From contig JBMNEQ010000003.1 of NCBI GenBank assembly GCA_050948865.1, positions 70,831 through 134,830 of the forward strand: DNA of 64,000 nucleotides, given 5' to 3'. This stretch comes from Bacilli bacterium. GTDB lineage: Bacteria > Bacillota_I > Bacilli_A > RF39 > UBA660. Of the stretch, positions 1 through 64,000 are shown piece after piece. The first letter of the stretch is position 1; every line of letters starts with the position of its first letter. A program made the translations under genes and the position numbers. A model generated the notes under the pieces. It was not told where the DNA came from. It searched no databases and worked only from the letters and a program-made list of their open reading frames with translations.

Positions 1-1
1 A

Positions 2-298
2 GCTGTCTCTATCCCTATTTATTATGCTACTAAAAATAAAGGTAAAGCTTTATTTTATTCTTTTTTATCTGGGATAACAGAACCTTTAGGAGCCCTATTG
101 GGATATTTTTTATTAAGACCTTTTTTAAATGATCTTGTTTTTGGATTATTATATGCCTTAATAGCTGGAATTATGGTTTATATCTCTTTTAATGAATTGT
201 TACCGACTGCTAAAATTTATGGGGAAGATTATTTAGTTAATCAAGGTTTAATTTTAGGAATGGCTTTTATGGCCTTTAATATGTGGTTATTTATTTGA
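2..298 (+). CDS. zupT: ZIP-family metal transporter (ZupT-like), C-terminal part; 5' end lies outside the window
   Basis: The frame is open from the window edge. The tail ...GITEPLGALLGYFLL...LYALIAGIMVYISFNELLP resembles the last TM helices of ZupT/ZIP proteins. Confidence 0.7.
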   Translation, partial: AVSIPIYYATKNKGKALFYSFLSGITEPLGALLGYFLLRPFLNDLVFGLLYALIAGIMVYISFNELLPTAKIYGEDYLVNQGLILGMAFMAFNMWLFI

Positions 299-357
299 CT
301 ATTTAAAAAGATTATTGTAGAATAAGAAGCCATAAAAAGGAAAAGTGGGGGCAGAAA

Positions 358-1338
358 ATGAATGTTTTAGCAGAAGAACAAAAAAAATTGTTAGAAAAGG
401 GACTTTCTAAAGAAGAATTTAAAAAAAGGGAAGAAAGATTTTTTAAATTATATTATGAATTAAGGAAAAAAGATGAAGGACGTTTTTGGAATAAATTATC
501 TTTAAAACAAAGAAAATCAATTCATTGGTTAATTTTAAATATTTATAAAATAAAAAATAAATTAGGTGGTTTTCAATGTGATTTATTAAAAGATGAACGA
601 ACTAAAACTAATCGTCCTTTAATCTTTGCTATTACTCATGTAGGTAAATATGATATTGAAGTTGTTAGTGAAGCAATAAAAGATCATTATTATTTATTAT
701 CTGGTGATTTTGAACATATTCAAGGAATTATTGATGCTCCTTTTTTAGGTATTAATGGAGTTCTTTATTTTAATGAAATGGTTAAAGAAGATCGAGCTCT
801 TGTTTCTAAAAAGATGGTTGAACTTTTGAATAAAGGGGGAAACATTATGTATTTTATTGAAGGAACTTGGAATTTAACACCTAATCTTCCTTTAATACCT
901 TGTTATTGGGGAATCGTTGATGTAGCGAAAAAAGGAAAGGCCATGGTTGTTCCTGTAGCAGCTGAGCAATATGGAAAAACTTTTAAAGTTAATATTGGGA
1001 AAAATTTTGATATGAATCTTTATGGAGATACTTTAGAAGAAAAAACAAAAGCGATTACTGATTTAAAGGATACTCTCGCTACTTTAAAGTGGGAGATATG
1101 GGAAAGTATGCCCCTTCAAAAAAGAAAAGAATTAAGGGGAGATGAATGGGATAAATATGTTTCTAAAAGGTTTAAAGAATGGCCTTATTTTAATAAAGAT
1201 TATATTGAAAGATTAACCTTTAAACCAAAGAATGTTCTTTCCCATGAAGAGGTATATGCTCCTATTAAAGCTTTAACTCCTAATAAAAATAATGCTTTTT
1301 TATATAATAAGAGATTAAAAGATAATATTTTTAAGTAG
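358..1338 (+). CDS. acyltransferase, PlsC/LPLAT-like
   Basis: HX4D motif (THVGKYD) and an FIEGTWN block typical of glycerolipid acyltransferases. AGTGGGGG lies upstream of the ATG. Confidence 0.55.
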   Translation: MNVLAEEQKKLLEKGLSKEEFKKREERFFKLYYELRKKDEGRFWNKLSLKQRKSIHWLILNIYKIKNKLGGFQCDLLKDERTKTNRPLIFAITHVGKYDIEVVSEAIKDHYYLLSGDFEHIQGIIDAPFLGINGVLYFNEMVKEDRALVSKKMVELLNKGGNIMYFIEGTWNLTPNLPLIPCYWGIVDVAKKGKAMVVPVAAEQYGKTFKVNIGKNFDMNLYGDTLEEKTKAITDLKDTLATLKWEIWESMPLQKRKELRGDEWDKYVSKRFKEWPYFNKDYIERLTFKPKNVLSHEEVYAPIKALTPNKNNAFLYNKRLKDNIFK

Positions 1339-1415
1339 TTAAAAACTACTTTTTTTAAGAATAACTTTTAATAAAAAACAATATATGGTATAAAGAAGAT
1401 AGAGGTAGAGGGCTT

Positions 1416-3245
1416 ATGGGAAATGGATATTTAACAGGTTCTGCTTTAGCAATCGCGATCTTAATTACAGTTGTTTTATTTTCTAAAAAAAGTATTAAGA
1501 ATGTGGAAACTAAAATATTTAAAGGAATGTTAATTTGTAATATTTTAGAGGCTTTAACAACAACCATGATTGTTTTAGTTGCTTTAACTAGTAGATCACT
1601 TCCTTTATTTAAAATGTTAAATAGAATTGATATTATAATGATTATTACTTGGTCTAGTTTAATGTTTTATTATATTTATAATGTTTTAAGTAAAGAACCA
1701 AAAGAAAGTGTCAAAGTTTTTATTTATTTAGTAAATGCTATTTTTATGTTTTTTATATTCATTTTAGATGTTCATATTATTGCTGAAAAAGGGATATTAG
1801 ATTCTTATGGACCATTAACAACCTTCGGTTTATTGGGGGCTTCTTTTTATATAGTTTTAATGATAGGAACTTTATTATTTTTAAGAAATAGAAAAAAAGA
1901 AGTTGATCAAAAGAAATTTATTCCTTTTTATTTTTTAATCTTTTTATTAATAATAGCTGCTGGATTAAGAGTGATTATTCCAGAAATAAATTTTATTTCT
2001 ATTATTTTAAGTTTTGTTAATTTAATAATGATGTTTACGATTGAAAATCCTGATTTAAAATTAGTTAAAGAATTAAATGAAGCTAAAGAACAAGCTGAAA
2101 GGGCGAATAAAGCAAAAAGTGATTTTTTATCTAGTATGTCTCATGAAATAAGAACTCCTTTAAATGTTATTATCGGTTTAAGTGAAGATATTGCTTCATA
2201 TCAAAATGAAATTCCTAAAGAAGTGGAAGAAAACGTTCAGGATATATTAAATGCTTCTAATACTTTATTAGAGATAATAGGTAATATTTTAGATATTAGT
2301 CAAATAGAAAGTAATAAAATAAGATTAGTGGAAAAACCTTATGTTTTAAAAGAAGAAATAAAAAATTTAATAAATATTTTAAAACCACGAATAGGAGATA
2401 AAAAGATTGAATTAAAATTAAGTTTAGCTCCTGACCTTCCTTATGAATTAAAAGGAGATAAATTACAAGTTAAAAAAATAATTAATAACTTATTAACTAA
2501 TGCTATTAAATATACAGAAGAAGGTTTAATCCAATTAACTATAAATTGTATTAATGAAAATAATCATTGTCTTTTAATTATTAGTGTGCAAGATACAGGA
2601 AAAGGTATTAAAGCTAAAAATATTTATAAATTATTTACTAAGTTTGAACGCTTAGATATTGAAATGAATTCTACTGCTGAAGGAACAGGACTTGGTTTAG
2701 CAATTACGAAGTCGTTAGTTGATATTATGGGAGGCACAATTAATGTTCAAAGTCAATTTGGAAAAGGATCATTATTTGTTGTTCAAATTCCTCAAAGAAT
2801 TTCTAAAATGGTTGAACCTTATAATAAAGAAGTAATAAATACTAATAATTTAGAAGAAATAAAATATCAAGGGAAAAGGATTTTAGTTGTTGATGATAAT
2901 AAATTAAATCTTAAAGTAGTGAAAAAAGTTTTAACTAAATTTAATTTGGAAGTTGAAGAATGTGAAACTGGAGAAGAATGTTTAAAGAAAATAAATTCTA
3001 ACCAACATTATGATCTTATTTTTATGGATATTATGATGCCTGTTATGAATGGAGAAGAAGTTTTAAGAAAATTAAAAGAAATTCCTCATTTTAAGACACC
3101 TGTTATTGCTTTAACAGCTGATGCTGTTGTGGGAGCTAGAGAAAAATATTTGGCTGAGGGTTTCATTGATTATCTTCCTAAACCTTTTAATCAAGAACAA
3201 ATAAAAGAGAAATTAGATTTAATATTTAACGAAAAGGATTATTGA
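1416..3245 (+). CDS. hybrid sensor histidine kinase/response regulator (multi-TM sensor, HisKA, HATPase_c, REC)
   Basis: H box [10 protein letters not shown] box [11 protein letters not shown]1 DTGKGI, G2 GTGLGLAI. C-terminal receiver has VVDDN...FMDIMMP...ALTADA...KP. Confidence 0.85.
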
Positions 3246-3298
3246 CATATGTTCATAACCAAGATATAATTAAATATATTATAAGGAGAAGATGATAG

Positions 3299-3568
3299 AT
3301 GAAAATATTAAAATTTGGGGCTGTTTGGTGTCCTGGATGTTTAGTTATGAAACCTCGTTTTCTAGAAATAGAAAAAGAATATCCTTGGTTACATACTGAA
3401 TTTTATGATTGTGATGAAGATCAAGAAATGTTTAAACAATGGAAAGTTAATGATGTTTTACCAGTCTTTATTTTTCTTGATCAAAATAATCAAGAAATTT
3501 TAAGATTAATTGGGGAACAATCTAAAAAGAAAATAATTGATCTTATTTTAAAAAATAAAGACAAGTAA
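3299..3568 (+). CDS. thioredoxin-family protein
   Basis: WCPGC active-site motif in an 89-aa thioredoxin-sized ORF. RBS AAGGAG lies upstream. Confidence 0.75.
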   Translation: MKILKFGAVWCPGCLVMKPRFLEIEKEYPWLHTEFYDCDEDQEMFKQWKVNDVLPVFIFLDQNNQEILRLIGEQSKKKIIDLILKNKDK

Positions 3569-3587
3569 TAGAAGATTAGGTGAAATA

Positions 3588-4712
3588 ATGAAAAATATAT
3601 TAAAAATCTTATTAATAATAAGTGTTTTTTTTGCGATTGGTTTTTTAAAAATTGATGCTGCTTCTAAAGTTGATATTCATCTTTTTTACGGGGATTATTG
3701 TCCTCACTGTGCTAAAGAAATAATAATGTTAAAAGATTTAGCTAAAAAAGATCAAAGAATTAATCTTCTTCTTTATGAAATGAGTAATCCAAAGAATCAT
3801 CAATTAGCAGTAGAAATGGCTAAAAACTTAAATACTACTATTACAGGAGTTCCTTTTACAGTAATAGGAGATAAATACTTTACAGGATATGGAGAAGGTT
3901 ATAATAAAGAGGCTATTATAAAAGCTATTACTGAAGAACTAGGTGAAGAGATAGAAGAAAAACATAATTATAAATTTAAAGTTCCTTTATTAGGAGAAGT
4001 GGAAACAAAAGATTTATCTTTGCCTGCTATTGCTATTTTAATGGGAATTTTAGATGGATTTAATCCTTGTGCAATGTGGGTTTTATTATTTTTAATATCG
4101 ATGTTAATTGGAATGAAAAATAAAAAAGAAATGTGGCTTTTAGGCTCAACTTTTATTATTTCTTCCGCTTTAGTTTATGCTTTATTTATGGTTGCTTGGC
4201 TTAATTTAGCTTTATTTATGGGTTCATTAACTCCGATTAGAATTTTAATTGCTTTAGTAGCCTTAACAGGTGGAGTTATTAATTTTAAGTCTTATTTTGA
4301 TAAAAGTGATGGTTGCACTATTATTGATGAAAAAAAGCGAAAGAAAATATTTAAAAGAATAAAAAAGTTTACTAATGAAAATAAACTTCTTTTAGCTTTA
4401 GGAGGAGTAATTCTTTTAGCTTTTTCTGTTAATTTAATTGAATTATTATGTTCTTTAGGTTTACCTGTTATCTTTACTCAAATTTTAGCGATAAATAAAG
4501 TTTCTACTTTTTTATATGTTATTTATATTTTTATTTATATCTTTTTCTTTATGCTTGATGATATTATTGTCTTTTTTATCGCGATGTCTACTTTAGAATT
4601 AACTGGAGTTTCTACTAAATATGGAAAAATGTCTAATATTATTGGTGGTATTTTAATGATTATTATTGGTTTATTATTGATTTTCAATCCTAGTTTATTA
4701 ATGTTTAATTGA
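3588..4712 (+). CDS. secreted thioredoxin-fold domain fused to a DsbD/CcdA-like thiol-disulfide transfer membrane domain
   Basis: N-terminal signal/TM, a CPHC motif, then multiple TM helices with a membrane-embedded Cys (GFNPCAMW) as in CcdA/DsbD. Confidence 0.6.
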   Translation: MKNILKILLIISVFFAIGFLKIDAASKVDIHLFYGDYCPHCAKEIIMLKDLAKKDQRINLLLYEMSNPKNHQLAVEMAKNLNTTITGVPFTVIGDKYFTGYGEGYNKEAIIKAITEELGEEIEEKHNYKFKVPLLGEVETKDLSLPAIAILMGILDGFNPCAMWVLLFLISMLIGMKNKKEMWLLGSTFIISSALVYALFMVAWLNLALFMGSLTPIRILIALVALTGGVINFKSYFDKSDGCTIIDEKKRKKIFKRIKKFTNENKLLLALGGVILLAFSVNLIELLCSLGLPVIFTQILAINKVSTFLYVIYIFIYIFFFMLDDIIVFFIAMSTLELTGVSTKYGKMSNIIGGILMIIIGLLLIFNPSLLMFN

Positions 4713-4726
4713 GGAGAAATATAATT

Positions 4727-5452
4727 ATGAAAAAAATTATTGCAGTTGGTAGTGGTAAAGGAGGAGTTGGTAAATCTTTAATCTCTTCTTTACTAGGGAT
4801 AAAATTACAAAAAGAAGGTTATAAAGTTGGTATTTTGGATGCTGATTTAACAGGTCCTTCGATATCTAATATTTTTAAAATAACAGAAAAACCGAAAATA
4901 GAAGGAGAAACAATTTATCCTTTTATTACTAAATTAGGTTTAAAAATAATTTCTCTTAATATGCTTTTAGAACATGATGATGATCCAACTATTTGGAGGG
5001 GACCATTATTATCTAATGTTTTATTAGAACTTTATAATAACACTAATTGGGGGGAATTAGATTATTTAATAATTGATATGCCTCCTGGAACTAGTGATAT
5101 TGCTATTACTGTTTATCAATCTTTTTCTTTAGAAGGGGTTATTGTTGTTACTACACCAGAACACTTAGTAAAAGTGATTATTAAAAAGTTTTATAATATG
5201 ACTAAAAAGATGAAGATTAAAATATTAGGAATTATTGAAAATATGAGTTATTTAAAATGTGAGCATTGTTTAACTAAAATTAATTTGTTTGGAGATAGTC
5301 AAATAGATCAGTTGGCTTTAGAATTAGGGATTAAAGTTCTTGGAAAGATACCACTTGATAGTAAAATTAATGATTGGATTAATAATAAAAGTTTAGAAGA
5401 ATATCCTTTAGAAGATATTTTAAAACTGATAAAATTTAAAGGAGGAAAATAA
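4727..5452 (+). CDS. Mrp/NBP35 (ApbC) family Fe-S cluster carrier ATPase
   Basis: Deviant Walker A GSGKGGVGKS and a CEHC (CXXC) motif. ATG 4727 follows GAGGAG (4711-4716); the TTG at 4709 from the ORF track lies inside the RBS. Confidence 0.8.
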   Translation: MKKIIAVGSGKGGVGKSLISSLLGIKLQKEGYKVGILDADLTGPSISNIFKITEKPKIEGETIYPFITKLGLKIISLNMLLEHDDDPTIWRGPLLSNVLLELYNNTNWGELDYLIIDMPPGTSDIAITVYQSFSLEGVIVVTTPEHLVKVIIKKFYNMTKKMKIKILGIIENMSYLKCEHCLTKINLFGDSQIDQLALELGIKVLGKIPLDSKINDWINNKSLEEYPLEDILKLIKFKGGK

Positions 5453-5453
5453 A

Positions 5454-5786
5454 ATGAAGATAATTATAACCGCGAGTGGTCAAGAAAAGAATAGTTTATT
5501 AGATCTTCGGTTTGGAAGATGTGCCTTTTTTTATATTTATGATACAGAAAAAAAAGAAGCAAAAATAGTTAAGAATGAAGCTTCTTGTGTCGGGGGAGGA
5601 GCGGGAATAAAGGCTTCTAATTTTGTTGTTCAAGAAGCTGATGTTTTAATTACTGGTAATTTAGGACCAAATGCTCAATATGTTTTAAAGGAAGCGGGAA
5701 TAAAAGTTTATATTTCTAAAATAAAAGAAATAGAAGCAGTTTTAAAAGATTATCAGGAAGATAAATTAGAATTATTTGATTATTAA
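5454..5786 (+). CDS. NifB/NifX-type (dinitrogenase FeMo-cofactor-binding-like) domain protein
   Basis: 110-aa ORF with FGRCAFFYIYD and ITGNLGPNA blocks typical of the NifX/NifB small-domain family. Translationally close to mrp. Confidence 0.65.
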   Translation: MKIIITASGQEKNSLLDLRFGRCAFFYIYDTEKKEAKIVKNEASCVGGGAGIKASNFVVQEADVLITGNLGPNAQYVLKEAGIKVYISKIKEIEAVLKDYQEDKLELFDY

Positions 5787-5800
5787 AGAAATGAGGCGTA

Positions 5801-6619
5801 ATTATTAATATTGTTATTCTAAGTGGTAAAGGGGGAACGGGTAAAACTTTAGTGGGAACTAATTTAGCTTCATTATTGAATATAAATTATATTGATGCTG
5901 ATGTTGAAGAACCTAATGGTTTTATATTTTTAAAACCATTAATTAAGACTAAAGAAAAAGTAAAAATTGATGTTCCTATTATTAATCAAGATCAATGTAA
6001 TTTATGTTTAAAATGTTTAGAATTTTGTCAATTTAATGTTTTTGCTAAAACTAAAAATAAAATCTTAATTTTTGAAGAACTTTGTCATAGTTGTGGTGGT
6101 TGTAAGATGGTTTGTCCAACTAAAGCTTTAGATTACCGGAAGAAAACTATTGGTTTCATCGAAAAAGGGGTAAAAGATAATTTTAAATGTTATCAAGGAA
6201 TTTTAAAAGTTGGAGAAGTTATAGCTGTTCCTTTAATTAAAGAATTATTAAAAGATTTACCAAAGGAATTAAATATTATTGATGCTTCTCCTGGAACCTC
6301 TTGTAATGCAGGAACTACTTTAGAATTCGCGGATAAAGTTATTTTAGTAACAGAACCAACTAAACTTGCTTTGCATGATTTAAAACGAATTGTTCAAATA
6401 GTAAAAGAAAGAAAGATCCCTCTAGGAATTATTATTAATAAAGTTTTAGAAGAAGATAATTTAATTAAAGATTATTGTAAGAAGAATAATCTTCTTATTT
6501 TAGGTAGTATAAAATATAAAGAAGAGATTGCTTATTTATATTCAGAAGGAAAACTTTTAGAAAAAGAAGAATTTAAGGAAATTATTTTAAATATGAAGGA
6601 GTATTTACTATGCAAATAG
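5801..6619 (+). CDS. MinD/ParA-type P-loop ATPase with an inserted 2x[4Fe-4S] ferredoxin domain; 5' end non-canonical
   Basis: The P-loop SGKGGTGKT is encoded at 5822-5848, upstream of the first canonical start (GTG 5852). CNLCLKCLEFC and CHSCGGCKMVCP are the cluster motifs. Only ATT codons (5801/5804) are available after GAGG 5793-5796. Confidence 0.7.
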   Translation: MINIVILSGKGGTGKTLVGTNLASLLNINYIDADVEEPNGFIFLKPLIKTKEKVKIDVPIINQDQCNLCLKCLEFCQFNVFAKTKNKILIFEELCHSCGGCKMVCPTKALDYRKKTIGFIEKGVKDNFKCYQGILKVGEVIAVPLIKELLKDLPKELNIIDASPGTSCNAGTTLEFADKVILVTEPTKLALHDLKRIVQIVKERKIPLGIIINKVLEEDNLIKDYCKKNNLLILGSIKYKEEIAYLYSEGKLLEKEEFKEIILNMKEYLLCK

Positions 6620-7449
6620 CTATTATAAGTGGTAAAGGAGGAACTGGAAAAACAACTATTGCTGTAGGCCTTGGTGAAGTAATTAAGAATAGTATAAAAA
6701 TAGATTGTGATGTTGATGCTTCAAATATGAATTTATTTTATCAAGGTAAAGTAATTCGTCAAGAAAAGTTTTATTCAGGAAAAACAGCAGTTATTAATCA
6801 AGATCTTTGTCTTAAATGTAATAGATGTTTAGAACATTGTAAATTTGATGCTATTAATAATTATGTAATAAATGATCTTAAATGTGAAGGTTGTTTGGTT
6901 TGTAAGTTAGTTTGTCCTTCTTTGGCCATAACTTTTAAAGATAATTATATTGCTGATATTTATTTAAAAAGGTTAAAGAATGGTCGTTTAATTAAAGCGA
7001 AAATGAAAATAGGAGCTGCTGGTTCAGGGAAACTAATAACAGCATTAAGAAGCAAAATAATGGATTCTCAAGTAATAACTATCATTGATGCTTCACCAGG
7101 CCTTGGTTGCCCTGTAATCGCTTCTCTTACCAATGTTGATTTAGCTTTAATAGTTACAGAACCAACTTTATCAGCTTTTAAAGATTTAAAGCGTTTAGTT
7201 TTACTAACTAAAAAATTAAAAGTGAAAACTGTAGTTTCTATTAATAAATATAATCTTAATTTAAAAATAACTAAAAAAATAAAAGACTATTGTCAAAAGA
7301 ATAATCTAGAACTTTTAAGTTTAATTCCCTATGATCAATTAGTCTTAAAATCTATTCAAGAACTAAAACCAATTGTCACCTATCAAGATAGTTTAGCTGG
7401 TTTAGAAATTAAAAAACTTGCTCAAAAATTAATATTATTAAAAGAATAA
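6610..7449 (+). CDS. MinD/ParA-type P-loop ATPase with an inserted 2x[4Fe-4S] ferredoxin domain (paralog)
   Basis: N-terminus MQIAIISGKGGTGKTT. CLKCNRCLEHC and CEGCLVCKLVCP motifs. Overlaps the previous stop codon. Confidence 0.8.
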   Translation: MQIAIISGKGGTGKTTIAVGLGEVIKNSIKIDCDVDASNMNLFYQGKVIRQEKFYSGKTAVINQDLCLKCNRCLEHCKFDAINNYVINDLKCEGCLVCKLVCPSLAITFKDNYIADIYLKRLKNGRLIKAKMKIGAAGSGKLITALRSKIMDSQVITIIDASPGLGCPVIASLTNVDLALIVTEPTLSAFKDLKRLVLLTKKLKVKTVVSINKYNLNLKITKKIKDYCQKNNLELLSLIPYDQLVLKSIQELKPIVTYQDSLAGLEIKKLAQKLILLKE

Positions 7450-7470
7450 ATTTTTAAAGGAGTAATATTT

Positions 7471-7824
7471 ATGTCAAGACCAATTAAAATAAGAGCTGTT
7501 TGTCAAAAACCAGAGAAAAATATCTTTGGACCAAAGAATCAAGATGATCAAATTTGTATTTATATGAATTTAGAAGAATATGAAACAATTAGATTAATTG
7601 ATTATGAAGGATTAAATCAAGAAGAATGTGCATCTTTTATGAAAGTAGCTAGAACAACAGTTCAAAGAATGTATAATGAAGCTAGAAGAAAAATAAGTGA
7701 TGCTCTTATTAATGGAAAAACTTTAAAAATAAAAGGAGGAAATTATATTTTATGTGATAAAGATCAACGTAGTCATGAATGTCATAAAATTAATTGTCCT
7801 CGTTTTATCTCTAAAATAAGATAG
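7471..7824 (+). CDS. DUF134 (UPF0251) family putative DNA-binding protein
   Basis: MSRPIKIR...FGP...LEEYETIRLIDYEGLNQEE...VARTTVQRMYNEARRKI matches the DUF134 pattern with a sigma-70 region-4-like HTH. Cys/His-rich tail. Confidence 0.7.
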   Translation: MSRPIKIRAVCQKPEKNIFGPKNQDDQICIYMNLEEYETIRLIDYEGLNQEECASFMKVARTTVQRMYNEARRKISDALINGKTLKIKGGNYILCDKDQRSHECHKINCPRFISKIR

Positions 7825-7869
7825 ATTTTAAATTATTTTTATGCTACTATTACACTAAAGGAGTGATCG

Positions 7870-9000
7870 TTGATGAAAAAAGAAGTTTTAATAATATTGG
7901 TTGTTTTTCTTTTAATTGGAGGTGCTATTCTTTATAATTATTCATCTAGTAAAAAGAAAAAACAATCCCAAGAGGAAACCTCTACTTTATATATTTATAA
8001 AGAAGAACTAAAAACTAAAGGAGCAACAGGATTAGATTATAGATATTATGTAACTAAAGAAGATACTTCTAAAGATGTTTTAGTTAAAAAATATGTTTGT
8101 CAAAATAAAGATTGTCAAGATCTGGCACTTACATCTTCTAATATTTTAATTTATGATGGTAAAAGTTATCTTTATAATTTTAATAAAGATACTAAAATAG
8201 AAATTAACTTAGATGTAACAAAATATAAAAGTTTTAAAATAGAAGAGATAAATGGTCTTGCTCACGGACTTTTAGTTTATAAAGATTCTAAAAATGGCAC
8301 TTATTATTCTTTAAAAGAACAAAAATTAATCTCCAAATTTATTTATAATGACCTTTGGGTTCATGATGAAGATATGTTAAAAGCCGGATACATTTTTGCG
8401 AATAAAGAAACAAAAGAACGAAATTATCGTCAATTTCTTTTAGAAATTAAAACAGGAAAAGTTATGTTAAATAAAGATGACTTCTTTGGTGTTTTAAGTA
8501 AGAATGGTCAACTTTATTATTTATTTGAAAAAGATAACTTAGATCAAGTTAAAATTTATAATTCTAAATTAAAATTATTATTTAATGGTAAAAAATATTC
8601 TCTTTCTAAATTAATGATTACTGATAATGGGAATTTATTAGTTGTGGGAGATGATGAAAAGGTAATAGAGGAGTATGATCCAGCTGGTAAATTAATTACT
8701 TCAAGTGATACTTATCAAGAAATATTCTTGATAAGTGATAATATAATTTGTTTAGTTGATCAAGATGGTTATTTAAAAGCAATTGATAATAAAGGAAAAG
8801 AAATAACAACTTTTATAAAATTTACTTCTAATTTAAAGTTTTATCCTTTAACTTCTTTTATTGCTAAAGGAAAGATTCAATTAATTATTGAAGATACTAA
8901 AATTAAAAAAGGTGATAATGGTTATTGCCGTTCTTATAGTTATGAATTAGAGACGAAGAAATCTAATGTTGAAGAAGTTGATCTTTGTTTTGAAAATTAA
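7870..9000 (+). CDS. hypothetical N-terminally membrane-anchored protein
   Basis: Long ORF with one N-terminal hydrophobic helix and RBS AAGGAG. I recognise no family. Confidence 0.5.
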   Translation: MMKKEVLIILVVFLLIGGAILYNYSSSKKKKQSQEETSTLYIYKEELKTKGATGLDYRYYVTKEDTSKDVLVKKYVCQNKDCQDLALTSSNILIYDGKSYLYNFNKDTKIEINLDVTKYKSFKIEEINGLAHGLLVYKDSKNGTYYSLKEQKLISKFIYNDLWVHDEDMLKAGYIFANKETKERNYRQFLLEIKTGKVMLNKDDFFGVLSKNGQLYYLFEKDNLDQVKIYNSKLKLLFNGKKYSLSKLMITDNGNLLVVGDDEKVIEEYDPAGKLITSSDTYQEIFLISDNIICLVDQDGYLKAIDNKGKEITTFIKFTSNLKFYPLTSFIAKGKIQLIIEDTKIKKGDNGYCRSYSYELETKKSNVEEVDLCFEN

Positions 9001-9051
9001 TAAAATGCCCAATTGACACTTTTTGGTATCAATGTTAGAATAATGACTTAA

Positions 9052-9789
9052 ATGGGAGGAATGGTTGTGAAAAAGGAAACAAAGAAACAATTAAAGGTTT
9101 ATCTTTGTGGAGTTCTTAGTGGAGCCTTAATGTTAGTTACTTCTAATTATTATGCGGGTCAAATAATAAAGAAACAAAATACTAATTTTAAAAATGAATT
9201 TTCTTTACCACATTTTGAAGAAAGTTTTCAAGATACTAAAGAAGTCCAACAATATGCTTTTGATTATTATGGAGAAGAAATAAAGATTCAAGGAGAAAAA
9301 GTTAAGATTCATTCTTTTGATGAATTTGGGAACTATCAAGTAAAAGAGGGAGAAACAGTTACAGTCCCCATTAAAGATAATGATTATTTATTAGATGAAT
9401 ATATTTCAGAAAAAGAAGCAGATGTTTTTAAAATATTAAAAAATAAAGATAAAATAGTTAATCAATATGCTATTTATGAAACTTTTAATCGTTTAGAAAA
9501 AGTTTATGAAGAGTATTTAACGAGAAAACCTTTTACTAATTTAGATAATAGAAAAGAAGCACTTTATAAAGTTTATTATGATTATATTGTAGCTGAAGAA
9601 GGTTATACTATGGGTGGATATAAATTTTTAGAATTAGATAAAACTATCCAAAAAGATATTTTAAAAATTTATCAAAACGTTAATCAAATGAGAAAAACAG
9701 GAGAAATTAAAGAAACTTCTAAACTCAAAACGTTTATTAAACAAAAAGAAAAGGTTATTAAATATGGATTATTAAAAATAGGAAGGTAA
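9052..9789 (+). CDS. hypothetical N-terminally membrane-anchored protein
   Basis: ORF with an N-terminal hydrophobic segment, followed by a hairpin terminator. I recognise no family. Confidence 0.45.
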   Translation: MGGMVVKKETKKQLKVYLCGVLSGALMLVTSNYYAGQIIKKQNTNFKNEFSLPHFEESFQDTKEVQQYAFDYYGEEIKIQGEKVKIHSFDEFGNYQVKEGETVTVPIKDNDYLLDEYISEKEADVFKILKNKDKIVNQYAIYETFNRLEKVYEEYLTRKPFTNLDNRKEALYKVYYDYIVAEEGYTMGGYKFLELDKTIQKDILKIYQNVNQMRKTGEIKETSKLKTFIKQKEKVIKYGLLKIGR

Positions 9790-9805
9790 AAAACCTTCCT
9801 ATTTT
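9779..9805 (+). terminator. rho-independent terminator
   Basis: TAGGAAGG-taaaaaa-CCTTCCTA followed by TTTT; overlaps the stop codon of the 9052 ORF. Confidence 0.6.
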
Positions 9806-9840
9806 AATGCTATCCATGGTATAATTTTTAATAAAGGTAG

Positions 9841-11655
9841 GTGCTTAATTTGAGTATTAATTTATATTTTCCTTTATCAGGTTTATTTTTTATTCTTTTT
9901 ATGTTAGGACTTTACTTCTCTAAAAAACGTTTAATAACTATAGAGAATAAACTTTATAGAAAACTTTTAGTGATTAGTTTAATAACTTTATTATTAAATA
10001 TTTTAGTAATAGCTTTTAATAATAATTCCTTTTTTATGATTATTTTCTTTAAATTAAACTTAATTTCTATCTTAGTTTGGTTTATGCTTTTAACTTTCCT
10101 TTTACAAGTTTTAACTTTAAAGAAAAAAGAAAGAACTAATGATTATTTTTCTAACTTATTTAAAAGAAGTTTATTTTGGATAATATCTTTTGGTTTAATA
10201 AGTAGTTTAATCTTATTAGTTTTACCAATTAAAAAAACTAACTATTTAGAAGGATATAGCCTTTATTTTCTTTATTTAATAATAACCTTTTTAATGATTA
10301 CTTGGTTTATTCGTTATTTAAAAAGAAATAAACGAATCAAAAGAAAACAAAATAGTATTTTATTAATAGTCTTTTTCTTAGTTTTTCTTATTACTTTAGG
10401 TCAAATATTTTATCCAGAATTTTTCTCTTTACTATTAATAATTTATTTAATACCAGTTGTTATTTATTTTTGGTTAGATAATTTTGATTTAGAACTATTA
10501 AACAAACTTAAAGAAGAAAAAGAACGGGCTAATTTAGCCGAAACAACAAAAATAGATCTTTTATTAAAAGCAACTCATGAAATAAGAACCCCTTTAAATA
10601 CAATCTTAGGCTTTAGTCAATCCATGATTGATGAAACCTCCTTAGAAAGTATTAAAGAAGATGCCAAGCAGATAAAAGAAGCCTCTAAAAAGCTTCTTCA
10701 TGTTATTGATAATATTTTAGATGTTTATAAACCAGAACATGAAGAAATTAGTTTTGTTTATAGTGAATATAATATTAATAATTTATTCAAACAAATAACT
10801 TCTTTAATAGAATCTAAATTAAAGAAAGAAGTAGAATTTAAGTTAGAAATAAGAAAAGAAATACCATCTGTTTTATATGGAGATAGTATTGTCATTAAAA
10901 AGATCTTACTTAATCTTTTAGAACATTCAGTTAAATATACTAAAGAAGGTTATATCAAGTTAAAAATAGATAATTTAACAATAGGTAATATTTGCCGTTT
11001 AAAAATAAGAATAGAAGATAGTGGAAGAGGAATCTCAGTTGATGAATTAGAAAAGATCTTTTTAGAAAAAAGAATTGATGAAAAAAGATTAAAAGAAGGA
11101 GAAGTAGACCTTAATTTAGCAACAACCAAAAGATTAATTGAATTAATGAATGGACAGTTTATAGTAGAAAGTGAATATAATGATGGAACAGTTTATAAAA
11201 TATCACTTGATCAAAAAACTTTAAAACCAGAAGAAAAAGAAGAACAACCTCTTACAGAAATAAATTATAAAGAATTTATTGGTAAAAAAATATTAGTGGT
11301 TGATGATGATCCTTTAAACTATAAAGTAGTTTCTAAATTATTAAAAGATTATCAATTAATAATAGACAGTGTTTCTAGTGGTAGAAAATGTTTAGAAAAG
11401 ATTAATAATCAAGAAGAATATGATTTAATTCTTTTAGATGACAGAATGCCTAATATGAGTGGAGTAGAAACTTTAAAAGAATTAGAAAAAGATAAAAAGT
11501 TTAATATCCCCGTTATTGCCTTAACGGCGAATGTTTCTTATGGTATTAAAGAAAAGTATTTACAAGAAGGATTTGATGATTATATCCCTAAACCAATTGA
11601 AAAGAAAGTCTTAGAAAAGGTTATTAAAAAATATTTAAGTATGGAAATTAGATAA
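9841..11655 (+). CDS. hybrid sensor histidine kinase/response regulator paralog with degenerate ATP-binding motifs
   Basis: H box THEIRTPLN and a REC domain (VVDDD...LLDDRMP...ALTAN...KP). The N box reads LLEHSVKYT and the G2 position reads EVDLNLA instead of GxGLGL. Confidence 0.8.
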   Translation: MLNLSINLYFPLSGLFFILFMLGLYFSKKRLITIENKLYRKLLVISLITLLLNILVIAFNNNSFFMIIFFKLNLISILVWFMLLTFLLQVLTLKKKERTNDYFSNLFKRSLFWIISFGLISSLILLVLPIKKTNYLEGYSLYFLYLIITFLMITWFIRYLKRNKRIKRKQNSILLIVFFLVFLITLGQIFYPEFFSLLLIIYLIPVVIYFWLDNFDLELLNKLKEEKERANLAETTKIDLLLKATHEIRTPLNTILGFSQSMIDETSLESIKEDAKQIKEASKKLLHVIDNILDVYKPEHEEISFVYSEYNINNLFKQITSLIESKLKKEVEFKLEIRKEIPSVLYGDSIVIKKILLNLLEHSVKYTKEGYIKLKIDNLTIGNICRLKIRIEDSGRGISVDELEKIFLEKRIDEKRLKEGEVDLNLATTKRLIELMNGQFIVESEYNDGTVYKISLDQKTLKPEEKEEQPLTEINYKEFIGKKILVVDDDPLNYKVVSKLLKDYQLIIDSVSSGRKCLEKINNQEEYDLILLDDRMPNMSGVETLKELEKDKKFNIPVIALTANVSYGIKEKYLQEGFDDYIPKPIEKKVLEKVIKKYLSMEIR

Positions 11656-11731
11656 ATTCACCACTTATTTAATTTTAAAACAGTTTAAATTACAATTAAA
11701 CTATTTTTTTAATACTTTATCTTGGTATTAA

Positions 11732-11760
11732 TTGTCAATAAACTTAGTTTTTGGTATAAT
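11732..11760 (+). promoter_or_regulatory. sigma-A-like promoter of the DGR target gene
   Basis: TTGTCA (11732-11737), a 17-nt spacer ending in TGG, then TATAAT (11755-11760). Lies 27 nt upstream of the GTG start. Confidence 0.45.
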
Positions 11761-11787
11761 TAATCTAAAGGAAAGTAGGGAGATAAA

Positions 11788-13287
11788 GTGAAAAGAAAAC
11801 AAGGTTTTACTCTAATAGAACTATTAACAGTCATTATAGTCTTAATAATTATAGTTTCTATAGCAGTACCAAATATTATGAAAGTAGTAAATAACTCTAA
11901 AGAAAGATCATACCAGTTATTAATAGAATCAATTGAAAGTAGTGCTCAGTTATATGTATCTAAAGATCGAAAAACAGTAACTAATTACTTAAAGGAGCAT
12001 GAAGGAGATTCTTTTAAGATAACATTAAAGGATTTAGTAGGAGATGGTCTATTAAAAGATAAAATAATAAATCCCAGAAATAATGAAGTAATTTCTCTTA
12101 CGAAAAGTGTTTTAGTAATGTATTCAGATAAAGGCTCTTTATTGTATTGTTATGAGGATAAGGAGTGTCCTCTACCATGTGAGGCACCACTTCCTTCGCC
12201 TTTTCCGCCTAAATTAGATTCTGGAATGATTCCAATAAGATGGGATAAAGATAATAATAAATGGGTAAAAGCAGATATAACTGAGGAATGGTATGATTAT
12301 AATAAGAAGGAATGGGCTAATGCGGTGTTGGTAAATAGCGGTTCAAGGGCAACTTATCAATCAGCAGCTCCCGGAAAAGTTATATCAGAAAGTGATGTTT
12401 TAGTTTATTTAGTTTGGATTCCAAGATATAGATATAAGTTATTTAATGTAGAGTTTGCAGCAAAATCTCCACAAACAATTGAAATAGAGTTTGAAACAAG
12501 TACCGCTAATAAAGCAACTGGTAAAGCAAATAATACATGGTTAACGCATCCAGCTTTTACCTTTGGAACTGAAGAATTAACCGGCTTTTGGATAGGTAAA
12601 TTTGAAACAACAGGAAGTGAATCAAGTCCTTCAGTAAAACCAGGAATATCATCTGTTAGAGATAAGACGGTAAGTGAGTTGTATAATATGAACAAATTAT
12701 TTAATAATTTAACAACATATGGATTAACAAGTAGTAGTGATGCTCATATGTTAAAGAATATGGAATGGGGAGCAGTAGCGTATTTAAGTCATAGTAAATA
12801 TGGAAAAAATGCAGAAATAACAATTAATACAAGCTCTTCTTACTGTACAGGAGGGTCATGTAATATAACCGCTTATTTTAGTAATACAGGTCAAAGTACA
12901 ACTGGTAATGTTTATGGAGTATATGACATGAGTGGGGGAGCAAATGAATATGTAATGGGGGCGATGTATAAAAGTGGAGATAAAAATATAAATGTTTCTG
13001 ATTCAGGTTTTATTCAAGCAACAATTGATGGAGATACAATGGCAAAATATATAGATAAGTATAATTATGGAACTTCAGTTTCCGATTATAGTCGTTCAAA
13101 ATTAGGGGATGCTACAGGAGAAACTAGAGGATGGTATAGCGATTTTGCGGGCTTCGTTTACTCGAGTGATTCTTGGTTTGAACGTGGCGGCATCTACAAT
13201 ATTGGCAGCGATGCAGGAGCTTTCTACTTCTACAGAAGCTTTGGCAATGGTTACAGCTACTACGGTAGCCGCCTCGGGGTCGCGTGA
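11788..13287 (+). CDS. type IV pilin-like (prepilin N-terminal cleavage/methylation signal) protein with a C-terminal DGR variable region; DGR target protein
   Basis: N-terminus KRKQG/FTLIELLTVIIVLIIIV, a class III signal with Gly-1, Phe+1 and Glu+5. The last ~47 codons coincide with the VR. C-terminal ...RGGIYNIGSDAGAFYFYRSFGNGYSYYGSRLGVA resembles CLec/FGE-type DGR variable domains. Confidence 0.9.
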   Translation: MKRKQGFTLIELLTVIIVLIIIVSIAVPNIMKVVNNSKERSYQLLIESIESSAQLYVSKDRKTVTNYLKEHEGDSFKITLKDLVGDGLLKDKIINPRNNEVISLTKSVLVMYSDKGSLLYCYEDKECPLPCEAPLPSPFPPKLDSGMIPIRWDKDNNKWVKADITEEWYDYNKKEWANAVLVNSGSRATYQSAAPGKVISESDVLVYLVWIPRYRYKLFNVEFAAKSPQTIEIEFETSTANKATGKANNTWLTHPAFTFGTEELTGFWIGKFETTGSESSPSVKPGISSVRDKTVSELYNMNKLFNNLTTYGLTSSSDAHMLKNMEWGAVAYLSHSKYGKNAEITINTSSSYCTGGSCNITAYFSNTGQSTTGNVYGVYDMSGGANEYVMGAMYKSGDKNINVSDSGFIQATIDGDTMAKYIDKYNYGTSVSDYSRSKLGDATGETRGWYSDFAGFVYSSDSWFERGGIYNIGSDAGAFYFYRSFGNGYSYYGSRLGVA

Positions 13288-13305
13288 GCGGTCCGTTTTC
13301 CGCAG
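13146..13305 (+). repeat. DGR variable repeat (VR), including the invariant 3' IMH-like end
   Basis: 160 nt align without gaps to 14084-14243. There are 16 mismatches, 15 of them at template adenines. The last 44 nt are identical in both copies. Confidence 0.9.
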
Positions 13306-13325
13306 CGAGAGCTTTTAAGCTCTCG
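13306..13325 (+). other. GC-rich hairpin immediately 3' of VR (candidate DGR target-recognition hairpin/cruciform)
   Basis: CGAGAGCT-TTTA-AGCTCTCG (8-bp stem, 4-nt loop) starts at the first base after VR/TR identity ends. It is absent after TR. Confidence 0.6.
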
Positions 13326-13395
13326 TTTCATCAAAATAACCCAGATGGATAAGTGAAAGGACTTTGGTTTTTGAAGGCCTTTGGAAAGTGAAATG

Positions 13396-13426
13396 AACGA
13401 AATGGCCACTTTTCAGCCATTTCGTT
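13396..13426 (+). other. stem-loop (11-bp stem)
   Basis: AACGAAATGGC-cacttttca-GCCATTTCGTT. No U-tract follows, so it is not a canonical terminator. Confidence 0.45.
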
Positions 13427-13481
13427 TCGAGTAAAATCGTTATAGGGGGGTACTAAAATTTTTTGTGGTACTTTTGAGTAA

Positions 13482-13519
13482 ATATCCTTCCGAGCCACGG
13501 TAGGGGCTCGGAAGGATAT
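13482..13519 (+). other. stem-loop (perfect 15-bp stem)
   Basis: ATATCCTTCCGAGCC-acggtagg-GGCTCGGAAGGATAT, G+C-rich relative to its surroundings. Confidence 0.5.
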
Positions 13520-13622
13520 AGGGAATTTGTCACCACTTCTTACGAAGTAGGGAGTGGTGCTAATTTCCTAAAACAAGGTTTTTATTTTTAATATTAGTAG
13601 AATATATTGCTGAGGAGGTGAA

Positions 13623-13982
13623 ATTATTAATTTAGTTATATTGAATGGAAGATTAGTAAGGGATCCGGAATTAAAGTTTACTGATTCTCAGATTCCATAT
13701 GTAAAAGTTTGCCTTGCCATTGATAGGATTTATAGTGATGATAAAGGAAAAAAATTAACTGACTTTATCGATGTTACTTTTTTTAGGAAACAAGCGGAAT
13801 TAATTCATAAATATTTGGATAAAGGAAGTCAAGTTTTAATACAAGGTAAATTAAAAACAAATTCATATAAAAATAAAGATGGGGAGAAAAGATATTCTTT
13901 GGATGTAATAGGGGATACTGTTCAGTTTTTAGAGACTAGGGCTCAAGCTGAAGCTAGGCGAAAGGAGGCTAAAGAAGAATAA
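13623..13982 (+). CDS. ssb: single-stranded DNA-binding protein (OB fold), lacking the acidic C-terminal tip; probable ATT start
   Basis: (I)INLVILNGRLVRDPEL...FIDVTFFRKQAE...GSQVLIQGKL is the canonical SSB N-terminal OB pattern. GGAGG lies at 13614-13618. No canonical start precedes the conserved beta-1 strand. The protein ends ...RRKEAKEE rather than DDDIPF. Confidence 0.75.
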   Translation: MINLVILNGRLVRDPELKFTDSQIPYVKVCLAIDRIYSDDKGKKLTDFIDVTFFRKQAELIHKYLDKGSQVLIQGKLKTNSYKNKDGEKRYSLDVIGDTVQFLETRAQAEARRKEAKEE

Positions 13983-14005
13983 ATAAAATTAAAAGAGTAG
14001 GACTA

Positions 14006-14060
14006 CTTATAGTACCAAATATGTTTTTAATGTTATTTAAATTATATTTGGTACTATAAG
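14006..14060 (+). other. perfect 17-bp inverted repeat (hairpin) between ssb and TR
   Basis: CTTATAGTACCAAATAT (14006-14022) and ATATTTGGTACTATAAG (14044-14060) with a 21-nt loop. Ends 23 nt before TR. Confidence 0.5.
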
Positions 14061-14083
14061 GGTACTAGGGATTAAGTCGTAAG

Positions 14084-14243
14084 TGCGAACTTCGTTAACT
14101 CGAGTTATTCTTGGTTTAAACGTGGCGGCAACTACAATAATGGCAGCAATGCAGGAGCTTTCAACTTCAACAGAAACAATGGCAATGGTAACAGCAACAA
14201 CGGTAGCCGCCTCGGGGTCGCGTGAGCGGTCCGTTTTCCGCAG
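14084..14243 (+). repeat. DGR template repeat (TR)
   Basis: Intergenic copy of the VR, rich in AAC/AAT codons when read in the VR frame (...NYNNGSNAGAFNFNRNNGNGNSNNGS...). The 5' boundary is approximate. Confidence 0.9.
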
Positions 14244-14244
14244 A

Positions 14245-14321
14245 CTACATTATTAAAACATTAAATTGTTTTACTAAAAATGTATAGTTTAAGGACTATA
14301 CTTAAAGGTATTATAATGTAG
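14245..14321 (+). other. nested three-stem RNA structure directly 3' of TR (candidate DGR RNA spacer element)
   Basis: Closing stem CTACATTAT (14245-14253) pairs with ATAATGTAG (14313-14321). It encloses hairpins TAAAACA/TGTTTTA (14254-14273) and GTATAGT/ACTATAC (14282-14301). Confidence 0.35.
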
Positions 14322-14461
14322 AGATTTAATTCCTTTCTTAAATGTTAATTTAAGATAAACACATTAATGTAATTTTTTGGTTAGTAGTAAAATGGCGAAT
14401 ATCAAAACATTACACATTAAGGGGGATAATTCCCCCTTGAAATTTATGAAAGGGTTTATTA

Positions 14462-14635
14462 ATGAATAAGTTATTTGATTTGAAATTAACAAATTTAAAT
14501 TTAGAAGTTTTAAAATGTGGTTTTTCTTTAAACAATTTAGAAAAATATATGGAGAAATTTAAAGAAAAAAATTTAAAAGTAGCGATCATAGAAAATAAAA
14601 AGATATTTTTTTATATTCTCGTTATAATGATATGA
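14462..14635 (+). CDS. 57-aa ORF with MutS domain-I-like segment (possible MutS-like DGR accessory protein)
   Basis: Below the ORF-track length cutoff. Its TGA overlaps the avd ATG (ATGA coupling). CGFSLNNLEKYMEKFKEKNLKVAIIEN aligns without gaps to MutS [27 protein letters not shown] at 10 of 27 positions. Confidence 0.4.
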   Translation: MNKLFDLKLTNLNLEVLKCGFSLNNLEKYMEKFKEKNLKVAIIENKKIFFYILVIMI

Positions 14636-14949
14636 TTTATTATGCTTATGATCTTTTATTAAAATATCCTAAAAGTGAAAGGTTTGCCCTTGTCGTTGAT
14701 ATAAAAAATATTATATATGAGGGTATGAGGGATGTAATTAAGATTCAGAAGGAACTTGATTATGGTGTAAAAATTAAATATTTACATGAATTGGATGTTA
14801 ATTTAAAATTATTAAAAGTTTTTGTTCGTTTATCTTTTAAAAGAAAATATATTAGTGAAAAAAACTATGAGGTGTGGAGTAGGCATATTACTCATATTAG
14901 CAATTTAATGGGAGGATTAATTAAGCATGCCAAAAACAATAAAGAATAG
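14632..14949 (+). CDS. avd: DGR accessory variability determinant (Avd-like four-helix-bundle protein)
   Basis: 105-aa helical protein with YPKSERFALV near the N-terminus and ISEKNYEVWSRHITHISNLMGGLIKH near the C-terminus. Overlaps the RT start by 23 nt. Confidence 0.75.
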   Translation: MIYYAYDLLLKYPKSERFALVVDIKNIIYEGMRDVIKIQKELDYGVKIKYLHELDVNLKLLKVFVRLSFKRKYISEKNYEVWSRHITHISNLMGGLIKHAKNNKE

Positions 14950-16039
14950 TTTTAATAATAAACTTACTTTTATGAATTTATATAAAGCTTATTTGCGTGC
15001 TAGAATGAATAAACCTAGTAGGGCAGAAATCTTTCTTTATGAAATTGACTTAGAAACGAATTTAACAAATTTATTAAATAATTTAAAAAAGGGAACATAT
15101 AAATTAGGTAAATATAGATCTTTTACTATTTATGAACCTAAAAAAAGGTTAATTAAATCTTTACCATTTGTTGATAGAATTGTTCATCAATGGATTGTAG
15201 AGGAGTTTATTAAACCTTTTTTTGTTCCTCGTTTTATTAATACTAACTGTGCTTGTATAGAGGGAAGGGGAACTCATTTTGCGGTGTTTAAGGTTCAAGA
15301 ATATATGCGAAAAATGAAAGTTATTTCGAATGATTATTATATTTTGAAATGTGATATTAAAAAATACTTTTACAGTATTGATAAAGGAATTTTATTTAAT
15401 ATTATTGCTAAGAAAATAAAAGATAAAAAACTATTAAAATTAATTGAAGTTTTAATTTATGATGATGATAATGATGTTGGAATTCCCATAGGAAATTATA
15501 CATCTCAATATTTTGCTAATATATATTTAGGGGAACTTGATAATTATATTAAATATAAATTAAGGATTAAATATATAGTTAGATATATGGATGATTTTGT
15601 TATTTTAGTTAAAAACAAAGAAGAAGCTAAAAGATATTATGGGTTGATTCAACAGTTTTTAAGAGATAATTTAAAATTAGAATTAAATCCTAAAAGTAAT
15701 TATTATCCATCGAAAATGGGGGTTAATTTTTGTGGTTATCGTATTTTTGAAACACATAGATTATTAAGAGAGAAAAGTAAGAAAAAAGTAAAGAAAAAAA
15801 TAAAAGGATGGAATAAAGAATTTTTAAAAAACAAAATGTTATTTAATAAAATAGTTTTATCATGGAATTCTTGGCTTGCTCATTCTTCGCATGCGAATAG
15901 TTATAAATTACAAAAAAAGTTATATAATAGAATTATCTTTAAAGGATTTTTAAAAAATCCTAATTCTTTAAATAAAGATAATATTAAAAACTTTAATATT
16001 GGTGAATTTATTGTTTATGATGATTATAATAATCATTAA
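14927..16039 (+). CDS. DGR-type reverse transcriptase
   Basis: YEPKKRLI...DRIVHQ (motifs 1-2), IPIGNYTSQYFANIYL (the DGR-typical SQ motif), and RYMDDFVIL (the YxDD catalytic motif). No RNase H, maturase or endonuclease domain. Confidence 0.9.
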   Translation: MPKTIKNSFNNKLTFMNLYKAYLRARMNKPSRAEIFLYEIDLETNLTNLLNNLKKGTYKLGKYRSFTIYEPKKRLIKSLPFVDRIVHQWIVEEFIKPFFVPRFINTNCACIEGRGTHFAVFKVQEYMRKMKVISNDYYILKCDIKKYFYSIDKGILFNIIAKKIKDKKLLKLIEVLIYDDDNDVGIPIGNYTSQYFANIYLGELDNYIKYKLRIKYIVRYMDDFVILVKNKEEAKRYYGLIQQFLRDNLKLELNPKSNYYPSKMGVNFCGYRIFETHRLLREKSKKKVKKKIKGWNKEFLKNKMLFNKIVLSWNSWLAHSSHANSYKLQKKLYNRIIFKGFLKNPNSLNKDNIKNFNIGEFIVYDDYNNH

Positions 16040-16600
16040 TAATTGAAGCTGTATTTTTAAAGTTTACTTTAGAACACATTAATAATTTATTTAAATTATA
16101 TTTGTTTATTATTTTAAAAGCTGTTTTTTTTGTTTTATAATTAGCCCCATAAGGTAAAGCGATTTTTAGTTCATTGCTTAGTTTTTCCATTTCTTTGATA
16201 AAAAAGTATCTACTTATTATAGAAGCACAGGCGACACTTAAATGGACTTCTTCAGCTTTTACTAAAAATTCAACATTTTTAATAATCTTTTTATTTCCAT
16301 TTAAATATTTAAAGTATTTTTTTTCCTTAACAAATTTATCAATAATAATATAGTCATAATTTTTTATTGTTTTTGTAATTTCTATTAATACTTTATTATG
16401 TAAAATAGCTTTTATTTGATTTAAATTTAAGTTTAAACTGTTATATTCTTTATTTTTTAAGATAATAGATTTAGATGGTATATATTTTAATAATTTTAAA
16501 GCAATCTTTTTAATTTTAAAATCAGGAATTTTTTTAGAGTCTTTAACATTTAATTTTTTTAAAAAATTAATATCTTCCTTTTTTACATAGGTAGCGGTTA
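16008..16600 (-). pseudogene. RNase HIII-type ribonuclease H, 3' fragment (gene split by an IS insertion)
   Basis: Minus-strand frame is open from 16600 to the stop at 16008. It reads ...VKDSKKIPD...IIIDKF...KAEEVHLSVACASIISRYFF...LPYGAN. It overlaps the RT 3' end by 32 nt. Confidence 0.7.
16574..16600. repeat. 27-bp target-site duplication, left copy
   Basis: CTTCCTTTTTTACATAGGTAGCGGTTA is identical to 18278-18304. Confidence 0.85.
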
Positions 16601-16707
16601 AGTGATTAACTTATGATAATGTCTTAAGTGTTATCTTTTGATTATGTCTCAAAAGTAATTTATAATATATCACTGAGGTGATATGAATGAGAAAGGAACA
16701 ATTAAGA

Positions 16708-18084
16708 ATGAATGAACAAAAGAAATATGAAATTATTAAAAAGTTAGTAGAACAAGGAGGAAGCAAAAATCGGGTTGCATTATAACTATCTTTATCTAGA
16801 AGACAAATTGATCGTCTTTTAATTATTTATAAAAAAAGAGGTAAATCTGGTTTTATACATGGCAATCGAAATAAGAAACCCAGTATAGCACACGATAAAT
16901 CTCTTTCTGATGATATTGTACTACTTTATACTATTAAATATCAAGGTTTTAATTTTAATCATTTTAAAGAATATCTTGAAGAAGTTGAAAACATAAAGGT
17001 CTCTTATAATTTTATTTATAATACTTTAAATAAGGCAGGTATTTTATCGCCTAGGGCTCGTAAAAGAACTAGAAAGGAATATAGAAAACAACAATTGTTA
17101 AAAGAAAAATTACTGACTGGTAAAACTGAAGAAGAAGTAGAAGTTATTGTTAATAATGAGATAGCAATTGAGGATTCTCACCCAAGGCAAGAAAAACCAA
17201 AATACTTCGGAGAAATTATTGAACAAGACGGTTCAATACACCAATGGTTTGGGGATTTTAAAACATGTCTTCATCTAGCTGTAGATAAAGCAACAAACAC
17301 AGTTGTCGGCGGTTATTTTGACTATCAGGAAACTTTAAAGGGTTATTATCAAACCAAATATCAAATCCTAAAAGGTTATGGCATTCCTTATAGTTTTAAA
17401 ACAGATAATAGAACTGTATTCAATTATAACAAATTAAACCCTGATAAAAAAACATCTGAAAATGATATCCTTACCCAGTATGGTTATTCATGTAAACAAC
17501 TAGGTATTGATTTAAAAACAAGTAGTGTTCCTGAAGCAAAACCAATTATTGAACGTACTAACGGTACATTTCAAGGAAGACTAATTAATGAGTTAAAATT
17601 AAACGGAATACACACACTTGAAAAAGCTAATGAATATTTAATAAATGTTTTTATTCCTAAATATAATAAACGCTTTGCTATGGATTATAAGAAGTTTCCA
17701 AGTGCATTTGAAAAATCACCTAGTGAAGAAAAAATAAATTATACTTTAGCAGTTTTATCAACAAGAATAATAGATAGAGGTAATTCCATTAAATATAAAA
17801 ACAAGTATTATTTACCTTATTTTAATAATGAGTTAAAATGCTTCAGGCCTAAAACTAAAGCATTAGTTATTGAAGCATTTAATGGTGATTTAGTGGTGAG
17901 TATAGACGAAAAAATTTATGAGTTAAGAGAACTGTCCAGAAATAAAAGGTTTTCAAAAGAACTTGATCTACCTCAGGAAGAAATAAAAAAGGAAAAATAT
18001 GTGCCCCCTATGAGTCATCCTTGGAAAAGAGCTTCTTTTGAGAAACAAATGAAAAAATCTCATAAAGAAAAGGTTTATGCATAA
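16708..18084 (+). pseudogene. ISNCY-type DDE transposase with a premature in-frame TAA at codon 26
   Basis: MNEQKKYEIIKKLVEQGGSKNRVAL*LSLSRRQIDRLL...; the stop is at 16783-16785. The frame then runs open to 18084. The ORF-track start at 17095 is an internal TTG. Confidence 0.7.
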
Positions 18085-18106
18085 ACGAGTTTTATGCCGA
18101 GATAAT

Positions 18107-18208
18107 CCATCAATTTAGGAGATAATATCCGTAATGTTTCAGGCAATCAAATTAAAAATTTGATTGCCATCTAACTAAAGGATATTATCTAGATTCCTGA
18201 ATTGATGG
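18107..18208 (+). other. long imperfect hairpin inside the IS right end
   Basis: Central 12-bp stem GGCAATCAAATT/AATTTGATTGCC (18142-18169), an 11-bp stem AGATAATATCC/GGATATTATCT (18120-18130 with 18180-18190), and an outer stem CCATCAATTTAGG/CCTGAATTGATGG. Confidence 0.5.
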
Positions 18209-18277
18209 AGGAATTGGAATAAATTTTCCAAACTATTTTTTTTATCTAATGTGAGACATTTTCAAAAGTTATTGACA

Positions 18278-18304
18278 CTTCCTTTTTTACATAGGTAGCG
18301 GTTA
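18278..18304. repeat. 27-bp target-site duplication, right copy
   Basis: Identical to 16574-16600. Confidence 0.85.
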
Positions 18305-18389
18305 CGATTATAGGACCAAAGTAATCACCTGTTCCTACTTCGTCAGTTCCTATGCTGTTAGTATTATAGAAAAATGTTTTTGTTTTCAT
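18278..18389 (-). pseudogene. RNase HIII-type ribonuclease H, 5' fragment
   Basis: ATG at 18389 preceded by AAAGGTG. Reads MKTKTFFYNTNSIGTDEVGTGDYFGPIIVTATYVKKE, containing the RNase HII/HIII DE-G-GD-GP catalytic motif. Confidence 0.7.
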
Positions 18390-18477
18390 ATTGTCACCTT
18401 TATTTATTGTAGCATACGTGATTTAATAAAAAATAAATTCATGATAAAATGTAAGTAACAATAAGGAAGGTGGTTAT

Positions 18478-18834
18478 ATGAAGGATATTACTATATTAAA
18501 AGATAATGGTGTTGATGTTGATCGGGGAATAGAATTATTTGGGGATCTAGATACTTATAATGAAATGTTGGAAGATTTTATTCAAGAAGTAGAAAAAAAG
18601 ATGGGGAGGATTAATTCTTTTAAAGAAGAGAAGGATTTAGAAAATTATTCAATTTTGGTTCATTCTTTAAAGGGTGATGCAAAGTATTTTGGTTTTACTA
18701 AATTAGGGGAACTTGCTTATCAGCACGAATTAGAAAGTAAAAGTGGTAATCTTGATTTTGTTCAAGAGAATTATTTAAAATTAGAGGAAGAATTTAAGAG
18801 AATAATGGATATATTAAAAAGATATTTGGAATAG
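18478..18834 (+). CDS. stand-alone Hpt (histidine phosphotransfer) domain protein
   Basis: 118-aa helical protein with the HSLKGDAKYFG phosphorylatable-His motif. Confidence 0.75.
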   Translation: MKDITILKDNGVDVDRGIELFGDLDTYNEMLEDFIQEVEKKMGRINSFKEEKDLENYSILVHSLKGDAKYFGFTKLGELAYQHELESKSGNLDFVQENYLKLEEEFKRIMDILKRYLE

Positions 18835-18840
18835 GGGGTT

Positions 18841-19743
18841 ATGATGACTTTAGTTTGTATTAAGGATTTAACCAAGAAGTTTGGTAAGTTTACTGCTTTA
18901 GATAAGATTAATTTAAATATAAATAAAGGAGAAATTTATGGTTTTATTGGTCCTAATGGAGCGGGTAAAACTACTACGATTCGTCTTTTATTAGGCTTAT
19001 TAAAGAAAACGAGTGGTGAAGTTCATCTTTTTAATAAAGATGCTTTTAAAGAAGCGGTTGCTATCCATAAGAGGGTTTCTTATGTTCCTGGGGATATTAA
19101 TTTATGGCCTAATTTAACGGGAGGGGAAGTTATTGATTTATTTTTAAATTTACATGGAAGTTATAATCTAAAAAAGAAAGAAGAATTAATTAAGGAATTT
19201 AAAATAGATCTTCATAAAAAATGTCAGACTTATTCTAAGGGTAATAAACAGAAGGTAGTTTTAATCGCGGCTCTTTTAATAGAAGCTGATTTATATATTT
19301 TTGATGAACCAACTGCTGGTTTAGATCCTTTAATGGAAAAAGTTTTTCAAAAACATCTTTTAAAATTAAAGAAAGAAGGAAAAAGCATCTTTTTATCTAG
19401 TCATCTTTTAACAGAAGTAGAAAAGGTTTGTGATAAAGTTAGTATTATTAAAGAAGGTAAAATAATTGAAACTGGTTCTTTAAAAGATTTAAAACATTTA
19501 ACTAGATTGAAGATGTTAATAGAAACTAAAAAAAAGATTCCAACATTAAACAAAGTGATGGGGATTTATGATGTAAAAGAAGAAGAAAGAAGATATTCTT
19601 TTCAAGTTGATAAAGAATATCTTAGTCAAGTAATTCAATATATTTCTTCTTATGAAGTAATTCATTTAGAAAGTTCTCTTCCGACATTAGAAGATTTATT
19701 TATGAGTTATTATGATGAAGATGGAGTATGGAAAAATGTTTAA
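18841..19743 (+). CDS. ABC transporter ATP-binding protein
   Basis: Walker A GPNGAGKTT, signature YSKGNKQ, Walker B LYIFDEP. Confidence 0.85.
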   Translation: MMTLVCIKDLTKKFGKFTALDKINLNINKGEIYGFIGPNGAGKTTTIRLLLGLLKKTSGEVHLFNKDAFKEAVAIHKRVSYVPGDINLWPNLTGGEVIDLFLNLHGSYNLKKKEELIKEFKIDLHKKCQTYSKGNKQKVVLIAALLIEADLYIFDEPTAGLDPLMEKVFQKHLLKLKKEGKSIFLSSHLLTEVEKVCDKVSIIKEGKIIETGSLKDLKHLTRLKMLIETKKKIPTLNKVMGIYDVKEEERRYSFQVDKEYLSQVIQYISSYEVIHLESSLPTLEDLFMSYYDEDGVWKNV

Positions 19744-21325
19744 TAATACTAAAAAACTTTTTAGGTTTCTTTTAAGAAGAAGTTATCTTAATTTATTTTG
19801 GTGGTTAGGGGGTATTTTTGGTTTAACTTTTATTATTACTAAAACCTTTTCTGGTTTTTATACTACTCCAGAAGAATTATTAGGGATTATTGAAACTATG
19901 AAGAATCCAGCGATGACTTTTATGGTGGGTCCTGGTTATGGTTTAAATAATTATACTATAGGAGCGATGATTGCTCATCAAATGCTCTTGTTTACTGCAG
20001 TAAGTGTTTCTATTATGAGTATTTTAATTGTTATTCGTTATACTAAAACTGATGAAGAAGAAGGATTAATAGAAATGATAAAATCATTACCAGTTGGAAG
20101 AGTATCTAATTTAATTGCTGTTATTTTGGTAATGCTTTTATTTAATTTATTTTTAGTTTTGATTATTGGTTTTGGTTTACCTTTACTTAAGATTGAAAGT
20201 GTTAATCTTTCTGGATCTTTATTATATGGGGCTATTTTAGGCTCTGTTGGCCTCTTTTTTGTTAGTCTAACTTGTTTACTTGTTCAACTAATAAATGACT
20301 CTAAAAAGGTAATGATGGTTTCTTTTTCTTTACTAGGTCTTTTTTATTTAATAAGAGGTTTTGGAGATCTTGGTTTAGAAACTCTTTCTTTATTTTCTCC
20401 TCTTGGTTTAATTTTAAGAACAGAAGTTTATGTAAATAATTATTGGGAACCTCTTTTAATTTTATTAATTATTTCTTTAACTTTAATTATAATATCTTTA
20501 TATTTAAATTCTATTCTTGATTTAAATGCTGGTTTTATTTCTTTAGAATTTAAATATAAAGAAACTTCTTTAAAGAATTTATTTAGTTTAATAATTAAAT
20601 TAGAAAAGATAATGATTATTTCTTGGTTAATAGGAATCTTTCTTTTAAGTGTTTCTTATGGTGCTGTTTTTGGGGATATTGAAACCTTTTTTCAAAGTAA
20701 TGAAATTTATCAAAAACTTTTACCAATGATTAAGGGCGCTTCCTTTGAAGAACAGTTTTTAGTGATAATTAATGCTGTTTTAGCTATGATTGGGACTATT
20801 CCTTTATTAATAATGATCTTTAAAATAAATAGTGAAGAGAAAAAAGGTTATTTAGAACATCTATTATCTAAACCACTTTCTCGTTGTAGAGTTTTAATAA
20901 ATTATTTAATAATAACTATTATTTTTAGTTTATTAATTTTATTAATGTCTAGTTGGGGTTTATATCTTCCTCTTTCTTTAATAATGATTAAATCATTTTC
21001 TTTTTTTACAATATTTTTATCTTTCTTAGTTTATTTACCAGCTCTTTTTTTAATGATTGGTTTATCTATCTTTTTTCTTGGTTCTTTTCCTCATAAAAAG
21101 ATTTTTATGTGGTTATATTTAGGCTTCTCTTTTATAGTAATTTATTTTAAAGAATTATTAAAAATACCTAAATGGGTTTTAAAGTTATCTCCTTTTGGGC
21201 ATATTTCTTTATATCCTTTAGAAGAAATAAATCTTTTTAAAAGCGCTTTATTATTAATAATTGGATTAATTTTTATTATGATTGGTCTTTTTAATTATCA
21301 TAAACGTGATATAAATTTAGTTTAA
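19712..21325 (+). CDS. ABC-2-type exporter permease (start may be ATG 19736)
   Basis: Polytopic membrane protein of about 12 TM directly following and overlapping the ATPase gene. Confidence 0.65.
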   Translation: MMKMEYGKMFNNTKKLFRFLLRRSYLNLFWWLGGIFGLTFIITKTFSGFYTTPEELLGIIETMKNPAMTFMVGPGYGLNNYTIGAMIAHQMLLFTAVSVSIMSILIVIRYTKTDEEEGLIEMIKSLPVGRVSNLIAVILVMLLFNLFLVLIIGFGLPLLKIESVNLSGSLLYGAILGSVGLFFVSLTCLLVQLINDSKKVMMVSFSLLGLFYLIRGFGDLGLETLSLFSPLGLILRTEVYVNNYWEPLLILLIISLTLIIISLYLNSILDLNAGFISLEFKYKETSLKNLFSLIIKLEKIMIISWLIGIFLLSVSYGAVFGDIETFFQSNEIYQKLLPMIKGASFEEQFLVIINAVLAMIGTIPLLIMIFKINSEEKKGYLEHLLSKPLSRCRVLINYLIITIIFSLLILLMSSWGLYLPLSLIMIKSFSFFTIFLSFLVYLPALFLMIGLSIFFLGSFPHKKIFMWLYLGFSFIVIYFKELLKIPKWVLKLSPFGHISLYPLEEINLFKSALLLIIGLIFIMIGLFNYHKRDINLV

Positions 21326-21392
21326 ATAAAAAAGTATTAATTTTTATGATAAAATTATATTATGAAGTATTTAAAAGAAAGAGGTTTATTAA

Positions 21393-22271
21393 GTGCGATG
21401 GAATATTATTTTAATAATATCTTTTTTAATGGTTAGTGGTTGTTCTAAAGAAGTAGAGATTAAAGCTCTTTCTAATGAGATTGATGAATCTAAAAACCAA
21501 TTAACTGTTAAAATTGAAACTTCTCATATTAAAGAAAAACCTAGTGTTTTAGGAGAAGTAATAGGAACTGTTCATAATGGGGATGTTTTTACAATTTATG
21601 ATTTATTTGTTGATCAGTATTATGTTTGGTATAAAATAAAAAGTTCTAATGGTATTAAAGGATATCTTGCTAATCAATTAAATGGAAAATGGGTAGAGAT
21701 AACTTATAAAGATAATTATCAACCATCAGAAAAACTTTTAATTGAACTTTTAGGAGATAAAAGAACTATTTTAAAATTAGGTGAAGACTATATAGAAGAA
21801 GGTTATCAAGTTAATAGTAAATTAAAAGATAGTTATTTAGTTAATATTGCTGGAGAAGTTAATTCTTTAAAACCAGGTATTTCTTTAATTGATTATACAG
21901 TTACTAATTTAGAAGGAATTCAAACTAAAAATACTAGAGAAGTTATTGTTTATTTAGAAGAAGAAGAAAAAATACAAATAGATGATTATGAAATAACTAT
22001 TTTAAAAATAGAACAAACTAAAGAATTATTAACTATTAGATTAGAAATTAATAACTTTTCTGATCTTCCTTTAAGAAGTAAAGGAGAAATGAAAATTTAT
22101 ACTGAAGATGAATATTTACCATTATCTTTGGTAGAAGAAGAAGAAGAAATTATAATTATGAATGAGACTAGTGAAATAGTTGAATTTAATTATTATTTAG
22201 AAGAACCAATTACTTATTTATATTATTTTTTTCCTTTTAAGGAAAAAGTTCTTCCTATTAAAGTAAAATAA
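21393..22271 (+). CDS. lipoprotein with a bacterial SH3-like domain
   Basis: Lipobox LMVSGC. VWYKIKSSNGIKGYLANQ is an SH3b-like motif. Confidence 0.5.
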   Translation: MRWNIILIISFLMVSGCSKEVEIKALSNEIDESKNQLTVKIETSHIKEKPSVLGEVIGTVHNGDVFTIYDLFVDQYYVWYKIKSSNGIKGYLANQLNGKWVEITYKDNYQPSEKLLIELLGDKRTILKLGEDYIEEGYQVNSKLKDSYLVNIAGEVNSLKPGISLIDYTVTNLEGIQTKNTREVIVYLEEEEKIQIDDYEITILKIEQTKELLTIRLEINNFSDLPLRSKGEMKIYTEDEYLPLSLVEEEEEIIIMNETSEIVEFNYYLEEPITYLYYFFPFKEKVLPIKVK

Positions 22272-22414
22272 GTATTAAATTAAGGAAAGGAATAGATTTT
22301 TTTAATATTTTATGATATTATTTATATGCCTTTAAATTTTTAAAGGATATTTTTATTATTAATGTTTTTCAATATTATTCATAAAATAATATTGTAAGAA
22401 AGGGGCTAAATTAG

Positions 22415-22918
22415 ATGAAAGTTGATTTAAATAATAAAGAATATAAAAAAATAGTTGGTTATATTTTTAAGAATAAAAGATTTATGGAGATCTCTAACTA
22501 TCATCATCATGGAACTGATCGTTTAACCCATTCAATTAGGGTTTCTTATTTTTCTTATAAGTTAGCGAAGTCTTTAAAACTTGATTATAAAAGTGCTGCT
22601 ATAGGTGGTTTACTTCATGATTTCTTTCATGAAATAAAAGAAGAAACAACGCTAGATTGTATTAAAGCTCAATATAATCATCCTAAAAAAGCGGCTGAAA
22701 ATGCTCTTTATTATTTTAAAGTTTCTCCTAAAATAGTTAATATTATTGAAACCCATATGTTTCCTTTAACTTATAAACCATCTAAATATTTAGAAGGATG
22801 GATAGTTAGTTTTATTGATAAAATGGTTGGCACTTATGAATATGGTTTAAAATTTAAATATCAATTTTCTTTATGGGCTGTGTTTTTATCTAATTTATTA
22901 ATGATTAAAATAAAGTAA
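22415..22918 (+). CDS. HD-domain phosphohydrolase
   Basis: HHHGTDRLTHS...LLHDFFH motifs (the H...HD...D pattern). Confidence 0.65.
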   Translation: MKVDLNNKEYKKIVGYIFKNKRFMEISNYHHHGTDRLTHSIRVSYFSYKLAKSLKLDYKSAAIGGLLHDFFHEIKEETTLDCIKAQYNHPKKAAENALYYFKVSPKIVNIIETHMFPLTYKPSKYLEGWIVSFIDKMVGTYEYGLKFKYQFSLWAVFLSNLLMIKIK

Positions 22919-22922
22919 AGAT

Positions 22923-22999
22923 GTCCACGTAGCTCAGCAGGATAGAGCAATCCCCTCCTAAGGGATAGGTCGGAGGTTCGATTCCCCTCGTGGACGCCA
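22923..22999 (+). tRNA. tRNA-Arg (anticodon CCT)
   Basis: Manual cloverleaf: acceptor GTCCACG/CGTGGAC, anticodon arm ATCCC-CTCCTAA-GGGAT, T loop TTCGATT, encoded CCA. One A-C mismatch in the T stem. Confidence 0.8.
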
Positions 23000-23076
23000 T
23001 TATGTTTGACAGTAAAAACGAGTAAAGTTATGGGAGGAAGTCTTTACTTGTTTTTAATTTGTTCTATAGTGAAAAG

Positions 23077-23150
23077 GCCGATATAGTTTAATGGTAAAAT
23101 AGATGCATGGTAAGCATCAGATGACAGTTCGATTCTGTCTTTCGGCACCA
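23077..23150 (+). tRNA. tRNA-Thr (anticodon GGT)
   Basis: Manual cloverleaf: acceptor GCCGATA/TTTCGGC (one U-U pair), anticodon arm GATGC-ATGGTAA-GCATC, T arm GACAG-TTCGATT-CTGTC, encoded CCA. Confidence 0.7.
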
Positions 23151-23279
23151 TAAGTAAATAATCTCTTATAATATAAGGGGTTTTTATTTATGATAAGATT
23201 TTTATTAAAATAACTAAAAGAATATTAAAGATGGATTATTATTTTAAATAATGATAGAATTAATTAATAAAGGAAGATT

Positions 23280-23501
23280 ATGAAAAGATTATTAATAAAT
23301 ATTATTAAAATTTATCAAATAATACCTGGACCTTGGCATAATTATTGTTATCATATTCCTTCTTGTTCTAATTATATGATAGAGGCAATAGAGATTCATG
23401 GTGTTATTAGAGGTAGTTATTTAGGTTTTAAAAGAATATTAAGGTGTAATCCCTGGGGAACTTCTGGTTATGATCCAGTTCCAAGAAGGAGGATGAAATG
23501 A
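23280..23501 (+). CDS. yidD: membrane protein insertion efficiency factor YidD
   Basis: IKIYQ...C...PSCS.Y..EAI..HG...G..LG.KRILRC.PW family pattern. Confidence 0.8.
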
Positions 23502-24370
23502 AAAGAATTAGTTTAATATTAATTGTTTTATCTTTAATTATTAGTTTATCAGGTTGTTTTAAAAAGGATTTAATGGAGGGGATAAAAGTTTATACAACTA
23601 TTTATCCAATAGAATATATTACTAAATATTTATATGAAGAACATGCTTTAATATATACTATTTATCCTAATGATGTTGATGTTTTTAATTATCAATTAAC
23701 GGATAAACAATTAACTGATTTTAGTTTAGGAGATTTATTTATATATAATGGTCTTAGTAAAGAAAGAGATTATGCAATAGAAATGTTAAATAAAAATCGT
23801 AATTTAAAAATTATTGATGCAGCGATGAATATGGAATATAGTTATGGGATAGAAGAAGTTTGGATTGATCCATCTAACTTTTTAATGCTTGCGCAAAATA
23901 TTAAAACAGGATTTGAGCAATATATAGTTAATCCTTATTTAAAAAATGAGATTAATAATAATTATGAGGGTTTAAAAATTAAATTATCAGAATTAGATGC
24001 TGAATTAAATTTAGTTTCTAAAAATGCTAAAGATAAATATTTAGTTGTTTCTGATAATATTTGGTTGTTTTTAGAAAAGTATGATTTTAATATTATATCT
24101 TTAGAAGAAGAAGACTTAACACCTAGAAAGATAGCGGATGTTAAAAAACTAGCTGAAACTAAACAGATTAGTTATATTTTTACTAAAGGAGAAAAGAATT
24201 TAAATAAAACGATTACTGATCTTGTTAAGGAATATGAATTAACGATTGAACCATTAAGAACAGCTACTAATTTAACTGAAGAGGATCGTTTAGAACGAAG
24301 GGATTTTGTTGATTTAATGAAAGAAAATATTGATTTAATTAAGAAAGAATTATATGAGAATAGACAATAA
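23498..24370 (+). CDS. metal (Zn/Mn-type) ABC transporter substrate-binding lipoprotein, ZnuA/TroA-like
   Basis: Lipobox LSGC. The [14 protein letters not shown] start and overall length are typical of cluster-9 binding proteins. No cognate permease gene is adjacent. Confidence 0.5.
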
Positions 24371-24391
24371 TTTTAAAAAGGGGATAAAAGG

Positions 24392-25054
24392 ATGGAAATT
24401 TTAAGAAAGTTTAATATTAAACCAAGAAATAAAAAGATTTATGAACAAGCTTTTCTTCATTCATCTTATTGTAATGAAAAAGGTTTAAAAGATGATTATG
24501 AACGGTTGGAATTTTTAGGGGATGCTGTTTTAGATTTAATAATTAGTGAATATTTATATAAGAGTTATTCTTTAAAAGAGGGGCAAATGACTAAATTAAG
24601 AGCTAATTATGTTTGTGAAAATGCTCTATATGAATATGCTCTTGATTTAAATTTTCATCAATATATTAAAGTTGGTAAAGGAGAAGAATCTAGTGGGGGG
24701 AAATATCGTAAAGCAATTTTAGCGGATACTTTTGAAGCTTTTTTAGGGGCTTTATATATTGATCAAGGTTTAAATAAAGTTCGGAGTTTTATTAATAAAG
24801 TGGTTATTCCCAAAATTGAATCTAAAGAAATAAATTATTTTGTTGATTATAAATCATTACTACAAGAAGTGGTGCAAACTAATCAAAAGGCTCTGGTTTA
24901 TAAAATTTTAAAACAAGAAGGACCTTCTCATAATAAAAGGTTTACGATGGCTGTTTTTATTGATAATATAAAATATGGTGTTGGTCAGGCTAGTTCTAAA
25001 AAAGAAGCAGAACAATTAGCGGCCCGTGATGCTCTTAATAAAAGAGTTCAGTAA
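24392..25054 (+). CDS. rnc: ribonuclease III
   Basis: RNase III signature ERLEFLGDAVLD and a C-terminal dsRBD (GPSHNKRF...GQASSKKEAEQLAA). Confidence 0.9.
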   Translation: MEILRKFNIKPRNKKIYEQAFLHSSYCNEKGLKDDYERLEFLGDAVLDLIISEYLYKSYSLKEGQMTKLRANYVCENALYEYALDLNFHQYIKVGKGEESSGGKYRKAILADTFEAFLGALYIDQGLNKVRSFINKVVIPKIESKEINYFVDYKSLLQEVVQTNQKALVYKILKQEGPSHNKRFTMAVFIDNIKYGVGQASSKKEAEQLAARDALNKRVQ

Positions 25055-25065
25055 AGGATGATAGT

Positions 25066-28017
25066 ATGTATTTAAAACAAGTTAAAATAAAGGGTTTTAA
25101 ATCTTTTCCTAATCGATTAACGATTGATTTTAAAGAAGGATTAACGGGAATAGTTGGACCTAATGGTTCAGGAAAAAGTAATATTGTTGATGCTGTTCGT
25201 TGGGTTTTAGGGGAACAAAGTGTTAAATCATTACGGGGAGATAACTCTATGGCTGATGTTATTTTTTCTGGAAGTAAATCAAGAAATCCTTCTTCTTTAG
25301 CTTCTGTTACTTTGGTTTTTGATAATCAAGATAAATACTTTCCTTTAGAATATACTGAAGTTTCGATTAAAAGAGTAGTTTATCAAACAGGAGAAAATGA
25401 ATATTATTTAAATGGAGAAAAGTGTCGTTTAAAAGATATTAGTAATTTAATTATTGATGCTGGTTTAGCTAAAGAGTCTTTTAATATTATTACTCAAGGA
25501 AATATTCAAGAGATTTTAAGTAGTAAACCAGAAGAGCGTCGTTTAATTTTAGAAGAGGCTGCAGGTATTTTAAAATATAAAAAAAGAAAAGAAGAAGCGA
25601 TTAGAAAATTAGAACGAACTCATCTTCATATGGAAAGAATTGAAGATATTATTTTAGAATTAGAAAAACAAATAATTCCTTTAAAAGAACAAAAAGAAAC
25701 AGCTAAATTATATTTATCTTATCAAGAAGAATTAGAAGATATAGAAATAGGGTTAATTAGTCAAGATCTTACTTTATTAAATCATACTTATCAATTTTCT
25801 AAAAAGGAAATAAAGGAATTAGAAAAAGAAATTTTTACTTTAGATAATGAAGATCATATTAAGCAAATAGAATTAGAAAAAAAGAAACTAGATCAGATTA
25901 AAGATAATGAGAATTTGCATTTATTGCATCAAGAATTGATCGGGGTAACTAAAGAAGTTGAAAAGTTAGCAGGGCAAAGAAAATTAGTAGTTGAAAGAAG
26001 AAAATATGATCAAGATGATGCTAAATTACATGAAGAAATGTTATTCTTAAAAGAAACAGAATTAAAAATTAATAATGACTTAGAAAATTTAAAAGGGGAT
26101 ATTGAGACTAAGAATAATGATTGGCTTTTATTTGATAAAAGAATAAATGATTTGAATGAAGATTTAAAGAAGGTTAATAAGAATCAAGAATTAACTTTAA
26201 TAGAATTAAATAAAAGGATAAGAATTAAAACTGAATTAAATCATCAAATAGAAGTTTTAAAGATATCAATATCTAATAATGAACGTTTACCTAGAGCAAT
26301 AAAAGGAGTTTTAAACAATGAACAATTAGATGGAATTCATGATGTTCTTGGAAACTTATATAAAACTTCTTCAACTTATCAAACAGCTTTTAATGTGGCT
26401 CTTGGTTCTAGTAGTAATTTTGTAGTTGTTGATAATGATTATGTAGCGAAAGAAGCAATTACTTATTTAAAAGAAAATAAATTAGGACGGGTAACCTTTT
26501 TTCCTTTAAATATTATTAAACCAAGAAAAATGAATGATTATGAATATAATATGATTAATACTCATTCTTCTTTTATTGATCTTGCTTCTAATTTAATTAC
26601 TTATGATGAGAAATATCAAAATATTTTGTTAAATCAATTAGGAAATGTAATTATTGCTCGTGATTTAAAAGGGGCTAATGAAATTGGGAAAATAATCAAT
26701 CATCAATATAAAATAGTTACTTTAGAAGGGGAATTACTTCATGTTGGAGGTTCTATTACTGGTGGAACATTAAAAAGTAATATAACTAGTTATAATGATC
26801 AAGAAGTCTTAAAAAATAAAGAGAAGCAATTAAAAAGAATCAATGAAGAAATTAAAGAATTAGAAGGAAAATTAAATGATTTTAAAATTAATCAACAAGA
26901 ATATGAATTAAAGAAGTATAATTTAACTATTGAAAGAGCTTCTTTAAAGGAAATGATTAAAAATAAGGAAGAATCTTTAATTAATTATGAAAATAAGTTA
27001 AAAGAGATAAAAGAGGAAATAAAAGGGGTTAATGATGTTTTAAATAATGTTTTAGATGAGGAAGAACAATCTTTAGTTAATGATTTTTATGAAAAGGATT
27101 TAATTAAAAATAAATTAGATAAAAGAGTAGATAATTTAGGAAAAAAGATTAAAGATGATCAAGAAGAAATTATAGAATTAGAGCAATTATTAAAAAAGAA
27201 GCAATTACTATTAAAAGATAAAAATAATCAATTAAAAAAATTAGAAGTTAAAACTAATCGTCTTGATGTTCAAATTGATAATTTATTATTAAGATTAAAT
27301 GAAGAATATAAATTAACTTATGAAAAGGCAAAAGAGAAATATATTTTATCTATTTCTATAGAAGAAGCGAGGGACAAGGTTAACTATTTAAAAGAAGAAA
27401 TTGATAAATTAGGGGTTATTAATCAGGGGGCTATTATGGAATATGAACGGGTTAATGAACGTTATCAATTTTTAACTTTACAAAAAAATGATTTATTTAA
27501 AGCGGAAAATACTTTATTAGAAATTATTAAGGAAATGGATTTAATTACTAAAGAGTTATTTGAAGAAACTTTTAAATTAATTAATAAGGAATTTAAAATA
27601 GTTTTTAATCGTTTATTTAAAGGGGGAACAGCAGAATTAAAATTAGTTAATCCTAATAATATTTTAGAAACAGGAATTGATATTGTAGCTTTACCTCCAG
27701 GGAAAAAACTGCAGCATATTTCTTTATTATCAGGAGGAGAAAAAGCCTTAACAGCTATTTCTTTATTATTCGCTATTTTAAATGTTAAACCAGTTCCTTT
27801 TTGTATTCTAGATGAAGTAGAGGCTCCTTTAGATGAAGCGAATGTTTTAGGATTTGTGGACTTTTTAAAAGACTTAAAAGTTAAAACTCAATTTATTATT
27901 ATTACTCATAAGAAGAAGACGATGGAATTTGTTGATGTTTTATATGGAATAACAATGCAAGAATCAGGAGTAAGTAAATTAGTTAGTGTAAAATTAGAAA
28001 ACATAACTGAAAAATAA
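25066..28017 (+). CDS. smc: chromosome segregation protein SMC
   Basis: Walker A GPNGSGKSN, long coiled coils, a hinge, LSGGEK signature and Walker B FCILDEVEAPLD. Confidence 0.9.
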   Translation: MYLKQVKIKGFKSFPNRLTIDFKEGLTGIVGPNGSGKSNIVDAVRWVLGEQSVKSLRGDNSMADVIFSGSKSRNPSSLASVTLVFDNQDKYFPLEYTEVSIKRVVYQTGENEYYLNGEKCRLKDISNLIIDAGLAKESFNIITQGNIQEILSSKPEERRLILEEAAGILKYKKRKEEAIRKLERTHLHMERIEDIILELEKQIIPLKEQKETAKLYLSYQEELEDIEIGLISQDLTLLNHTYQFSKKEIKELEKEIFTLDNEDHIKQIELEKKKLDQIKDNENLHLLHQELIGVTKEVEKLAGQRKLVVERRKYDQDDAKLHEEMLFLKETELKINNDLENLKGDIETKNNDWLLFDKRINDLNEDLKKVNKNQELTLIELNKRIRIKTELNHQIEVLKISISNNERLPRAIKGVLNNEQLDGIHDVLGNLYKTSSTYQTAFNVALGSSSNFVVVDNDYVAKEAITYLKENKLGRVTFFPLNIIKPRKMNDYEYNMINTHSSFIDLASNLITYDEKYQNILLNQLGNVIIARDLKGANEIGKIINHQYKIVTLEGELLHVGGSITGGTLKSNITSYNDQEVLKNKEKQLKRINEEIKELEGKLNDFKINQQEYELKKYNLTIERASLKEMIKNKEESLINYENKLKEIKEEIKGVNDVLNNVLDEEEQSLVNDFYEKDLIKNKLDKRVDNLGKKIKDDQEEIIELEQLLKKKQLLLKDKNNQLKKLEVKTNRLDVQIDNLLLRLNEEYKLTYEKAKEKYILSISIEEARDKVNYLKEEIDKLGVINQGAIMEYERVNERYQFLTLQKNDLFKAENTLLEIIKEMDLITKELFEETFKLINKEFKIVFNRLFKGGTAELKLVNPNNILETGIDIVALPPGKKLQHISLLSGGEKALTAISLLFAILNVKPVPFCILDEVEAPLDEANVLGFVDFLKDLKVKTQFIIITHKKKTMEFVDVLYGITMQESGVSKLVSVKLENITEK

Positions 28018-28046
28018 ATCATATAGTATGATAAGAGGCTGATCAT

Positions 28047-28148
28047 ATGAAAAGAAATTTATCTTCGTTTGCCCAGTTAAAGTTATGTTTAATAATATTT
28101 ATAGTTTTATCTTTAATTATTATTATAAGTGCTTTAGTGGCATTTTAA
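28047..28148 (+). CDS. possible 33-aa hydrophobic peptide
   Basis: ATG 8 nt after AAGAGG. MKRNLSSFAQLKLCLIIFIVLSLIIIISALVAF, ending in the terminator hairpin. Not in the ORF track because it is under 60 aa. Confidence 0.25.
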   Translation: MKRNLSSFAQLKLCLIIFIVLSLIIIISALVAF

Positions 28149-28173
28149 AACCACCTTAATAAAAGGTGGTTTT
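28147..28173. terminator. bidirectional rho-independent terminator between smc and def
   Basis: AAAACCACCTT-aataa-AAGGTGGTTTT, with A/T runs on both sides. Confidence 0.7.
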
Positions 28174-28175
28174 GT

Positions 28176-28733
28176 TTAAATTGGTCTCATTTTTTCTTCG
28201 TCTTTATAGGGATTAACTTTGTCAATATGATCGATAAATAAAATTCCTTCTAAATGATCTATTTCATGTTGAATAGCGATCGCTAATTCTTCTCTTGCTC
28301 TTAATGTTTGTTTTTCTCCTAATTGATTAAAATATTCAATTGTAACTCTAGCATATCTTGGAACAATTCCTTCTACTTCCCTATTAACACTTAAGCATCC
28401 TTCACCGCCATCAGCATAAATTAATTCTTCAGCATGACTAATTATTTTTGGATTAATAATGATGTATTTATTAAATACTCCTTTTTCTTGTTCATGGGCA
28501 ATAACAAAGTATCTTTTTGGTATTCCTAGTTGAATAGCCGCTAAACCCATTCCTGGTCTTAAATTATTTTTAGTGGCTATTTCTTCAATTTGACTATTAA
28601 TTAAATAATCTAACATATTTTTAATGTTTTCTTTTTCCTTATTAGAAAGGGGAAAAACAATTTCTTTACTACTTACTCTTAACATTTTATCTTTTTCATC
28701 TAAGATATCTTTTAGCATTAACAAAATCTTCAC
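28176..28733 (-). CDS. def: peptide deformylase
   Basis: GLAAIQ, EGCLS and HEIDHL motifs. Confidence 0.9.
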   Translation of the reverse strand: MKILLMLKDILDEKDKMLRVSSKEIVFPLSNKEKENIKNMLDYLINSQIEEIATKNNLRPGMGLAAIQLGIPKRYFVIAHEQEKGVFNKYIIINPKIISHAEELIYADGGEGCLSVNREVEGIVPRYARVTIEYFNQLGEKQTLRAREELAIAIQHEIDHLEGILFIDHIDKVNPYKDEEKMRPI

Positions 28734-28808
28734 CTCAAATCAAGTAATATTTTAACATGAAAATTGGTGAATGTAAAAAAAGAGAAAACTATTTTACTAG
28801 TTTTCTAA

Positions 28809-28964
28809 TTAACAATAAATTCGAGAGCTTAAAACAATAACTAAAAGTATAAATAAAACTAAAATAATTGATGAATTACTCCATAAAGTAGGGACTAAGC
28901 AAGGATTAATACTAGGTCCTCCCCAATTATTATACCCACATCCACCAAGACCACAAGAATACAT
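28809..28964 (-). CDS. 51-aa YjcZ-like small sporulation/membrane peptide
   Basis: Strong RBS AAAGGAGGAATAAAATATG. MYSCGLGGCGYNNWGG...SSIILVLFILLVIVL combines a Gly/Cys-rich head with a VLFILLVIV tail, as in YjcZ-family peptides. Confidence 0.45.
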   Translation of the reverse strand: MYSCGLGGCGYNNWGGPSINPCLVPTLWSNSSIILVLFILLVIVLSSRIYC

Positions 28965-29103
28965 ATTTTATTCCTCCTTTAAACTATTTTATTATAGTTT
29001 ATTAAAAAGGTGTTAAATTGGTTATAGTAATCACCTAATATTTTATATTAGGACTTTTAAAACTTAAAGAATATGATATTATATTATTATAGAAGGTGGC
29101 AAA

Positions 29104-30249
29104 GTGAAACGATTATTAGGAAGAATGGACAAACCATTATTATTATTAACTATTATTATGTTTATTTTTGGTTCTGTGATGATTTTAAGTATTTCTAGTA
29201 TTAAAGCAGCTGTTATTGGTAATCCTTATATTTATTTTATTAAACATATGTCCGTTTTATTGCTTGGTTTTATTGCTTTTATTATTATTGTTAATATCCC
29301 TTTAAAAAGTTATAAAAGAATTCTTCCCTTAGCAGTATATTTAATAATCTTTGCTTTATTTTTTGTTTATAGTTATGGAGTAGCAGTTCATAGTGCTAAA
29401 CGGTGGATTGATATGGGGATTTTTGCTTTTCAACCTAGTGAGTTTGCGAAAACTATTTTAATTCTTTATATGGGAAATTATTATCTTCAACATTATCGAA
29501 GTAAGAAAGCTATTGTTTTATTTAAACCATTATTATTAGGTTTAATAATCTTTGTTTTAACCTTTTTACAACCTGATTTAGGGACTGCTTCTATAATTTT
29601 GGGAATAATTGTTTTTATCTTTTTATCTTTGCCTCTAGAAAAGAATTTTAAAAGAAGAACTATTCAAATTGGGATATTAGGATTGGTTATTTTGGTTTTA
29701 ACTTTTGCTTTTAATCGGGATTTTCTTTTAAGAGAAGGACAATTAGAAAGATTTGTTTATAAAAATCCTTGTCAAAGATATACTGAAAAAACAGGTTATC
29801 AAGTTTGTAATGGTTTTATTGCTATTAATAATGGGGGATTATTGGGAGTTGGACTTGGTAATAGTACTCAAAAATATTTATATTTACCCGCGGCTCATAC
29901 AGATTTTATTTTTCCTGTGATTGTGGAAGAATTAGGTTTAGTTACTGGTTTGATTATTCTTTTTATTTATCTTTATATATTATACAGAATTTTATTAATT
30001 GCTAATCGTAGTTATAATTTAATGGGAGGAATAATTGCTTATGGGGTAGCAATTTATTTATTTTTACATATTTCAGTTAATTTAATAGGGGTATTAGGAC
30101 TATTTTTATTAACAGGAGCTCCTATTCCTTTTTTAAGTTATGGTGGTTCTTATGTTTTAAATTTAATTATTAGTTTAGCTTTTGTTCAAAGAGTGGAAAT
30201 AGAAAATAATATTTATTTAAAGAAAAGAATAATAAAACAAGGACTTTAA
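29104..30249 (+). CDS. FtsW/RodA/SpoVE (SEDS) family peptidoglycan polymerase
   Basis: About 10 TM. FQPSEFAK, PDLGT and PAAHTDFIF motifs. Confidence 0.85.
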   Translation: MKRLLGRMDKPLLLLTIIMFIFGSVMILSISSIKAAVIGNPYIYFIKHMSVLLLGFIAFIIIVNIPLKSYKRILPLAVYLIIFALFFVYSYGVAVHSAKRWIDMGIFAFQPSEFAKTILILYMGNYYLQHYRSKKAIVLFKPLLLGLIIFVLTFLQPDLGTASIILGIIVFIFLSLPLEKNFKRRTIQIGILGLVILVLTFAFNRDFLLREGQLERFVYKNPCQRYTEKTGYQVCNGFIAINNGGLLGVGLGNSTQKYLYLPAAHTDFIFPVIVEELGLVTGLIILFIYLYILYRILLIANRSYNLMGGIIAYGVAIYLFLHISVNLIGVLGLFLLTGAPIPFLSYGGSYVLNLIISLAFVQRVEIENNIYLKKRIIKQGL

Positions 30250-30290
30250 ATCTTTATCAAGAAATAATCTTTTAGGGAAGGAGATTAATT

Positions 30291-30965
30291 GTGATAAAGA
30301 GAAAGAAAATAATTATTATTAGCAGTTTTATTTTGCTAGGGGGATTATTCTTTTATTTTTCTTCATTGAAGAAAGAAGAAGAAGAAGAAGAAAAAGAACC
30401 AGAACTTTTAATTGTTCAAAAAGAGGAAAAAGAAGAAATCAAAGAAAATTATGTTGTTGATATAAAAGGAGCTATTATTAAGCCCCAGGTTTATGAAATA
30501 GAAGTTGGGAAAAGGGTTATTGATGTGATTAATAAAGCTGGAGGCTTAACGAAAGAGGCAGATACTAGTGTTATAAATTTAAGTAAAAAGGTTATTGATG
30601 AGATGGTTATTATAATTTATACTAAAAAAGAAATAGAAGATTTTAAAAAGAAATTAAAGGAACCAACCTTAATAGAAGTAATAAAATATATTGAAAAAAA
30701 TGATTGTCCTGATCCTTTAATTAATGATGCTTGTCTTAATAACTCTTCTGATGATGTTTTAAAAGAAAATAAGGGTTTAGTTTCTCTTAATGAAGCTTCA
30801 TTAGGGGAATTATTGACTTTAACTGGTATTGGTGAAGTTAAAGCTTTAGCAATTATTGATTACCGTGAAGAAAATGGTCCTTTTAAAAGCATTGAAGAAT
30901 TAATGGAGGTTAAAGGGATAGGGGAAAGCATTTTTGCTAAAATTAAGGATTATATTACTATCTAA
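30291..30965 (+). CDS. comEA: competence protein ComEA (DNA receptor)
   Basis: N-terminal anchor, an SLBB-like segment (VDIKGAI.KPQVYE), and a C-terminal HhH pair (LNEASLGELLTLTGIGEVKALAIIDYRE..G.F.SIEEL..VKGIG). Confidence 0.8.
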   Translation: MIKRKKIIIISSFILLGGLFFYFSSLKKEEEEEEKEPELLIVQKEEKEEIKENYVVDIKGAIIKPQVYEIEVGKRVIDVINKAGGLTKEADTSVINLSKKVIDEMVIIIYTKKEIEDFKKKLKEPTLIEVIKYIEKNDCPDPLINDACLNNSSDDVLKENKGLVSLNEASLGELLTLTGIGEVKALAIIDYREENGPFKSIEELMEVKGIGESIFAKIKDYITI

Positions 30966-33075
30966 TTTTCTTTATTTTAGTTTTGTTATTCTTAGTTTAA
31001 TTATTGCTTTAATAAATATAAGTTATTTTTCTAAAACTAGTTTATATACTTTAGCTGATACGGTAGTAGAAGGTTATATTCATGCTTTAAATATTGAGGG
31101 GAATCATTTACAATTAGAAGTAAGAGGTAAAGAAAAAGTTTTGGTTAATTACTATTTTAAAACTTATCAAGAAAAGAAAGAGTTTAATCTTTGTTTAGGA
31201 GATTATATAAAAGCAGAGGGAACTTTTTCTTTACCTAGTGAAAATAGAGTTTTTAATTTATTTAATTATCGGAAGTATTTATCTTATAATGGTATTTTTT
31301 ATTTAGTTAAAGCTAAAGAAATAATCAAATTAAAATCTTCTAATAAAATAAGATATAAGTTTAAACAAGGGGTTATTAATAGAATTTCTTTATTAAGAAG
31401 GTCTTCTAGTTATGTTCAAACCTTTATTTTAGGTAATAAAAAGGGAATTGATCCTTTTGTTTATCAGTCTTATCAAGAAAATGGAGTAAGTCATTTATTT
31501 GCGCTATCAGGAATGCATGTTAGTTTATTAGCCTTAATTTTATTGTTTATTTTAAAAAATTTAAAAGTTGATGAAGTTAAAAGTTATATAATTACTGTTT
31601 TATTCTTGTTTTGTTATGCTTTTTTAGCTGATTTTACTGCTTCTATTATGAGGGCAACTCTTTTTTTTACTTTATTAGGAATTAATAGAATTTATTACTT
31701 TCATATTAAAACTTTAAATATTTTAGGAGTAACTTTTTCTTTATTAATTTTGTTTAATCCTTATTTTCTTTATGACATTGGTTTTCAATTTTCTTTGATT
31801 ATTAGTTTTTATTTAATTTTATTTCAAGAATTAATTAATAAATATTCTTCATATTTAGGTAAAACTTTAATAGTATCTTTTATTGCTTTTTTAGCAAGTA
31901 TTCCTATTACGATTAATAACTTTTTTATGATTAATTTATTTACTCCTTTTTATAACTTAATTTTTGTTCCTTTAGTTTCTTTTCTTGTTTTACCAATATC
32001 TTTACTAACTTTTGTTTTTCCAATCCTTGATCAAGTTTTATCTTTAATAATAATGATGATGGAAAGTATTTCTTTATTTATTAATAAATTATCAGTAGGG
32101 ACTTTAATTTTATCTAAACCATCAATATTTATTCTTATTCTTTATTATTTAGTTATTACTTTTGTTTTATTAGAGTTTTTATATAATCGTTATTATTATT
32201 TTCTTTTAATAGTAATTTTATTATTTGTTCATACTAATAGTAATTATTTTAAGAAAATTCCTTATTTAGTTTTTATTGATGTTGGACAAGGTGATTCTAT
32301 TTTAATAAATTTACCTTCTAATAAGGGAACCATTTTAGTTGATACTGGGGGAGAATATAAATTTAATTTTTTAAATTGGCAACAAAAAAGAAAACCTTTT
32401 TCTTTAGGAAAAGATCTAATTATTCCTTATCTTCGTTCTGAAGGAATTAAAAAAATTGATTATTTAGTTTTAACTCATGGTCATATTGATCATTTAGGAG
32501 AAGCTTTGATGATTATTAATAATTTTCCAGTTAAAACAGTAGTTTTGGGGAAATCTTCTTTAACAGAGATTGAAGAGGATCTGATTAAAGAATTAAAAAG
32601 AATAAAAAAGCCTTATTTATTTTTGGGCGCTGATGATGTTTTAAGATTAAAAGAATTTACTTTTTATGTTTTAAATCCTAATGATGATAATAATCCTAAT
32701 GATGATAGTCTTGTTCTTTATTTTAGATTAAATCAACAATCTGTTTTATTAACAGGAGATATCTCTAAAAGTATTGAATATAAATTAATTAATACATATA
32801 ATCTTTTTAATGTGGATATACTAAAAGTAGGTCATCATGGCTCTTATACTAGTAGTAGTGAAGAATTTTTAGATATTTTAAATCCTTTATATGGTGTTAT
32901 TATGGTTGGGGAGAATAATAAGTTTGATCATCCCCATCCGCAAGTTTTAAAAAGATTAGAAGAACGTTTGGTGAAAACCTTTTTAACTAGTGAACAAGGA
33001 AGTATAAAATTCTTTTTAAAAAAAGAAGGAGTAACTTTTAAAACAGTGAAGCCATATGATATTTTAGAACACTAA
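30934..33075 (+). CDS. comEC: DNA internalization competence protein ComEC/Rec2
   Basis: Polytopic competence domain (GVSHLFALSGMHV) plus a C-terminal metallo-beta-lactamase domain (LTHGHIDHLG). Confidence 0.85.
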   Translation: MLKLRIILLSNFLYFSFVILSLIIALINISYFSKTSLYTLADTVVEGYIHALNIEGNHLQLEVRGKEKVLVNYYFKTYQEKKEFNLCLGDYIKAEGTFSLPSENRVFNLFNYRKYLSYNGIFYLVKAKEIIKLKSSNKIRYKFKQGVINRISLLRRSSSYVQTFILGNKKGIDPFVYQSYQENGVSHLFALSGMHVSLLALILLFILKNLKVDEVKSYIITVLFLFCYAFLADFTASIMRATLFFTLLGINRIYYFHIKTLNILGVTFSLLILFNPYFLYDIGFQFSLIISFYLILFQELINKYSSYLGKTLIVSFIAFLASIPITINNFFMINLFTPFYNLIFVPLVSFLVLPISLLTFVFPILDQVLSLIIMMMESISLFINKLSVGTLILSKPSIFILILYYLVITFVLLEFLYNRYYYFLLIVILLFVHTNSNYFKKIPYLVFIDVGQGDSILINLPSNKGTILVDTGGEYKFNFLNWQQKRKPFSLGKDLIIPYLRSEGIKKIDYLVLTHGHIDHLGEALMIINNFPVKTVVLGKSSLTEIEEDLIKELKRIKKPYLFLGADDVLRLKEFTFYVLNPNDDNNPNDDSLVLYFRLNQQSVLLTGDISKSIEYKLINTYNLFNVDILKVGHHGSYTSSSEEFLDILNPLYGVIMVGENNKFDHPHPQVLKRLEERLVKTFLTSEQGSIKFFLKKEGVTFKTVKPYDILEH

Positions 33076-33169
33076 TACATTTAGTGTTAATATAGATGAA
33101 GGGAGCCTTTAGGGCTTCTTTCTGTCTTCAAGATGTGTTATACTTTAATTAAATAATGGAGGAATGAAG

Positions 33170-33703
33170 ATGAGTTTATTTATTACTTGTTTATTAATCG
33201 CTTCAGTAAGAATTGTTGATGTTTCTTTGGGAACTTTAAGAATGGTTTTAACAATAAGAGGAAAAAGAGGTATTGGTTCTTTAATTGGTTTTGTAGAAGT
33301 TTTAGTTTGGTTTTTAATAGTTAGAAGAGCCTTAACAGCTGTTGAAGGAGGTCTTTTTATAGCGGTTTCTTATGCTGGAGGGTTTGCGATTGGAACTTAT
33401 ATTGGAATTTGGTTAGAAGAAAAACTAGCGATTGGTAATGTTTCTATTCAAGTTATAACTAAAGGAAAAGATTATAATTTAGTGAAAGTTTTAAGAAAAG
33501 AAGGGTATGCAGTTTCTACAATTATAACTAAGGGAAAGGATCAGGAAAACTTATTATTATTGATTGAAGTAAGTCGACGACAAATTAAGAAAACAATCTC
33601 TTTAATAAATGAGTTAGCTAAAGATTCATTTATAACTGTTTCTGAAACAAGACATATTATTGGTGGTTATTTTCATCCAGAAAATAGAAGAAGGTTTTTA
33701 TGA
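33170..33703 (+). CDS. UPF0316/DUF2179 family membrane protein
   Basis: VSLGTLRMVLTIRGKR...GFAIGTYIG..LEEKLAIG... followed by a DUF2179-like C-terminal domain. The second ATG has better RBS spacing. Confidence 0.6.
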   Translation: MSLFITCLLIASVRIVDVSLGTLRMVLTIRGKRGIGSLIGFVEVLVWFLIVRRALTAVEGGLFIAVSYAGGFAIGTYIGIWLEEKLAIGNVSIQVITKGKDYNLVKVLRKEGYAVSTIITKGKDQENLLLLIEVSRRQIKKTISLINELAKDSFITVSETRHIIGGYFHPENRRRFL

Positions 33704-34662
33704 AAAACTTTTATGTTTTTTATGGAGAGGAAGAATATTTAATTAATCAAGAAAAAAAGAAACTTAAGGAAAAGTTTCTTCTTCATAATACTAATTTTAA
33801 TATTATTGAGTATGATTTAAAAGAATCTACTTTAGATGATCTTTTAGATGATGCTTTAATGCCGTCGATGTTTAGTAATGAAAAACTACTTATTTGCTGG
33901 AATAGTTATTTTTTAACAGCTTTAAAAGAAACTGAGGATAAAAGTCTTAATATTGAAAGATTAATTAATTATATTGATAATTATCAAGGTAAAAATACCA
34001 TCATATTTATTGTTAATTATGAGAAAATAGATACAAGAAAGAAAATAGTAAAAAAATTAAAAGAAAAAGCATTGATTAAAGAATTTTCTTTATTGAAAGA
34101 AAGAGACTTAATTACTTATGCCCAGGATAAATTAAAAAAAGAAGGTTTTAAAATAGATTATTCTGCTTTAATCTTGTTAATTAGTAGAATTCATCAAAAC
34201 ATAGCGATTTTAAATAAAGAGTTAGAAAAATTAATGCTTTATAAAAATGATGATCAAGTAATAACTTCTTTTGATGTTGAGGAAATGATTCCTTCATCTT
34301 TTTTAGATGATGTTTTTGATTTGGTAAAAGTAGTTATTAAAAAGGATTTAGAAAGTATTTTAACTATTTATCAAAAATTATTAGATAAAAATGAAGAACC
34401 AGTTAAAATTATTGTTTTATTAGGAAATCAATTTAGATTGATTTATCAAACAAAAAGGATGCAACAATTAGGTTATTCCTTAAAGGAAATTACTACCCGA
34501 TTAAAAGTGCATCCTTACCGTGTTCAATTAGCGAGTGAAATAAAAATAGAGCAACAATTATTATTAACTTATTTAGAACGTTTAGCTGATTTAGATATGG
34601 AAATTAAAACAGGAAAGATAGATAAACAAATAGGTTTAGAATTATTTTTTCTTCGTTTATAA
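33700..34662 (+). CDS. holA: DNA polymerase III subunit delta
   Basis: Length and the YVFYGEEEYLI start are typical of HolA. Position after comEC matches B. subtilis. Confidence 0.75.
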   Translation: MKNFYVFYGEEEYLINQEKKKLKEKFLLHNTNFNIIEYDLKESTLDDLLDDALMPSMFSNEKLLICWNSYFLTALKETEDKSLNIERLINYIDNYQGKNTIIFIVNYEKIDTRKKIVKKLKEKALIKEFSLLKERDLITYAQDKLKKEGFKIDYSALILLISRIHQNIAILNKELEKLMLYKNDDQVITSFDVEEMIPSSFLDDVFDLVKVVIKKDLESILTIYQKLLDKNEEPVKIIVLLGNQFRLIYQTKRMQQLGYSLKEITTRLKVHPYRVQLASEIKIEQQLLLTYLERLADLDMEIKTGKIDKQIGLELFFLRL

Positions 34663-35274
34663 TTTACGATATAAACCAATTGCTTTTCCCAAAATGGTAA
34701 TATTATCTAAAATAAGAGGATTTAAAGAATCATTCTCTGGTTGTAGCCGAAAATGATTCTTTTCTTTATAAAAGGTTTTTAAAGTAACTTCATTATCTTC
34801 AGTCATCGCAACAACAATATCTCCATTAAAAGCAGTATTTTGTTTTTGAACAATAACAATATCCTCATCATAAATACCAGCTTTAATCATGCTATCACCA
34901 TCTATCCTTAGGGTAAAAACTTCTTTTTGCTCTGGAATTAAATAAGCAGGAAGACTAAAAAAATTATCAGGATTTTCTATTGCCTCAATAGGAGAACCAG
35001 CTGTTACTGTTCCTAAAAGGGGAACATCAATAATATTTTCTTCTTTTTCTAGAAATTCATTTTCTACTAATAATTCAATGGCTCGATTTTTAAAATTATC
35101 CTTTTTGATATATCCTTTTTCCCTTAATTTATTGAGGTGGGTTTGAATTGTAGCAGGAGAAGATAAATTAAAATTATTACCTATCTCTCTAACTGTTGGG
35201 GGATAACCTTTTTTAGCTAAATACTTTTTTATATAAGTTAAAATTTCTTTTTGACGTTTGGTTAAAATCTTCAT
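34657..35274 (-). CDS. lexA: LexA repressor
   Basis: Winged-helix N-terminus (LTKRQKEIL.YI......GYPPTVREI) and S24 peptidase C-terminus (GDSM...GDIV). Confidence 0.9.
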   Translation of the reverse strand: MKILTKRQKEILTYIKKYLAKKGYPPTVREIGNNFNLSSPATIQTHLNKLREKGYIKKDNFKNRAIELLVENEFLEKEENIIDVPLLGTVTAGSPIEAIENPDNFFSLPAYLIPEQKEVFTLRIDGDSMIKAGIYDEDIVIVQKQNTAFNGDIVVAMTEDNEVTLKTFYKEKNHFRLQPENDSLNPLILDNITILGKAIGLYRKL

Positions 35275-35330
35275 TAATGAGACCTCCTTATTTTTCTAGT
35301 TTACACTTTAACATAAATAGACAGTTTTGT

Positions 35331-35381
35331 CAAACGTTTGTTTGAGAAACTCTTGACACGAACAAACGTTTGTTTTAAAAT
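35331..35381. promoter_or_regulatory. divergent promoter region with two LexA (Cheo-type) boxes
   Basis: CAAACGTTTGTTTG (35331-35344) overlaps the lexA -35 on the minus strand. CGAACAAACGTTTG (35359-35372) fills the 17-nt spacer between TTGACA (35353-35358) and TAAAAT (35376-35381) on the plus strand. Confidence 0.65.
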
Positions 35382-35403
35382 AACTTTGAAAGGTGGAGGT
35401 AAA

Positions 35404-35547
35404 ATGAATTTAATAATTAAAAATAAAGGAGTTATCTTATTTTATATAGGGATTGTTCTATTTTGTTATCTTTATATGTGGAGAATTGAAAAATTAGAAG
35501 AAGTAAAGGAAAAGGATGATGAACGTTTTATTATTTATGTAAATTAA
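35404..35547 (+). CDS. 47-aa single-TM protein divergent from lexA (candidate SOS-induced division inhibitor analog)
   Basis: ATG preceded by AGGTGGAGG. MNLIIKNKGVILFYIGIVLFCYLYMW.... The ORF-track start at 35338 lies inside the promoter/operator. Confidence 0.5.
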   Translation: MNLIIKNKGVILFYIGIVLFCYLYMWRIEKLEEVKEKDDERFIIYVN

Positions 35548-35622
35548 GATTAAGCTTTAATGTTTTTTAATTTTTGGTATAATTAGGGTATAAAGAAAAG
35601 GCTAGTGAAAGGTGGATTAAAA

Positions 35623-37641
35623 ATGTTAAAAAAGAAAAAGGATGTTATACCTGATCAAAAAATAATAGATAATATTAAGGCTTTAGGTGTTGATATGATT
35701 TTTCATGCGAATAGTGGGCATCCAGGAATAGTTTTAGGAGCAGCACCTATTATTTATACTCTTTATACTAGACATTTAAATGTTAATCCAAATGATGATA
35801 AATGGTTAAATCGAGATCGTTTTATTCTTTCGGCGGGGCATGGTAGTGCTTTACTTTATGCTACTTTATATTTAGCTGGATTTAATTTAACTTTAGATGA
35901 TTTAAAAGAATTTAGAAGAATTAATTCTAAAACTCCTGGTCATCCTGAATATAAGATAACTTCTGGAGTGGACGCTTCTACAGGACCATTGGGACAAGGA
36001 ATAGGGATGGCTGTGGGGATGGCGATGGCTGAAAGGTTTTTGGTTTCTAAATATAATATTAAGAAAAAAGGATTATTAGAACCTGATCATGGTCTTTTTG
36101 ATTATTATACTTATGTTTTGTGTAGTGATGGGGATTTAATGGAAGGAATTAGTTATGAGGCGCTTTCTTTAGCGGGAACTTTAAAATTAAATAAATTAAT
36201 TCTTTTATATGATTCAAATAATATTTCTTTAGATGGTAAAATAGATATAACTTTTAATGAAGATGTAAGAAAACGTTTTCAAGCTTTAGGATGGGACACC
36301 TTTTTTGTTAAAGATGGTGAGAATGTGGAAGCGATTGATAAAGCTCTTTTAAAAGCAAAAAGAAGTGGTAAACCTTCTTTAATAGAAATAAAAACTATTT
36401 TAGGAAAAGATTCTTTTAATGCAAATACTTCTAAAGCTCATGGTTCTCCTTTAACCAAAGATGATATTACAAATTTAAAAAATAAATGGGGAATTAGAGA
36501 TATTCCTTTTGCTGTTTCTAAAGAAGCGGTTGAACGTTTTCGAGAACTTCTTTTAAGTCGATCAAATAAAAAATATGATAAATGGGTAGAAAATTATAAA
36601 TATATGATGGATAATTCTTCAGCAGAAATAAAACAAGAATTGGATTGGTTAATTAAAGGGCAAACGGCTTTTAATATTAATCTTCCTAAATTAATGTGGC
36701 AATTTAATGAAGATTTAAAAGAATCAATGCGAGATATAAATGGAAAGATTATGAATGTTGTTGGAAATAAAATTTTTAATTTTATTGGTGGTAATGCTGA
36801 TTTAGCTTCTTCCACCAAAGCTTTTTTAAAAAATGAAACTTATTTTAATGTTAATTCTTATCATGGACGGAATATTGCTTTTGGGGTTCGAGAACATGCT
36901 ATGGGAGCGATTTTAAATGGTTTATCTTTAAGTGGCTTTCGAACTTTTGGGGGCACCTTTTTAACCTTTGCTGATTATTTAAAACCTTCTATTAGGTTAG
37001 CCGCTTTAATGAATTTACCAGTCACTTATGTTTTTACCCATGATTCTATTATGGTTGGACCTGATGGTCCTACTCATCAACCAATTGAACAATTAGCAAT
37101 GTTAAGAAGTATTCCTAATTTAGATGTTTATCGTCCAGCTGATATTAAAGAAATAGTTGGAGCTTGGGATACTATTTTAAAAAGAAATAATCCTAGTGCT
37201 CTTATAATTGCTCGTGATCCTGTTCCTTTTTTAAAGGGGACTAATATGGAAGCAGTAGAAAAAGGAGCTTATATAGTTAGAAAAGAAACAAGTAGACTAG
37301 CAGGTTTGATTATTGCTACAGGAACAGAGGTAGAAACAGCGTTAGTCATTGCTTATCGCTTAAAAGAAAAAGGCATTGATTTAAGAGTTGTTAGTATGCC
37401 TTCAGTAGAAAGGTTTTTAGAAGAACCAATAGAATATCAAGAAGAAATATTACCTACTGGTTATAAAGTAGTAGTATTAGAAGCTAGTTCTAGTTTAGGA
37501 TGGTTTCAATTTGTTTATAATAAAAGATACTTAATGACTATTGATCAGTTTGGAAAAAGTGGGACAAGAGCAGAAGTTTTAAAAGAATATCAATATGATG
37601 TTGATAGCTTAACAGAAAAAATAGAGAATCTTTTTAAGTAA
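35623..37641 (+). CDS. tkt: transketolase
   Basis: SGHPG, GDG.LMEG and GPDGPTHQPIE motifs. ATG 35623 follows AAAGGTGG. Confidence 0.9.
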   Translation: MLKKKKDVIPDQKIIDNIKALGVDMIFHANSGHPGIVLGAAPIIYTLYTRHLNVNPNDDKWLNRDRFILSAGHGSALLYATLYLAGFNLTLDDLKEFRRINSKTPGHPEYKITSGVDASTGPLGQGIGMAVGMAMAERFLVSKYNIKKKGLLEPDHGLFDYYTYVLCSDGDLMEGISYEALSLAGTLKLNKLILLYDSNNISLDGKIDITFNEDVRKRFQALGWDTFFVKDGENVEAIDKALLKAKRSGKPSLIEIKTILGKDSFNANTSKAHGSPLTKDDITNLKNKWGIRDIPFAVSKEAVERFRELLLSRSNKKYDKWVENYKYMMDNSSAEIKQELDWLIKGQTAFNINLPKLMWQFNEDLKESMRDINGKIMNVVGNKIFNFIGGNADLASSTKAFLKNETYFNVNSYHGRNIAFGVREHAMGAILNGLSLSGFRTFGGTFLTFADYLKPSIRLAALMNLPVTYVFTHDSIMVGPDGPTHQPIEQLAMLRSIPNLDVYRPADIKEIVGAWDTILKRNNPSALIIARDPVPFLKGTNMEAVEKGAYIVRKETSRLAGLIIATGTEVETALVIAYRLKEKGIDLRVVSMPSVERFLEEPIEYQEEILPTGYKVVVLEASSSLGWFQFVYNKRYLMTIDQFGKSGTRAEVLKEYQYDVDSLTEKIENLFK

Positions 37642-37701
37642 TTCTCTTTTTTTGACATTTAACTAACCTTTATTAATTTATACTTTTAATGAGGTGATTT
37701 T

Positions 37702-38139
37702 ATGAGAACCTATTATGCTTTTATAGTTAATGAATATTTTGCTGGATTTTATCAATCTAAACCATCTTCTCTTTATAAAATATTTGAACAAATTTATGAT
37801 TTAGGTCCTAATGATATAGTTTTAGGATATCGTATTTTTGAACAACTCGCTACTCCTTTTAATAAAGATCATATTAATGAATATATATATAATAAACATT
37901 CAGGAGAATTATCTTATTCAAAGAATCAAAATAAACATTTAATAAATAATATTTATTTCTCTGAAATAAGTAAAATAATTGTTTATAATTCTCATTTAAA
38001 AATAAAAAGTAATATTAATTATCCTACTTTTATTGAAACAATTAGAGACTTTGAAGAGAATATTTTTATCTGTGATTTTATTAATAAAGATTATTTTTGG
38101 TTAGATAAAATAAAGAATGATTCTCTTGTAAAAAATTAA
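37702..38139 (+). CDS. SirA-like protein (sporulation inhibitor of replication, YneE family)
   Basis: 145 aa. MRTYYAFIVNEYFAGFYQSKPSSLYKIFEQIY parallels B. subtilis SirA MERHYYTYLIKEEFANHYFGRESVMFELFQDY. Conserved position between tkt and yneF. Confidence 0.5.
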   Translation: MRTYYAFIVNEYFAGFYQSKPSSLYKIFEQIYDLGPNDIVLGYRIFEQLATPFNKDHINEYIYNKHSGELSYSKNQNKHLINNIYFSEISKIIVYNSHLKIKSNINYPTFIETIRDFEENIFICDFINKDYFWLDKIKNDSLVKN

Positions 38140-38174
38140 TATTTTTAGTAGAATGTATTTGTTAGGAGGTTAAG

Positions 38175-38384
38175 ATGCTTGTCGATATTTTATATTTTTT
38201 AATAGGAGTAATTGTAGGAGGAATAGGGGGCTTTTTTTTAGCGAAATATTTTATTCAAAAGTATATGAAAGAAAATCCTCCTATTAATGAACAAATGATT
38301 AAAACTATGATGCAACAAATGGGAAGAACTCCTTCTCAAAAACAAATAAAACAAATGATGAAAGCAATGGAAAAACATCTCTAA
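38175..38384 (+). CDS. yneF: UPF0154 membrane protein YneF
   Basis: One TM followed by ...NPPINEQMIKTMMQQMGRTPSQKQIKQMMKAM, characteristic of the YneF family. Confidence 0.75.
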   Translation: MLVDILYFLIGVIVGGIGGFFLAKYFIQKYMKENPPINEQMIKTMMQQMGRTPSQKQIKQMMKAMEKHL

Positions 38385-38420
38385 TTATAACTAAGATGGA
38401 TTATTCCATTTTTTTTTGTT
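38382..38420 (+). repeat. 39-nt direct repeat copy 1 (yneF terminator hairpin ATGGA-ttat-TCCAT plus T9)
   Basis: TAATTATAACTAAGATGGATTATTCCATTTTTTTTTGTT is identical to 38490-38528. Confidence 0.8.
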
Positions 38421-38489
38421 CTTTTTAACTATAAAACTCGGGAGAAGTTTTAATTACTAATTATTAGAATAAAACATCTGTAATATGTT

Positions 38490-38528
38490 TAATTATAACT
38501 AAGATGGATTATTCCATTTTTTTTTGTT
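38490..38528 (+). repeat. 39-nt direct repeat copy 2
   Basis: Identical to 38382-38420. Preceded by AAAACATCTGTAA, which echoes the yneF 3' end AAAACATCTCTAA. Confidence 0.8.
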
Positions 38529-38560
38529 ATAATATCAACTGTAGATAAAGGAGTGTCAAC

Positions 38561-40465
38561 ATGGCTTTAAAATATGATGAGAAATCAATTAAATTACTAG
38601 AAGGATTAGATGCTATTAGAAAAAGACCAGGGATGTATATTGGTTCTACTGATAAAAGGGGACTTCATCATTTAGTTTGGGAAATAGTTGATAATAGTAT
38701 TGATGAAGTTATTAATGGTTATGGTAATTATATAAAAGTTATTATTCATCCTGATGGTAGTTTAAGTGTTAGTGATGAAGGAAGAGGAATTCCTGTTGGT
38801 TTACATGAAAGTGGGAAAAGCACTCCAGAGATTATTTATACTAAACTTCATGCTGGGGGTAAATTTTCTGATAGTGGTTATAAAGTATCAGGTGGTCTTC
38901 ATGGGGTTGGAGCTTCTGTAGTTAATGCTTTAAGTTCATCTTTAAAAGTAACTATAAAAAGGGATAAAGAAGAACATTATATTGAATTTGCTAATGGCGG
39001 AAGAGTTATAGAACCTTTAAAAAAAATAGGTTCTACTAATAAAACTGGAACAATAGTTAGATTTAAACCAGATGAATTAATTTTTACTAATACAACTTTT
39101 AGTTTTACTACTATTTGTGAAAGGATGCAAGAATGTGCTTTTTTATTAAAAGGGTTAACAGTAGAAGTCATCGATGAAGAAGATGGAAAAACAGAGAAAT
39201 TTCATTATGAAAATGGTTTAGAAGCTTTTGTTAAATATATTAATGAAGATAAAAAAGAACTGCATAAGGTTGTTAATTTTAATGGTATTAAAGATAAAAT
39301 AGAAGTTGATATTGCTTTTCAATATACTGATACTTATTCAGAGAACATTATTTCTTTTGCTAATAATGTTAAAACTAATGATGGGGGAACGCATGAGATT
39401 GGTTTTAAAACTGCTTTAACTAGGGTTTTTAATGATTATGCTAAGAATAAAGGTTATTTTAAACCAAAAGATAAAACCTTTGATGGTAGTGATGTTAGAG
39501 AAGGTTTAACAGCGATTCTTAGTTTAAAAATGCCTGAATCTTTATTACAATTTGAAGGACAAACTAAATCAAAATTAGGTTCTCCTTTAGCTAGAACAGT
39601 CGTGGAGAATATTACAGCGGAAAAGTTACAATTTTTTTTAGAAGAAAATAATGAAATTGCTTCTTGTATTATTGATAAAGCTATTAAAAGTAAAAGGGTT
39701 AGAGAAACAGCTAGAAAAGCAAGAGAAGAAGCTAGATTGGGAAAGGGAACTAAAAAGGAAAGAAATTTAAGTGGGAAATTAACTCCTGCTCAAACTAAAG
39801 ATAAAAAACAAAGTGAGTTATTTTTAGTGGAAGGTGATTCAGCTGGAGGTTCTGCTAAACAAGGAAGAGATCGTAAATTTCAAGCGATTTTACCTCTTCG
39901 GGGTAAAGTAATTAATACAGAGAAAGCTAAATTAGAAGATATTTTTAAAAATGAAGAAATAAATACTATTATTCATACAATTGGAGCGGGAATTGGATCA
40001 GACTTTAAAGAAGAAGATTCTAATTATGGTAAAGTTATTATAATGACGGATGCTGATGATGATGGAGCTCATATTCAAGTTTTATTATTAACTTTTTTTT
40101 ATCGTTATATGAAACCTTTAATTGAAGCGGGTAAACTTTTTATTGCTTTACCACCATTTTTTAAAATAAAATTTAAAGATAAAACAGAAAAATATGTTTG
40201 GTCAAAAGAAGAATTAAAAGAATTAACTGCTGAAAAGAGTGATTATATTATTCAACGTTATAAAGGTTTAGGGGAAATGAATGCTGATCAGTTATGGGAA
40301 ACAACAATGAATCCAGAAACAAGAAGTTTAATTAAAGTTAAAATAAGTGATGCTTCTTTAGCTGAAAAAAGAGTTAGTGTTTTAATGGGAGATAATGTTT
40401 TGCCTCGTAAAGAATGGATTGATGAAAATGTTGAATTCTCTTTGGAAGATGATTATGCTATTTAA
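38561..40465 (+). CDS. parE: DNA topoisomerase IV subunit B
   Basis: GHKL ATPase (LEGLDAIRKRPGMYIGST), Toprim (LVEGDSAGG, DADDDGAHI). Assigned ParE through its partner and B. subtilis-like synteny. Confidence 0.8.
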   Translation: MALKYDEKSIKLLEGLDAIRKRPGMYIGSTDKRGLHHLVWEIVDNSIDEVINGYGNYIKVIIHPDGSLSVSDEGRGIPVGLHESGKSTPEIIYTKLHAGGKFSDSGYKVSGGLHGVGASVVNALSSSLKVTIKRDKEEHYIEFANGGRVIEPLKKIGSTNKTGTIVRFKPDELIFTNTTFSFTTICERMQECAFLLKGLTVEVIDEEDGKTEKFHYENGLEAFVKYINEDKKELHKVVNFNGIKDKIEVDIAFQYTDTYSENIISFANNVKTNDGGTHEIGFKTALTRVFNDYAKNKGYFKPKDKTFDGSDVREGLTAILSLKMPESLLQFEGQTKSKLGSPLARTVVENITAEKLQFFLEENNEIASCIIDKAIKSKRVRETARKAREEARLGKGTKKERNLSGKLTPAQTKDKKQSELFLVEGDSAGGSAKQGRDRKFQAILPLRGKVINTEKAKLEDIFKNEEINTIIHTIGAGIGSDFKEEDSNYGKVIIMTDADDDGAHIQVLLLTFFYRYMKPLIEAGKLFIALPPFFKIKFKDKTEKYVWSKEELKELTAEKSDYIIQRYKGLGEMNADQLWETTMNPETRSLIKVKISDASLAEKRVSVLMGDNVLPRKEWIDENVEFSLEDDYAI

Positions 40466-40485
40466 GAAGGAAAACAGGTGGTAAA

Positions 40486-42984
40486 ATGAAGAATATAGTA
40501 GAAAAAATAAAAGATTATGCTTTAGAAGAAATAATGGGGGAACGCTTTTCTAGATATGCTAAATATATTATTCAAGATCGGGCTTTACCAGATGTTCGTG
40601 ATGGTTTAAAACCTGTTCAAAGAAGAATTTTATATTCGATGTCTAAAGAAAGAAATACTTATGATAAACCATATCGTAAAAGCGCTAAAACAGTAGGTGA
40701 TGTGATTGGAAAATATCATCCTCATGGGGATACCTCTATTTATGAAGCGATGGTTAGAATGAGTCAATCATGGAAATTAAAACATCCTTTAATTGATATG
40801 CATGGAAATAATGGAAGTATTGATGGTGATAATCCTGCAGCGTACCGCTATACAGAAGTTCGTTTATCAAAAATTAGTCAAGAATTATTAAAAGATATTG
40901 ATAAAGAAACAGTTTTAACTATCCAAAACTTTGATGATACAACTTATGAACCAACAGTCCTACCAGCTAAATTTCCTAATTTATTAATTAATGGTAGTAG
41001 TGGTATTAGTGCTGGTTATGCAACTAATATTCCCCCTCATAATATTGAAGAAATAATTGAAGCGACAATTAAAAGAATTGATAGTCCCAATTGTTATTTA
41101 GAAACAATATTAGATATTGTAAAAGGACCAGACTTTCCAACAGGGGGGATTATTGAAGGAATTAAGGGAATTAAAGAAGCTTATCAAACAGGAAAAGGAA
41201 GAATTTATATAAAATCAAAAATCAAAAAGGAAAAAGTAAAAGGTAAAGAAAGATTAATCGTTGAAGAAATTCCTTATGAAGTTAATAAAGCTTCTTTAGT
41301 TAGAAAGATTGATGATATTAAAATTGAAAAAAAGATTGAAGGAATAGATGATGTTCGTGATGAAAGTGATAAAGATGGTTTAAGAATAGTTATTGACTTA
41401 AAGAAAAATGCTAATAGTGAATTAATATTAAATTATTTATTAAAGAATACTGATTTATTTGTTTCTTATAATTTAAATATGGTAGCGATTGTTAATAGAA
41501 GGCCTAAATTATTAGGAATATTAGATATATTAGATGCTTATATCAAACATCAAAAGGAAGTTATTTTAAAAAGAACAAGATTTGATTTAAATCATGCTGA
41601 AGCTCGTCTTCATATTGTAGAAGGTCTTATTAAAGCAATGTCTATTTTAGATGAAATAATAAAAACTATTCGTTCTAGTTCTAATAAACAAGATGCTGAA
41701 GAAAATTTAGTAGAAAAGTTTATGTTTACTAATCTTCAAGCCAAAGCCATAGTAATGCTTCAATTATACCGTTTAACTAATACTGATGTTGTTTTATTAA
41801 AAGAAGAATTAAATAACTTAAATATTATAATCAAGGGTTTAAAGGCTATTTTAAGTGATGAAAATATTTTAAAAAAGGTGATTAAAGAAGAATTAAAGAA
41901 GATTAAAAAAGAATATGGTATTAAAAGATTAACTCTTATAGAAGAAGAAATAACTGATTTAAGTATTGATGAAACTTTAATGATTCTTAAAGAAGATGTT
42001 ATTGTAATTATCACTAATGAAGGTTATGTAAAAAGAGTATCTCTTCGTTCTTATAGGGCTTTAAATGAAGAAGAAACTTTATTAAAGGATTTAGATTATA
42101 TAATTGGTTTTTATAAAATAAGAACTATTGATACTATTTTATTATTTACTAATAAAGGCAATTATTTATATTTACCAGTTCATAATATTCCTGAAGGTAA
42201 ATGGTTAGAATATGGTAAACATATTAGTAATATTATTAGTATTTCTGCCGGGGAAAGAATTATTAAAAGTATTCCTGTAACTAATTTTGAAGAAGAGTTA
42301 TATATTACTACTTTTACTAAATTAGGAATGGTTAAAAGGACCAAATTAAAAGAATATCAAGCTTTAAGATATTCTAAACCTTTAATAGGAATAAGTTTAA
42401 AAGAGAATGATGAAGTTATTTCTGTAGATATATCTAATAATCAAGAAGTTTTAATGGTGACAAATAATGGTTATGGCTTAAGATATGATATTTCTGAATT
42501 AAATATAACGGGTCTACGAACTAGTGGTGTTATTGGTATTAATTTAAAAGATGATTATGTTATTAATGGTTTACTTTTTGATCAAGAAAAAGAATATTTA
42601 ACTCTTATTACAGATCAAGGAACAGGTAAAAGAATAAAGTTAACAGATTTAGAATCATCAAAAAGAAATAGACGTGGTTTATTATTGATTAGAAAAGTTA
42701 AATCAAAGTCTTATAAAATAATGGGGGCTTTTATCCTGGATACTAAAGAGGAGATAGGTCTTAAAACAGCAAGTGAAATAAATATTTTAAAAATAACAGA
42801 ATTAATGATAAGTGATCGTTATAGTACAGGAAATAAGATTAGTAATAAAAATATAAAGGATGTTTTTCCCCTTTTAAAATTAATAACTAAAGAAGAGAAA
42901 AAAGAACAAATAGAAATGAATTTAGATGAAGTTGATATAAAAATTTCTTCTGTTAATGATATTTTAAAAGATATTGATAACTAG
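40486..42984 (+). CDS. parC: DNA topoisomerase IV subunit A
   Basis: IMGERFSRYAKYIIQDRALPDVRDGLKPVQRRILYSM is a ParC-type N-terminus. Active-site AAYRYTE is present. I found no GyrA box (QRRGGKG). Confidence 0.8.
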   Translation: MKNIVEKIKDYALEEIMGERFSRYAKYIIQDRALPDVRDGLKPVQRRILYSMSKERNTYDKPYRKSAKTVGDVIGKYHPHGDTSIYEAMVRMSQSWKLKHPLIDMHGNNGSIDGDNPAAYRYTEVRLSKISQELLKDIDKETVLTIQNFDDTTYEPTVLPAKFPNLLINGSSGISAGYATNIPPHNIEEIIEATIKRIDSPNCYLETILDIVKGPDFPTGGIIEGIKGIKEAYQTGKGRIYIKSKIKKEKVKGKERLIVEEIPYEVNKASLVRKIDDIKIEKKIEGIDDVRDESDKDGLRIVIDLKKNANSELILNYLLKNTDLFVSYNLNMVAIVNRRPKLLGILDILDAYIKHQKEVILKRTRFDLNHAEARLHIVEGLIKAMSILDEIIKTIRSSSNKQDAEENLVEKFMFTNLQAKAIVMLQLYRLTNTDVVLLKEELNNLNIIIKGLKAILSDENILKKVIKEELKKIKKEYGIKRLTLIEEEITDLSIDETLMILKEDVIVIITNEGYVKRVSLRSYRALNEEETLLKDLDYIIGFYKIRTIDTILLFTNKGNYLYLPVHNIPEGKWLEYGKHISNIISISAGERIIKSIPVTNFEEELYITTFTKLGMVKRTKLKEYQALRYSKPLIGISLKENDEVISVDISNNQEVLMVTNNGYGLRYDISELNITGLRTSGVIGINLKDDYVINGLLFDQEKEYLTLITDQGTGKRIKLTDLESSKRNRRGLLLIRKVKSKSYKIMGAFILDTKEEIGLKTASEINILKITELMISDRYSTGNKISNKNIKDVFPLLKLITKEEKKEQIEMNLDEVDIKISSVNDILKDIDN

Positions 42985-43027
42985 GAAATTATAACAAAAT
43001 ACTGCATAAATTATACTAGGTGATGGC

Positions 43028-43384
43028 ATGAAAAAGATTGATGAATTTAAACTTTTTGTTAAATCTAAACCAGTTTTAATTGATTATGTAAAAAACAATG
43101 AAATGACTTGGCAAAAGTTTTATGAATTATGGGATTTATATGGTCCTGAACATAATATTTGGAATAGTTATTATAAAGTAGAAACAAATAATAAAGAGTC
43201 CAATATAAATTTGTTTAGTTTATTAAAAAATATTGATACAGAAAGTTTAAAACAAGGAATAATAGGTTTACAAAAAGGAATTGGTATTATTCAAGAATTA
43301 ATTAATAAAGAAACAAAAGATATCCCCTTAACTCCAAAAGAACCTTATCAACCAAGGCCTTTATATAAAAGGTTTGATGATTAA
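43028..43384 (+). CDS. YlbD-like protein
   Basis: EFKLFVKSKPVLIDYVKNNEMTWQKFYELWDLYG resembles the YlbD family. Located upstream of a ylbE-like gene and rsmD, as in B. subtilis. Confidence 0.45.
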   Translation: MKKIDEFKLFVKSKPVLIDYVKNNEMTWQKFYELWDLYGPEHNIWNSYYKVETNNKESNINLFSLLKNIDTESLKQGIIGLQKGIGIIQELINKETKDIPLTPKEPYQPRPLYKRFDD

Positions 43385-43605
43385 TGAATTTAGATGTTCA
43401 GTTTAAAATTAATAGTGATCCTAATTTAAAAAGGTATTTAAGAGAGAATAGTTATTGGTATAAATCTTTAAATCGTAATCCTTTTTATTTGAATGAATTT
43501 ATTAATGAAATGAAAGAAAAATATCAACTTCGAACAAGTGATAAAATAAGTAATATTGTTGAAACAATAGAAATGATTAATCTAGCTTTAACCTTTTTAA
43601 AATAG
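43384..43605 (+). CDS. YlbE-like protein
   Basis: LKRYLRENSYWYKSLNRNP...EFINEMKEKY resembles the YlbE family. ATGA-type overlap with the upstream gene. Confidence 0.5.
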   Translation: MNLDVQFKINSDPNLKRYLRENSYWYKSLNRNPFYLNEFINEMKEKYQLRTSDKISNIVETIEMINLALTFLK

Positions 43606-43720
43606 GAAAATCCTACTAATAGTAGGATTTAAATGGAGAGGAGAAATACTTACATCCATTAATATGGATGTTTAATTATAGTATTTACTAAAGATAATAA
43701 AATATACGAAAGGATTTAAA

Positions 43721-44275
43721 ATGAAAATAATAAGTGGTTATTTAAAAGGAAGAAGAATTGAAGGTTTTAATAAAGAAGAAATTAGACCAACAAGTAATCG
43801 GGTTAAGGAATCTCTTTTTCATCTAATTCAAAATGATATAAAGGATAGTATTTGTTTAGATTTATTCGCTGGTTCTGGCTCTCTTGGAATAGAAGCAGTA
43901 AGTAATGGTTCTAAATATGTTTATTTAGTGGATAATAGTTTTTTAGCAAAAGAAATTTTAGAAAAAAATATTAATAGATTAAAGATAAATGATCAAGTTA
44001 AGATTATAAAAAATGATTGTCTTAAAGCTTTAGAAAACTTTACAAAGGAAAACATTAAGTTTAATCTTATCTTTTTAGATCCTCCTTATAAATCTAATAT
44101 TATTGATGAAGTGTTAGATTATATTGATAATAATAATTTACTTTTTAAAAATGGACAAGTTCTTTGTGAAGTATTTAAGCAAAAAGATTTAGATAATAAT
44201 TATAAGAATTTAATTAAAATAAAAGAAAAAAAATATGGAAATAAAAAAATAGTGATTTTTAAAAAAATAGCCTAA
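43721..44275 (+). CDS. rsmD: 16S rRNA (guanine966-N2)-methyltransferase RsmD
   Basis: RPTSNRVKESLF, DLFAGSGSLGIEAVS and FLDPPY motifs. Confidence 0.8.
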   Translation: MKIISGYLKGRRIEGFNKEEIRPTSNRVKESLFHLIQNDIKDSICLDLFAGSGSLGIEAVSNGSKYVYLVDNSFLAKEILEKNINRLKINDQVKIIKNDCLKALENFTKENIKFNLIFLDPPYKSNIIDEVLDYIDNNNLLFKNGQVLCEVFKQKDLDNNYKNLIKIKEKKYGNKKIVIFKKIA

Positions 44276-44327
44276 AATTAACATGTCTAAGTTTTTAAAT
44301 GATATAATTAGATAGAGGAGTGATGGG

Positions 44328-45416
44328 ATGCGTGTTATTGTTAGTGCTGGTGGAACAGGTGGACATATTTATCCCGCTTTAGCTTTAATTAATAAGATTA
44401 AGGAAAAAGAACCAAATAGTGAATTTATTTTTATTGGAACTCATAACAGAATGGAAAAGGATATTGTTCCTAAACAAGGTATAAAGTATATACCACTAAC
44501 TATTATTGGTTTAGAAAGAAAATTAACTTTAAGAAATATAAAAACCTTTAGTTATTTTTTTAGGGCTATAAAAGAATCAAAAAGGATTATTGAAAAGTTT
44601 AATCCTGATATTGTGATTGGGTTTGGGGGTTATGTTTCTGGTCCTGTTTTATATGCGGCTAAAAAGAAAGGATATCCGACTTTAATTCATGAACAAAATA
44701 GCATTTTAGGTTTATCTAATCGTTTTTTAATTAAATATGTTGATGCTTTGGCTATATCTTTTAAAGATACTTTAAATTATGTTCCTGATGATAAAAAGAT
44801 TGTTTTTACAGGAAATCCTTGTAGTGAAATGGCTTTAAAAGAACCGAAAATGGATAAATCTAAATTGGGTTTAACAGAAAATAAAAAGTTAATTTTAATA
44901 GTGATGGGATCTTTAGGTTCAGAAATTATTACTAAGAAGATGAAAAAACAATTACAATTATTTAATAATAAAGAATATGAAGTTTTATTTATTACGGGTT
45001 ATGATTATTATGAAGAATTTAAAGATTTAAGTTTAGCTTCTAATATTAAAATTGTTCCTTATATTGAAGGTTTATCTTCTTTATTAAAGAATGCCACTTT
45101 AATAGTTTCTAGAGCTGGGGCTACTATTATAAGTGAGATTATAGCTTTAAAAATACCAACTATCTTTATACCTAGTCCTTATGTTGTTAATAATCATCAA
45201 GTCAGAAACGCTTTAGAGTTAGTTAATAAAAAAGCTGCTTTAATGATAAATGAAAAAGAGTTAGAGGGGGATTTATTAGTTAGAGAAATTGATGAACTTT
45301 TACAAGACACTAAAAAATATCAACAAATGAAAGATAATTTAGAAAAACTAATGATTAAAGATAGTGCTACTAAAATATATGATTTAGCTAAAACAGTAAT
45401 AGATAGGAGTAATTAA
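44328..45416 (+). CDS. murG: UDP-N-acetylglucosamine--N-acetylmuramyl-(pentapeptide) pyrophosphoryl-undecaprenol GlcNAc transferase
   Basis: GGTGGHIYPALA N-terminus and SRAGATIISE near the C-terminus. Confidence 0.9.
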   Translation: MRVIVSAGGTGGHIYPALALINKIKEKEPNSEFIFIGTHNRMEKDIVPKQGIKYIPLTIIGLERKLTLRNIKTFSYFFRAIKESKRIIEKFNPDIVIGFGGYVSGPVLYAAKKKGYPTLIHEQNSILGLSNRFLIKYVDALAISFKDTLNYVPDDKKIVFTGNPCSEMALKEPKMDKSKLGLTENKKLILIVMGSLGSEIITKKMKKQLQLFNNKEYEVLFITGYDYYEEFKDLSLASNIKIVPYIEGLSSLLKNATLIVSRAGATIISEIIALKIPTIFIPSPYVVNNHQVRNALELVNKKAALMINEKELEGDLLVREIDELLQDTKKYQQMKDNLEKLMIKDSATKIYDLAKTVIDRSN

Positions 45417-45417
45417 A

Positions 45418-46323
45418 GTGGAATTCATCATAAAAGAGATTAGAAAACAAAAAATAGGAAAATATATAGAAAATGTTCTTCTTTCTAAAAATACTACTTA
45501 TCAAGTAGGCGGAAAAGCTCGCCTTTTTGTTTATCCAGAAAATGTTTTAAAATTAATTATTTTAATTAAACTATTAAAAGAAAATAAGATAAAATATAAA
45601 GTGTTAGGTAAAGGTTCTAATCTTATTTTTAGTGATCAAGATTATGAAGGTGTTATTATTAAGTTAGATAAATTTGATCATCTAATAAGAAAAGGAACTG
45701 TTATAAAAGTTGGTAGTGGTTATAGTTTAATTAAATTAGCTTATGAAATGTCTAGAAAGGGGCTTAGTGGTTTAGAGTTTGCGACAGGAATCCCTGGAAC
45801 TGTCGGGGGAGCTATTTTTATGAATGCTGGAGCCTATAAATCAGATATGGGTTATATAGTTAGTAGTGTTAAAGTATTAACTCCTGATTTAAAGATTAAA
45901 AAGTTATATAATCGGGAATTAGATTTTCATTACCGAACATCTTTTTTATTAAAAAACCCTGATTATATCTGTTTAGAAGCAACATTGGTTTTAAAGCAAG
46001 GTTATAAAAGAGAGATTATGGATTTAATTGAAACAAGAAAACAAAAAAGGCTTTTATCTCAACCTTTAGAATATCCAAGTGCCGGTAGTGTTTTTAGAAA
46101 TCCTAATGATGATTATGCGGGAAGATTAATTGAGGTTTCTGGTTTAAAAGGTCTTCAAATAGGAGGAGCTTTAGTTAGTCCAAAACACGCTAATTTTATT
46201 GTTAATTATCATCATGCAACGGCTAAAGATATAAGAGATTTAATATTAAAGGTTAAAGAAAAAGTAAAAGAAGATCATCAAATAGATTTAATTATTGAAC
46301 AAGAATTTGTTAATTTTGATTAA
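45418..46323 (+). CDS. murB: UDP-N-acetylenolpyruvoylglucosamine reductase
   Basis: FAD-binding TYQVGGKA, GKGSNL, and GSVFRNP motifs. GTG start. Confidence 0.9.
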   Translation: MEFIIKEIRKQKIGKYIENVLLSKNTTYQVGGKARLFVYPENVLKLIILIKLLKENKIKYKVLGKGSNLIFSDQDYEGVIIKLDKFDHLIRKGTVIKVGSGYSLIKLAYEMSRKGLSGLEFATGIPGTVGGAIFMNAGAYKSDMGYIVSSVKVLTPDLKIKKLYNRELDFHYRTSFLLKNPDYICLEATLVLKQGYKREIMDLIETRKQKRLLSQPLEYPSAGSVFRNPNDDYAGRLIEVSGLKGLQIGGALVSPKHANFIVNYHHATAKDIRDLILKVKEKVKEDHQIDLIIEQEFVNFD

Positions 46324-46344
46324 ATAATTAAAGAAAGGTTAAAC

Positions 46345-47046
46345 ATGAAAGAAACAGTAAAAGTTAGAAGAAGAAAATTAAACTTTATTAAGCTTTTATT
46401 AATTTTATTAGGTTTGTATATTTTTATATACATTGTTTATTTATTGATACAATTACCAATCAAGAATATTTATATTTATTATGAAAGTGAATTTCCTAAT
46501 ATGCTATTAAAAGATCAAATGATTTTAGAAGAGGCTAAAATTGATGATTATCCTAGTTTTTTCTTAACAACTAGTTATTCAATTAGAAAAAGATTATTAA
46601 AAAATCCTTATATTAAGAAAGTAGAAGTGAAGAAAAAATGGTTTAGAGAAGTTCACCTTTATATAACAAAATATAAAAAAATATTTTATGATGAACCAAG
46701 TAATAAAATTGTTTTAGAAAATAATAAGCAAGTAAAAAATAATAAAAGAATTAATTATCTTCCTGTTTTAATAAATTATGTTCCTGATACTATTTATGAT
46801 AAGTTTTTAAAGCAAATGAGTTTAATTAAAAGTGATGTTAAAATAAAGATATCAGAAATTCAATATAATCCTCATGATATAGATGAAGAATGTTTTATTT
46901 TTATGATGAATGATGGGGTTTATGTTTATCTTACTTTAGATAAATTTAACAAGATAAATGAGTATAATAATATTGTTCCTATTCTTGAAGGAAAGAAAGG
47001 AATTTTATATTTAGATTTAGGTAATTATTTTGAGATTTTCGAGTGA
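46345..47046 (+). CDS. divIB: cell division protein DivIB/FtsQ (POTRA domain)
   Basis: Bitopic protein with one TM, located between murB and ftsA. Confidence 0.65.
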   Translation: MKETVKVRRRKLNFIKLLLILLGLYIFIYIVYLLIQLPIKNIYIYYESEFPNMLLKDQMILEEAKIDDYPSFFLTTSYSIRKRLLKNPYIKKVEVKKKWFREVHLYITKYKKIFYDEPSNKIVLENNKQVKNNKRINYLPVLINYVPDTIYDKFLKQMSLIKSDVKIKISEIQYNPHDIDEECFIFMMNDGVYVYLTLDKFNKINEYNNIVPILEGKKGILYLDLGNYFEIFE

Positions 47047-47107
47047 TTTATTTGTTTTAAGAAGGCATTTATAGTATAATGATTTTAAATTAAAGGGAGC
47101 ATTGTCT

Positions 47108-48355
47108 ATGAAAAAAATATACACTAGTATTGATCTTGGATCTGATACGATTAAATTGTTAGTTGGTGAGATTTATAAAGGGAAGTTAAGTGTTCTTGCT
47201 GTTTCTAGTGTTTCTTCTAAAGGTATTAAAAAAGGATTAATTGTTGATGCTAATGAGACAATCTTGGCTTTAAGAGAAGTTATAGAGGAAGTAGAAGGTA
47301 AGTTGGGAATTAAATTAAAAAAGGTGATAGCTAATGTTCCTGCTTATTTTGCTGAATATAAGGAAGTAGAAGGGTATTCAACTATTACTAATGAAGATAA
47401 AAAAATAACTGGTAATGATATTGTTAGAACTTTACAAGCTTGTGTTTATAATAAACTTAAAACTAATCATGAATTAATTACTATTGTTCCTATAGAATTT
47501 AAGGTCGATAATAAAAAAGGATTAATGGATCCTAAAGGAATTGTTGGTAAAAAGTTATTTGTTAAAGCAGTCTTAGTTTCAACTCCTAAGAAAAATGTTT
47601 ATTCAGTAATTAGTGTTTTAGATAGTCTTGGTTTAGAAGTAGTGGATATTAATATTTCTCCTCTTAGTGATTATTTTGAATATAAAAATAGGGAATTAGA
47701 TAAAGGAGTAACAGCTCTTATTAATATTGGGGATCAAACAACAACTGTTTCTGTTTTTGAGAAGGGAATAATTATTAATTCTGAAATAATTGTTGTTGGA
47801 GGAGAAAATATTGATAATGATCTTTCTTATATTTTTAAAATAAATAAACAAAATAGTAAGGAATTAAAGGAAAGGTTTGCTTTAGGGGATAAAGAATATG
47901 CTCAAACTAAAGAAACTTATGATGTAATTAGTATTACGAAAAAAGAACTTGTATTAAATCAATATGAATTATCTGAAGTGGTGATGTCTAGATTAGTTGA
48001 AATATTAAAATTAGCAAGAAAACAGGTTTCCCTCTTAACAAATAAAGAAATTAATTATATAATAGTTACAGGTGGAACTAGTGAAATACCGGGAATGGCT
48101 TCTTTGGTTAAGGATTGTTTAGGCCAAAATGCTCGTTTAGGTAATATTGATACCATTGGTATTAGAGATTATAAATATTCTGTTTCATCAGGGATGATTA
48201 AGTATTTTTCATCTAAATTAAAATTAAGAGGAAAAGAATATTCAATGTTTGATATAAAGGAACAGGAAGATTTAATATCTTCTCAAAAGAAAGTATTAAA
48301 TGTTTCTAATAATTCGATACTTGGTAAGGTTTTTGGATACTTTTTTGATAATTAG
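47108..48355 (+). CDS. ftsA: cell division protein FtsA
   Basis: Actin-fold motifs IDLGSDTIK and VTGGTSEIPG. ATG 47108 is preferred over the TTG at 47102. Confidence 0.9.
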   Translation: MKKIYTSIDLGSDTIKLLVGEIYKGKLSVLAVSSVSSKGIKKGLIVDANETILALREVIEEVEGKLGIKLKKVIANVPAYFAEYKEVEGYSTITNEDKKITGNDIVRTLQACVYNKLKTNHELITIVPIEFKVDNKKGLMDPKGIVGKKLFVKAVLVSTPKKNVYSVISVLDSLGLEVVDINISPLSDYFEYKNRELDKGVTALINIGDQTTTVSVFEKGIIINSEIIVVGGENIDNDLSYIFKINKQNSKELKERFALGDKEYAQTKETYDVISITKKELVLNQYELSEVVMSRLVEILKLARKQVSLLTNKEINYIIVTGGTSEIPGMASLVKDCLGQNARLGNIDTIGIRDYKYSVSSGMIKYFSSKLKLRGKEYSMFDIKEQEDLISSQKKVLNVSNNSILGKVFGYFFDN

Positions 48356-48368
48356 AGGAGGAATTTAA

Positions 48369-49433
48369 ATGTTTGGATTAGAGATGGATCAATTAGCTAA
48401 AATTAAAGTAGTTGGTATTGGTGGAGCTGGTAATAATGCTGTTAATCGGATGATTGAAACAGGTGTTAAAGGGGTTGAATTTATTGTTACTAATACTGAT
48501 TTACAAGTATTAAATAGTTCAAAAGCAGAAATTAAATTACAAATTGGAGCGAAGATAACTGATGGTTTAGGGGCTGGAGCTAATCCTGAAGTAGGAAGAG
48601 AAGCAGCTTTAGAATCTAAAGATGCAATTAGAGATTTATTAGAAGGGGCTGATATGGTTTTTATAACTTGTGGTATGGGGGGAGGAACTGGAACTGGAGC
48701 AGCACCGATTGTAGCAGAAATCTCTCAAGAATTAGGGGCTTTAACTGTAGCAATTGTTACTAAACCTTTTTCTTTTGAAGGTAAAAAAAGAATGGAACAA
48801 GCTCTTCAGGGACTGGATGAATTAAAAAAGCATGTTGATACTTTAATAATTATTCCAAATGATCGTTTAAGAGAAATTATTGATAAATCAACACCAATGT
48901 TAGATGCTTTTCGAGAAGTAGATAATGTTTTAAGAAGAGGGGTGCAATCTATTTCTGATTTAATTGCTGTAACAGGTTTAGTTAATCTAGATTTTGCTGA
49001 TGTTAGAGCAGTAATGCAAGAAAGTGGTAATGCTTTAATTGGAATAGGAATAGGAGCAGGAGAAAATAGGGCCATTGAAGCCGCTAAACAAGCTGTTTCT
49101 AGTCCTTTATTAGAAGAGAATATAACAGGAGCTACTAACGCTATTATTAATGTTACTGGTGGTTCTAGTTTAACTTTATTTGAAGTAGAAGATGCTGTTG
49201 ATGTTATTCGTTCAGCAGCTAATACAGACGTTAATACCATCTTTGGTTCAGTTATTAATGAAAATCTTAGTGATGAAGTAATAGTTACAGTGATTGCAAC
49301 AGGATTTCAAAAAGATACTACGCCTTTGGTTAATGTAATGAATGAAAAAGAAGAAGAAATAGAAAAGCCAATAGAACCAGTATCAGAATTAGATATTCCT
49401 CCTTTTATTAGAAATCGCCGGGGAATAAATTAA
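48369..49433 (+). CDS. ftsZ: cell division protein FtsZ
   Basis: [13 protein letters not shown] and the tubulin signature [10 protein letters not shown]. Confidence 0.95.
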
Positions 49434-49452
49434 TAAATATTTAGGTTTATAC

Positions 49453-49485
49453 AAAAAAAGACACAAAATCAAGTCTTTTTTTTTT
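49453..49485 (+). terminator. rho-independent terminator after ftsZ
   Basis: AAAAAAGAC-acaaaatcaa-GTCTTTTTT with a long T tract. Confidence 0.65.
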
Positions 49486-49505
49486 ATACTTTTATTGGTG
49501 ATTTA

Positions 49506-50297
49506 ATGAAAATATATCTTGATTTAATCTTTATTCTTAACTTTTTATTTGATTTCCTTCTTTTATTAGTAGTAGGAATTATTTTAAGAAGAAATTCTAA
49601 AATAACCAGATTATTAGGGGGAGCTTTTATTGGTGGTTTATCTATTTTAGTTTTATTTTTAACTATTACCTCTTTAGAATTATTTATTATAAAAATTATA
49701 ATTAGTATTTTAATGGTAATAGCTACTTTTGGTTATAAAGACTTAAGATATACTTGTCGTAACCTTTTTTATTTATATACAGTAAGTCTACTTTTAGGAG
49801 GTTTTTTATACTTTCTTAATTTAGAATTTAGTTATCGTCAAGATGGTTTAATCTTTTATCATAATGGTTTAAGTATTAACTGGATTTTATTATTAATATT
49901 ATCACCAATTATTTTATATGTTTATCTTAAACAAGCTTTAAACTTAAAAAATAATTATTCTAATTATTATTTAGTGGACATATATTTTAAAAATGGGACA
50001 AAGAAAAAGTTTAGTGCCTTTTTAGATACTGGTAATAAATTAATTGATCCTTATTTTAAAAGGCCAATTATTTTAGTAAATAAAAAAGAAATAAATAATT
50101 TATATCAAGAAAAAGAAATCTTATTAGTTCCTTATGATACTTTAAATAATCATAGTTTATTAAAGTGTATAATCCCAGAAAAAATAGAGATAGTGGGAGT
50201 TGGAATTAGAAAGAAAGTTTTAATCGGAATTTCTGAGAAGAATATTAATTTAGATGGCATTGATTGTATTTTACATGCTAAGTTATTGGAGGGATAA
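49506..50297 (+). CDS. spoIIGA: sigma-E processing peptidase SpoIIGA
   Basis: N-terminal polytopic domain and the aspartic protease motif LDTGN. Directly upstream of sigE. Confidence 0.8.
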   Translation: MKIYLDLIFILNFLFDFLLLLVVGIILRRNSKITRLLGGAFIGGLSILVLFLTITSLELFIIKIIISILMVIATFGYKDLRYTCRNLFYLYTVSLLLGGFLYFLNLEFSYRQDGLIFYHNGLSINWILLLILSPIILYVYLKQALNLKNNYSNYYLVDIYFKNGTKKKFSAFLDTGNKLIDPYFKRPIILVNKKEINNLYQEKEILLVPYDTLNNHSLLKCIIPEKIEIVGVGIRKKVLIGISEKNINLDGIDCILHAKLLEG

Positions 50298-50298
50298 A

Positions 50299-50991
50299 AT
50301 GTTTAAAAACCTTAAAAACTTTTTTAGAAGTATTTTAGAAAAAATAAATTATCTTTTTTTTATTGGAAAAACTGATGTTTTACCAGAACCTTTATCTAAA
50401 GAGTTAGAGGAACATTATTTAATCTTAAATGAACAAGGTGAAATAGATGCCAAAAATAAACTTATTGAACATAATTTAAGATTAGTTGTTTTTTTAGCTA
50501 AAAAGTATGATAATACCCAAATAGATTTAGAAGATTTAGTTAGTATTGGAACAATTGGTTTAATTAAAGCAATTAATACTTATAAAAGAGATAAAAATAT
50601 TAAACTCGCTACTTATGCTAGCCGTTGTATTGATAATGAAATCTTAATGTATTTAAGAAAAAATAAAAAAAGAAGAAGTGAAGTTAGTTTTGAAGAATCA
50701 TTAAGTTATGATGCTGATGGTAATGAACTTCATTTAGAAGATGTTTTAGGAACAGAAGTTGATATAGTAACTAAACCACTAGAAAATGAAGTAGAAAAGG
50801 CTTTATTAATCGATGAAATAAGCAAATTAGATAAAAGAGATAAACAAATAATGGTCTTAAGATATGGTTTATTAAATAATGAAGAAATGACTCAAAAAGA
50901 TGTTGCTAAATTATTAGGTATTTCTCAATCTTATATCTCCCGGATTGAAAAAAAGGTTATTAAAAAACTTAAATTTATTGATAAGATATAA
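50299..50991 (+). CDS. sigE: sporulation sigma factor SigE (pro-sigma-E)
   Basis: Pro-sequence then ...DVLPEPLSKELEE..., region 2 (HNLRLVVFLAKKY, GTIGLIKAI), and a region 4 HTH (QKDVAKLLGISQSYISRIEKK). ATG 50299 follows GGAGGG. Confidence 0.85.
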   Translation: MFKNLKNFFRSILEKINYLFFIGKTDVLPEPLSKELEEHYLILNEQGEIDAKNKLIEHNLRLVVFLAKKYDNTQIDLEDLVSIGTIGLIKAINTYKRDKNIKLATYASRCIDNEILMYLRKNKKRRSEVSFEESLSYDADGNELHLEDVLGTEVDIVTKPLENEVEKALLIDEISKLDKRDKQIMVLRYGLLNNEEMTQKDVAKLLGISQSYISRIEKKVIKKLKFIDKI

Positions 50992-51029
50992 AAATTATTC
51001 AGTGTGTTATAATAAATTTAGGTGATTTT

Positions 51030-52781
51030 ATGCTTAAATCAAAATTAAAATTAATTCCCTCTAAACCGGGATGTTATTTATTTAAAGATAAAGATAATAT
51101 TATTATTTATGTTGGTAAAGCTAAAAATTTAAAGAATAGGGTTAAATCTTATTTTTCTACCAAACATAGTGGAAAAACTAAAGCTTTAGTCAGTAATATA
51201 GAGGATTTAGAATTTATTATTACCAAAAATGAGGTTGAGGCTTTAATTTTAGAATTAAACTTAATTAAAAGATATAATCCTAAATATAATATTTTATTTA
51301 AAGATGATAAAACATATCCTTATATTGAAATAACTAAAGAAAAATATCCAAGATTATTAATAGTAAGGGAAGCTGTTTTAAAAAAAAGAAATAGTAAGTT
51401 ATTTGGACCTTATCCTAATGTTTATGCTGCTAAAAAGACTGTTAACTTATTGAATAGGATGTATCCTTTAAGAAAGTGCCAGTATTTACCTAAAAAGGCT
51501 TGTTTATATAGCCATATTGGTGAATGTTTAGGTTACTGTGTTAATCAAATTGATCCGAAGGTAATTTCTAAGATAGTAAAAGAAATAACCGATTTTCTTC
51601 AAGGAAATGAAGATCATTTAATAAAAAAGATAGAAACGAAAATGAAGGAAGCCTCTTTAAAGTTAGATTATGAAAAAGCCCAGGAATTAAAATTATTATT
51701 AGATGATCTTAATCTTACTTTACATAAACAAGATATCGATTTAATTGATTTTACTGATCGTGATGTTTTTAATTATTACTTATTAGAAGATTATATGTCA
51801 GTTCAAGTCTTTCATTTAAGAGGTGGTAAGTTAGTAGAAAGAGATTCTAATATTTTTCCTTTAACTTTAGAAGAAGAAACTTTAGAATCTTATATCTATT
51901 CTTTTTATGAAAGAAATATCCTTCCTAAAGAAATCTTAGTTCCTTCTAATATTAATATAGAAATGTTAAAGGAAGCTTTAAATGTTAAAGTTTTAACTCC
52001 TAAAAGAGGGCCGAAGAAAAAGATCTTAGATTTAGCTTATGAAAATGCTAAAATATCTTTAGAAAATAAAATTATTATACTAAAAAATAAAGAAACAGAA
52101 AAATTAAAATTAGAAGAAGAATTAAAAGAATTATTAGGATTATCTAAAATAGAAAGAATTGAAGTTTTTGACAATGCTCATTTATTTGGGACATCTTCTG
52201 TGAGTGGAATGATTGTTTTAGAGGATTTTCTTTTTAAGAAAAAAGATTACCGAAAGTTTAAAATTAAAAGTGATTATAATGATGATTATCATTATATGAA
52301 GGAAGTAATTTATCGAAGATATTTTCGGTTATTAAAAGAAAATGGAACCTTTCCAGATTTAATAATGGTTGATGGTGGTTTTATTCAAGTTAATGCTGCT
52401 TTAAAATCTTTAGAAGTTTTAGGACTTAAAATACCTGTTCTTGGTTTAAAAAAGAATTTCCATCAATTAACTACTTTAGTTTATCAAAAAAAAGAAATAT
52501 CTTTAGATAAGAGATCTTCTTTGTTTTTATTTTTAACTAAAGTTAATAATGAAGTTCATCAATATACTATTAATTATCATCGCTTAATTAGAAGTAAAGG
52601 AACTTTATCTAGTATTTTAGATAATATTTCTGGAATAGGTTTTATTAGAAAAAAAAGATTATTAGAAAAGTATAAAACTATTACCAATATTAAAAATTCA
52701 TCTAAAGAAGAATTAAAAGAAATATTACCCGATAAAGTAATTGCTAATTTAACTAAAGAAATTAAAAAACTTGAAAATTAA
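51030..52781 (+). CDS. uvrC: excinuclease ABC subunit C
   Basis: GIY-YIG N-terminus (GCYLFKD...IIYVGKAKNLKNRV) and a C-terminal HhH. Confidence 0.9.
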   Translation: MLKSKLKLIPSKPGCYLFKDKDNIIIYVGKAKNLKNRVKSYFSTKHSGKTKALVSNIEDLEFIITKNEVEALILELNLIKRYNPKYNILFKDDKTYPYIEITKEKYPRLLIVREAVLKKRNSKLFGPYPNVYAAKKTVNLLNRMYPLRKCQYLPKKACLYSHIGECLGYCVNQIDPKVISKIVKEITDFLQGNEDHLIKKIETKMKEASLKLDYEKAQELKLLLDDLNLTLHKQDIDLIDFTDRDVFNYYLLEDYMSVQVFHLRGGKLVERDSNIFPLTLEEETLESYIYSFYERNILPKEILVPSNINIEMLKEALNVKVLTPKRGPKKKILDLAYENAKISLENKIIILKNKETEKLKLEEELKELLGLSKIERIEVFDNAHLFGTSSVSGMIVLEDFLFKKKDYRKFKIKSDYNDDYHYMKEVIYRRYFRLLKENGTFPDLIMVDGGFIQVNAALKSLEVLGLKIPVLGLKKNFHQLTTLVYQKKEISLDKRSSLFLFLTKVNNEVHQYTINYHRLIRSKGTLSSILDNISGIGFIRKKRLLEKYKTITNIKNSSKEELKEILPDKVIANLTKEIKKLEN

Positions 52782-52793
52782 TTCAAGTTTTTT
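52764..52793. terminator. bidirectional terminator
   Basis: AAAAAACTTGAA-aattaa-TTCAAGTTTTTT between convergent genes. Confidence 0.65.
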
Positions 52794-52797
52794 AGTG

Positions 52798-53028
52798 TTA
52801 GTTTTTCTTTTTAGTGTTATTAAAAGCTAAAATTGCTGCTATTGTAGTTAAAGTTAAACCGATGTAAATAATTATTAGATAGGTCCAGTTAATTGTTTGA
52901 TGATCAAAAAGAATAATCATTTTAAAAATTCCTTTTTCATTAACTACTGGTGGAAGAATAAAGGTAAAAAAAAGAATTACAATAGCGTAGGCCTTTAAAA
53001 TATATTCTTGAATAACATTTAACTTCAT
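52798..53028 (-). CDS. hypothetical small membrane protein (2 TM)
   Basis: 76-aa ORF with two hydrophobic helices and RBS AAGGAAGGAG upstream on the minus strand. Confidence 0.4.
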   Translation of the reverse strand: MKLNVIQEYILKAYAIVILFFTFILPPVVNEKGIFKMIILFDHQTINWTYLIIIYIGLTLTTIAAILAFNNTKKKN

Positions 53029-53158
53029 TCCAACACTCCTTCCTTAATTTAAATTTTATCATAAATTTTTTTAAAATCAAATAATTGGTTTTTTTATCTA
53101 CAAGTTATACAACTTATTACATATAAAGTAATAGATAGAAAATAGGAGGTGTTTTTTT

Positions 53159-53545
53159 ATGGATATACTTGTTACTGAAGAATTGCTTAATGTTTTAATG
53201 ATCGGGTCTACTTTTAGTATAGTTTTAATGTCTATTATTCAAAAAATAAAGAAATTCAATTTAATAAAAAGTGATGCTCATATTTTTATTGTTAATTTTC
53301 TTTTATCCTTTTCTATTGGAAGTTTATTTGCCTATAATTTTTATAATTTAAATATTATTTTTTCTTTATGGGTTGGTTTCTTTTCTTTTGTGGGTTCTCC
53401 ATTAATATATCATTTATTAAAAGGGCAAAACATTATTAATTATAAACCTCATTCTTTAGATGAAAAAGAAAAAATAGGAATTGTTGTTCCCTTAGAAAAT
53501 AAAATAAGAAGAGAAGGTGAAGTGGATGATCTTATTAGGAAGTAA
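53159..53545 (+). CDS. hypothetical membrane protein, holin-like by size and topology
   Basis: 128 aa with about 3 TM and a charged C-terminus. Overlaps the start of the downstream peptidase gene. RBS AGGAGG. Confidence 0.35.
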   Translation: MDILVTEELLNVLMIGSTFSIVLMSIIQKIKKFNLIKSDAHIFIVNFLLSFSIGSLFAYNFYNLNIIFSLWVGFFSFVGSPLIYHLLKGQNIINYKPHSLDEKEKIGIVVPLENKIRREGEVDDLIRK

Positions 53546-54434
53546 AAGGATAATAACGCAAAATTTTAAAAATCATCAATACGCTGAAGACTATGCTGGA
53601 CTACATTTATCAGATATTAAAATTTACGGAAAAGCTAAAGTGATACACGTGGTTAATAAATATCAATCTTATAAAGATACAATAAATTATCATGACTTTC
53701 TTAATAATAAAGAAAGATGGAAAGAAGGAAGCTATTATAATTGTCTTTCTATAGGGGGAAATAAAACAATTTATCATCAAAGTGAATTAGGTGGTAATGA
53801 AATAAAACTTGAATGTTATTATAATAAGAAAAAGTATTATTTTCGGTTATTACATTTAGCAGAAGTTTTTGTTAAGGTAGGAGATATTATTGATTCTAAT
53901 ACTTTACTTGGTCTTCAAGGAAATACAGGTTTAGTCTTATCTTATAAAAATAGAAATGATTTAACTTATGGAACTCATGTTCATTTTGAAATAACTGATG
54001 AAGATGGTAATTATATAAATCCAAGGGAATATGCTTTATTTAATTTAAAAGTAGATTATTTAGAACAAACCAATGAAGTTGATAAAACTAAAAGACAATT
54101 AAAAATTAATGTTGATAAAATTAATATTAGGAAAAATAGTAATGTTTCTTCTTCTATAATAGGGGGAGTTTATTATGGTGAGGTTTATACTGTTTTAGAA
54201 GAAAAAGAAGATGATAAGTATCAATGGTTTAAAATTAAGACTAATTTAGGATTAGTTGGTTATATCGCTAATGAGAAGGGCAAAAAATGGCTTCTTCTTT
54301 ATGAAATAAATGATCATATTGAGGGTAATTATCATCAAATTGAAGAACCAGTTATAAAAATGGTTTTTGAATGTTCAAAAGATGGAGTTTATGCTATCAA
54401 TTTAAAAAAGGGAGAAAAGTTATATATAGAATAA
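53517..54434 (+). CDS. M23-family peptidoglycan endopeptidase with a C-terminal SH3b-like domain
   Basis: LGLQGNTG...THVHFEI (M23 HxH motif). C-terminal KYQWFKIKTNLGLVGYIAN is an SH3b-like motif. Confidence 0.7.
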   Translation: MKWMILLGSKRIITQNFKNHQYAEDYAGLHLSDIKIYGKAKVIHVVNKYQSYKDTINYHDFLNNKERWKEGSYYNCLSIGGNKTIYHQSELGGNEIKLECYYNKKKYYFRLLHLAEVFVKVGDIIDSNTLLGLQGNTGLVLSYKNRNDLTYGTHVHFEITDEDGNYINPREYALFNLKVDYLEQTNEVDKTKRQLKINVDKINIRKNSNVSSSIIGGVYYGEVYTVLEEKEDDKYQWFKIKTNLGLVGYIANEKGKKWLLLYEINDHIEGNYHQIEEPVIKMVFECSKDGVYAINLKKGEKLYIE

Positions 54435-54463
54435 AAAAACATGAATGTTTATTTCATGTTTTT
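54435..54463. terminator. bidirectional terminator
   Basis: AAAAACATGAA-tgtttat-TTCATGTTTTT between convergent genes. Confidence 0.65.
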
Positions 54464-54468
54464 AATAG

Positions 54469-56076
54469 TTATTTTAATTTATAAGGATTAGTTAAAGTGC
54501 CATTACCTGAAATAACAGGAATATCACTTTTTAAGTTTAAAACAGGGCGAGAGTTGAAAAAGTTATCATCAGGTTCTTCTTTAATAATAGAAATAATTTC
54601 TAAAAGAGTATTTGCATTTTGAAAACCACCTAATATATGTTGATGCCCAGATCCTTCTTCATTGGTTTTAGCTTGGATATATCCATAATTATCTTTATTA
54701 TTTTTATTGTAATAAATTAGTGTAGTTTCACAGGAGTTACCATTGCCATTTTGAATAATATCTAACCAACTGTTATTTTGATTAAGAGTGAAAAAGTTAT
54801 TTGATCCATTTTGCATAATGGTAGCGGAACTATTATTTGTTTGAGTTGTATCAGAAAAGTTGCTATTTCCTACTTGGGTTGTTGTACAGTTATTATTATT
54901 TCCATTTTGAGTTATTATGCCTTCATTGTTTTCTCCAAATTGATCCATTTCACCAACGTTGTCTTCTGAATTATTAGGAATAACAGGATCAAGTTTTGTT
55001 TTATTAATATCAAAAAATGCTATAATTTCATTTTTATTTCCAAAGTTTCCTAATGCAATATTTCCCTTTTCACTAACCATATGAGCACTTGTTTGATCCC
55101 AGTTGTTCGCGTTCAAAGTCCAATAATAGTAATCCTTTTTTAAAAAATTAGATTCACCGCATTTATCATAATAAGAACCTAAACAATTTTCATTATTAGA
55201 TGTTGAAAGATAATCACTAACATTTATCATTCCGATTGTTGAAGGGGTTAACATTCTACCTTGATATACTTCATTATCAAGCGTTTGAGTTTTACATTGA
55301 TTTTTTAATATTTCTTCCATGTTAGAGGCATAAGGAACAGGTCCTACGCACCAATTAATAGGTTTTAGATAATCTTGTTTTAAAGTTAAAGATTGATACC
55401 AAGATGTTAAACTAGTTGCAATTGGAATATTGTTATTCCATTTATTATTATTCTCATTCCATTTGATTGGATGTTTATTATTTATTTTAATGTGTCCATT
55501 TTCATCAGGTTGTAGATCATTTTGCTTTTGTTTACCCTCATAAATTATTTTGATTCCTTCATTATCACTTCTTATTATTCGCCATAATAAAGGTGTTCCA
55601 TTTTCTTTTCCAAATTCAATCCAATTATCAGGATTTTCTCCCACATAATAATTACTTTTATTTTTAGATATTAAATTAGAAGAGATATGACAAGCTAAAG
55701 GTGGTTCTTTACTATTACCTAATATTATTTGATTATTATCACCACAAACAATTAATCCTTCCCATTTGTTTTGACCAATTATTGTAACAAAAGGGTTATC
55801 ATCATTTTCTAAAAATGATATTTCTTTATAATTAGCATTATCAACATTTAAAATTTCTTTAATATCATCCATTTTTATATTAGTTAATTCTAATTCTTCC
55901 TCCATTAGTTTATAATTTAAAGCTTTAAGTAACATTGCAGCATCAACTTTAAAAGCTTCTTTTTTGGTGTTTTTTATTAATCCTGTTATTGATGGTATTG
56001 AGATCGCTAAAATAATTGCTAAAATAACTATGACTGCTAGTAGTTCAATTAAAGTAAATCCTTTTTTAAATTTCAT
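54469..56076 (-). CDS. type IV pilin-like (prepilin N-terminal methylation signal) protein with an internal curlin-like Q/N-rich repeat block
   Basis: N-terminus MKFKKG/FTLIELLAVIVILAIIL. Residues ~378-452 carry about 7 repeats of QxGxxN with 9-11-residue spacing. C-terminus SRPVLNLKSD...GNGTLTNPY. RBS AAAGGAGGA. Confidence 0.8.
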   Translation of the reverse strand: MKFKKGFTLIELLAVIVILAIILAISIPSITGLIKNTKKEAFKVDAAMLLKALNYKLMEEELELTNIKMDDIKEILNVDNANYKEISFLENDDNPFVTIIGQNKWEGLIVCGDNNQIILGNSKEPPLACHISSNLISKNKSNYYVGENPDNWIEFGKENGTPLLWRIIRSDNEGIKIIYEGKQKQNDLQPDENGHIKINNKHPIKWNENNNKWNNNIPIATSLTSWYQSLTLKQDYLKPINWCVGPVPYASNMEEILKNQCKTQTLDNEVYQGRMLTPSTIGMINVSDYLSTSNNENCLGSYYDKCGESNFLKKDYYYWTLNANNWDQTSAHMVSEKGNIALGNFGNKNEIIAFFDINKTKLDPVIPNNSEDNVGEMDQFGENNEGIITQNGNNNNCTTTQVGNSNFSDTTQTNNSSATIMQNGSNNFFTLNQNNSWLDIIQNGNGNSCETTLIYYNKNNKDNYGYIQAKTNEEGSGHQHILGGFQNANTLLEIISIIKEEPDDNFFNSRPVLNLKSDIPVISGNGTLTNPYKLK

Positions 56077-56248
56077 TTTTAATCCTCCTTTATTTTTTAT
56101 TATAATTTTAGAATACGCTACAACTCCTTAAATGTCAATGGTTTAAAGCGCTTTTTTAATGGTAAGAAATGGTAAAACTTTTTACTTTTTCTTGGCCTTG
56201 AAAAAAAGTGAAAAAGAATATACAATTATAGTATGGGAGGGTGATGTA

Positions 56249-57547
56249 ATGAAAAGAGTTGATCTTTTACCAGCTGATACTTATTTAGTTATGAATAAAA
56301 CCCTTCTTTTTAATAGTAATCGTCAAGTTTTAACAATGTTATATCAACCTATTATAGGTTATGGACCAATTAGCCTTTACTTTACTTTGTGGTCTGATTT
56401 AGATAAAACAGAAATTATGAGTGTTGAATTTACCCATCATCATTTAATGAGTAAAATGAATTTAAAGTTAGAGGAAATAAAAATTGCTAGAGAAAAATTA
56501 GAAGCGATGGGATTACTGAAAGTATATTTTAAAAAAGGTAATGTGAATAATTATGTTTATCAATTATTTTCTCCTTTAGAAGGGGCCTTATTTTTAAAGG
56601 ATCCTGTTTTAAGTGTTCTTTTATATAATAATGTTGGAGATTATGAATTTAAAAGAATTAAGGAATACTTTCAAATTCCTAAAATGGATTTATCTAGTTT
56701 TGAAGAAATTACTCTTAGTTTTAATGATGTTTTTTCTATTGAAAAAACAAATATTGGAAAAGGTGTTCAAGAAGATTTAAGGCAAGTAACTAATTTAGAT
56801 TTATCTATTACTTCTTTGATTGATTTTGATTTATTAAAATTATCTATTCCCAAAGCGATTATTAATGATAAAGCTTTTGATGAAAAGACTAAAGAATTGA
56901 TTAATAAGTTAAGTTTTTTATATAAAATAGATAATTTACATATGTTAAATATTATAAGGGGAGCAATTAATGAAAAAGGTTTCATTGATAAAGAACAAAT
57001 AAAAAAATTATGTCAGAATTATTTTAAATTTGAAAATGATAATAAGTTGCCTAATTTAATCTATCAATCTCAACCTGAAAAGTATAAAACTAAGATCATT
57101 GATGGTTCTAAAAGAAAGAAAATTATTCATGTTTTTGAAACTATTTCTCCATATGAATTTTTAAAAGCAAAATATAAAGGGGGATCTCCTACTACTCGTG
57201 ATAAAAGATTGATAGAAACATTAATTGTTGAGCAAAATTTAACTCCTGGTGTGGTTAATGTTTTAATTGATTATGTTTTGAAAGTTAATGATAATAAACT
57301 TAATAGAAATTTTATTGAAACTATTGCTGGACAGTGGAAGCGTCTTAATATAAAAACTGTTTTAGAAGCGATGAGGCAGGCTGAGAAAGAACATAAAAAA
57401 TATCAAAAGGGATTTACTTCTAAAAAGAAAACAGTAAGTGTTAAGGAGGAAAAGGTTCCTGAATGGTTTGATAAGGAGATTAAAGAAGAAGAGTTATCTT
57501 CTGAAGAAGAAGCGAAGATTAAAGATATGTTGAAAGAGTATATGTAG
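56249..57547 (+). CDS. dnaB: replication initiation and membrane attachment protein (B. subtilis DnaB-type, DnaD-like domains)
   Basis: LTMLYQPIIGYGPISLYFTLW is typical of the helicase-loader DnaB/DnaD family. Immediately upstream of dnaI. ATG 56249 follows GGGAGG. Confidence 0.7.
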   Translation: MKRVDLLPADTYLVMNKTLLFNSNRQVLTMLYQPIIGYGPISLYFTLWSDLDKTEIMSVEFTHHHLMSKMNLKLEEIKIAREKLEAMGLLKVYFKKGNVNNYVYQLFSPLEGALFLKDPVLSVLLYNNVGDYEFKRIKEYFQIPKMDLSSFEEITLSFNDVFSIEKTNIGKGVQEDLRQVTNLDLSITSLIDFDLLKLSIPKAIINDKAFDEKTKELINKLSFLYKIDNLHMLNIIRGAINEKGFIDKEQIKKLCQNYFKFENDNKLPNLIYQSQPEKYKTKIIDGSKRKKIIHVFETISPYEFLKAKYKGGSPTTRDKRLIETLIVEQNLTPGVVNVLIDYVLKVNDNKLNRNFIETIAGQWKRLNIKTVLEAMRQAEKEHKKYQKGFTSKKKTVSVKEEKVPEWFDKEIKEEELSSEEEAKIKDMLKEYM

Positions 57548-57555
57548 GTGATAGG

Positions 57556-58476
57556 ATGAAAAAAATAAAAACAGAAATGGGAAAATTAACAATTTCTAAA
57601 GAAGAGCAAATCGATTTAAAAGAAGAATTTATAAAATTATTAAAAGAAGAAGGATTTAAAAAAATAACTGATAGTCTTCCTTTTAATGATGAAATTTTAA
57701 TGAAATATACAACTAAATTACAAGAAGCAGCTAAAGAATATCAAAATTGTCTTCAATGTAAAGGTTTAATGGACTGTCAAAATTCACTAACTGGTTATAT
57801 TTATACACCTGAAGTTCTTGGAAGTGGTCTTAGTTTTGGTTATAGAAGTTGTCATTATCAAGAAGAATTATTAAAAGCTAAAAAGTATCAAAAGAATAGT
57901 TATTATTTTGATGTTCCTTTAGAGATTAAAGAAGCGAGAATGAAAAATATTTATACCAGTGATAAAAATAGAGTGGAAGTTTTAGCTTGGATAAAAGATT
58001 TTATGGAAAAATATGAAAAGGGCAACTATCAAAAGGGTTTATATTTATATGGTAATTTTGGAAGCGGTAAAACCTTTTTATTATCAGCTATGTTAAATGA
58101 ACTTGCTAATAAGAATTATAAAACAGCAATAATTTATTGGCCAGAATTTCTTCGGGATTTAAAGGCTTCTTTTAGTAGTGATTTTGCTGAAAAGTATGAT
58201 TATATAAAGAAAGTATCTTTATTATTAATTGATGATATCGGAGCTGAAAATGTTACTTCTTGGAGTCGGGATGAAATTTTAGGACCTTTATTACAATATC
58301 GTATGCAAGAAAAGTTACCAACATTTTTTACTTCTAATTTAAGTATTAAAGAATTAGATGAACATTTTAGTTTTTCTAATTATAAAACAGAAAAAGTAAA
58401 AGGAAGGAGAATTATTGAAAGAATTGAGCAATTAAGTTTAGAATTAAAAATGGTAAGTAAAAATAGAAGAAAATAA
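57556..58476 (+). CDS. dnaI: primosomal helicase loader DnaI
   Basis: N-terminal Cys-rich zinc module (CLQCKG...C...C) and an AAA+ domain with GNFGSGKTFLL and LLIDDIG. Confidence 0.85.
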   Translation: MKKIKTEMGKLTISKEEQIDLKEEFIKLLKEEGFKKITDSLPFNDEILMKYTTKLQEAAKEYQNCLQCKGLMDCQNSLTGYIYTPEVLGSGLSFGYRSCHYQEELLKAKKYQKNSYYFDVPLEIKEARMKNIYTSDKNRVEVLAWIKDFMEKYEKGNYQKGLYLYGNFGSGKTFLLSAMLNELANKNYKTAIIYWPEFLRDLKASFSSDFAEKYDYIKKVSLLLIDDIGAENVTSWSRDEILGPLLQYRMQEKLPTFFTSNLSIKELDEHFSFSNYKTEKVKGRRIIERIEQLSLELKMVSKNRRK

Positions 58477-58497
58477 AAGATAAGAGGGGAACAAGAG

Positions 58498-60399
58498 ATG
58501 AGAAGTAAAGACTTATTTTTAAGAGCTCTTATTAATGAGAATAAGGAACATAGTTTAGAAGATATAAAAAGGATTTTAGATATTAAAAATGATAAAGAAA
58601 CTTTTAAGATCTTAATTGATGCGTTAACTTATGAAATAGAATTAATAGATTATAATAATTATCAATTTATTAAGAAAAATATTGAAATAATAAGTAATTA
58701 TTTAATGGATTTAATTAAAGATGAACAAAAACTTGATGCTACTCATGCTTTATATCGATTAAAAGGAACTATTAATACTGTTAAACATAAAAGAAAAACC
58801 ACTAGAGTTTCTAATAAAATATTACAAAATTATTATAATGATTTATTAGGACAGTTATCCAATGTTTATTTATTTTATGATTTTAAAACACAGGAATTAG
58901 AAGAAGATCGAAAATATTTATTTTTATCAACTTTAATTTATCAAGAAAGAAATTATTCTTTATTAAAGTATTTATTTAATAGATATCCTTCCTTAATTAA
59001 AACTAATGGCCCTGACGGAAAAACTTTATTAGAAGAGGTTTTGATGAAGCAATTAATTTTAATTAAAGAAGGAAAAGAAGAGGATTTAGAAGAAATAGAA
59101 TATTATGATAATTTATTAGGTCTTTTTTTAGTTAATAAAATGAATTCTAATTTTAAAAAGCAAACTAAACAAAAGATTTATAATGTGATAGATTATTTAA
59201 CAAAAGATAAAAAAAATAAAACTATTAATAAAAGAAAAATATTTTTTTTAAAAATACTTCAAGAAAGATTAAAAAACCTTTGTAATTTTCCTCTAGAAGA
59301 TATTAAAGAATTAAATTATAAATATGGTGTTAACTTAGATTTTGATAAATATGATATTTTTATTAATTTACCTCAAAGAAATTTATCAAAAAATTTTAAA
59401 CATATTTATACAATAGATTTTAATAATACTCAGTGTAAAGATGATGCCTTTTCGATAGAGACTTTAAATAATGGAAATTATCTTCTAAATATATATATAA
59501 GTAATGTTGGTCAATTTATTCAAGTAGGTTCTAATTTAGATAATGAAGCTTTCAAAAGAGGGAAAACTATTTATTTAGAAGAAAATATTCATTTTCCAAT
59601 GCTTCCACTTGATCTAACAAATGATATTTGTTCTTTGCTTGTTAATCAAATAAAACCTGTTATAAGCTGTCATGTAGAAATAGATCAAGAAGGCAATGTT
59701 TGTGATTTTCAGTTTTTTAAAGAACAAATCAAGGTAGATTTTGGTTTATCTTATCAAGAAGTAGATAATTTATTACAAGAGGGAAATAAGGATTTAAATT
59801 TATTAAAAGAATTAAGTTTTTTATTAAAAAATAAAAATGTTAATCGAGAAGTTTACCGTGATCAAGAAAATAGATCTATTTCTTATAAGAATCTTGAATA
59901 TAATAGTCCTAGTCATCAAATTGTAAGTGAATATATGATTTTATTTAATCATTTAGCGGCTAAATATGCGAGTGATAATCAAATTCCTTTTTTATACCGA
60001 GTTCATCAACCACAAGAAGTGGGATTAAATGATATTTTAGGTTTAAATGAGTTTTTAAAAGACACTAAAAAAGGTGAATTAGAAAGAGTGCGGGGATTAT
60101 TAAATTCTTCTTATTCGAAGGCTAAATACTCGATAGATAATTTAGGTCATTATGGGCTTGGTTATGATAGTTATTCTCATTCTACAGCTCCTCTTAGAAG
60201 ATATGCTGATTTAGTTAATCAAAAAATAATAGAAAAGTTTTTTTTAACAAAAGAAATAAATGATCAAGATATTTATTTTTGGGAAGAACGTCTTCCTCAA
60301 ATAGCTTTAAAACAAAATAATAATGAAGAAAGAATAGAGTTATATATTGAAGAATATTATAGGATATTAAATAATCAAAAAATTAAATCTAAAAGATAG
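58498..60399 (+). CDS. RNB-domain exoribonuclease (RNase II/R family) with a divergent N-terminal region and no S1 tail
   Basis: DDAFSIE...YISNVGQF...RGKTIYLEE..FPMLP...CSL and HYGLGYDSYSHSTAPLRRYADL are RNB catalytic motifs. Confidence 0.7.
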   Translation: MRSKDLFLRALINENKEHSLEDIKRILDIKNDKETFKILIDALTYEIELIDYNNYQFIKKNIEIISNYLMDLIKDEQKLDATHALYRLKGTINTVKHKRKTTRVSNKILQNYYNDLLGQLSNVYLFYDFKTQELEEDRKYLFLSTLIYQERNYSLLKYLFNRYPSLIKTNGPDGKTLLEEVLMKQLILIKEGKEEDLEEIEYYDNLLGLFLVNKMNSNFKKQTKQKIYNVIDYLTKDKKNKTINKRKIFFLKILQERLKNLCNFPLEDIKELNYKYGVNLDFDKYDIFINLPQRNLSKNFKHIYTIDFNNTQCKDDAFSIETLNNGNYLLNIYISNVGQFIQVGSNLDNEAFKRGKTIYLEENIHFPMLPLDLTNDICSLLVNQIKPVISCHVEIDQEGNVCDFQFFKEQIKVDFGLSYQEVDNLLQEGNKDLNLLKELSFLLKNKNVNREVYRDQENRSISYKNLEYNSPSHQIVSEYMILFNHLAAKYASDNQIPFLYRVHQPQEVGLNDILGLNEFLKDTKKGELERVRGLLNSSYSKAKYSIDNLGHYGLGYDSYSHSTAPLRRYADLVNQKIIEKFFLTKEINDQDIYFWEERLPQIALKQNNNEERIELYIEEYYRILNNQKIKSKR

Positions 60400-60467
60400 A
60401 TTGTTTGACACTAAATTATTATTAAGATACAATATGGGAGATATTTAACTGATGAGGAAGTGTTTAG

Positions 60468-60662
60468 ATGAAGAAATTAGAAGAGTTAAAAAGATTAATG
60501 TTTAAAAAGAAATTAGAAATTAGTTTATTATCTAATTTGATTAGTTTAGAAGAAAAAAGGGTTTTAGATAAAGAATATCAGAAAATTAAAACAGAATATA
60601 AAAGAAGTTTATTAGAAAGTTATCAAAATAATAAGAAAGAGGAAAGGGAAAGATTAAAATGA
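60468..60662 (+). CDS. 64-aa Lys/Glu-rich coiled-coil-like ORF coupled to thrS
   Basis: TTGACA-17 nt-TACAAT promoter at 60405-60433. Its stop overlaps the thrS start (ATGA). No recognisable family. Confidence 0.35.
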   Translation: MKKLEELKRLMFKKKLEISLLSNLISLEEKRVLDKEYQKIKTEYKRSLLESYQNNKKEERERLK

Positions 60663-62389
60663 TTAATATTAAGGAAGATGAAAAGTTAAGTATAATAAAT
60701 CATTCAGCCGCTCATTTATTAGCCCATGCTTTAAAAAGATTATATCCTCAGGCTTTATTTTGGGTAGGTCCAGTTATTGATAATGGTTTTTATTATGATG
60801 TTGATTTATTGGATGAAGTTGTTACAGAAAATAAGTTAGTAGAAATAGAAAAGGAAATGAAAAAAATTGTTAAAAGTAATAAACGAATTTATAAAGAAGA
60901 AATAACTAAAGAAGCCGCTAAAGAAATGTTTAAAAATGATCCTTATAAACTTGATTTAATTAATAAAATGGAAAATGAATTAGTCTCTATTTATAAACAA
61001 GATGAATTTATTGATTTATGTAAAGGCCCTCATGTTGAAAGAACAGGATTAATTAAACATTTTAAATTATTAAAGGTTTCTGGTGCTTATTATAAAGGTG
61101 ATGTTAAAGAAAAAATGTTACAACGGATTTATGGAATTGCTTTTTATGAAAAAGAGGATTTAGAAGATTATTTAAACTTTTTAGAAGAAGCGAAAAAAAG
61201 GGATCATAAAAAATTAGGTTCAGAATTAGGTTTATTTATGATTAGTGAATATGGACCTGGATTTCCTTTTTGGTTACCTAAAGGAATGATTATTAAAAGG
61301 GAATTAGAAAACTTTTGGTATGAAGAACATCAAAAGGAAGGTTATATTTTTATTCAAACTCCTATTTTATTAAATCAACAACTTTGGGAAAAATCAGGAC
61401 ATTGGGATAATTATCAAGAGAATATGTATTTATCAGAAATAGATGAAACTAAATTTGCCATAAAACCAATGAATTGTCCTGGTTGTTTATTAGTTTATAA
61501 AAATAATTTACATTCTTATAAGGAATTACCACTGCGGATAGGAGAGTTAGGACTCGTTCACCGTCATGAAGCTTCTGGAGCTTTAAATGGTTTATTTAGA
61601 GTCAGAAATTTTACTCAAGATGATGCTCATATTTTTATGACAGAAGAACAAATTGAAGAAGAAGTGATTAGTTTAATAAATTTTATTGACCGTATATATA
61701 AAGTTTTTAATTTAGAATATAAGATAGAATTATCAACTAGACCAGAAAGTAAATATATTGGTTCTATTGAAATCTGGGATAAGGCTGAAGAAGTGTTAAA
61801 GCAAGCTTGTTTAAATGCGAAGAAGACTTTTAAAATAAATGAAGGAGATGGTGCCTTTTATGGGCCTAAATTAGATTTTCATATAAAGGATTCTTTAGGA
61901 CGTGTTTGGCAATGTGCTACCATTCAACTTGATATGAATCTTCCGGAACGTTTTGATTTAACTTATATTGATAATTTAGGAAAAAAGAAACGCCCCGTAA
62001 TGATCCACCGAGTTATTTATGGGGCTTTAGAAAGATTTATTGGCATTTTAATTGAACATTATGCTGGAGCTTTTCCACTTTGGTTGGCTCCTCTTCAAAT
62101 TAATATTTTACCAGTTAGTAAAGAACATCATTTAGAACACGCTAAGAAGATAAAAACATTATTAGATAATCATAATTTTAAAACAGAATTAGATGATAGA
62201 GATGAAAAATTAAGTTATAAAATACGTGATAGTCAAATTCAAAAGATTCCTTATACTATTATTTTAGGAGATCGAGAACAAGAAAATGATATTGTTAGTT
62301 TTCGTAAATATGGAAGAGAGGATACAGTATCAATTGATACTTTTAAATTTATTCAATTATTAAAAGAAGAAATTGAATATAAACAATAA
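60659..62389 (+). CDS. thrS: threonine--tRNA ligase lacking the N-terminal TGS domain
   Basis: Starts at the editing/second additional domain (HSAAHLLAHALKRLYP...GPVIDNGFYYD). Class II core (HRHE.SGAL.GL.RVR.FTQDDAHIF) and an anticodon-binding domain. Confidence 0.9.
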   Translation: MINIKEDEKLSIINHSAAHLLAHALKRLYPQALFWVGPVIDNGFYYDVDLLDEVVTENKLVEIEKEMKKIVKSNKRIYKEEITKEAAKEMFKNDPYKLDLINKMENELVSIYKQDEFIDLCKGPHVERTGLIKHFKLLKVSGAYYKGDVKEKMLQRIYGIAFYEKEDLEDYLNFLEEAKKRDHKKLGSELGLFMISEYGPGFPFWLPKGMIIKRELENFWYEEHQKEGYIFIQTPILLNQQLWEKSGHWDNYQENMYLSEIDETKFAIKPMNCPGCLLVYKNNLHSYKELPLRIGELGLVHRHEASGALNGLFRVRNFTQDDAHIFMTEEQIEEEVISLINFIDRIYKVFNLEYKIELSTRPESKYIGSIEIWDKAEEVLKQACLNAKKTFKINEGDGAFYGPKLDFHIKDSLGRVWQCATIQLDMNLPERFDLTYIDNLGKKKRPVMIHRVIYGALERFIGILIEHYAGAFPLWLAPLQINILPVSKEHHLEHAKKIKTLLDNHNFKTELDDRDEKLSYKIRDSQIQKIPYTIILGDREQENDIVSFRKYGREDTVSIDTFKFIQLLKEEIEYKQ

Positions 62390-62403
62390 AAAAGGTAATA
62401 AAA

Positions 62404-63234
62404 ATGGATCAAAATATAAGTTTAAGTATTTATCAAGAGATGTTTTATAATTTGAAAAAAGATATTAATTATATAAAAAAAATTCCTAAAAAATTACAAT
62501 CTGAAGAAATGATCAATTTAGTATTAGATTATGATTTTAATATGTTTAAATATATTAAAAATAAAACTCCTTCAGCTTGTTTAAGAGTTTTAAAAAATAA
62601 TGGTGAATATATAAAATATATAGACAATCCTACTGTAGAAATGTGTGAGATTGCCATTAAAGAGGCTCCTTATTTTATTCAACATATAAAAAATCCTCCT
62701 TTAGAAATAGTCGAAAAAGTTTTAAAGGAAGATGGTAGTTGTTTACAATACATAAAAAATCCAACTATTGATATGTGCAAACTAGCGGTAACTATCACTC
62801 CTAATGCTTTACAATATGTTTTAAATCAAACTGAGGAAATATGTTTAATGGCTGTTAGGAAAAAAGGAACTGCTTTACAATATGTTAAAAACCAAACCTT
62901 TTTTATCACAGAAACAGCACTTCAAAATAATGGTTTAGCGATTAGATTTGTTCAAAAACCAACAGATTATTTATACCAATTAGCAGTTAAAGAAAATGGT
63001 TTAGCTTTAAAATATATTAAAGATCAAACAGATGAGATCTGTATGAGAGCGATAAAACAAAATCCTAATGCTTTTAAATATATTAATAAAGAATTAAAAG
63101 AAAGTCAAAAAAAGGCTATAAAAAATGTTTTATCTACTTTAAAAAGAGATAAAAGTTATTTATTTAAAATAACAGATTATAAATTAAAAAAGGTTGTCAG
63201 TGATATTTTAAAAATTGTTGAACAAAAGATATAG
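62404..63234 (+). CDS. DUF4116-like repeat protein
   Basis: At least 6 tandem ~29-aa repeats of the pattern ..(A/C)L(Q/K)Y(I/V)KN(Q/P)T.E(I/M)C..A(I/V)... Confidence 0.55.
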   Translation: MDQNISLSIYQEMFYNLKKDINYIKKIPKKLQSEEMINLVLDYDFNMFKYIKNKTPSACLRVLKNNGEYIKYIDNPTVEMCEIAIKEAPYFIQHIKNPPLEIVEKVLKEDGSCLQYIKNPTIDMCKLAVTITPNALQYVLNQTEEICLMAVRKKGTALQYVKNQTFFITETALQNNGLAIRFVQKPTDYLYQLAVKENGLALKYIKDQTDEICMRAIKQNPNAFKYINKELKESQKKAIKNVLSTLKRDKSYLFKITDYKLKKVVSDILKIVEQKI

Positions 63235-63241
63235 GTGATTT

Positions 63242-64000
63242 ATGAAAGCGGTTTATATTCATATTCCTTTTTGTAAAAAGATTTGTTCTTATTGTGATTT
63301 TTGTAAGGTTTATTACTATAAAAAGTGGATTAAACCTTATTTATTATCTTTAGAAAAGGAAATAAAAACAAGATATCAAGGAGAAAAGATTAATACTTTA
63401 TATATAGGAGGCGGAAGTCCTTCTTCTTTATCAATTTCTGAATTAAATTTCCTTTTTTCTCTTCTTCAAAATTTTAATTTATCAAAGTTAAAAGAATTTA
63501 CTTTTGAATGTAATATTGAGGATTTAACTAAAGAAAAGATAGAATTATTGATTAAAAATAAAGTCAATCGGTTAAGTATTGGGGTTCAAACATTTAATCA
63601 AAAACATTTATCTTTTTTAAAGACGTTCTCATACTAAAGATAAGGTTATAAAAGTTATTAGAAAGATCAAGGAAAAGGGCTTATTTAATATAAATATTGA
63701 TTTAATTTATGGAATCCCTGGACAAACTCTTAATGATTTATTAGAAGATTTAAAGATGGTTTTAATTTTAAATATAACTCATTTATCTTGTTATTGTTTA
63801 ATGATTGAAGATAACACAGAATTATCTATTTTTAAAGAAATAAAGGAAGAAGAGGATTTACAAGCTAAAATGTATAAACTAATTTCTAAAACTTTAAGTT
63901 CTAATGGTTTTAATCAATATGAAATTAGTAATTTTTCCAAGAAGGGTTTTAAAAGTAAACATAATTTAGTTTATTGGTCTAATGAATACTATTATGGTTT
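63242..64000 (+). pseudogene. hemW: radical SAM HemW/HemN-like heme chaperone gene with a frame break at about 63615-63621; 3' end lies outside the window
   Basis: Frame 1 has HIPFCKKICSYCDF (CxxxCxxC) and stops at 63637. The conserved continuation RRSHTKDKVIKVIRKIKEKGLFNINIDLIYGIPGQT... is in the +1 frame from 63621 and stays open to the window end. Confidence 0.7.

Follow-up and report, generated by a model that had tools for sequence, protein, structure and literature searches.

A chromosomal diversity-generating retroelement (DGR) of the MSL-containing type, arranged on the plus strand in the order target gene with VR, TR, msl, avd and reverse transcriptase (RT), very probably varies the lectin domain of a pilin in an uncultured low-GC Firmicute; the element is real, and adds an ordinary example to a well-known class. 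The analysis covered a stretch of 64,000 nucleotides (the window), to which all positions refer, and within which the following features were recognized:

11732..11760, plus strand: promoter-like site of the target gene (TTGTCA-17-TATAAT, with TG upstream)
11788..13287, plus strand: DGR target gene, predicted modular type IV pilin of 499 aa (Pfam, TIGR02532, PDB pilin matches, AlphaFold, Foldseek)
13146-13305, plus strand: VR, whose invariant, IMH-like, G+C-rich 3' part (13262-13305) spans the stop codon at 13285-13287
13305..13326, plus strand: hairpin- or cruciform-forming inverted repeat, beginning at the end of VR/TR homology
13327..13600, plus strand: further strong hairpins, four or five in number, in a lineage-specific G+C-rich array (RNA fold z -8.1)
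13626..13982, plus strand: tail-less SSB gene (about 118 aa from ATT 13626; 113 aa from TTG 13641)
14006..14060, plus strand: AT-rich 26-nt inverted repeat in the ssb-TR interval, 88% complementary (repeat search)
14084-14243, plus strand: TR, non-coding (repeat search, direct comparison), of the same sequence in sibling strain L003
14266..14413, plus strand: structured RNA of Rfam RT-14 type (RF02921), directly 3' of the TR
14462..14635, plus strand: MSL (MutS-like) remnant of 57 aa (weak MutS_I match, 1.2e-3)
14606..14615, plus strand: deletion junction, where one copy of a 10-bp direct repeat is left (TTTTTTTATA)
14632..14949, plus strand: avd, 105 aa (Pfam bAvd 4.4e-19, 69.4 bits, cutoff 40)
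14927..16039, plus strand: DGR reverse transcriptase, 370 aa (YMDD and IGNYTSQYFANIYL)
16601..18277, plus strand: ISNCY/IS1202-type insertion sequence of 1677 bp with a 27-bp target duplication (NCBIfam and comparison with L003)

The VR and TR form a direct repeat that was found to align over 160 nt without gaps and with 90% identity. The two copies differ at 16 positions (10 A-to-T, 5 A-to-G and a single T-to-G at TR 14106), none of them at a C or G of the TR across the 160 nt compared, and 15 of these differences fall on the 43 adenines of the TR (hypergeometric p=4.4e-9). All 16 occupy codon positions 1 or 2 of the target gene and the mutated section extends over 13150-13261, beyond which the 3'-terminal 44 nt (VR 13262-13305, TR 14200-14243) are without differences and G+C-rich, with a local GC of 0.50 against 0.25 for the window. 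Because the two 3' ends are alike, there is no IMH/IMH* difference inside the repeat that would mark directionality. Read in the target frame, the TR contains 14 AAY codons and 22 variable codons, corresponding to about 1e22 possible proteins, and encodes ...RGGNYNNGSNAGAFNFNRNNGNGNSNNGSRLGVA where the VR encodes ...RGGIYNIGSDAGAFYFYRSFGNGYSYYGSRLGVA; a consensus scan for a TR promoter found none. The first-pass annotation of this DNA had reported the same gapless repeat and the same mismatch counts, which were exactly reproduced, and was also correct in its quoted peptides, in describing an intergenic copy rich in AAC and AAT codons, and in noting the G+C-rich 3' ends.

The RT reported downstream on the same strand, with its YMDD and second motif, was likewise recovered. 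Its best match among solved structures was the Bordetella DGR RT (8ub7, E 7.7e-51, 176 bits), as compared with 1.4e-20 at best for group II intron RTs and lower still for retron and Drt RTs, which places the enzyme in the DGR type to which it had originally been assigned. In eleven other loci, a homologous RT is likewise accompanied by an adenine-specific TR/VR pair of its own, and the closest RT relatives keep the order target-TR-MSL-Avd-RT. Between the TR and msl, the RT-14 model matched at full length with 45.8 bits (gathering score 48.1; E 2e-5); the same RNA scores 112-114 bits in loci L011-L017, where it abuts the TR 3' end, and 44.5 bits in L008, again after the TR, and conservation of its core motifs extends to 10 loci. 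By analogy, this RNA presumably represents the spacer region of the DGR RNA, which would bind the RT-Avd complex and prime cDNA synthesis.

Comparison with sibling strains further established that the VR has changed recently. The flanks of the element in L003 are 100% identical to those of the window (0 differences over about 9.7 kb) and the TR is the same, and the two VRs differ at 26 positions, 22 of which are TR adenines (Fisher p=1.4e-11). An unchanged TR beside a different VR indicates recent retrohoming in this lineage, and this enrichment, together with the adenine-specific mismatches and the DGR-type RT, upholds the signature of mutagenic retrohoming that had been read from the window. 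The two outcomes that the first-pass annotation had named as refuting, an RT outside the DGR clade and VR variation not enriched at TR adenines, were both looked for in this way, and each comparison favoured a DGR.

The promoter-like site upstream of the target gene agrees with the consensus at 11 of 12 positions, as no other site in the region does so well, and is defined by that consensus match alone. The encoded protein is predicted to consist of a type IV pilin module and a C-type-lectin domain. It begins with a prepilin signal (MKRKQG/FTLIE) and an N-terminal helix, and continues through a small pilin domain and a Pro-rich linker (residues 129-137) into a C-type-lectin-like domain (about 140-499), of which the VR forms the C-terminus. 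The pilin assignment draws on Pfam N_methyl (24.4 bits, cutoff 21.2), a TIGR02532 match above cutoff, partial ComGC/GspG matches and matching N-termini of PDB pilins; the AlphaFold model (pLDDT 91) contains a helix at residues 9-59, and its top Foldseek matches are the DGR variable proteins TaqVP (5vf4, 3e-8) and TvpA (2y3c, 5e-3). Since the lectin domain is fused to a pilin module, display on a filament is probable. The window showed no pilus assembly genes. Only one of 80 metagenomic loci encoding homologues of the target has a DGR within 6 kb, which argues that the protein family is independent of a DGR in cis.

The earlier description of the element as chromosomal, with phage structural genes absent nearby, held: it is flanked by housekeeping genes (histidine kinases, RNase III, SMC, ComEA/ComEC, gyrase, FtsZ and sporulation genes), and none of the ORFs scanned, to about 52.8 kb, encodes a phage structural protein. 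The insertion sequence (NCBIfam transpos_ISNCY_2, 248 bits, slightly below the 250-bit cutoff) splits a convergent rnhB into minus-strand remnants at 16008-16600 and 18278-18387, and lies outside the DGR, marking its boundary; in L003, rnhB is uninterrupted and an IS is found at the 5' end of ssb instead.

In the process that we infer from the Bordetella BPP-1 model, the RT-Avd complex would bind an RNA holding both the TR and the RT-14-like spacer, and would reverse transcribe this RNA with misincorporation opposite template adenines. The resulting cDNA would then replace the VR, at the 3' end of the gene, guided by the matching 44-nt G+C-rich segment and by the hairpin immediately downstream, so that the ligand-binding face of the lectin domain could vary at up to 22 codons. 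By the same analogy, the lectin probably serves as a variable adhesin, carried on a Com/type IV-like filament.

The first-pass annotation, while accurate on the repeat itself, was silent on the ORFs and other elements between the VR and TR, where a tail-less ssb and about 300 nt of GC-rich hairpins separate the two repeats in this lineage only. It had likewise passed over the pilin nature of the target, the MSL gene, the 135-bp deletion and the insertion sequence in rnhB. The first hairpin, in which 8 Watson-Crick pairs close a loop of 4 nt (DNA fold -8.6 kcal/mol, z -4.9), has the position and geometry of the target-recognition hairpin described by Guo et al. 2011 (PMC3240598), but the loop sequence, TTTA, departs from the GRNA consensus known from phage DGRs. 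The hairpin array behind it gave no significant match in Rfam (best E about 1), has no second copy in the window or in related loci, and yielded, in phage and plasmid collections, only matches to the downstream 5' end of ssb. The ssb product matches Pfam SSB (1.4e-27), TIGR00621 and phrog_44, and its nearest homologues are at most 48% identical. Farther downstream, the inverted repeat at 14006..14060, which may be a terminator or processing site, is followed by a conserved motif, AGGGATTAA; the TR-proximal flank is common to the window and L002.

Several alternative readings bear on this locus. That the repeat arose through ordinary segmental duplication or gene conversion, accompanied by the RT of a group II intron, retron or defence system and owing its A-bias to AT-biased mutation in a 25% GC genome, deserves almost no credence. 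The genome is indeed very AT-rich, and the only named RT matches in NCBIfam were to group II intron, Drt3a and retron models; however, those matches all fell far under their cutoffs (for example, 112 vs 300 bits), the PADLOC defence-RT models likewise scored low (at most 98 bits for DRT classes), and both the DGR RT structure and the phage DGR RT profile (phrog_1423, 388 bits) scored much higher, with intron RNA domains and retron msr/msd absent from the Rfam results. The mismatches are also strand-specific (15 at A vs 1 at T) and confined to one copy and to codon positions 1-2, and this pattern, the RT structure match and the constancy of the TR in L003 beside a changed VR refute a duplication with a non-DGR RT. 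A second reading accepts the DGR and enlists the ssb and hairpin array as working parts of it, with SSB protecting or delivering cDNA and the hairpins extending the target recognition signal. Both are located within the cassette and share its strand, their sequence is 100% conserved between the sibling strains, and an SSB without its acidic C-terminal tail would bind single-stranded DNA and not recruit host repair proteins. We nevertheless consider such a role improbable: an SSB gene is found in none of 17 related DGR loci, and adjoins only one of the 80 target-homologue loci, one without a DGR; the VR-TR spacing of 938 nt, beyond the typical 360-390 nt or so of the clade, fits an insertion; the best affinities of the protein are with plasmid and phage SSBs; its start is an ATT where the aligned ssb of Clostridioides difficile plasmid pTW11 has ATG; and the IS in L003 parts the gene from its ribosome-binding site, yet the VR there was diversified nonetheless. 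The ssb is an orphan gene of mobile-element type.

The retroelement itself thus remains the preferred reading, and the more evenly balanced question is whether, in this strain, it is dead or crippled. The window carries a 135-bp deletion, the undeleted version of which is kept by L003 (14533-14667, strain comparison), that removes the C-terminal half of MSL, the Avd ribosome-binding site and 15 N-terminal Avd codons conserved in 7 relatives; in our alignment to BPP-1 Avd, the lost residues correspond to most of helix 1 of that protein. The Avd-like ORF of the first-pass annotation is therefore present (71.6 bits to NCBIfam DivGenRetAVD, under its cutoff of 80, with a match to phrog_3206, 'Avd protein of DGR') but 5'-truncated relative to the 120-aa protein of the sibling strain (P0249), and since the deletion cuts both msl and the start of avd, its description of the element as 'complete' was overstated. 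After the deletion the DGR may be weakened or inactive, with its VR frozen and only point mutation left. The strain L004 shares the deletion and has an identical VR, the two differing at 3 other positions in 6.5 kb, with two nonsynonymous changes in other parts of the lectin domain; this hints that the deletion allele has stopped diversifying, and the IS activity and broken rnhB suggest a locus in flux. On the other side, the RT ORF, TR, RT-14 RNA, IMH-like segment and hairpin are each intact, 105 of 120 Avd residues are kept and might be translated by stop-start coupling where the start of avd (ATG) and the stop of the MSL remnant (TGA) overlap as ATGA, and the deletion allele is represented by two assemblies, so that the shared VR may reflect one clone. 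Furthermore, about 26% of DGRs exist without Avd (Wu et al. 2018, PMC5758913).

The accessory gene content recalls architecture D, the MSL-containing DGRs defined by Wu et al. 2018 (PMC5758913), the Legionella DGR among them, in which a small MutS-domain-I-like ORF and avd adjoin the RT, as they do here. MutS_I ORFs occupy the corresponding position in L002 and in the closest RT relatives (L098-L100, 131-138 aa), and tblastn matches to MSL were obtained in 11 of 17 related DGR loci, the MSL accessory gene being a component of this RT clade. Erosion has here left 98 aa of MSL in the sibling strain L003 and 57 aa in the window, both below the published range of 112-283 aa.

The prototype, the DGR of Bordetella phage BPP-1 (mtd-VR, avd, TR, brt), shares with the present element adenine-specific TR-to-VR mutagenesis, an accessory Avd, and an RT homologous over its whole length, IGxxxSQ and YMDD motifs included. 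In both, the target ORF has its VR at the 3' end, the invariant 3' segment is G+C-rich and precedes a hairpin (8-bp stem, 4-nt loop), and a structured RNA lies 3' of the TR. The two differ in several respects: BPP-1 is phage-borne, is ordered avd-TR-brt where the order here is TR-msl-avd-RT, carries an RT-10 motif 3' of its TR (PMC5737381) in place of the RT-14-like RNA, and diversifies a tail-fibre protein and not a pilin fusion; the IMH/IMH* mismatches and GRNA loop are both lacking here.

Among DGR targets, TaqVP of Thermus aquaticus (5VF4) and TvpA of Treponema denticola (2Y3C) display the C-type-lectin/formylglycine-generating-enzyme-like fold with a C-terminal VR that is predicted here, although sequence identity to the target is only 13-15%. 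TvpA is a lipoprotein, whereas the present target is anchored N-terminally by a type IV pilin module. The Bacteroides DGRs by which tip adhesins of type V pili are diversified (bioRxiv 10.1101/2024.11.15.621889) follow the same logic, in that a host-associated or anaerobic bacterium varies the part of a pilus subunit that mediates adhesion, but concern another phylum, other targets and another pilus class (type V vs type IV/Com-like); type IV pilins and Firmicutes are not mentioned in that paper. A literature search found no paper linking modular type IV pilins to DGRs, the sole trace being a single line in which a 'GspG-type pilin' domain is listed with other domains that rarely bear a VR (PMC11661182). 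A parallel in design is offered by PilB and PilC of Streptococcus sanguinis, modular type IV pilins of monoderm bacteria in which a ligand-binding module (a lectin in PilC) is grafted onto a canonical pilin module (PMC8179133, PMC9934059), as is predicted here. Presentation on a filament is presumed to be a further likeness, and the difference lies in the grafted module, which in this case is a DGR-type C-type-lectin domain that is hypermutated.

The locus is a diversity-generating retroelement (DGR) that follows the classical scheme in every core part and in its predicted mechanism. A repeat search of the window recovered a direct repeat of 160 nucleotides, ungapped and 90% identical, formed by a variable repeat (VR) at the 3' end of a target gene and a template repeat (TR) in the downstream intergenic DNA; these and the features around them are arranged as follows.

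11788-13287, plus strand: target ORF, 499 residues
13146-13305, plus strand: VR
13626-13982, plus strand: ssb, a gene for a tail-less SSB between VR and TR, identified by profile matches
14084-14243, plus strand: TR
14462-14635, plus strand: remnant of msl, a MutS-like accessory ORF
14632-14949, plus strand: avd
14927-16039, plus strand: reverse transcriptase (RT) gene
16008-16600 and 18278-18387, minus strand: remnants of rnhB (RNase HII)
16601-18277: ISNCY/IS1202-type element with a 27-bp target duplication, splitting the convergent rnhB

Compared base by base, VR departs from TR at 16 positions, in exact agreement with the positions and count given in the first-pass annotation: ten are A-to-T changes, five are A-to-G and one is T-to-G, and none falls at a template C or G. 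Adenines make up 43 of the 160 nucleotides of TR and 15 of the 16 mismatch sites (hypergeometric p=4.4e-9), and every mismatch occupies codon position 1 or 2 of the target ORF. Read in the target frame, TR contains 14 AAY codons, together with 22 variable codons that correspond to approximately 1e22 possible proteins, with stop codons reachable by mutation at only two TR codons. The 3'-terminal 44 nucleotides are identical in the two repeats and, as had also been claimed, are G+C-rich in a window of 25% GC; the 21-nucleotide core of that segment was found at VR and TR only across the 64 kb searched, and the 3' signal sequence shared by the repeats is GGTAGCCGCCTCGGGGTCGCG. No IMH/IMH* mismatch (that is, within the invariant G+C-rich 3' segment of the repeat) is present in the window. 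An exact 18-nucleotide direct repeat, TTATTTAAATTATATTTG, found at 14033-14050 and 16087-16104, flanks the module comprising TR, msl, avd and the RT gene; a repeat of equal or greater length arose in 2 of 200 Markov shuffles, and the pair may be a trace of module insertion or may reflect chance.

Searched against solved structures, the window RT aligns best with bRT, the RT of the Bordetella DGR (8ub7; E 7.7e-51, 176 bits, residues 4-325 aligned), whereas the best group II intron RT in the PDB reaches 1.4e-20 and 77 bits and still lower scores go to RTs of the retron, Cas-RT and Drt3a types. The motif 4 sequence (of the IGxxxSQ type) reads IGNYTSQYFANIY and aligns with IGSLTSQLFANVY of bRT, an alignment that can also be given as IPIGNYTSQYFANIY against IPIGSLTSQLFANVY, and YMDD is also present. 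The phage RT family phrog_1423 matches with 388 bits, as compared to 98 bits for the best PADLOC defence-RT class, and every match to an NCBIfam RT model lies far under its cutoff. Homologues of this RT number in the thousands in public data, the best 120 of them at approximately 54-69% identity, and a search of genome contigs with the RT returned 13 loci at 46-59% identity; an adenine-specific TR/VR pair adjoins the homologous RT in 11 related loci (L002, L008, L010, L011, L013-L017, L098 and L100). Placement by profile and structure match thus supports membership of the window RT in the DGR clade, which the first-pass annotation had proposed.

Clustering at 90% groups the target protein with two further sequences, one of which (P0242) is encoded on L003, a 788-kb JGI contig from a near-identical sibling strain, whose flanks are 100% identical to the window over 6761, 980 and 1995 bp (approximately 9.7 kb) and whose chromosomal context is the same. 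The TR is identical in the two genomes, and their VRs differ at 26 positions, corresponding to 22 TR adenines, two TR guanines, one TR thymine (also the site of the T-to-G change in the window) and one site in the invariant 3' segment, so that variation in these two VR alleles, the only two compared between genomes, is enriched at TR adenines (Fisher p=1.4e-11), as had been predicted for a population comparison. The combination of a constant TR and adenine-focused differences in VR speaks for recent mutagenic retrohoming in this lineage, a process that, judged from sequence, would involve cDNA synthesis dependent upon the RT. A second assembly, L004, carries a VR identical to that of the window, with three differences elsewhere in 6.5 kb. 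Outside VR, the target genes of these three near-identical strains display six nucleotide differences (window 12830 and 13000-13036), all of them nonsynonymous, located in the lectin domain (residues 348 and 405-417) and not templated by TR, which produce the five amino acid changes T348K, D405A, I409A, D416N and T417P; the flanking DNA of the same strains shows no differences in approximately 9.7 kb. These changes may be compensatory, or may have been selected near the binding site.

The target protein begins with a class III prepilin signal, MKRKQG|FTLIELL with Glu+5, which the first-pass annotation had missed. That N-terminus matches Pfam N_methyl (PF07963; 24.4, cutoff 21.2) and TIGR02532 (18.8, cutoff 16.3), aligns with the PDB pilins MshA, PilE and GspG, and is accompanied by partial matches of the target to ComGC, GspG and PilA. 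In an AlphaFold model built from 78 homologues (mean pLDDT 91), residues 9-59 form the pilin helix, which is followed by a small beta domain, a Pro-rich linker modelled with low confidence (residues 129-137) and a large C-terminal domain. The best Foldseek matches for this last domain, TaqVP (5vf4; 3e-8) and TvpA (2y3c; 5e-3), are both DGR variable proteins; VR residues would be displayed on a predicted C-type-lectin fold. Together, the prepilin signal, the model and the Foldseek matches indicate that the target is a modular type IV pilin onto which a DGR-type C-type-lectin module has been grafted. The corresponding family has at least 7995 matches; for most of the members that carry a source name, the annotation is that of a prepilin or type II secretion protein from uncultured Bacilli or Mollicutes MAGs; the closest homologue, P0122, is 74% identical (a 2.1-kb fragment of its contig was examined). 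A metagenome search with the target-family alignment returned 80 loci, among which no further VR alleles were seen and only one had an RT or TR within 6 kb, showing that the family is mostly not linked to DGRs in cis and that the linkage seen here is the exception.

The Avd-like ORF of the first-pass annotation is clearly Avd, with a Pfam bAvd score of 69.4 bits (cutoff 40) and a match to phrog_3206, 'Avd protein of DGR' (NCBIfam 71.6, cutoff 80). The description of the element as 'complete', which that annotation also gave, is made doubtful by comparison with the sibling strain: the window and L004 are missing 135 bp that L003 retains (L003 14533-14667) and that lie between two 10-bp direct repeats, TTTTTTTATA (window junction 14606-14615). 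This deletion shortens the MSL-like ORF from 98 to 57 residues and takes away the first 15 codons of avd together with its ribosome-binding site. The Avd protein has 105 residues in the window and 120 in L003 (P0249), and the 15 N-terminal residues that were lost are conserved in seven relatives. The deletion allele of L004 and the intact allele of L003 come from one metagenome. As read from its sequence, the shortened avd could be translated by ATGA stop-start coupling, and the chances that the window allele still diversifies are roughly balanced. A programmed -1 frameshift at T-AAA-AAG (14596-14602), fusing the MSL remnant to Avd, was considered and rejected, since L003 shows the feature to be a deletion scar.

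The 57-residue remnant retains a weak match to MutS_I (1.2e-3, 19.4 bits, cutoff 20.6). The gene order target-TR-MSL-Avd-RT is common to the closest RT relatives, L002 and L098-L100, with a MutS-domain-I ORF of 131-138 residues that gives MutS_I matches in L098-L100. A MutS-domain-I-like ORF beside avd and the RT gene defines Architecture D, the MSL-type DGR (Wu et al. 2018, PMC5758913); the order in these relatives is of that architecture, and the window itself has kept a remnant of MSL. In L002 (4081-4478) the MSL gene is split by a one-nucleotide frameshift, representing either a pseudogene or an assembly error, and L100 (4365-5255) seemingly contains two tandem TR-plus-spacer units upstream of msl.

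Target-recognition elements are present at the end of VR in the form of the 44-nucleotide invariant segment followed by a hairpin (13305-13326; eight Watson-Crick pairs, 4-nucleotide loop, z -4.9), which starts exactly where VR/TR homology stops (13305). The target-recognition hairpin was defined in BPP-1 and is seen in other DGRs as a stem of 7-10 bp with a 4-nucleotide loop (PMC3240598); the geometry in the window is alike, but its loop, TTTA, departs from the GRNA consensus. Directly 3' of TR, at 14266-14413, lies a match to the Rfam motif RT-14 (RF02921; full-length 1-144, E 2e-5, 45.8 bits), which falls just under the gathering threshold of 48.1 and emerged only in E-value mode, Rfam at gathering thresholds having returned only two tRNAs from the whole window. 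The same RNA scores 112-114 bits in the related loci L011-L017, where it starts within a few nucleotides of the TR 3' end (6892-7038 in L011), an RT-14-type RNA follows TR in L008 (2429-2566) as in the window, and the core motifs of RT-14 are conserved in ten loci. Of the RT motifs, Weinberg et al. (2017) linked RT-10 alone to a DGR, as the spacer between TR and RT in BPP-1, and raised the speculation that others might act in a similar way (PMC5737381). The position of RT-14 directly 3' of adenine-specific TRs in several DGRs suggests that it acts as a DGR spacer or priming RNA, places an orphan motif next to bona fide TRs and supports the idea of those authors for RT-14 (PMC5737381).

Two further features lie between VR and TR. 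The stretch 13327-13600 (approximately 300 nucleotides) is an array of four or five hairpins, long, nearly perfect and rich in G+C (fold z -8.1), in a genome of 25% GC. This array has no significant Rfam family (best E ~1), is neither repeated within the window nor present in the related loci examined, has no phage match and, in a plasmid collection, gives a sole match, to the 5' end of the neighbouring ssb. That gene probably starts at ATT 13626, a codon that aligns with the ATG of ssb from the C. difficile plasmid pTW11, so that ATT seems to have arisen by mutation of an ancestral ATG. The encoded SSB is an orphan sequence seen in this lineage only; its homologues are no more than 48% identical, and none of the related DGR loci examined carries it. 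The spacing between VR and TR is 938 nucleotides in the window, as compared to approximately 360-390 across the clade.

The transposase of the insertion sequence in rnhB has a premature stop in the window and a 465-residue counterpart in L003, where the same IS occupies the window equivalent of 13636-13663 in the 5' end of ssb, with a 28-bp duplication, and cuts that gene off from its ribosome-binding site; the L003 target has a further IS upstream. The 3' end of rnhB overlaps that of the convergent RT gene by approximately 30 nucleotides. Cassette and IS are flanked by a gene for a hybrid histidine kinase/response regulator (9841-11655) and an Hpt phosphotransfer gene (18478-18834), two genes that seem to belong to a single phosphorelay, and a second, paralogous hybrid kinase gene is located at 1416-3245. 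The DNA-uptake genes ComEA and ComEC (30291-33075), together with sporulation and cell-wall genes in the window, indicate a walled, spore-forming and probably competent low-GC Firmicute. Genetic code 4, suggested by the Mollicutes-like names, was set aside in view of the long ORFs seen under code 11.

The preferred reading of the hairpin array and SSB is an insertion specific to this lineage; that they have been recruited to a function is given a small chance. A more ambitious account would have the lectin heading a modular ComGC-like type IV pilin on a competence-type filament and, at the same time, the SSB recruited as an extra DGR factor that handles the single-stranded cDNA. The gene content suggests that the host probably possesses competence machinery, which could be paired with a ComGC-like pilin; a scan of the window ORFs up to approximately 52.8 kb showed neither ComG/Pil assembly genes nor a prepilin peptidase. 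We know of no SSB-type ssDNA-handling accessory described for any DGR. The combined account is considered improbable; were it true, an adhesin diversified by a DGR would be presented on a competence-type filament by a spore-forming Firmicute. Under the preferred reading of a lineage-specific insertion, the SSB inside the cassette is an unusual passenger.

DGRs have already been catalogued in the tens of thousands, so that one more is not news in itself, and the locus is of a known kind, with instructive strain-level variation and of moderate rather than exceptional interest. The window and L003 differ almost only in VR and in the presence of intact msl and avd or the 135-bp deletion, and constitute a natural experiment that asks whether retrohoming requires MSL and the N-terminal end of Avd. 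In addition, the locus offers a clean case of a DGR whose target is a modular type IV pilin, a less-described target class: no link between DGRs and type IV pilins was found in the literature searched, except for a single line in PMC11661182 in which a 'GspG-type pilin' is listed among rare VR-bearing domains. The nearest concepts are the modular pilins of Streptococcus sanguinis (PMC8179133, PMC9934059) and the DGRs of Bacteroides, recently described as varying type V pilus adhesins (10.1101/2024.11.15.621889), to which the type IV pilin target of the window is a parallel.

Follow-up and report, generated by a model that had tools for sequence, protein, structure and literature searches.

The function of most cellular targets of diversity-generating retroelements (DGRs), as well as their route to the surface, is rarely clear, and to our knowledge the known ones are lipoproteins or proteins with a Sec signal. 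Modular pilins are established, and a location at the tip of the pilus has been proposed for PilB of S. sanguinis (Raynaud et al. 2021, PMC8179133); the modular-pilin catalogue includes eight proteins with the combination IPR012902-IPR005532, i.e., a pilin plus an FGE-type domain (PMC8179133). A GspG-type pilin domain also figures among the rare VR-bearing proteins of a 2024 DGR survey. According to a 2024 preprint, Bacteroides DGRs diversify the adhesins of type V pili (Macadangdang et al. 2024, PMC11601372); the terms type IV, prepilin, Firmicutes and Bacilli do not occur in that paper. For Neisseria, junctions have been described that favor microhomology-based events between pilE and pilS. 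Our literature searches returned no paper containing both 'diversity-generating retroelement' and 'prepilin', and those found under 'diversity-generating' and 'type IV pilin' make no connection between a type IV pilin and a DGR; pilins also go unmentioned in the main DGR surveys (Wu 2018, Roux 2021). The DGR and the modular pilin are each known, and their combination is hardly described. The original prediction for the locus considered here, which knew of no experimental description of hypervariable display on a pilin scaffold, holds insofar as we found just passing catalogue mentions, with the qualification that the catalogue (eight proteins) and the 2024 survey leave the architecture not entirely unrecorded.

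The locus lies within a 64-kb stretch of DNA (the window) from an uncultured low-GC spore-forming bacterium, and comprises a gene for a pilin-like protein and the retroelement that diversifies it (Table 1). We propose, with a probability of roughly 0.6, that the target represents a modular type IV pilin with a DGR-varied CLec module as its effector, and that it enters a filament and displays its variable domain outside the wall. The cell would probably use a pilus to present this hypervariable binder.

Table 1 Features of the window discussed in the text.
Feature	Position	Strand	Details
Promoter-like site	11732..11760	+	TTGTCA-17-TATAAT, extended TG; upstream of target gene
Target gene, modular type IV pilin-like protein	11788..13287	+	499 aa; DGR target
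Leader peptide	11788..11805	+	MKRKQG with Gly-1 as last residue; cleavage by a prepilin peptidase predicted here
Pilin module	11806..12168	+	Residues 7-127; hydrophobic alpha1N with Glu+5, long helix, small beta-sheet
Proline-rich linker	12169..12204	+	PLPCEAPLPSPF, residues 128-139; sole internal low-confidence segment of the model
CLec/FGE-like effector module (predicted)	12205..13284	+	Residues 140-499 (360 residues); Foldseek against PDB
Variable repeat (VR)	13146..13305	+	Codons 454-499, stop codon and 18 nt past the stop
GC-rich VR 3' end, IMH-like	13262..13305	+	44 nt, 70% GC, identical to TR
Hairpin	13306..13325	+	CGAGAGCT-TTTA-AGCTCTCG; 8-bp stem, 4-nt loop, directly 3' of the VR/TR homology
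Short SSB paralogue	13641..13982	+	113 aa, no acidic tail; Pfam SSB 1.4e-27; between VR and TR
Template repeat (TR)	14084..14243	+	160 nt, pairs with VR
avd (bAvd-like accessory variability determinant)	14632..14949	+	PF22296, 4.4e-19
DGR reverse transcriptase (RT)	14927..16039	+	RVT_1 1.8e-15; IGNYTSQ and YMDD in sequence
Insertion sequence	16601..18277	+	Adjoins the cassette, outside the DGR; same 1677-nt element in strain L081
comEA	30291-30965		Pfam scan
comEC	30934-33075		Pfam scan
Second modular prepilin-type protein	54469..56076	-	535 aa; N_methyl 30.2 bits

The target opens with a GTG codon 5 nt past TAGGGAG, a start that is also called in a second assembly. The promoter-like site upstream agrees with the consensus at 11 of 12 positions and is the best within 11500-16300, as a consensus match only, such sites being no more frequent in this region than in the shuffle control. 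The encoded N-terminus, MKRKQG/FTLIELLTVIIVLIIIVSIAVP (it reads MKRKQG/FTLIELL, the slash preceding Phe+1), scores above the curated thresholds of both Pfam N_methyl PF07963 (24.4 bits, cut-off 21.2) and NCBIfam TIGR02532 (18.8, cut-off 16.3). Across the 62 homologues aligned, F7 never varies, and G6, T8, L9 and E11 are each at least 90% conserved; N_methyl was matched in 58 of these homologues, at 40-50% overall identity. The class III signal first read from the letters (a KRKQG leader with Gly-1, Phe+1 and Glu+5) is thereby confirmed by both thresholds and by conservation. A prepilin-motif regular expression run over all six frames of the 64 kb gave two matches, both of which open long ORFs right behind a basic leader. 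The other one, a modular prepilin-type protein of its own, was considered as a second DGR target and rejected, as the TR matches nothing there.

Similarity to pilins continues beyond the signal. A profile search of the PDB with the N-terminal module retrieved 17 matches, all of them type IV pilins or pseudopilins including GspG (E down to 1e-9), with residue 1 (Phe) of the mature pilins paired with F7 and alignments reaching at most query residue 76; the sequence matches span the alpha1 helix only. The modelled N-terminal helix occupies residues 9-59 (51 residues, pLDDT about 90 in both models), and the second model, of the pilin module (pLDDT 89.9), places strands at 76-79, 107-112 and 118-122. 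Since a Foldseek search of the PDB with this module alone gave nothing significant (no match below E = 1), we refrain from calling the pilin head verified by structure; support for a putative globular head is confined to the sequence profile and the secondary structure. These data bear on the idea that GFTLIE is a chance match or a relic within a plain signal anchor or Sec-type signal, and that the target, like TvpA, is simply a DGR variable protein that is secreted or anchored in the usual way. About 40% of the family ORFs in the fetched loci do lack the motif and carry other N-termini (e.g., PF16403 Ig-like or CBM2), so that the effector module evidently works in other contexts. However, a motif that passes two curated thresholds and is kept in 58 of 62 homologues, together with a similarity to solved pilins that runs for about 60 residues of alpha1, makes this idea improbable. 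It is also at odds with the behavior of the pilin module as a unit: a DUF6273 pilin in the related locus L033 shares 77% identity over 132 aa with family members in L057 and L078, and by sequence the module is exchanged among different effector modules.

The remainder of the protein is a larger domain. In the full-length AlphaFold model (pLDDT 90.8), the N-terminal helix and its small sheet are followed by a linker and then by a domain of 360 residues. The pLDDT drops below 50 at residues 128-137 of the linker, a probably flexible, disordered segment between two confidently modelled modules. When the effector module was compared with the PDB using Foldseek, the top match was TaqVP (5vf4, E 1.2e-7, probability 1.0), also weakly matched by a sequence search, and TvpA (2y3c) was found with E 6.8e-3; the next matches, FGE-like ToxD and EgtB, were non-significant (E 0.24 and above). 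The module is thus predicted to adopt a CLec/FGE-like fold, and the structure prediction that had been suggested as a check of this assignment, with TaqVP and TvpA as best PDB neighbors, bears it out. The variable residues, expected some 450 residues away from the signal, indeed lie at 455-492 of 499, at the extreme C-terminus. As modelled, the target consists of a pilin module, a short linker and a module not specific to pilus biology, the arrangement by which modular pilins are defined.

The identification of the protein as a DGR target is borne out by a complete cassette with an adenine-specific VR/TR pair, avd and RT. VR and TR, each 160 nt long, differ at 16 positions, 15 of which are TR adenines, and the TR contains 14 AAY codons in the reading frame of the target. 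VR has a GC content of 54%, as compared to 32% in the remainder of the gene. The hairpin behind it has a predicted stability of -8.6 kcal/mol as DNA (z = -2.9), and an inverted repeat rich in GC has been described for DGRs on the downstream side of the IMH (PMC5758913); judging from the letters, the target appears to carry both the GC-rich IMH-like end and the inverted repeat found in DGR targets. The RT is 53-58% identical to RTs adjoining family members in eight other loci. Among the loci compared, the short SSB occurs inside the cassette in the window species only, its position being conserved in strain L081, and it could be an undescribed DGR accessory factor. We rejected the SSB as a recurrent DGR accessory gene, the SSBs near the related loci L032, L066 and L041 being full-length, with acidic tails, and housekeeping-like.

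Comparison with strain L081 provides a record of diversification. A total of 7.7 kb comprising the flanks, TR, avd and RT is 100% identical between the two strains, whereas the 2.3-kb stretch with the target gene shows 31 differences, of which 27 fall in VR and only four elsewhere. Within VR, 23 of the 27 are at TR adenines, and at the protein level 16 of 19 amino-acid differences lie within residues 455-492. Because VR differs between strains while the flanks, TR, avd and RT are identical, the DGR has been active in nature.

Many DGRs are phage-borne, and an insertion sequence abuts the cassette (in L081 the 1677-nt element is placed between the target and the SSB), which would suit a target that is the tail-fibre-like receptor-binding protein of a prophage or another mobile element. 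We give this reading hardly any credence. Pfam scans found no phage structural genes among the ORFs flanking the cassette, where the neighbors encode housekeeping functions, a histidine kinase and an ABC transporter; the gene context is the same in two strains, and a prepilin signal is not a feature of phage tails. Phage origin was rejected on this gene context together with a search of 2.9 million IMG/VR viral contigs, in which no relatives were found. In addition to the protein-coding genes, an Rfam scan of the window detected two tRNAs and nothing else.

The original prediction had further noted that the window lacks a pilus assembly ATPase, platform and prepilin peptidase and yet encodes comEA and comEC, and had called the host a spore former. 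Both statements agree with the scans: no T2SSE, T2SSF or Peptidase_A24 was detected in the 64 kb by motif and Pfam scans (a negative that also draws on existing Pfam annotation for these genes in L081 and L082), whereas the two com genes hint at a Com-type system, and SpoIIGA, a sigma factor, SirA and YlbD_coat adjoin murG-murB-ftsQAZ according to Pfam, as fits a spore former. Motif scans of the window and 80 related loci yielded one PilD (in L033) and no type IV pilus ATPase, and PilC/PilD occur within 10 kb in just that one of the 80. The lack of assembly genes near the target, here and in 79 of 80 related loci, would be expected if the class III signal served for export and anchoring only, with the hydrophobic helix retaining the protein in the membrane, cleaved or uncleaved, and the CLec domain acting near the membrane as a surface receptor without any filament. 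The Sulfolobus bindosome offers a parallel among archaea, its sugar-binding proteins having class III signals. The same reading would account for the absence of a Foldseek match between the globular head and pilins, and for the numerous large prepilin-headed paralogues in many genomes, which exceed the usual number of minor pilins. We nevertheless consider it unlikely, though worth serious weighing. Glu+5 and the entire alpha1 are conserved as in assembling pilins, and a linker of 12 residues would probably not carry a membrane-tethered protein past the wall, since the host has peptidoglycan synthesis genes (murG, murB and an ftsW-type gene in the window). Two related loci also speak against a filament-free receptor: in L033 a family member forms an operon with PilC, the platform protein, and PilD (in the order PilC-PilD-modular pilin-family member, PilD lying two genes upstream of the family member), and in L053 the family member adjoins four tandem pilins of canonical size (145 aa) with a near-identical alpha1N. 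By analogy, both lend indirect support to pilus display. A homology search with the L033 PilD gave identities of at least 61% among the matches listed.

The target is one member of a large protein family from uncultured Bacilli, with a prepilin head on about 60% of the members fetched. With the effector module alone, 1232 clusters (50% identity level) were retrieved at E below 1e-30; about one third of the best matches are pilin-headed. Eight related loci have their own RT and Avd and adenine-biased VR/TR pairs, four of them with prepilin heads by motif scan, and one of these related DGRs has a further match in a paralogue that lies on a different contig of its genome. Pfam recognizes the CLec side of the effector in only 6 of 62 members, and from this near-invisibility it follows that domain-based surveys of DGR targets and of modular pilins probably undercount the family. 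A wider generalization, which we regard as doubtful and offer tentatively, is that a whole lineage of uncultured low-GC Bacilli uses type IV filaments as a programmable display, with several pilin-headed CLec paralogues per genome and a co-evolving DGR that rewrites them both in cis and in trans. In that event, pilus tips would present continually re-drawn lectin-like binders for attachment to changing host, microbial or particulate ligands, and this would be the first retroelement-driven hypervariation acting on a type IV pilus system.

Returning to the modular-pilin reading, we envisage the following sequence of events. The TR RNA of the chromosomal DGR (TR, Avd and RT) would be copied into cDNA with errors at adenines, and this cDNA would replace the last ~46 codons of the target gene, randomizing up to 23 codons on the CLec binding face (about 10^22.7 possible peptides). 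A prepilin peptidase presumably encoded elsewhere in the genome would remove the leader, and the pilin module may then admit the protein into a type IV filament (pilus or Com-type pseudopilus). Given the bulk of the effector module, the protein would most likely sit at the filament tip. Held beyond the cell wall, the variable lectin domain could serve as an adhesin of changeable specificity. Leader cleavage and N-methylation, entry into a filament, a position at its tip and the existence of a ligand are all inferred. If display at the pilus tip is real, it would constitute a natural scaffold for hypervariable binders beyond the Gram-positive wall. The prepilin signal and pilin module offer a concrete route to the surface for a cellular DGR target, and the case joins DGRs and type IV filaments, two well-studied systems that are unconnected in the literature searched.

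How the locus relates to described systems depends on which of its parts is compared. In the antigenic variation of Neisseria PilE, too, a subunit of a type IV pilus undergoes programmed hypervariation. It proceeds, however, by gene conversion from silent pilS donor copies and not by reverse transcription, and it acts on the major pilin and serves immune evasion, not a change of ligand. Type V pili assemble by a different, lipoprotein-based route. The Bacteroides pilus is of this type (FimA-like) and its host is diderm, unlike the present case, although there too the part of the pilus that a DGR diversifies is the adhesive one, and the bacterium is an anaerobe of commensal type (PMC11601372). 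TaqVP of Thermus aquaticus (5VF4) and TvpA of Treponema denticola (2Y3C) resemble the target in their CLec/FGE-like fold with VR at the C-terminus, in the adenine-specific VR/TR pair and in having a cellular rather than phage DGR, but the target alone begins with a prepilin signal and a pilin module. In this last respect it is like two S. sanguinis proteins, PilB (vWA module) and PilC (lectin module), which combine a class III signal, a small pilin module, a short linker and a bulky ligand-binding module, also in a monoderm host. In contrast to these proteins, the target is encoded outside any pil operon, its effector is a divergent CLec/FGE-like domain, and it comes with a hypermutation system attached.

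Two strains record the activity of the diversity-generating retroelement (DGR). The 90%-identity cluster of the target protein holds two further sequences, one of which (P0122) is encoded on a 787,845-bp JGI contig, and its locus (L081) was compared with the window. The two are 100% identical over 4761 nt upstream, over the SSB-TR stretch containing the template repeat (980 nt) and over the avd-RT stretch (1995 nt), whereas the 2293-nt target-gene stretch carries 31 differences, 27 of them in the variable repeat (VR) and 23 of those 27 at TR adenines. In the proteins, 16 of 19 differences fall within residues 455-492. An unchanged TR beside a rewritten VR, in two otherwise identical strains, is the footprint expected of mutagenic retrohoming. 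Four substitutions between the strains lie close together (13012-13036), 110-135 nt 5' of the VR, the gene being identical elsewhere outside the VR, and four VR differences (13168, 13189-13190 and 13296; codon 468 shows a GG to AA change) fall where the TR has no adenine; neither group is explained by adenine mutagenesis of the present TR. The strains also differ in the position of a 1.68-kb IS, whose window copy may be disrupted, since its longest transposase ORF is 329 aa compared with 465 aa in L081.

Within the window, VR and TR differ at 16 positions (15 TR adenines and one TR thymine). The TR read in frame contains 14 AAY codons, and the 23 variable codons allow ~10^22.7 possible peptides. 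The G+C content of the VR is 54%, against 32% for the rest of the gene; its final 44 nt (70% G+C) equal the TR exactly, and a perfect hairpin, CGAGAGCT-TTTA-AGCTCTCG (-8.6 kcal/mol as DNA, z = -2.9), lies exactly at the end of the VR/TR homology. This GC-rich 3' end and hairpin correspond to the arrangement of an IMH plus an inverted repeat that has been reported for DGRs (PMC5758913). The cassette additionally encloses a short SSB paralogue, found at the same place in the second strain; SSB is not on the list of DGR accessory genes in Wu et al. 2018, and near three related loci the SSBs are full-length proteins with a probable housekeeping role. Between target and SSB there is also an inverted repeat with a 13-bp stem, AACGAAATGGCTG-AAAAG-TGGCCATTTCGTT (13396-13426), scored as minus-strand terminator-like.

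Features of the target locus and its surroundings (window coordinates unless L081 is stated)
Feature	Position	Strand	Remarks
Hybrid histidine kinases, two paralogues	1416-3245; 9841-11655		HisKA-HATPase-receiver; 609 and 604 aa; flank DGR locus
Two ORFs	7870-9000; 9052-9789		no Pfam matches; just upstream
Promoter-like site	11732-11760		near-consensus TTGTCA-17-TATAAT upstream of target; regional count of such sites not above shuffle control
Target gene	11788-13287	+	499-residue ORF; GTG start
VR	13146-13305		160 nt
SSB paralogue	13641-13982		113 aa; OB fold, no acidic C-terminal tip; between VR and TR
TR	14084-14243		160 nt
bAvd gene	14632-14949		downstream of TR
RT	14927-16039		RVT_1; IGNYTSQ and YMDD; downstream of TR
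IS, 1.68 kb	16601-18277; L081 11876-13552		after RT in window; between target and SSB in L081
Further IS	L081 7681-9444		DDE_Tnp_1; upstream of target
Hpt protein	18478-18834		stand-alone; flanks DGR locus
SirA	37702-38139
YlbD_coat protein	43028-43384
murG-murB-ftsQ-ftsA-ftsZ, then spoIIGA and sigma factor	44328-50991		sporulation-type division cluster
Second prepilin-type protein	54469-56076	-	535 aa; MKFKKG-FTLIELL; N_methyl 30.2 bits; Asn-rich C-terminal region

In an AlphaFold2 model of the target, built from a 62-sequence alignment (pLDDT 90.8, pTM 0.75), residues 9-59 form a continuous helix, accompanied by a second helix and three short strands (76-122); a proline-rich linker of low confidence (128-137) then leads into a large domain spanning 140-499. 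The best Foldseek match in the PDB is the DGR variable protein TaqVP (5vf4, E 1.2e-7, probability 1.0), followed by TvpA (2y3c, E 6.8e-3); ToxD and EgtB, both FGE-like, come next at non-significant values (E >=0.24). Because two DGR variable proteins head this ranking, the CLec/FGE fold of the original prediction holds. The Pfam FGE-sulfatase model recognises only 6 of the 62 aligned members, and these weakly. We regard it as close to certain that the protein has a CLec fold and is actively targeted by the DGR.

The opposite end of the protein begins MKRKQG followed by FTLIELLTVIIVLIIIVSIAVP, from a GTG start that lies 5 nt 3' of TAGGGAG and is also called in a second, independent assembly from this species. 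The class III signal proposed from the sequence is borne out by profile searches, in which the target passes both Pfam N_methyl (24.4 bits, gathering score 21.2) and NCBIfam TIGR02532 (18.8, cut-off 16.3); the ComGC, GspG, ComGD/E/F and PilA models match the N-terminus only partially, all far below their full-length cut-offs. A regular expression for the prepilin motif, run over six frames of the 64-kb window, gave two matches, the target and the 535-aa minus-strand ORF, both at long-ORF starts behind a basic leader. An alignment of 62 full-length homologues, most of them 41-54% identical to the target overall, shows F7 in every sequence and conservation of at least 90% at G6, T8, L9 and E11; N_methyl detects 58 of the 62. 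A sequence profile of the N-terminal module recovered 17 PDB sequences, exclusively type IV pilins and the pseudopilin GspG (E down to 1.2e-9), in alignments that place the mature Phe1 of solved pilins on F7 and extend to query residue 76 at most; modelled alone (pLDDT 89.9), the module had no significant Foldseek neighbour in the PDB. We thus take the α1 helix as established and the globular head as consistent with a pilin. A genuine prepilin/pilin module at this N-terminus is very likely. Overall, a DGR on the chromosome varies the C-terminal face of a CLec domain; a flexible linker connects this domain to a module bearing a pilin α1 and a prepilin signal that is conserved.

The family is large. 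A word-indexed search with the target returned at least 7995 significant relatives, and an exhaustive search of 50%-identity representatives gave 1232 clusters at E <= 1e-30. Roughly one third of the best 150 in the latter align from residue 1-5, and the remaining relatives carry module 140-499 behind other N-termini (Ig-like PF16403, CBM2) or repeated in giant proteins. Species-representative genomes contain 587 stretches that encode relatives, and nearly all of the best 80 come from uncultured Bacilli, Mollicutes or Tenericutes MAGs of gut, digester and sediment origin, where a genome often has several paralogues; the closest named relative among the matches listed is labelled 'Bacilli bacterium'. 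The prepilin motif is present in 57 of 92 family ORFs from these 80 loci and the window.

Linkage to a DGR recurs. In 8 of the 80 best loci an RT (53-58% identical) and Avd lie directly downstream of a family member, all eight with adenine-biased VR/TR pairs; a motif scan finds the prepilin head on four of these targets (L010, L019, L032 and L066), and the N-terminal region of a fifth (L024) is pilin-module-like. The L010 TR (7130-7265) has a further match at the 3' end of a paralogue on a separate contig of the same MAG, E17__bin332 (L014, 3389-3524; 23 adenine mismatches and one other), which suggests action in trans, so this DGR probably serves at least two pilin genes.

The main rival explanation is that the class III signal serves export and membrane anchoring only. 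As originally noted, the window contains comEA and comEC and no pilus ATPase, platform or peptidase gene, and PilC/PilD were found within 10 kb at none of the 80 best loci except L033. There, an operon (1499-7918) runs from PilC (T2SSF, 6.6e-49; ~300-residue N-terminal extension) through PilD (A24_N_bact and Peptidase_A24) and a 573-aa DUF6273 modular pilin to a family member; its 15-kb contig showed no gene for an assembly ATPase. Over its first 132 residues the DUF6273 pilin shares 77% identity with the family members of L057 and L078, and the pilin module has therefore been swapped as a unit between effector modules; similar pilin heads occur on many different effector modules, up to 862 aa, among the relatives. 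Four pilins of ~145 aa, arranged in tandem 5 kb upstream of a family member at L053, have an almost identical alpha1N. On the filament-display reading that we prefer, a prepilin peptidase would cut after Gly6, the pilin module would then bring the protein into a type IV filament and, by analogy with Streptococcus sanguinis PilB (PMC8179133), the bulky module would occupy the filament tip, holding the variable binder outside the wall. We assign this full picture, filament display included, a probability of about 0.6.

The mur/fts genes, SpoIIGA, SirA and YlbD_coat suggest that the host is a walled Bacillota member of the sporulation type, with 25.4% G+C. The sporulation-type division cluster sits in a 25% G+C genome, and relatives are labelled Bacilli or Mollicutes. 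Other neighbours include an ABC transporter, SMC, RNase III, LexA and gyrase, with no phage structural genes seen among them, and the IMG/VR viral contigs yielded no relative of the family. The second prepilin-type protein of the window is unrelated to the target past residue ~45, and its ORF has no match to the TR.

Our literature search, over about 8.3 million papers, found nothing joining a diversity-generating retroelement with a prepilin, nor any DGR with a type IV pilin. A secondary citation (PMC6642488) places 'putative pilin structures' among DUF1566 targets of candidate phyla, and the modular-pilin catalogue has one line of 8 proteins with IPR012902-IPR005532. The DGR-varied modular pilin is real, recurrent and, as such, apparently undescribed; it is a logical combination of known kinds and no new principle. 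Bacteroides DGRs diversify type V pilus adhesins, in a paper that mentions neither type IV nor Firmicutes, and the likeness to Neisseria pilin antigenic variation is conceptual. The closest known systems include TaqVP and TvpA as CLec-type DGR variable proteins, and the modular type IV pilins, among which S. sanguinis PilB provides the model for tip placement.
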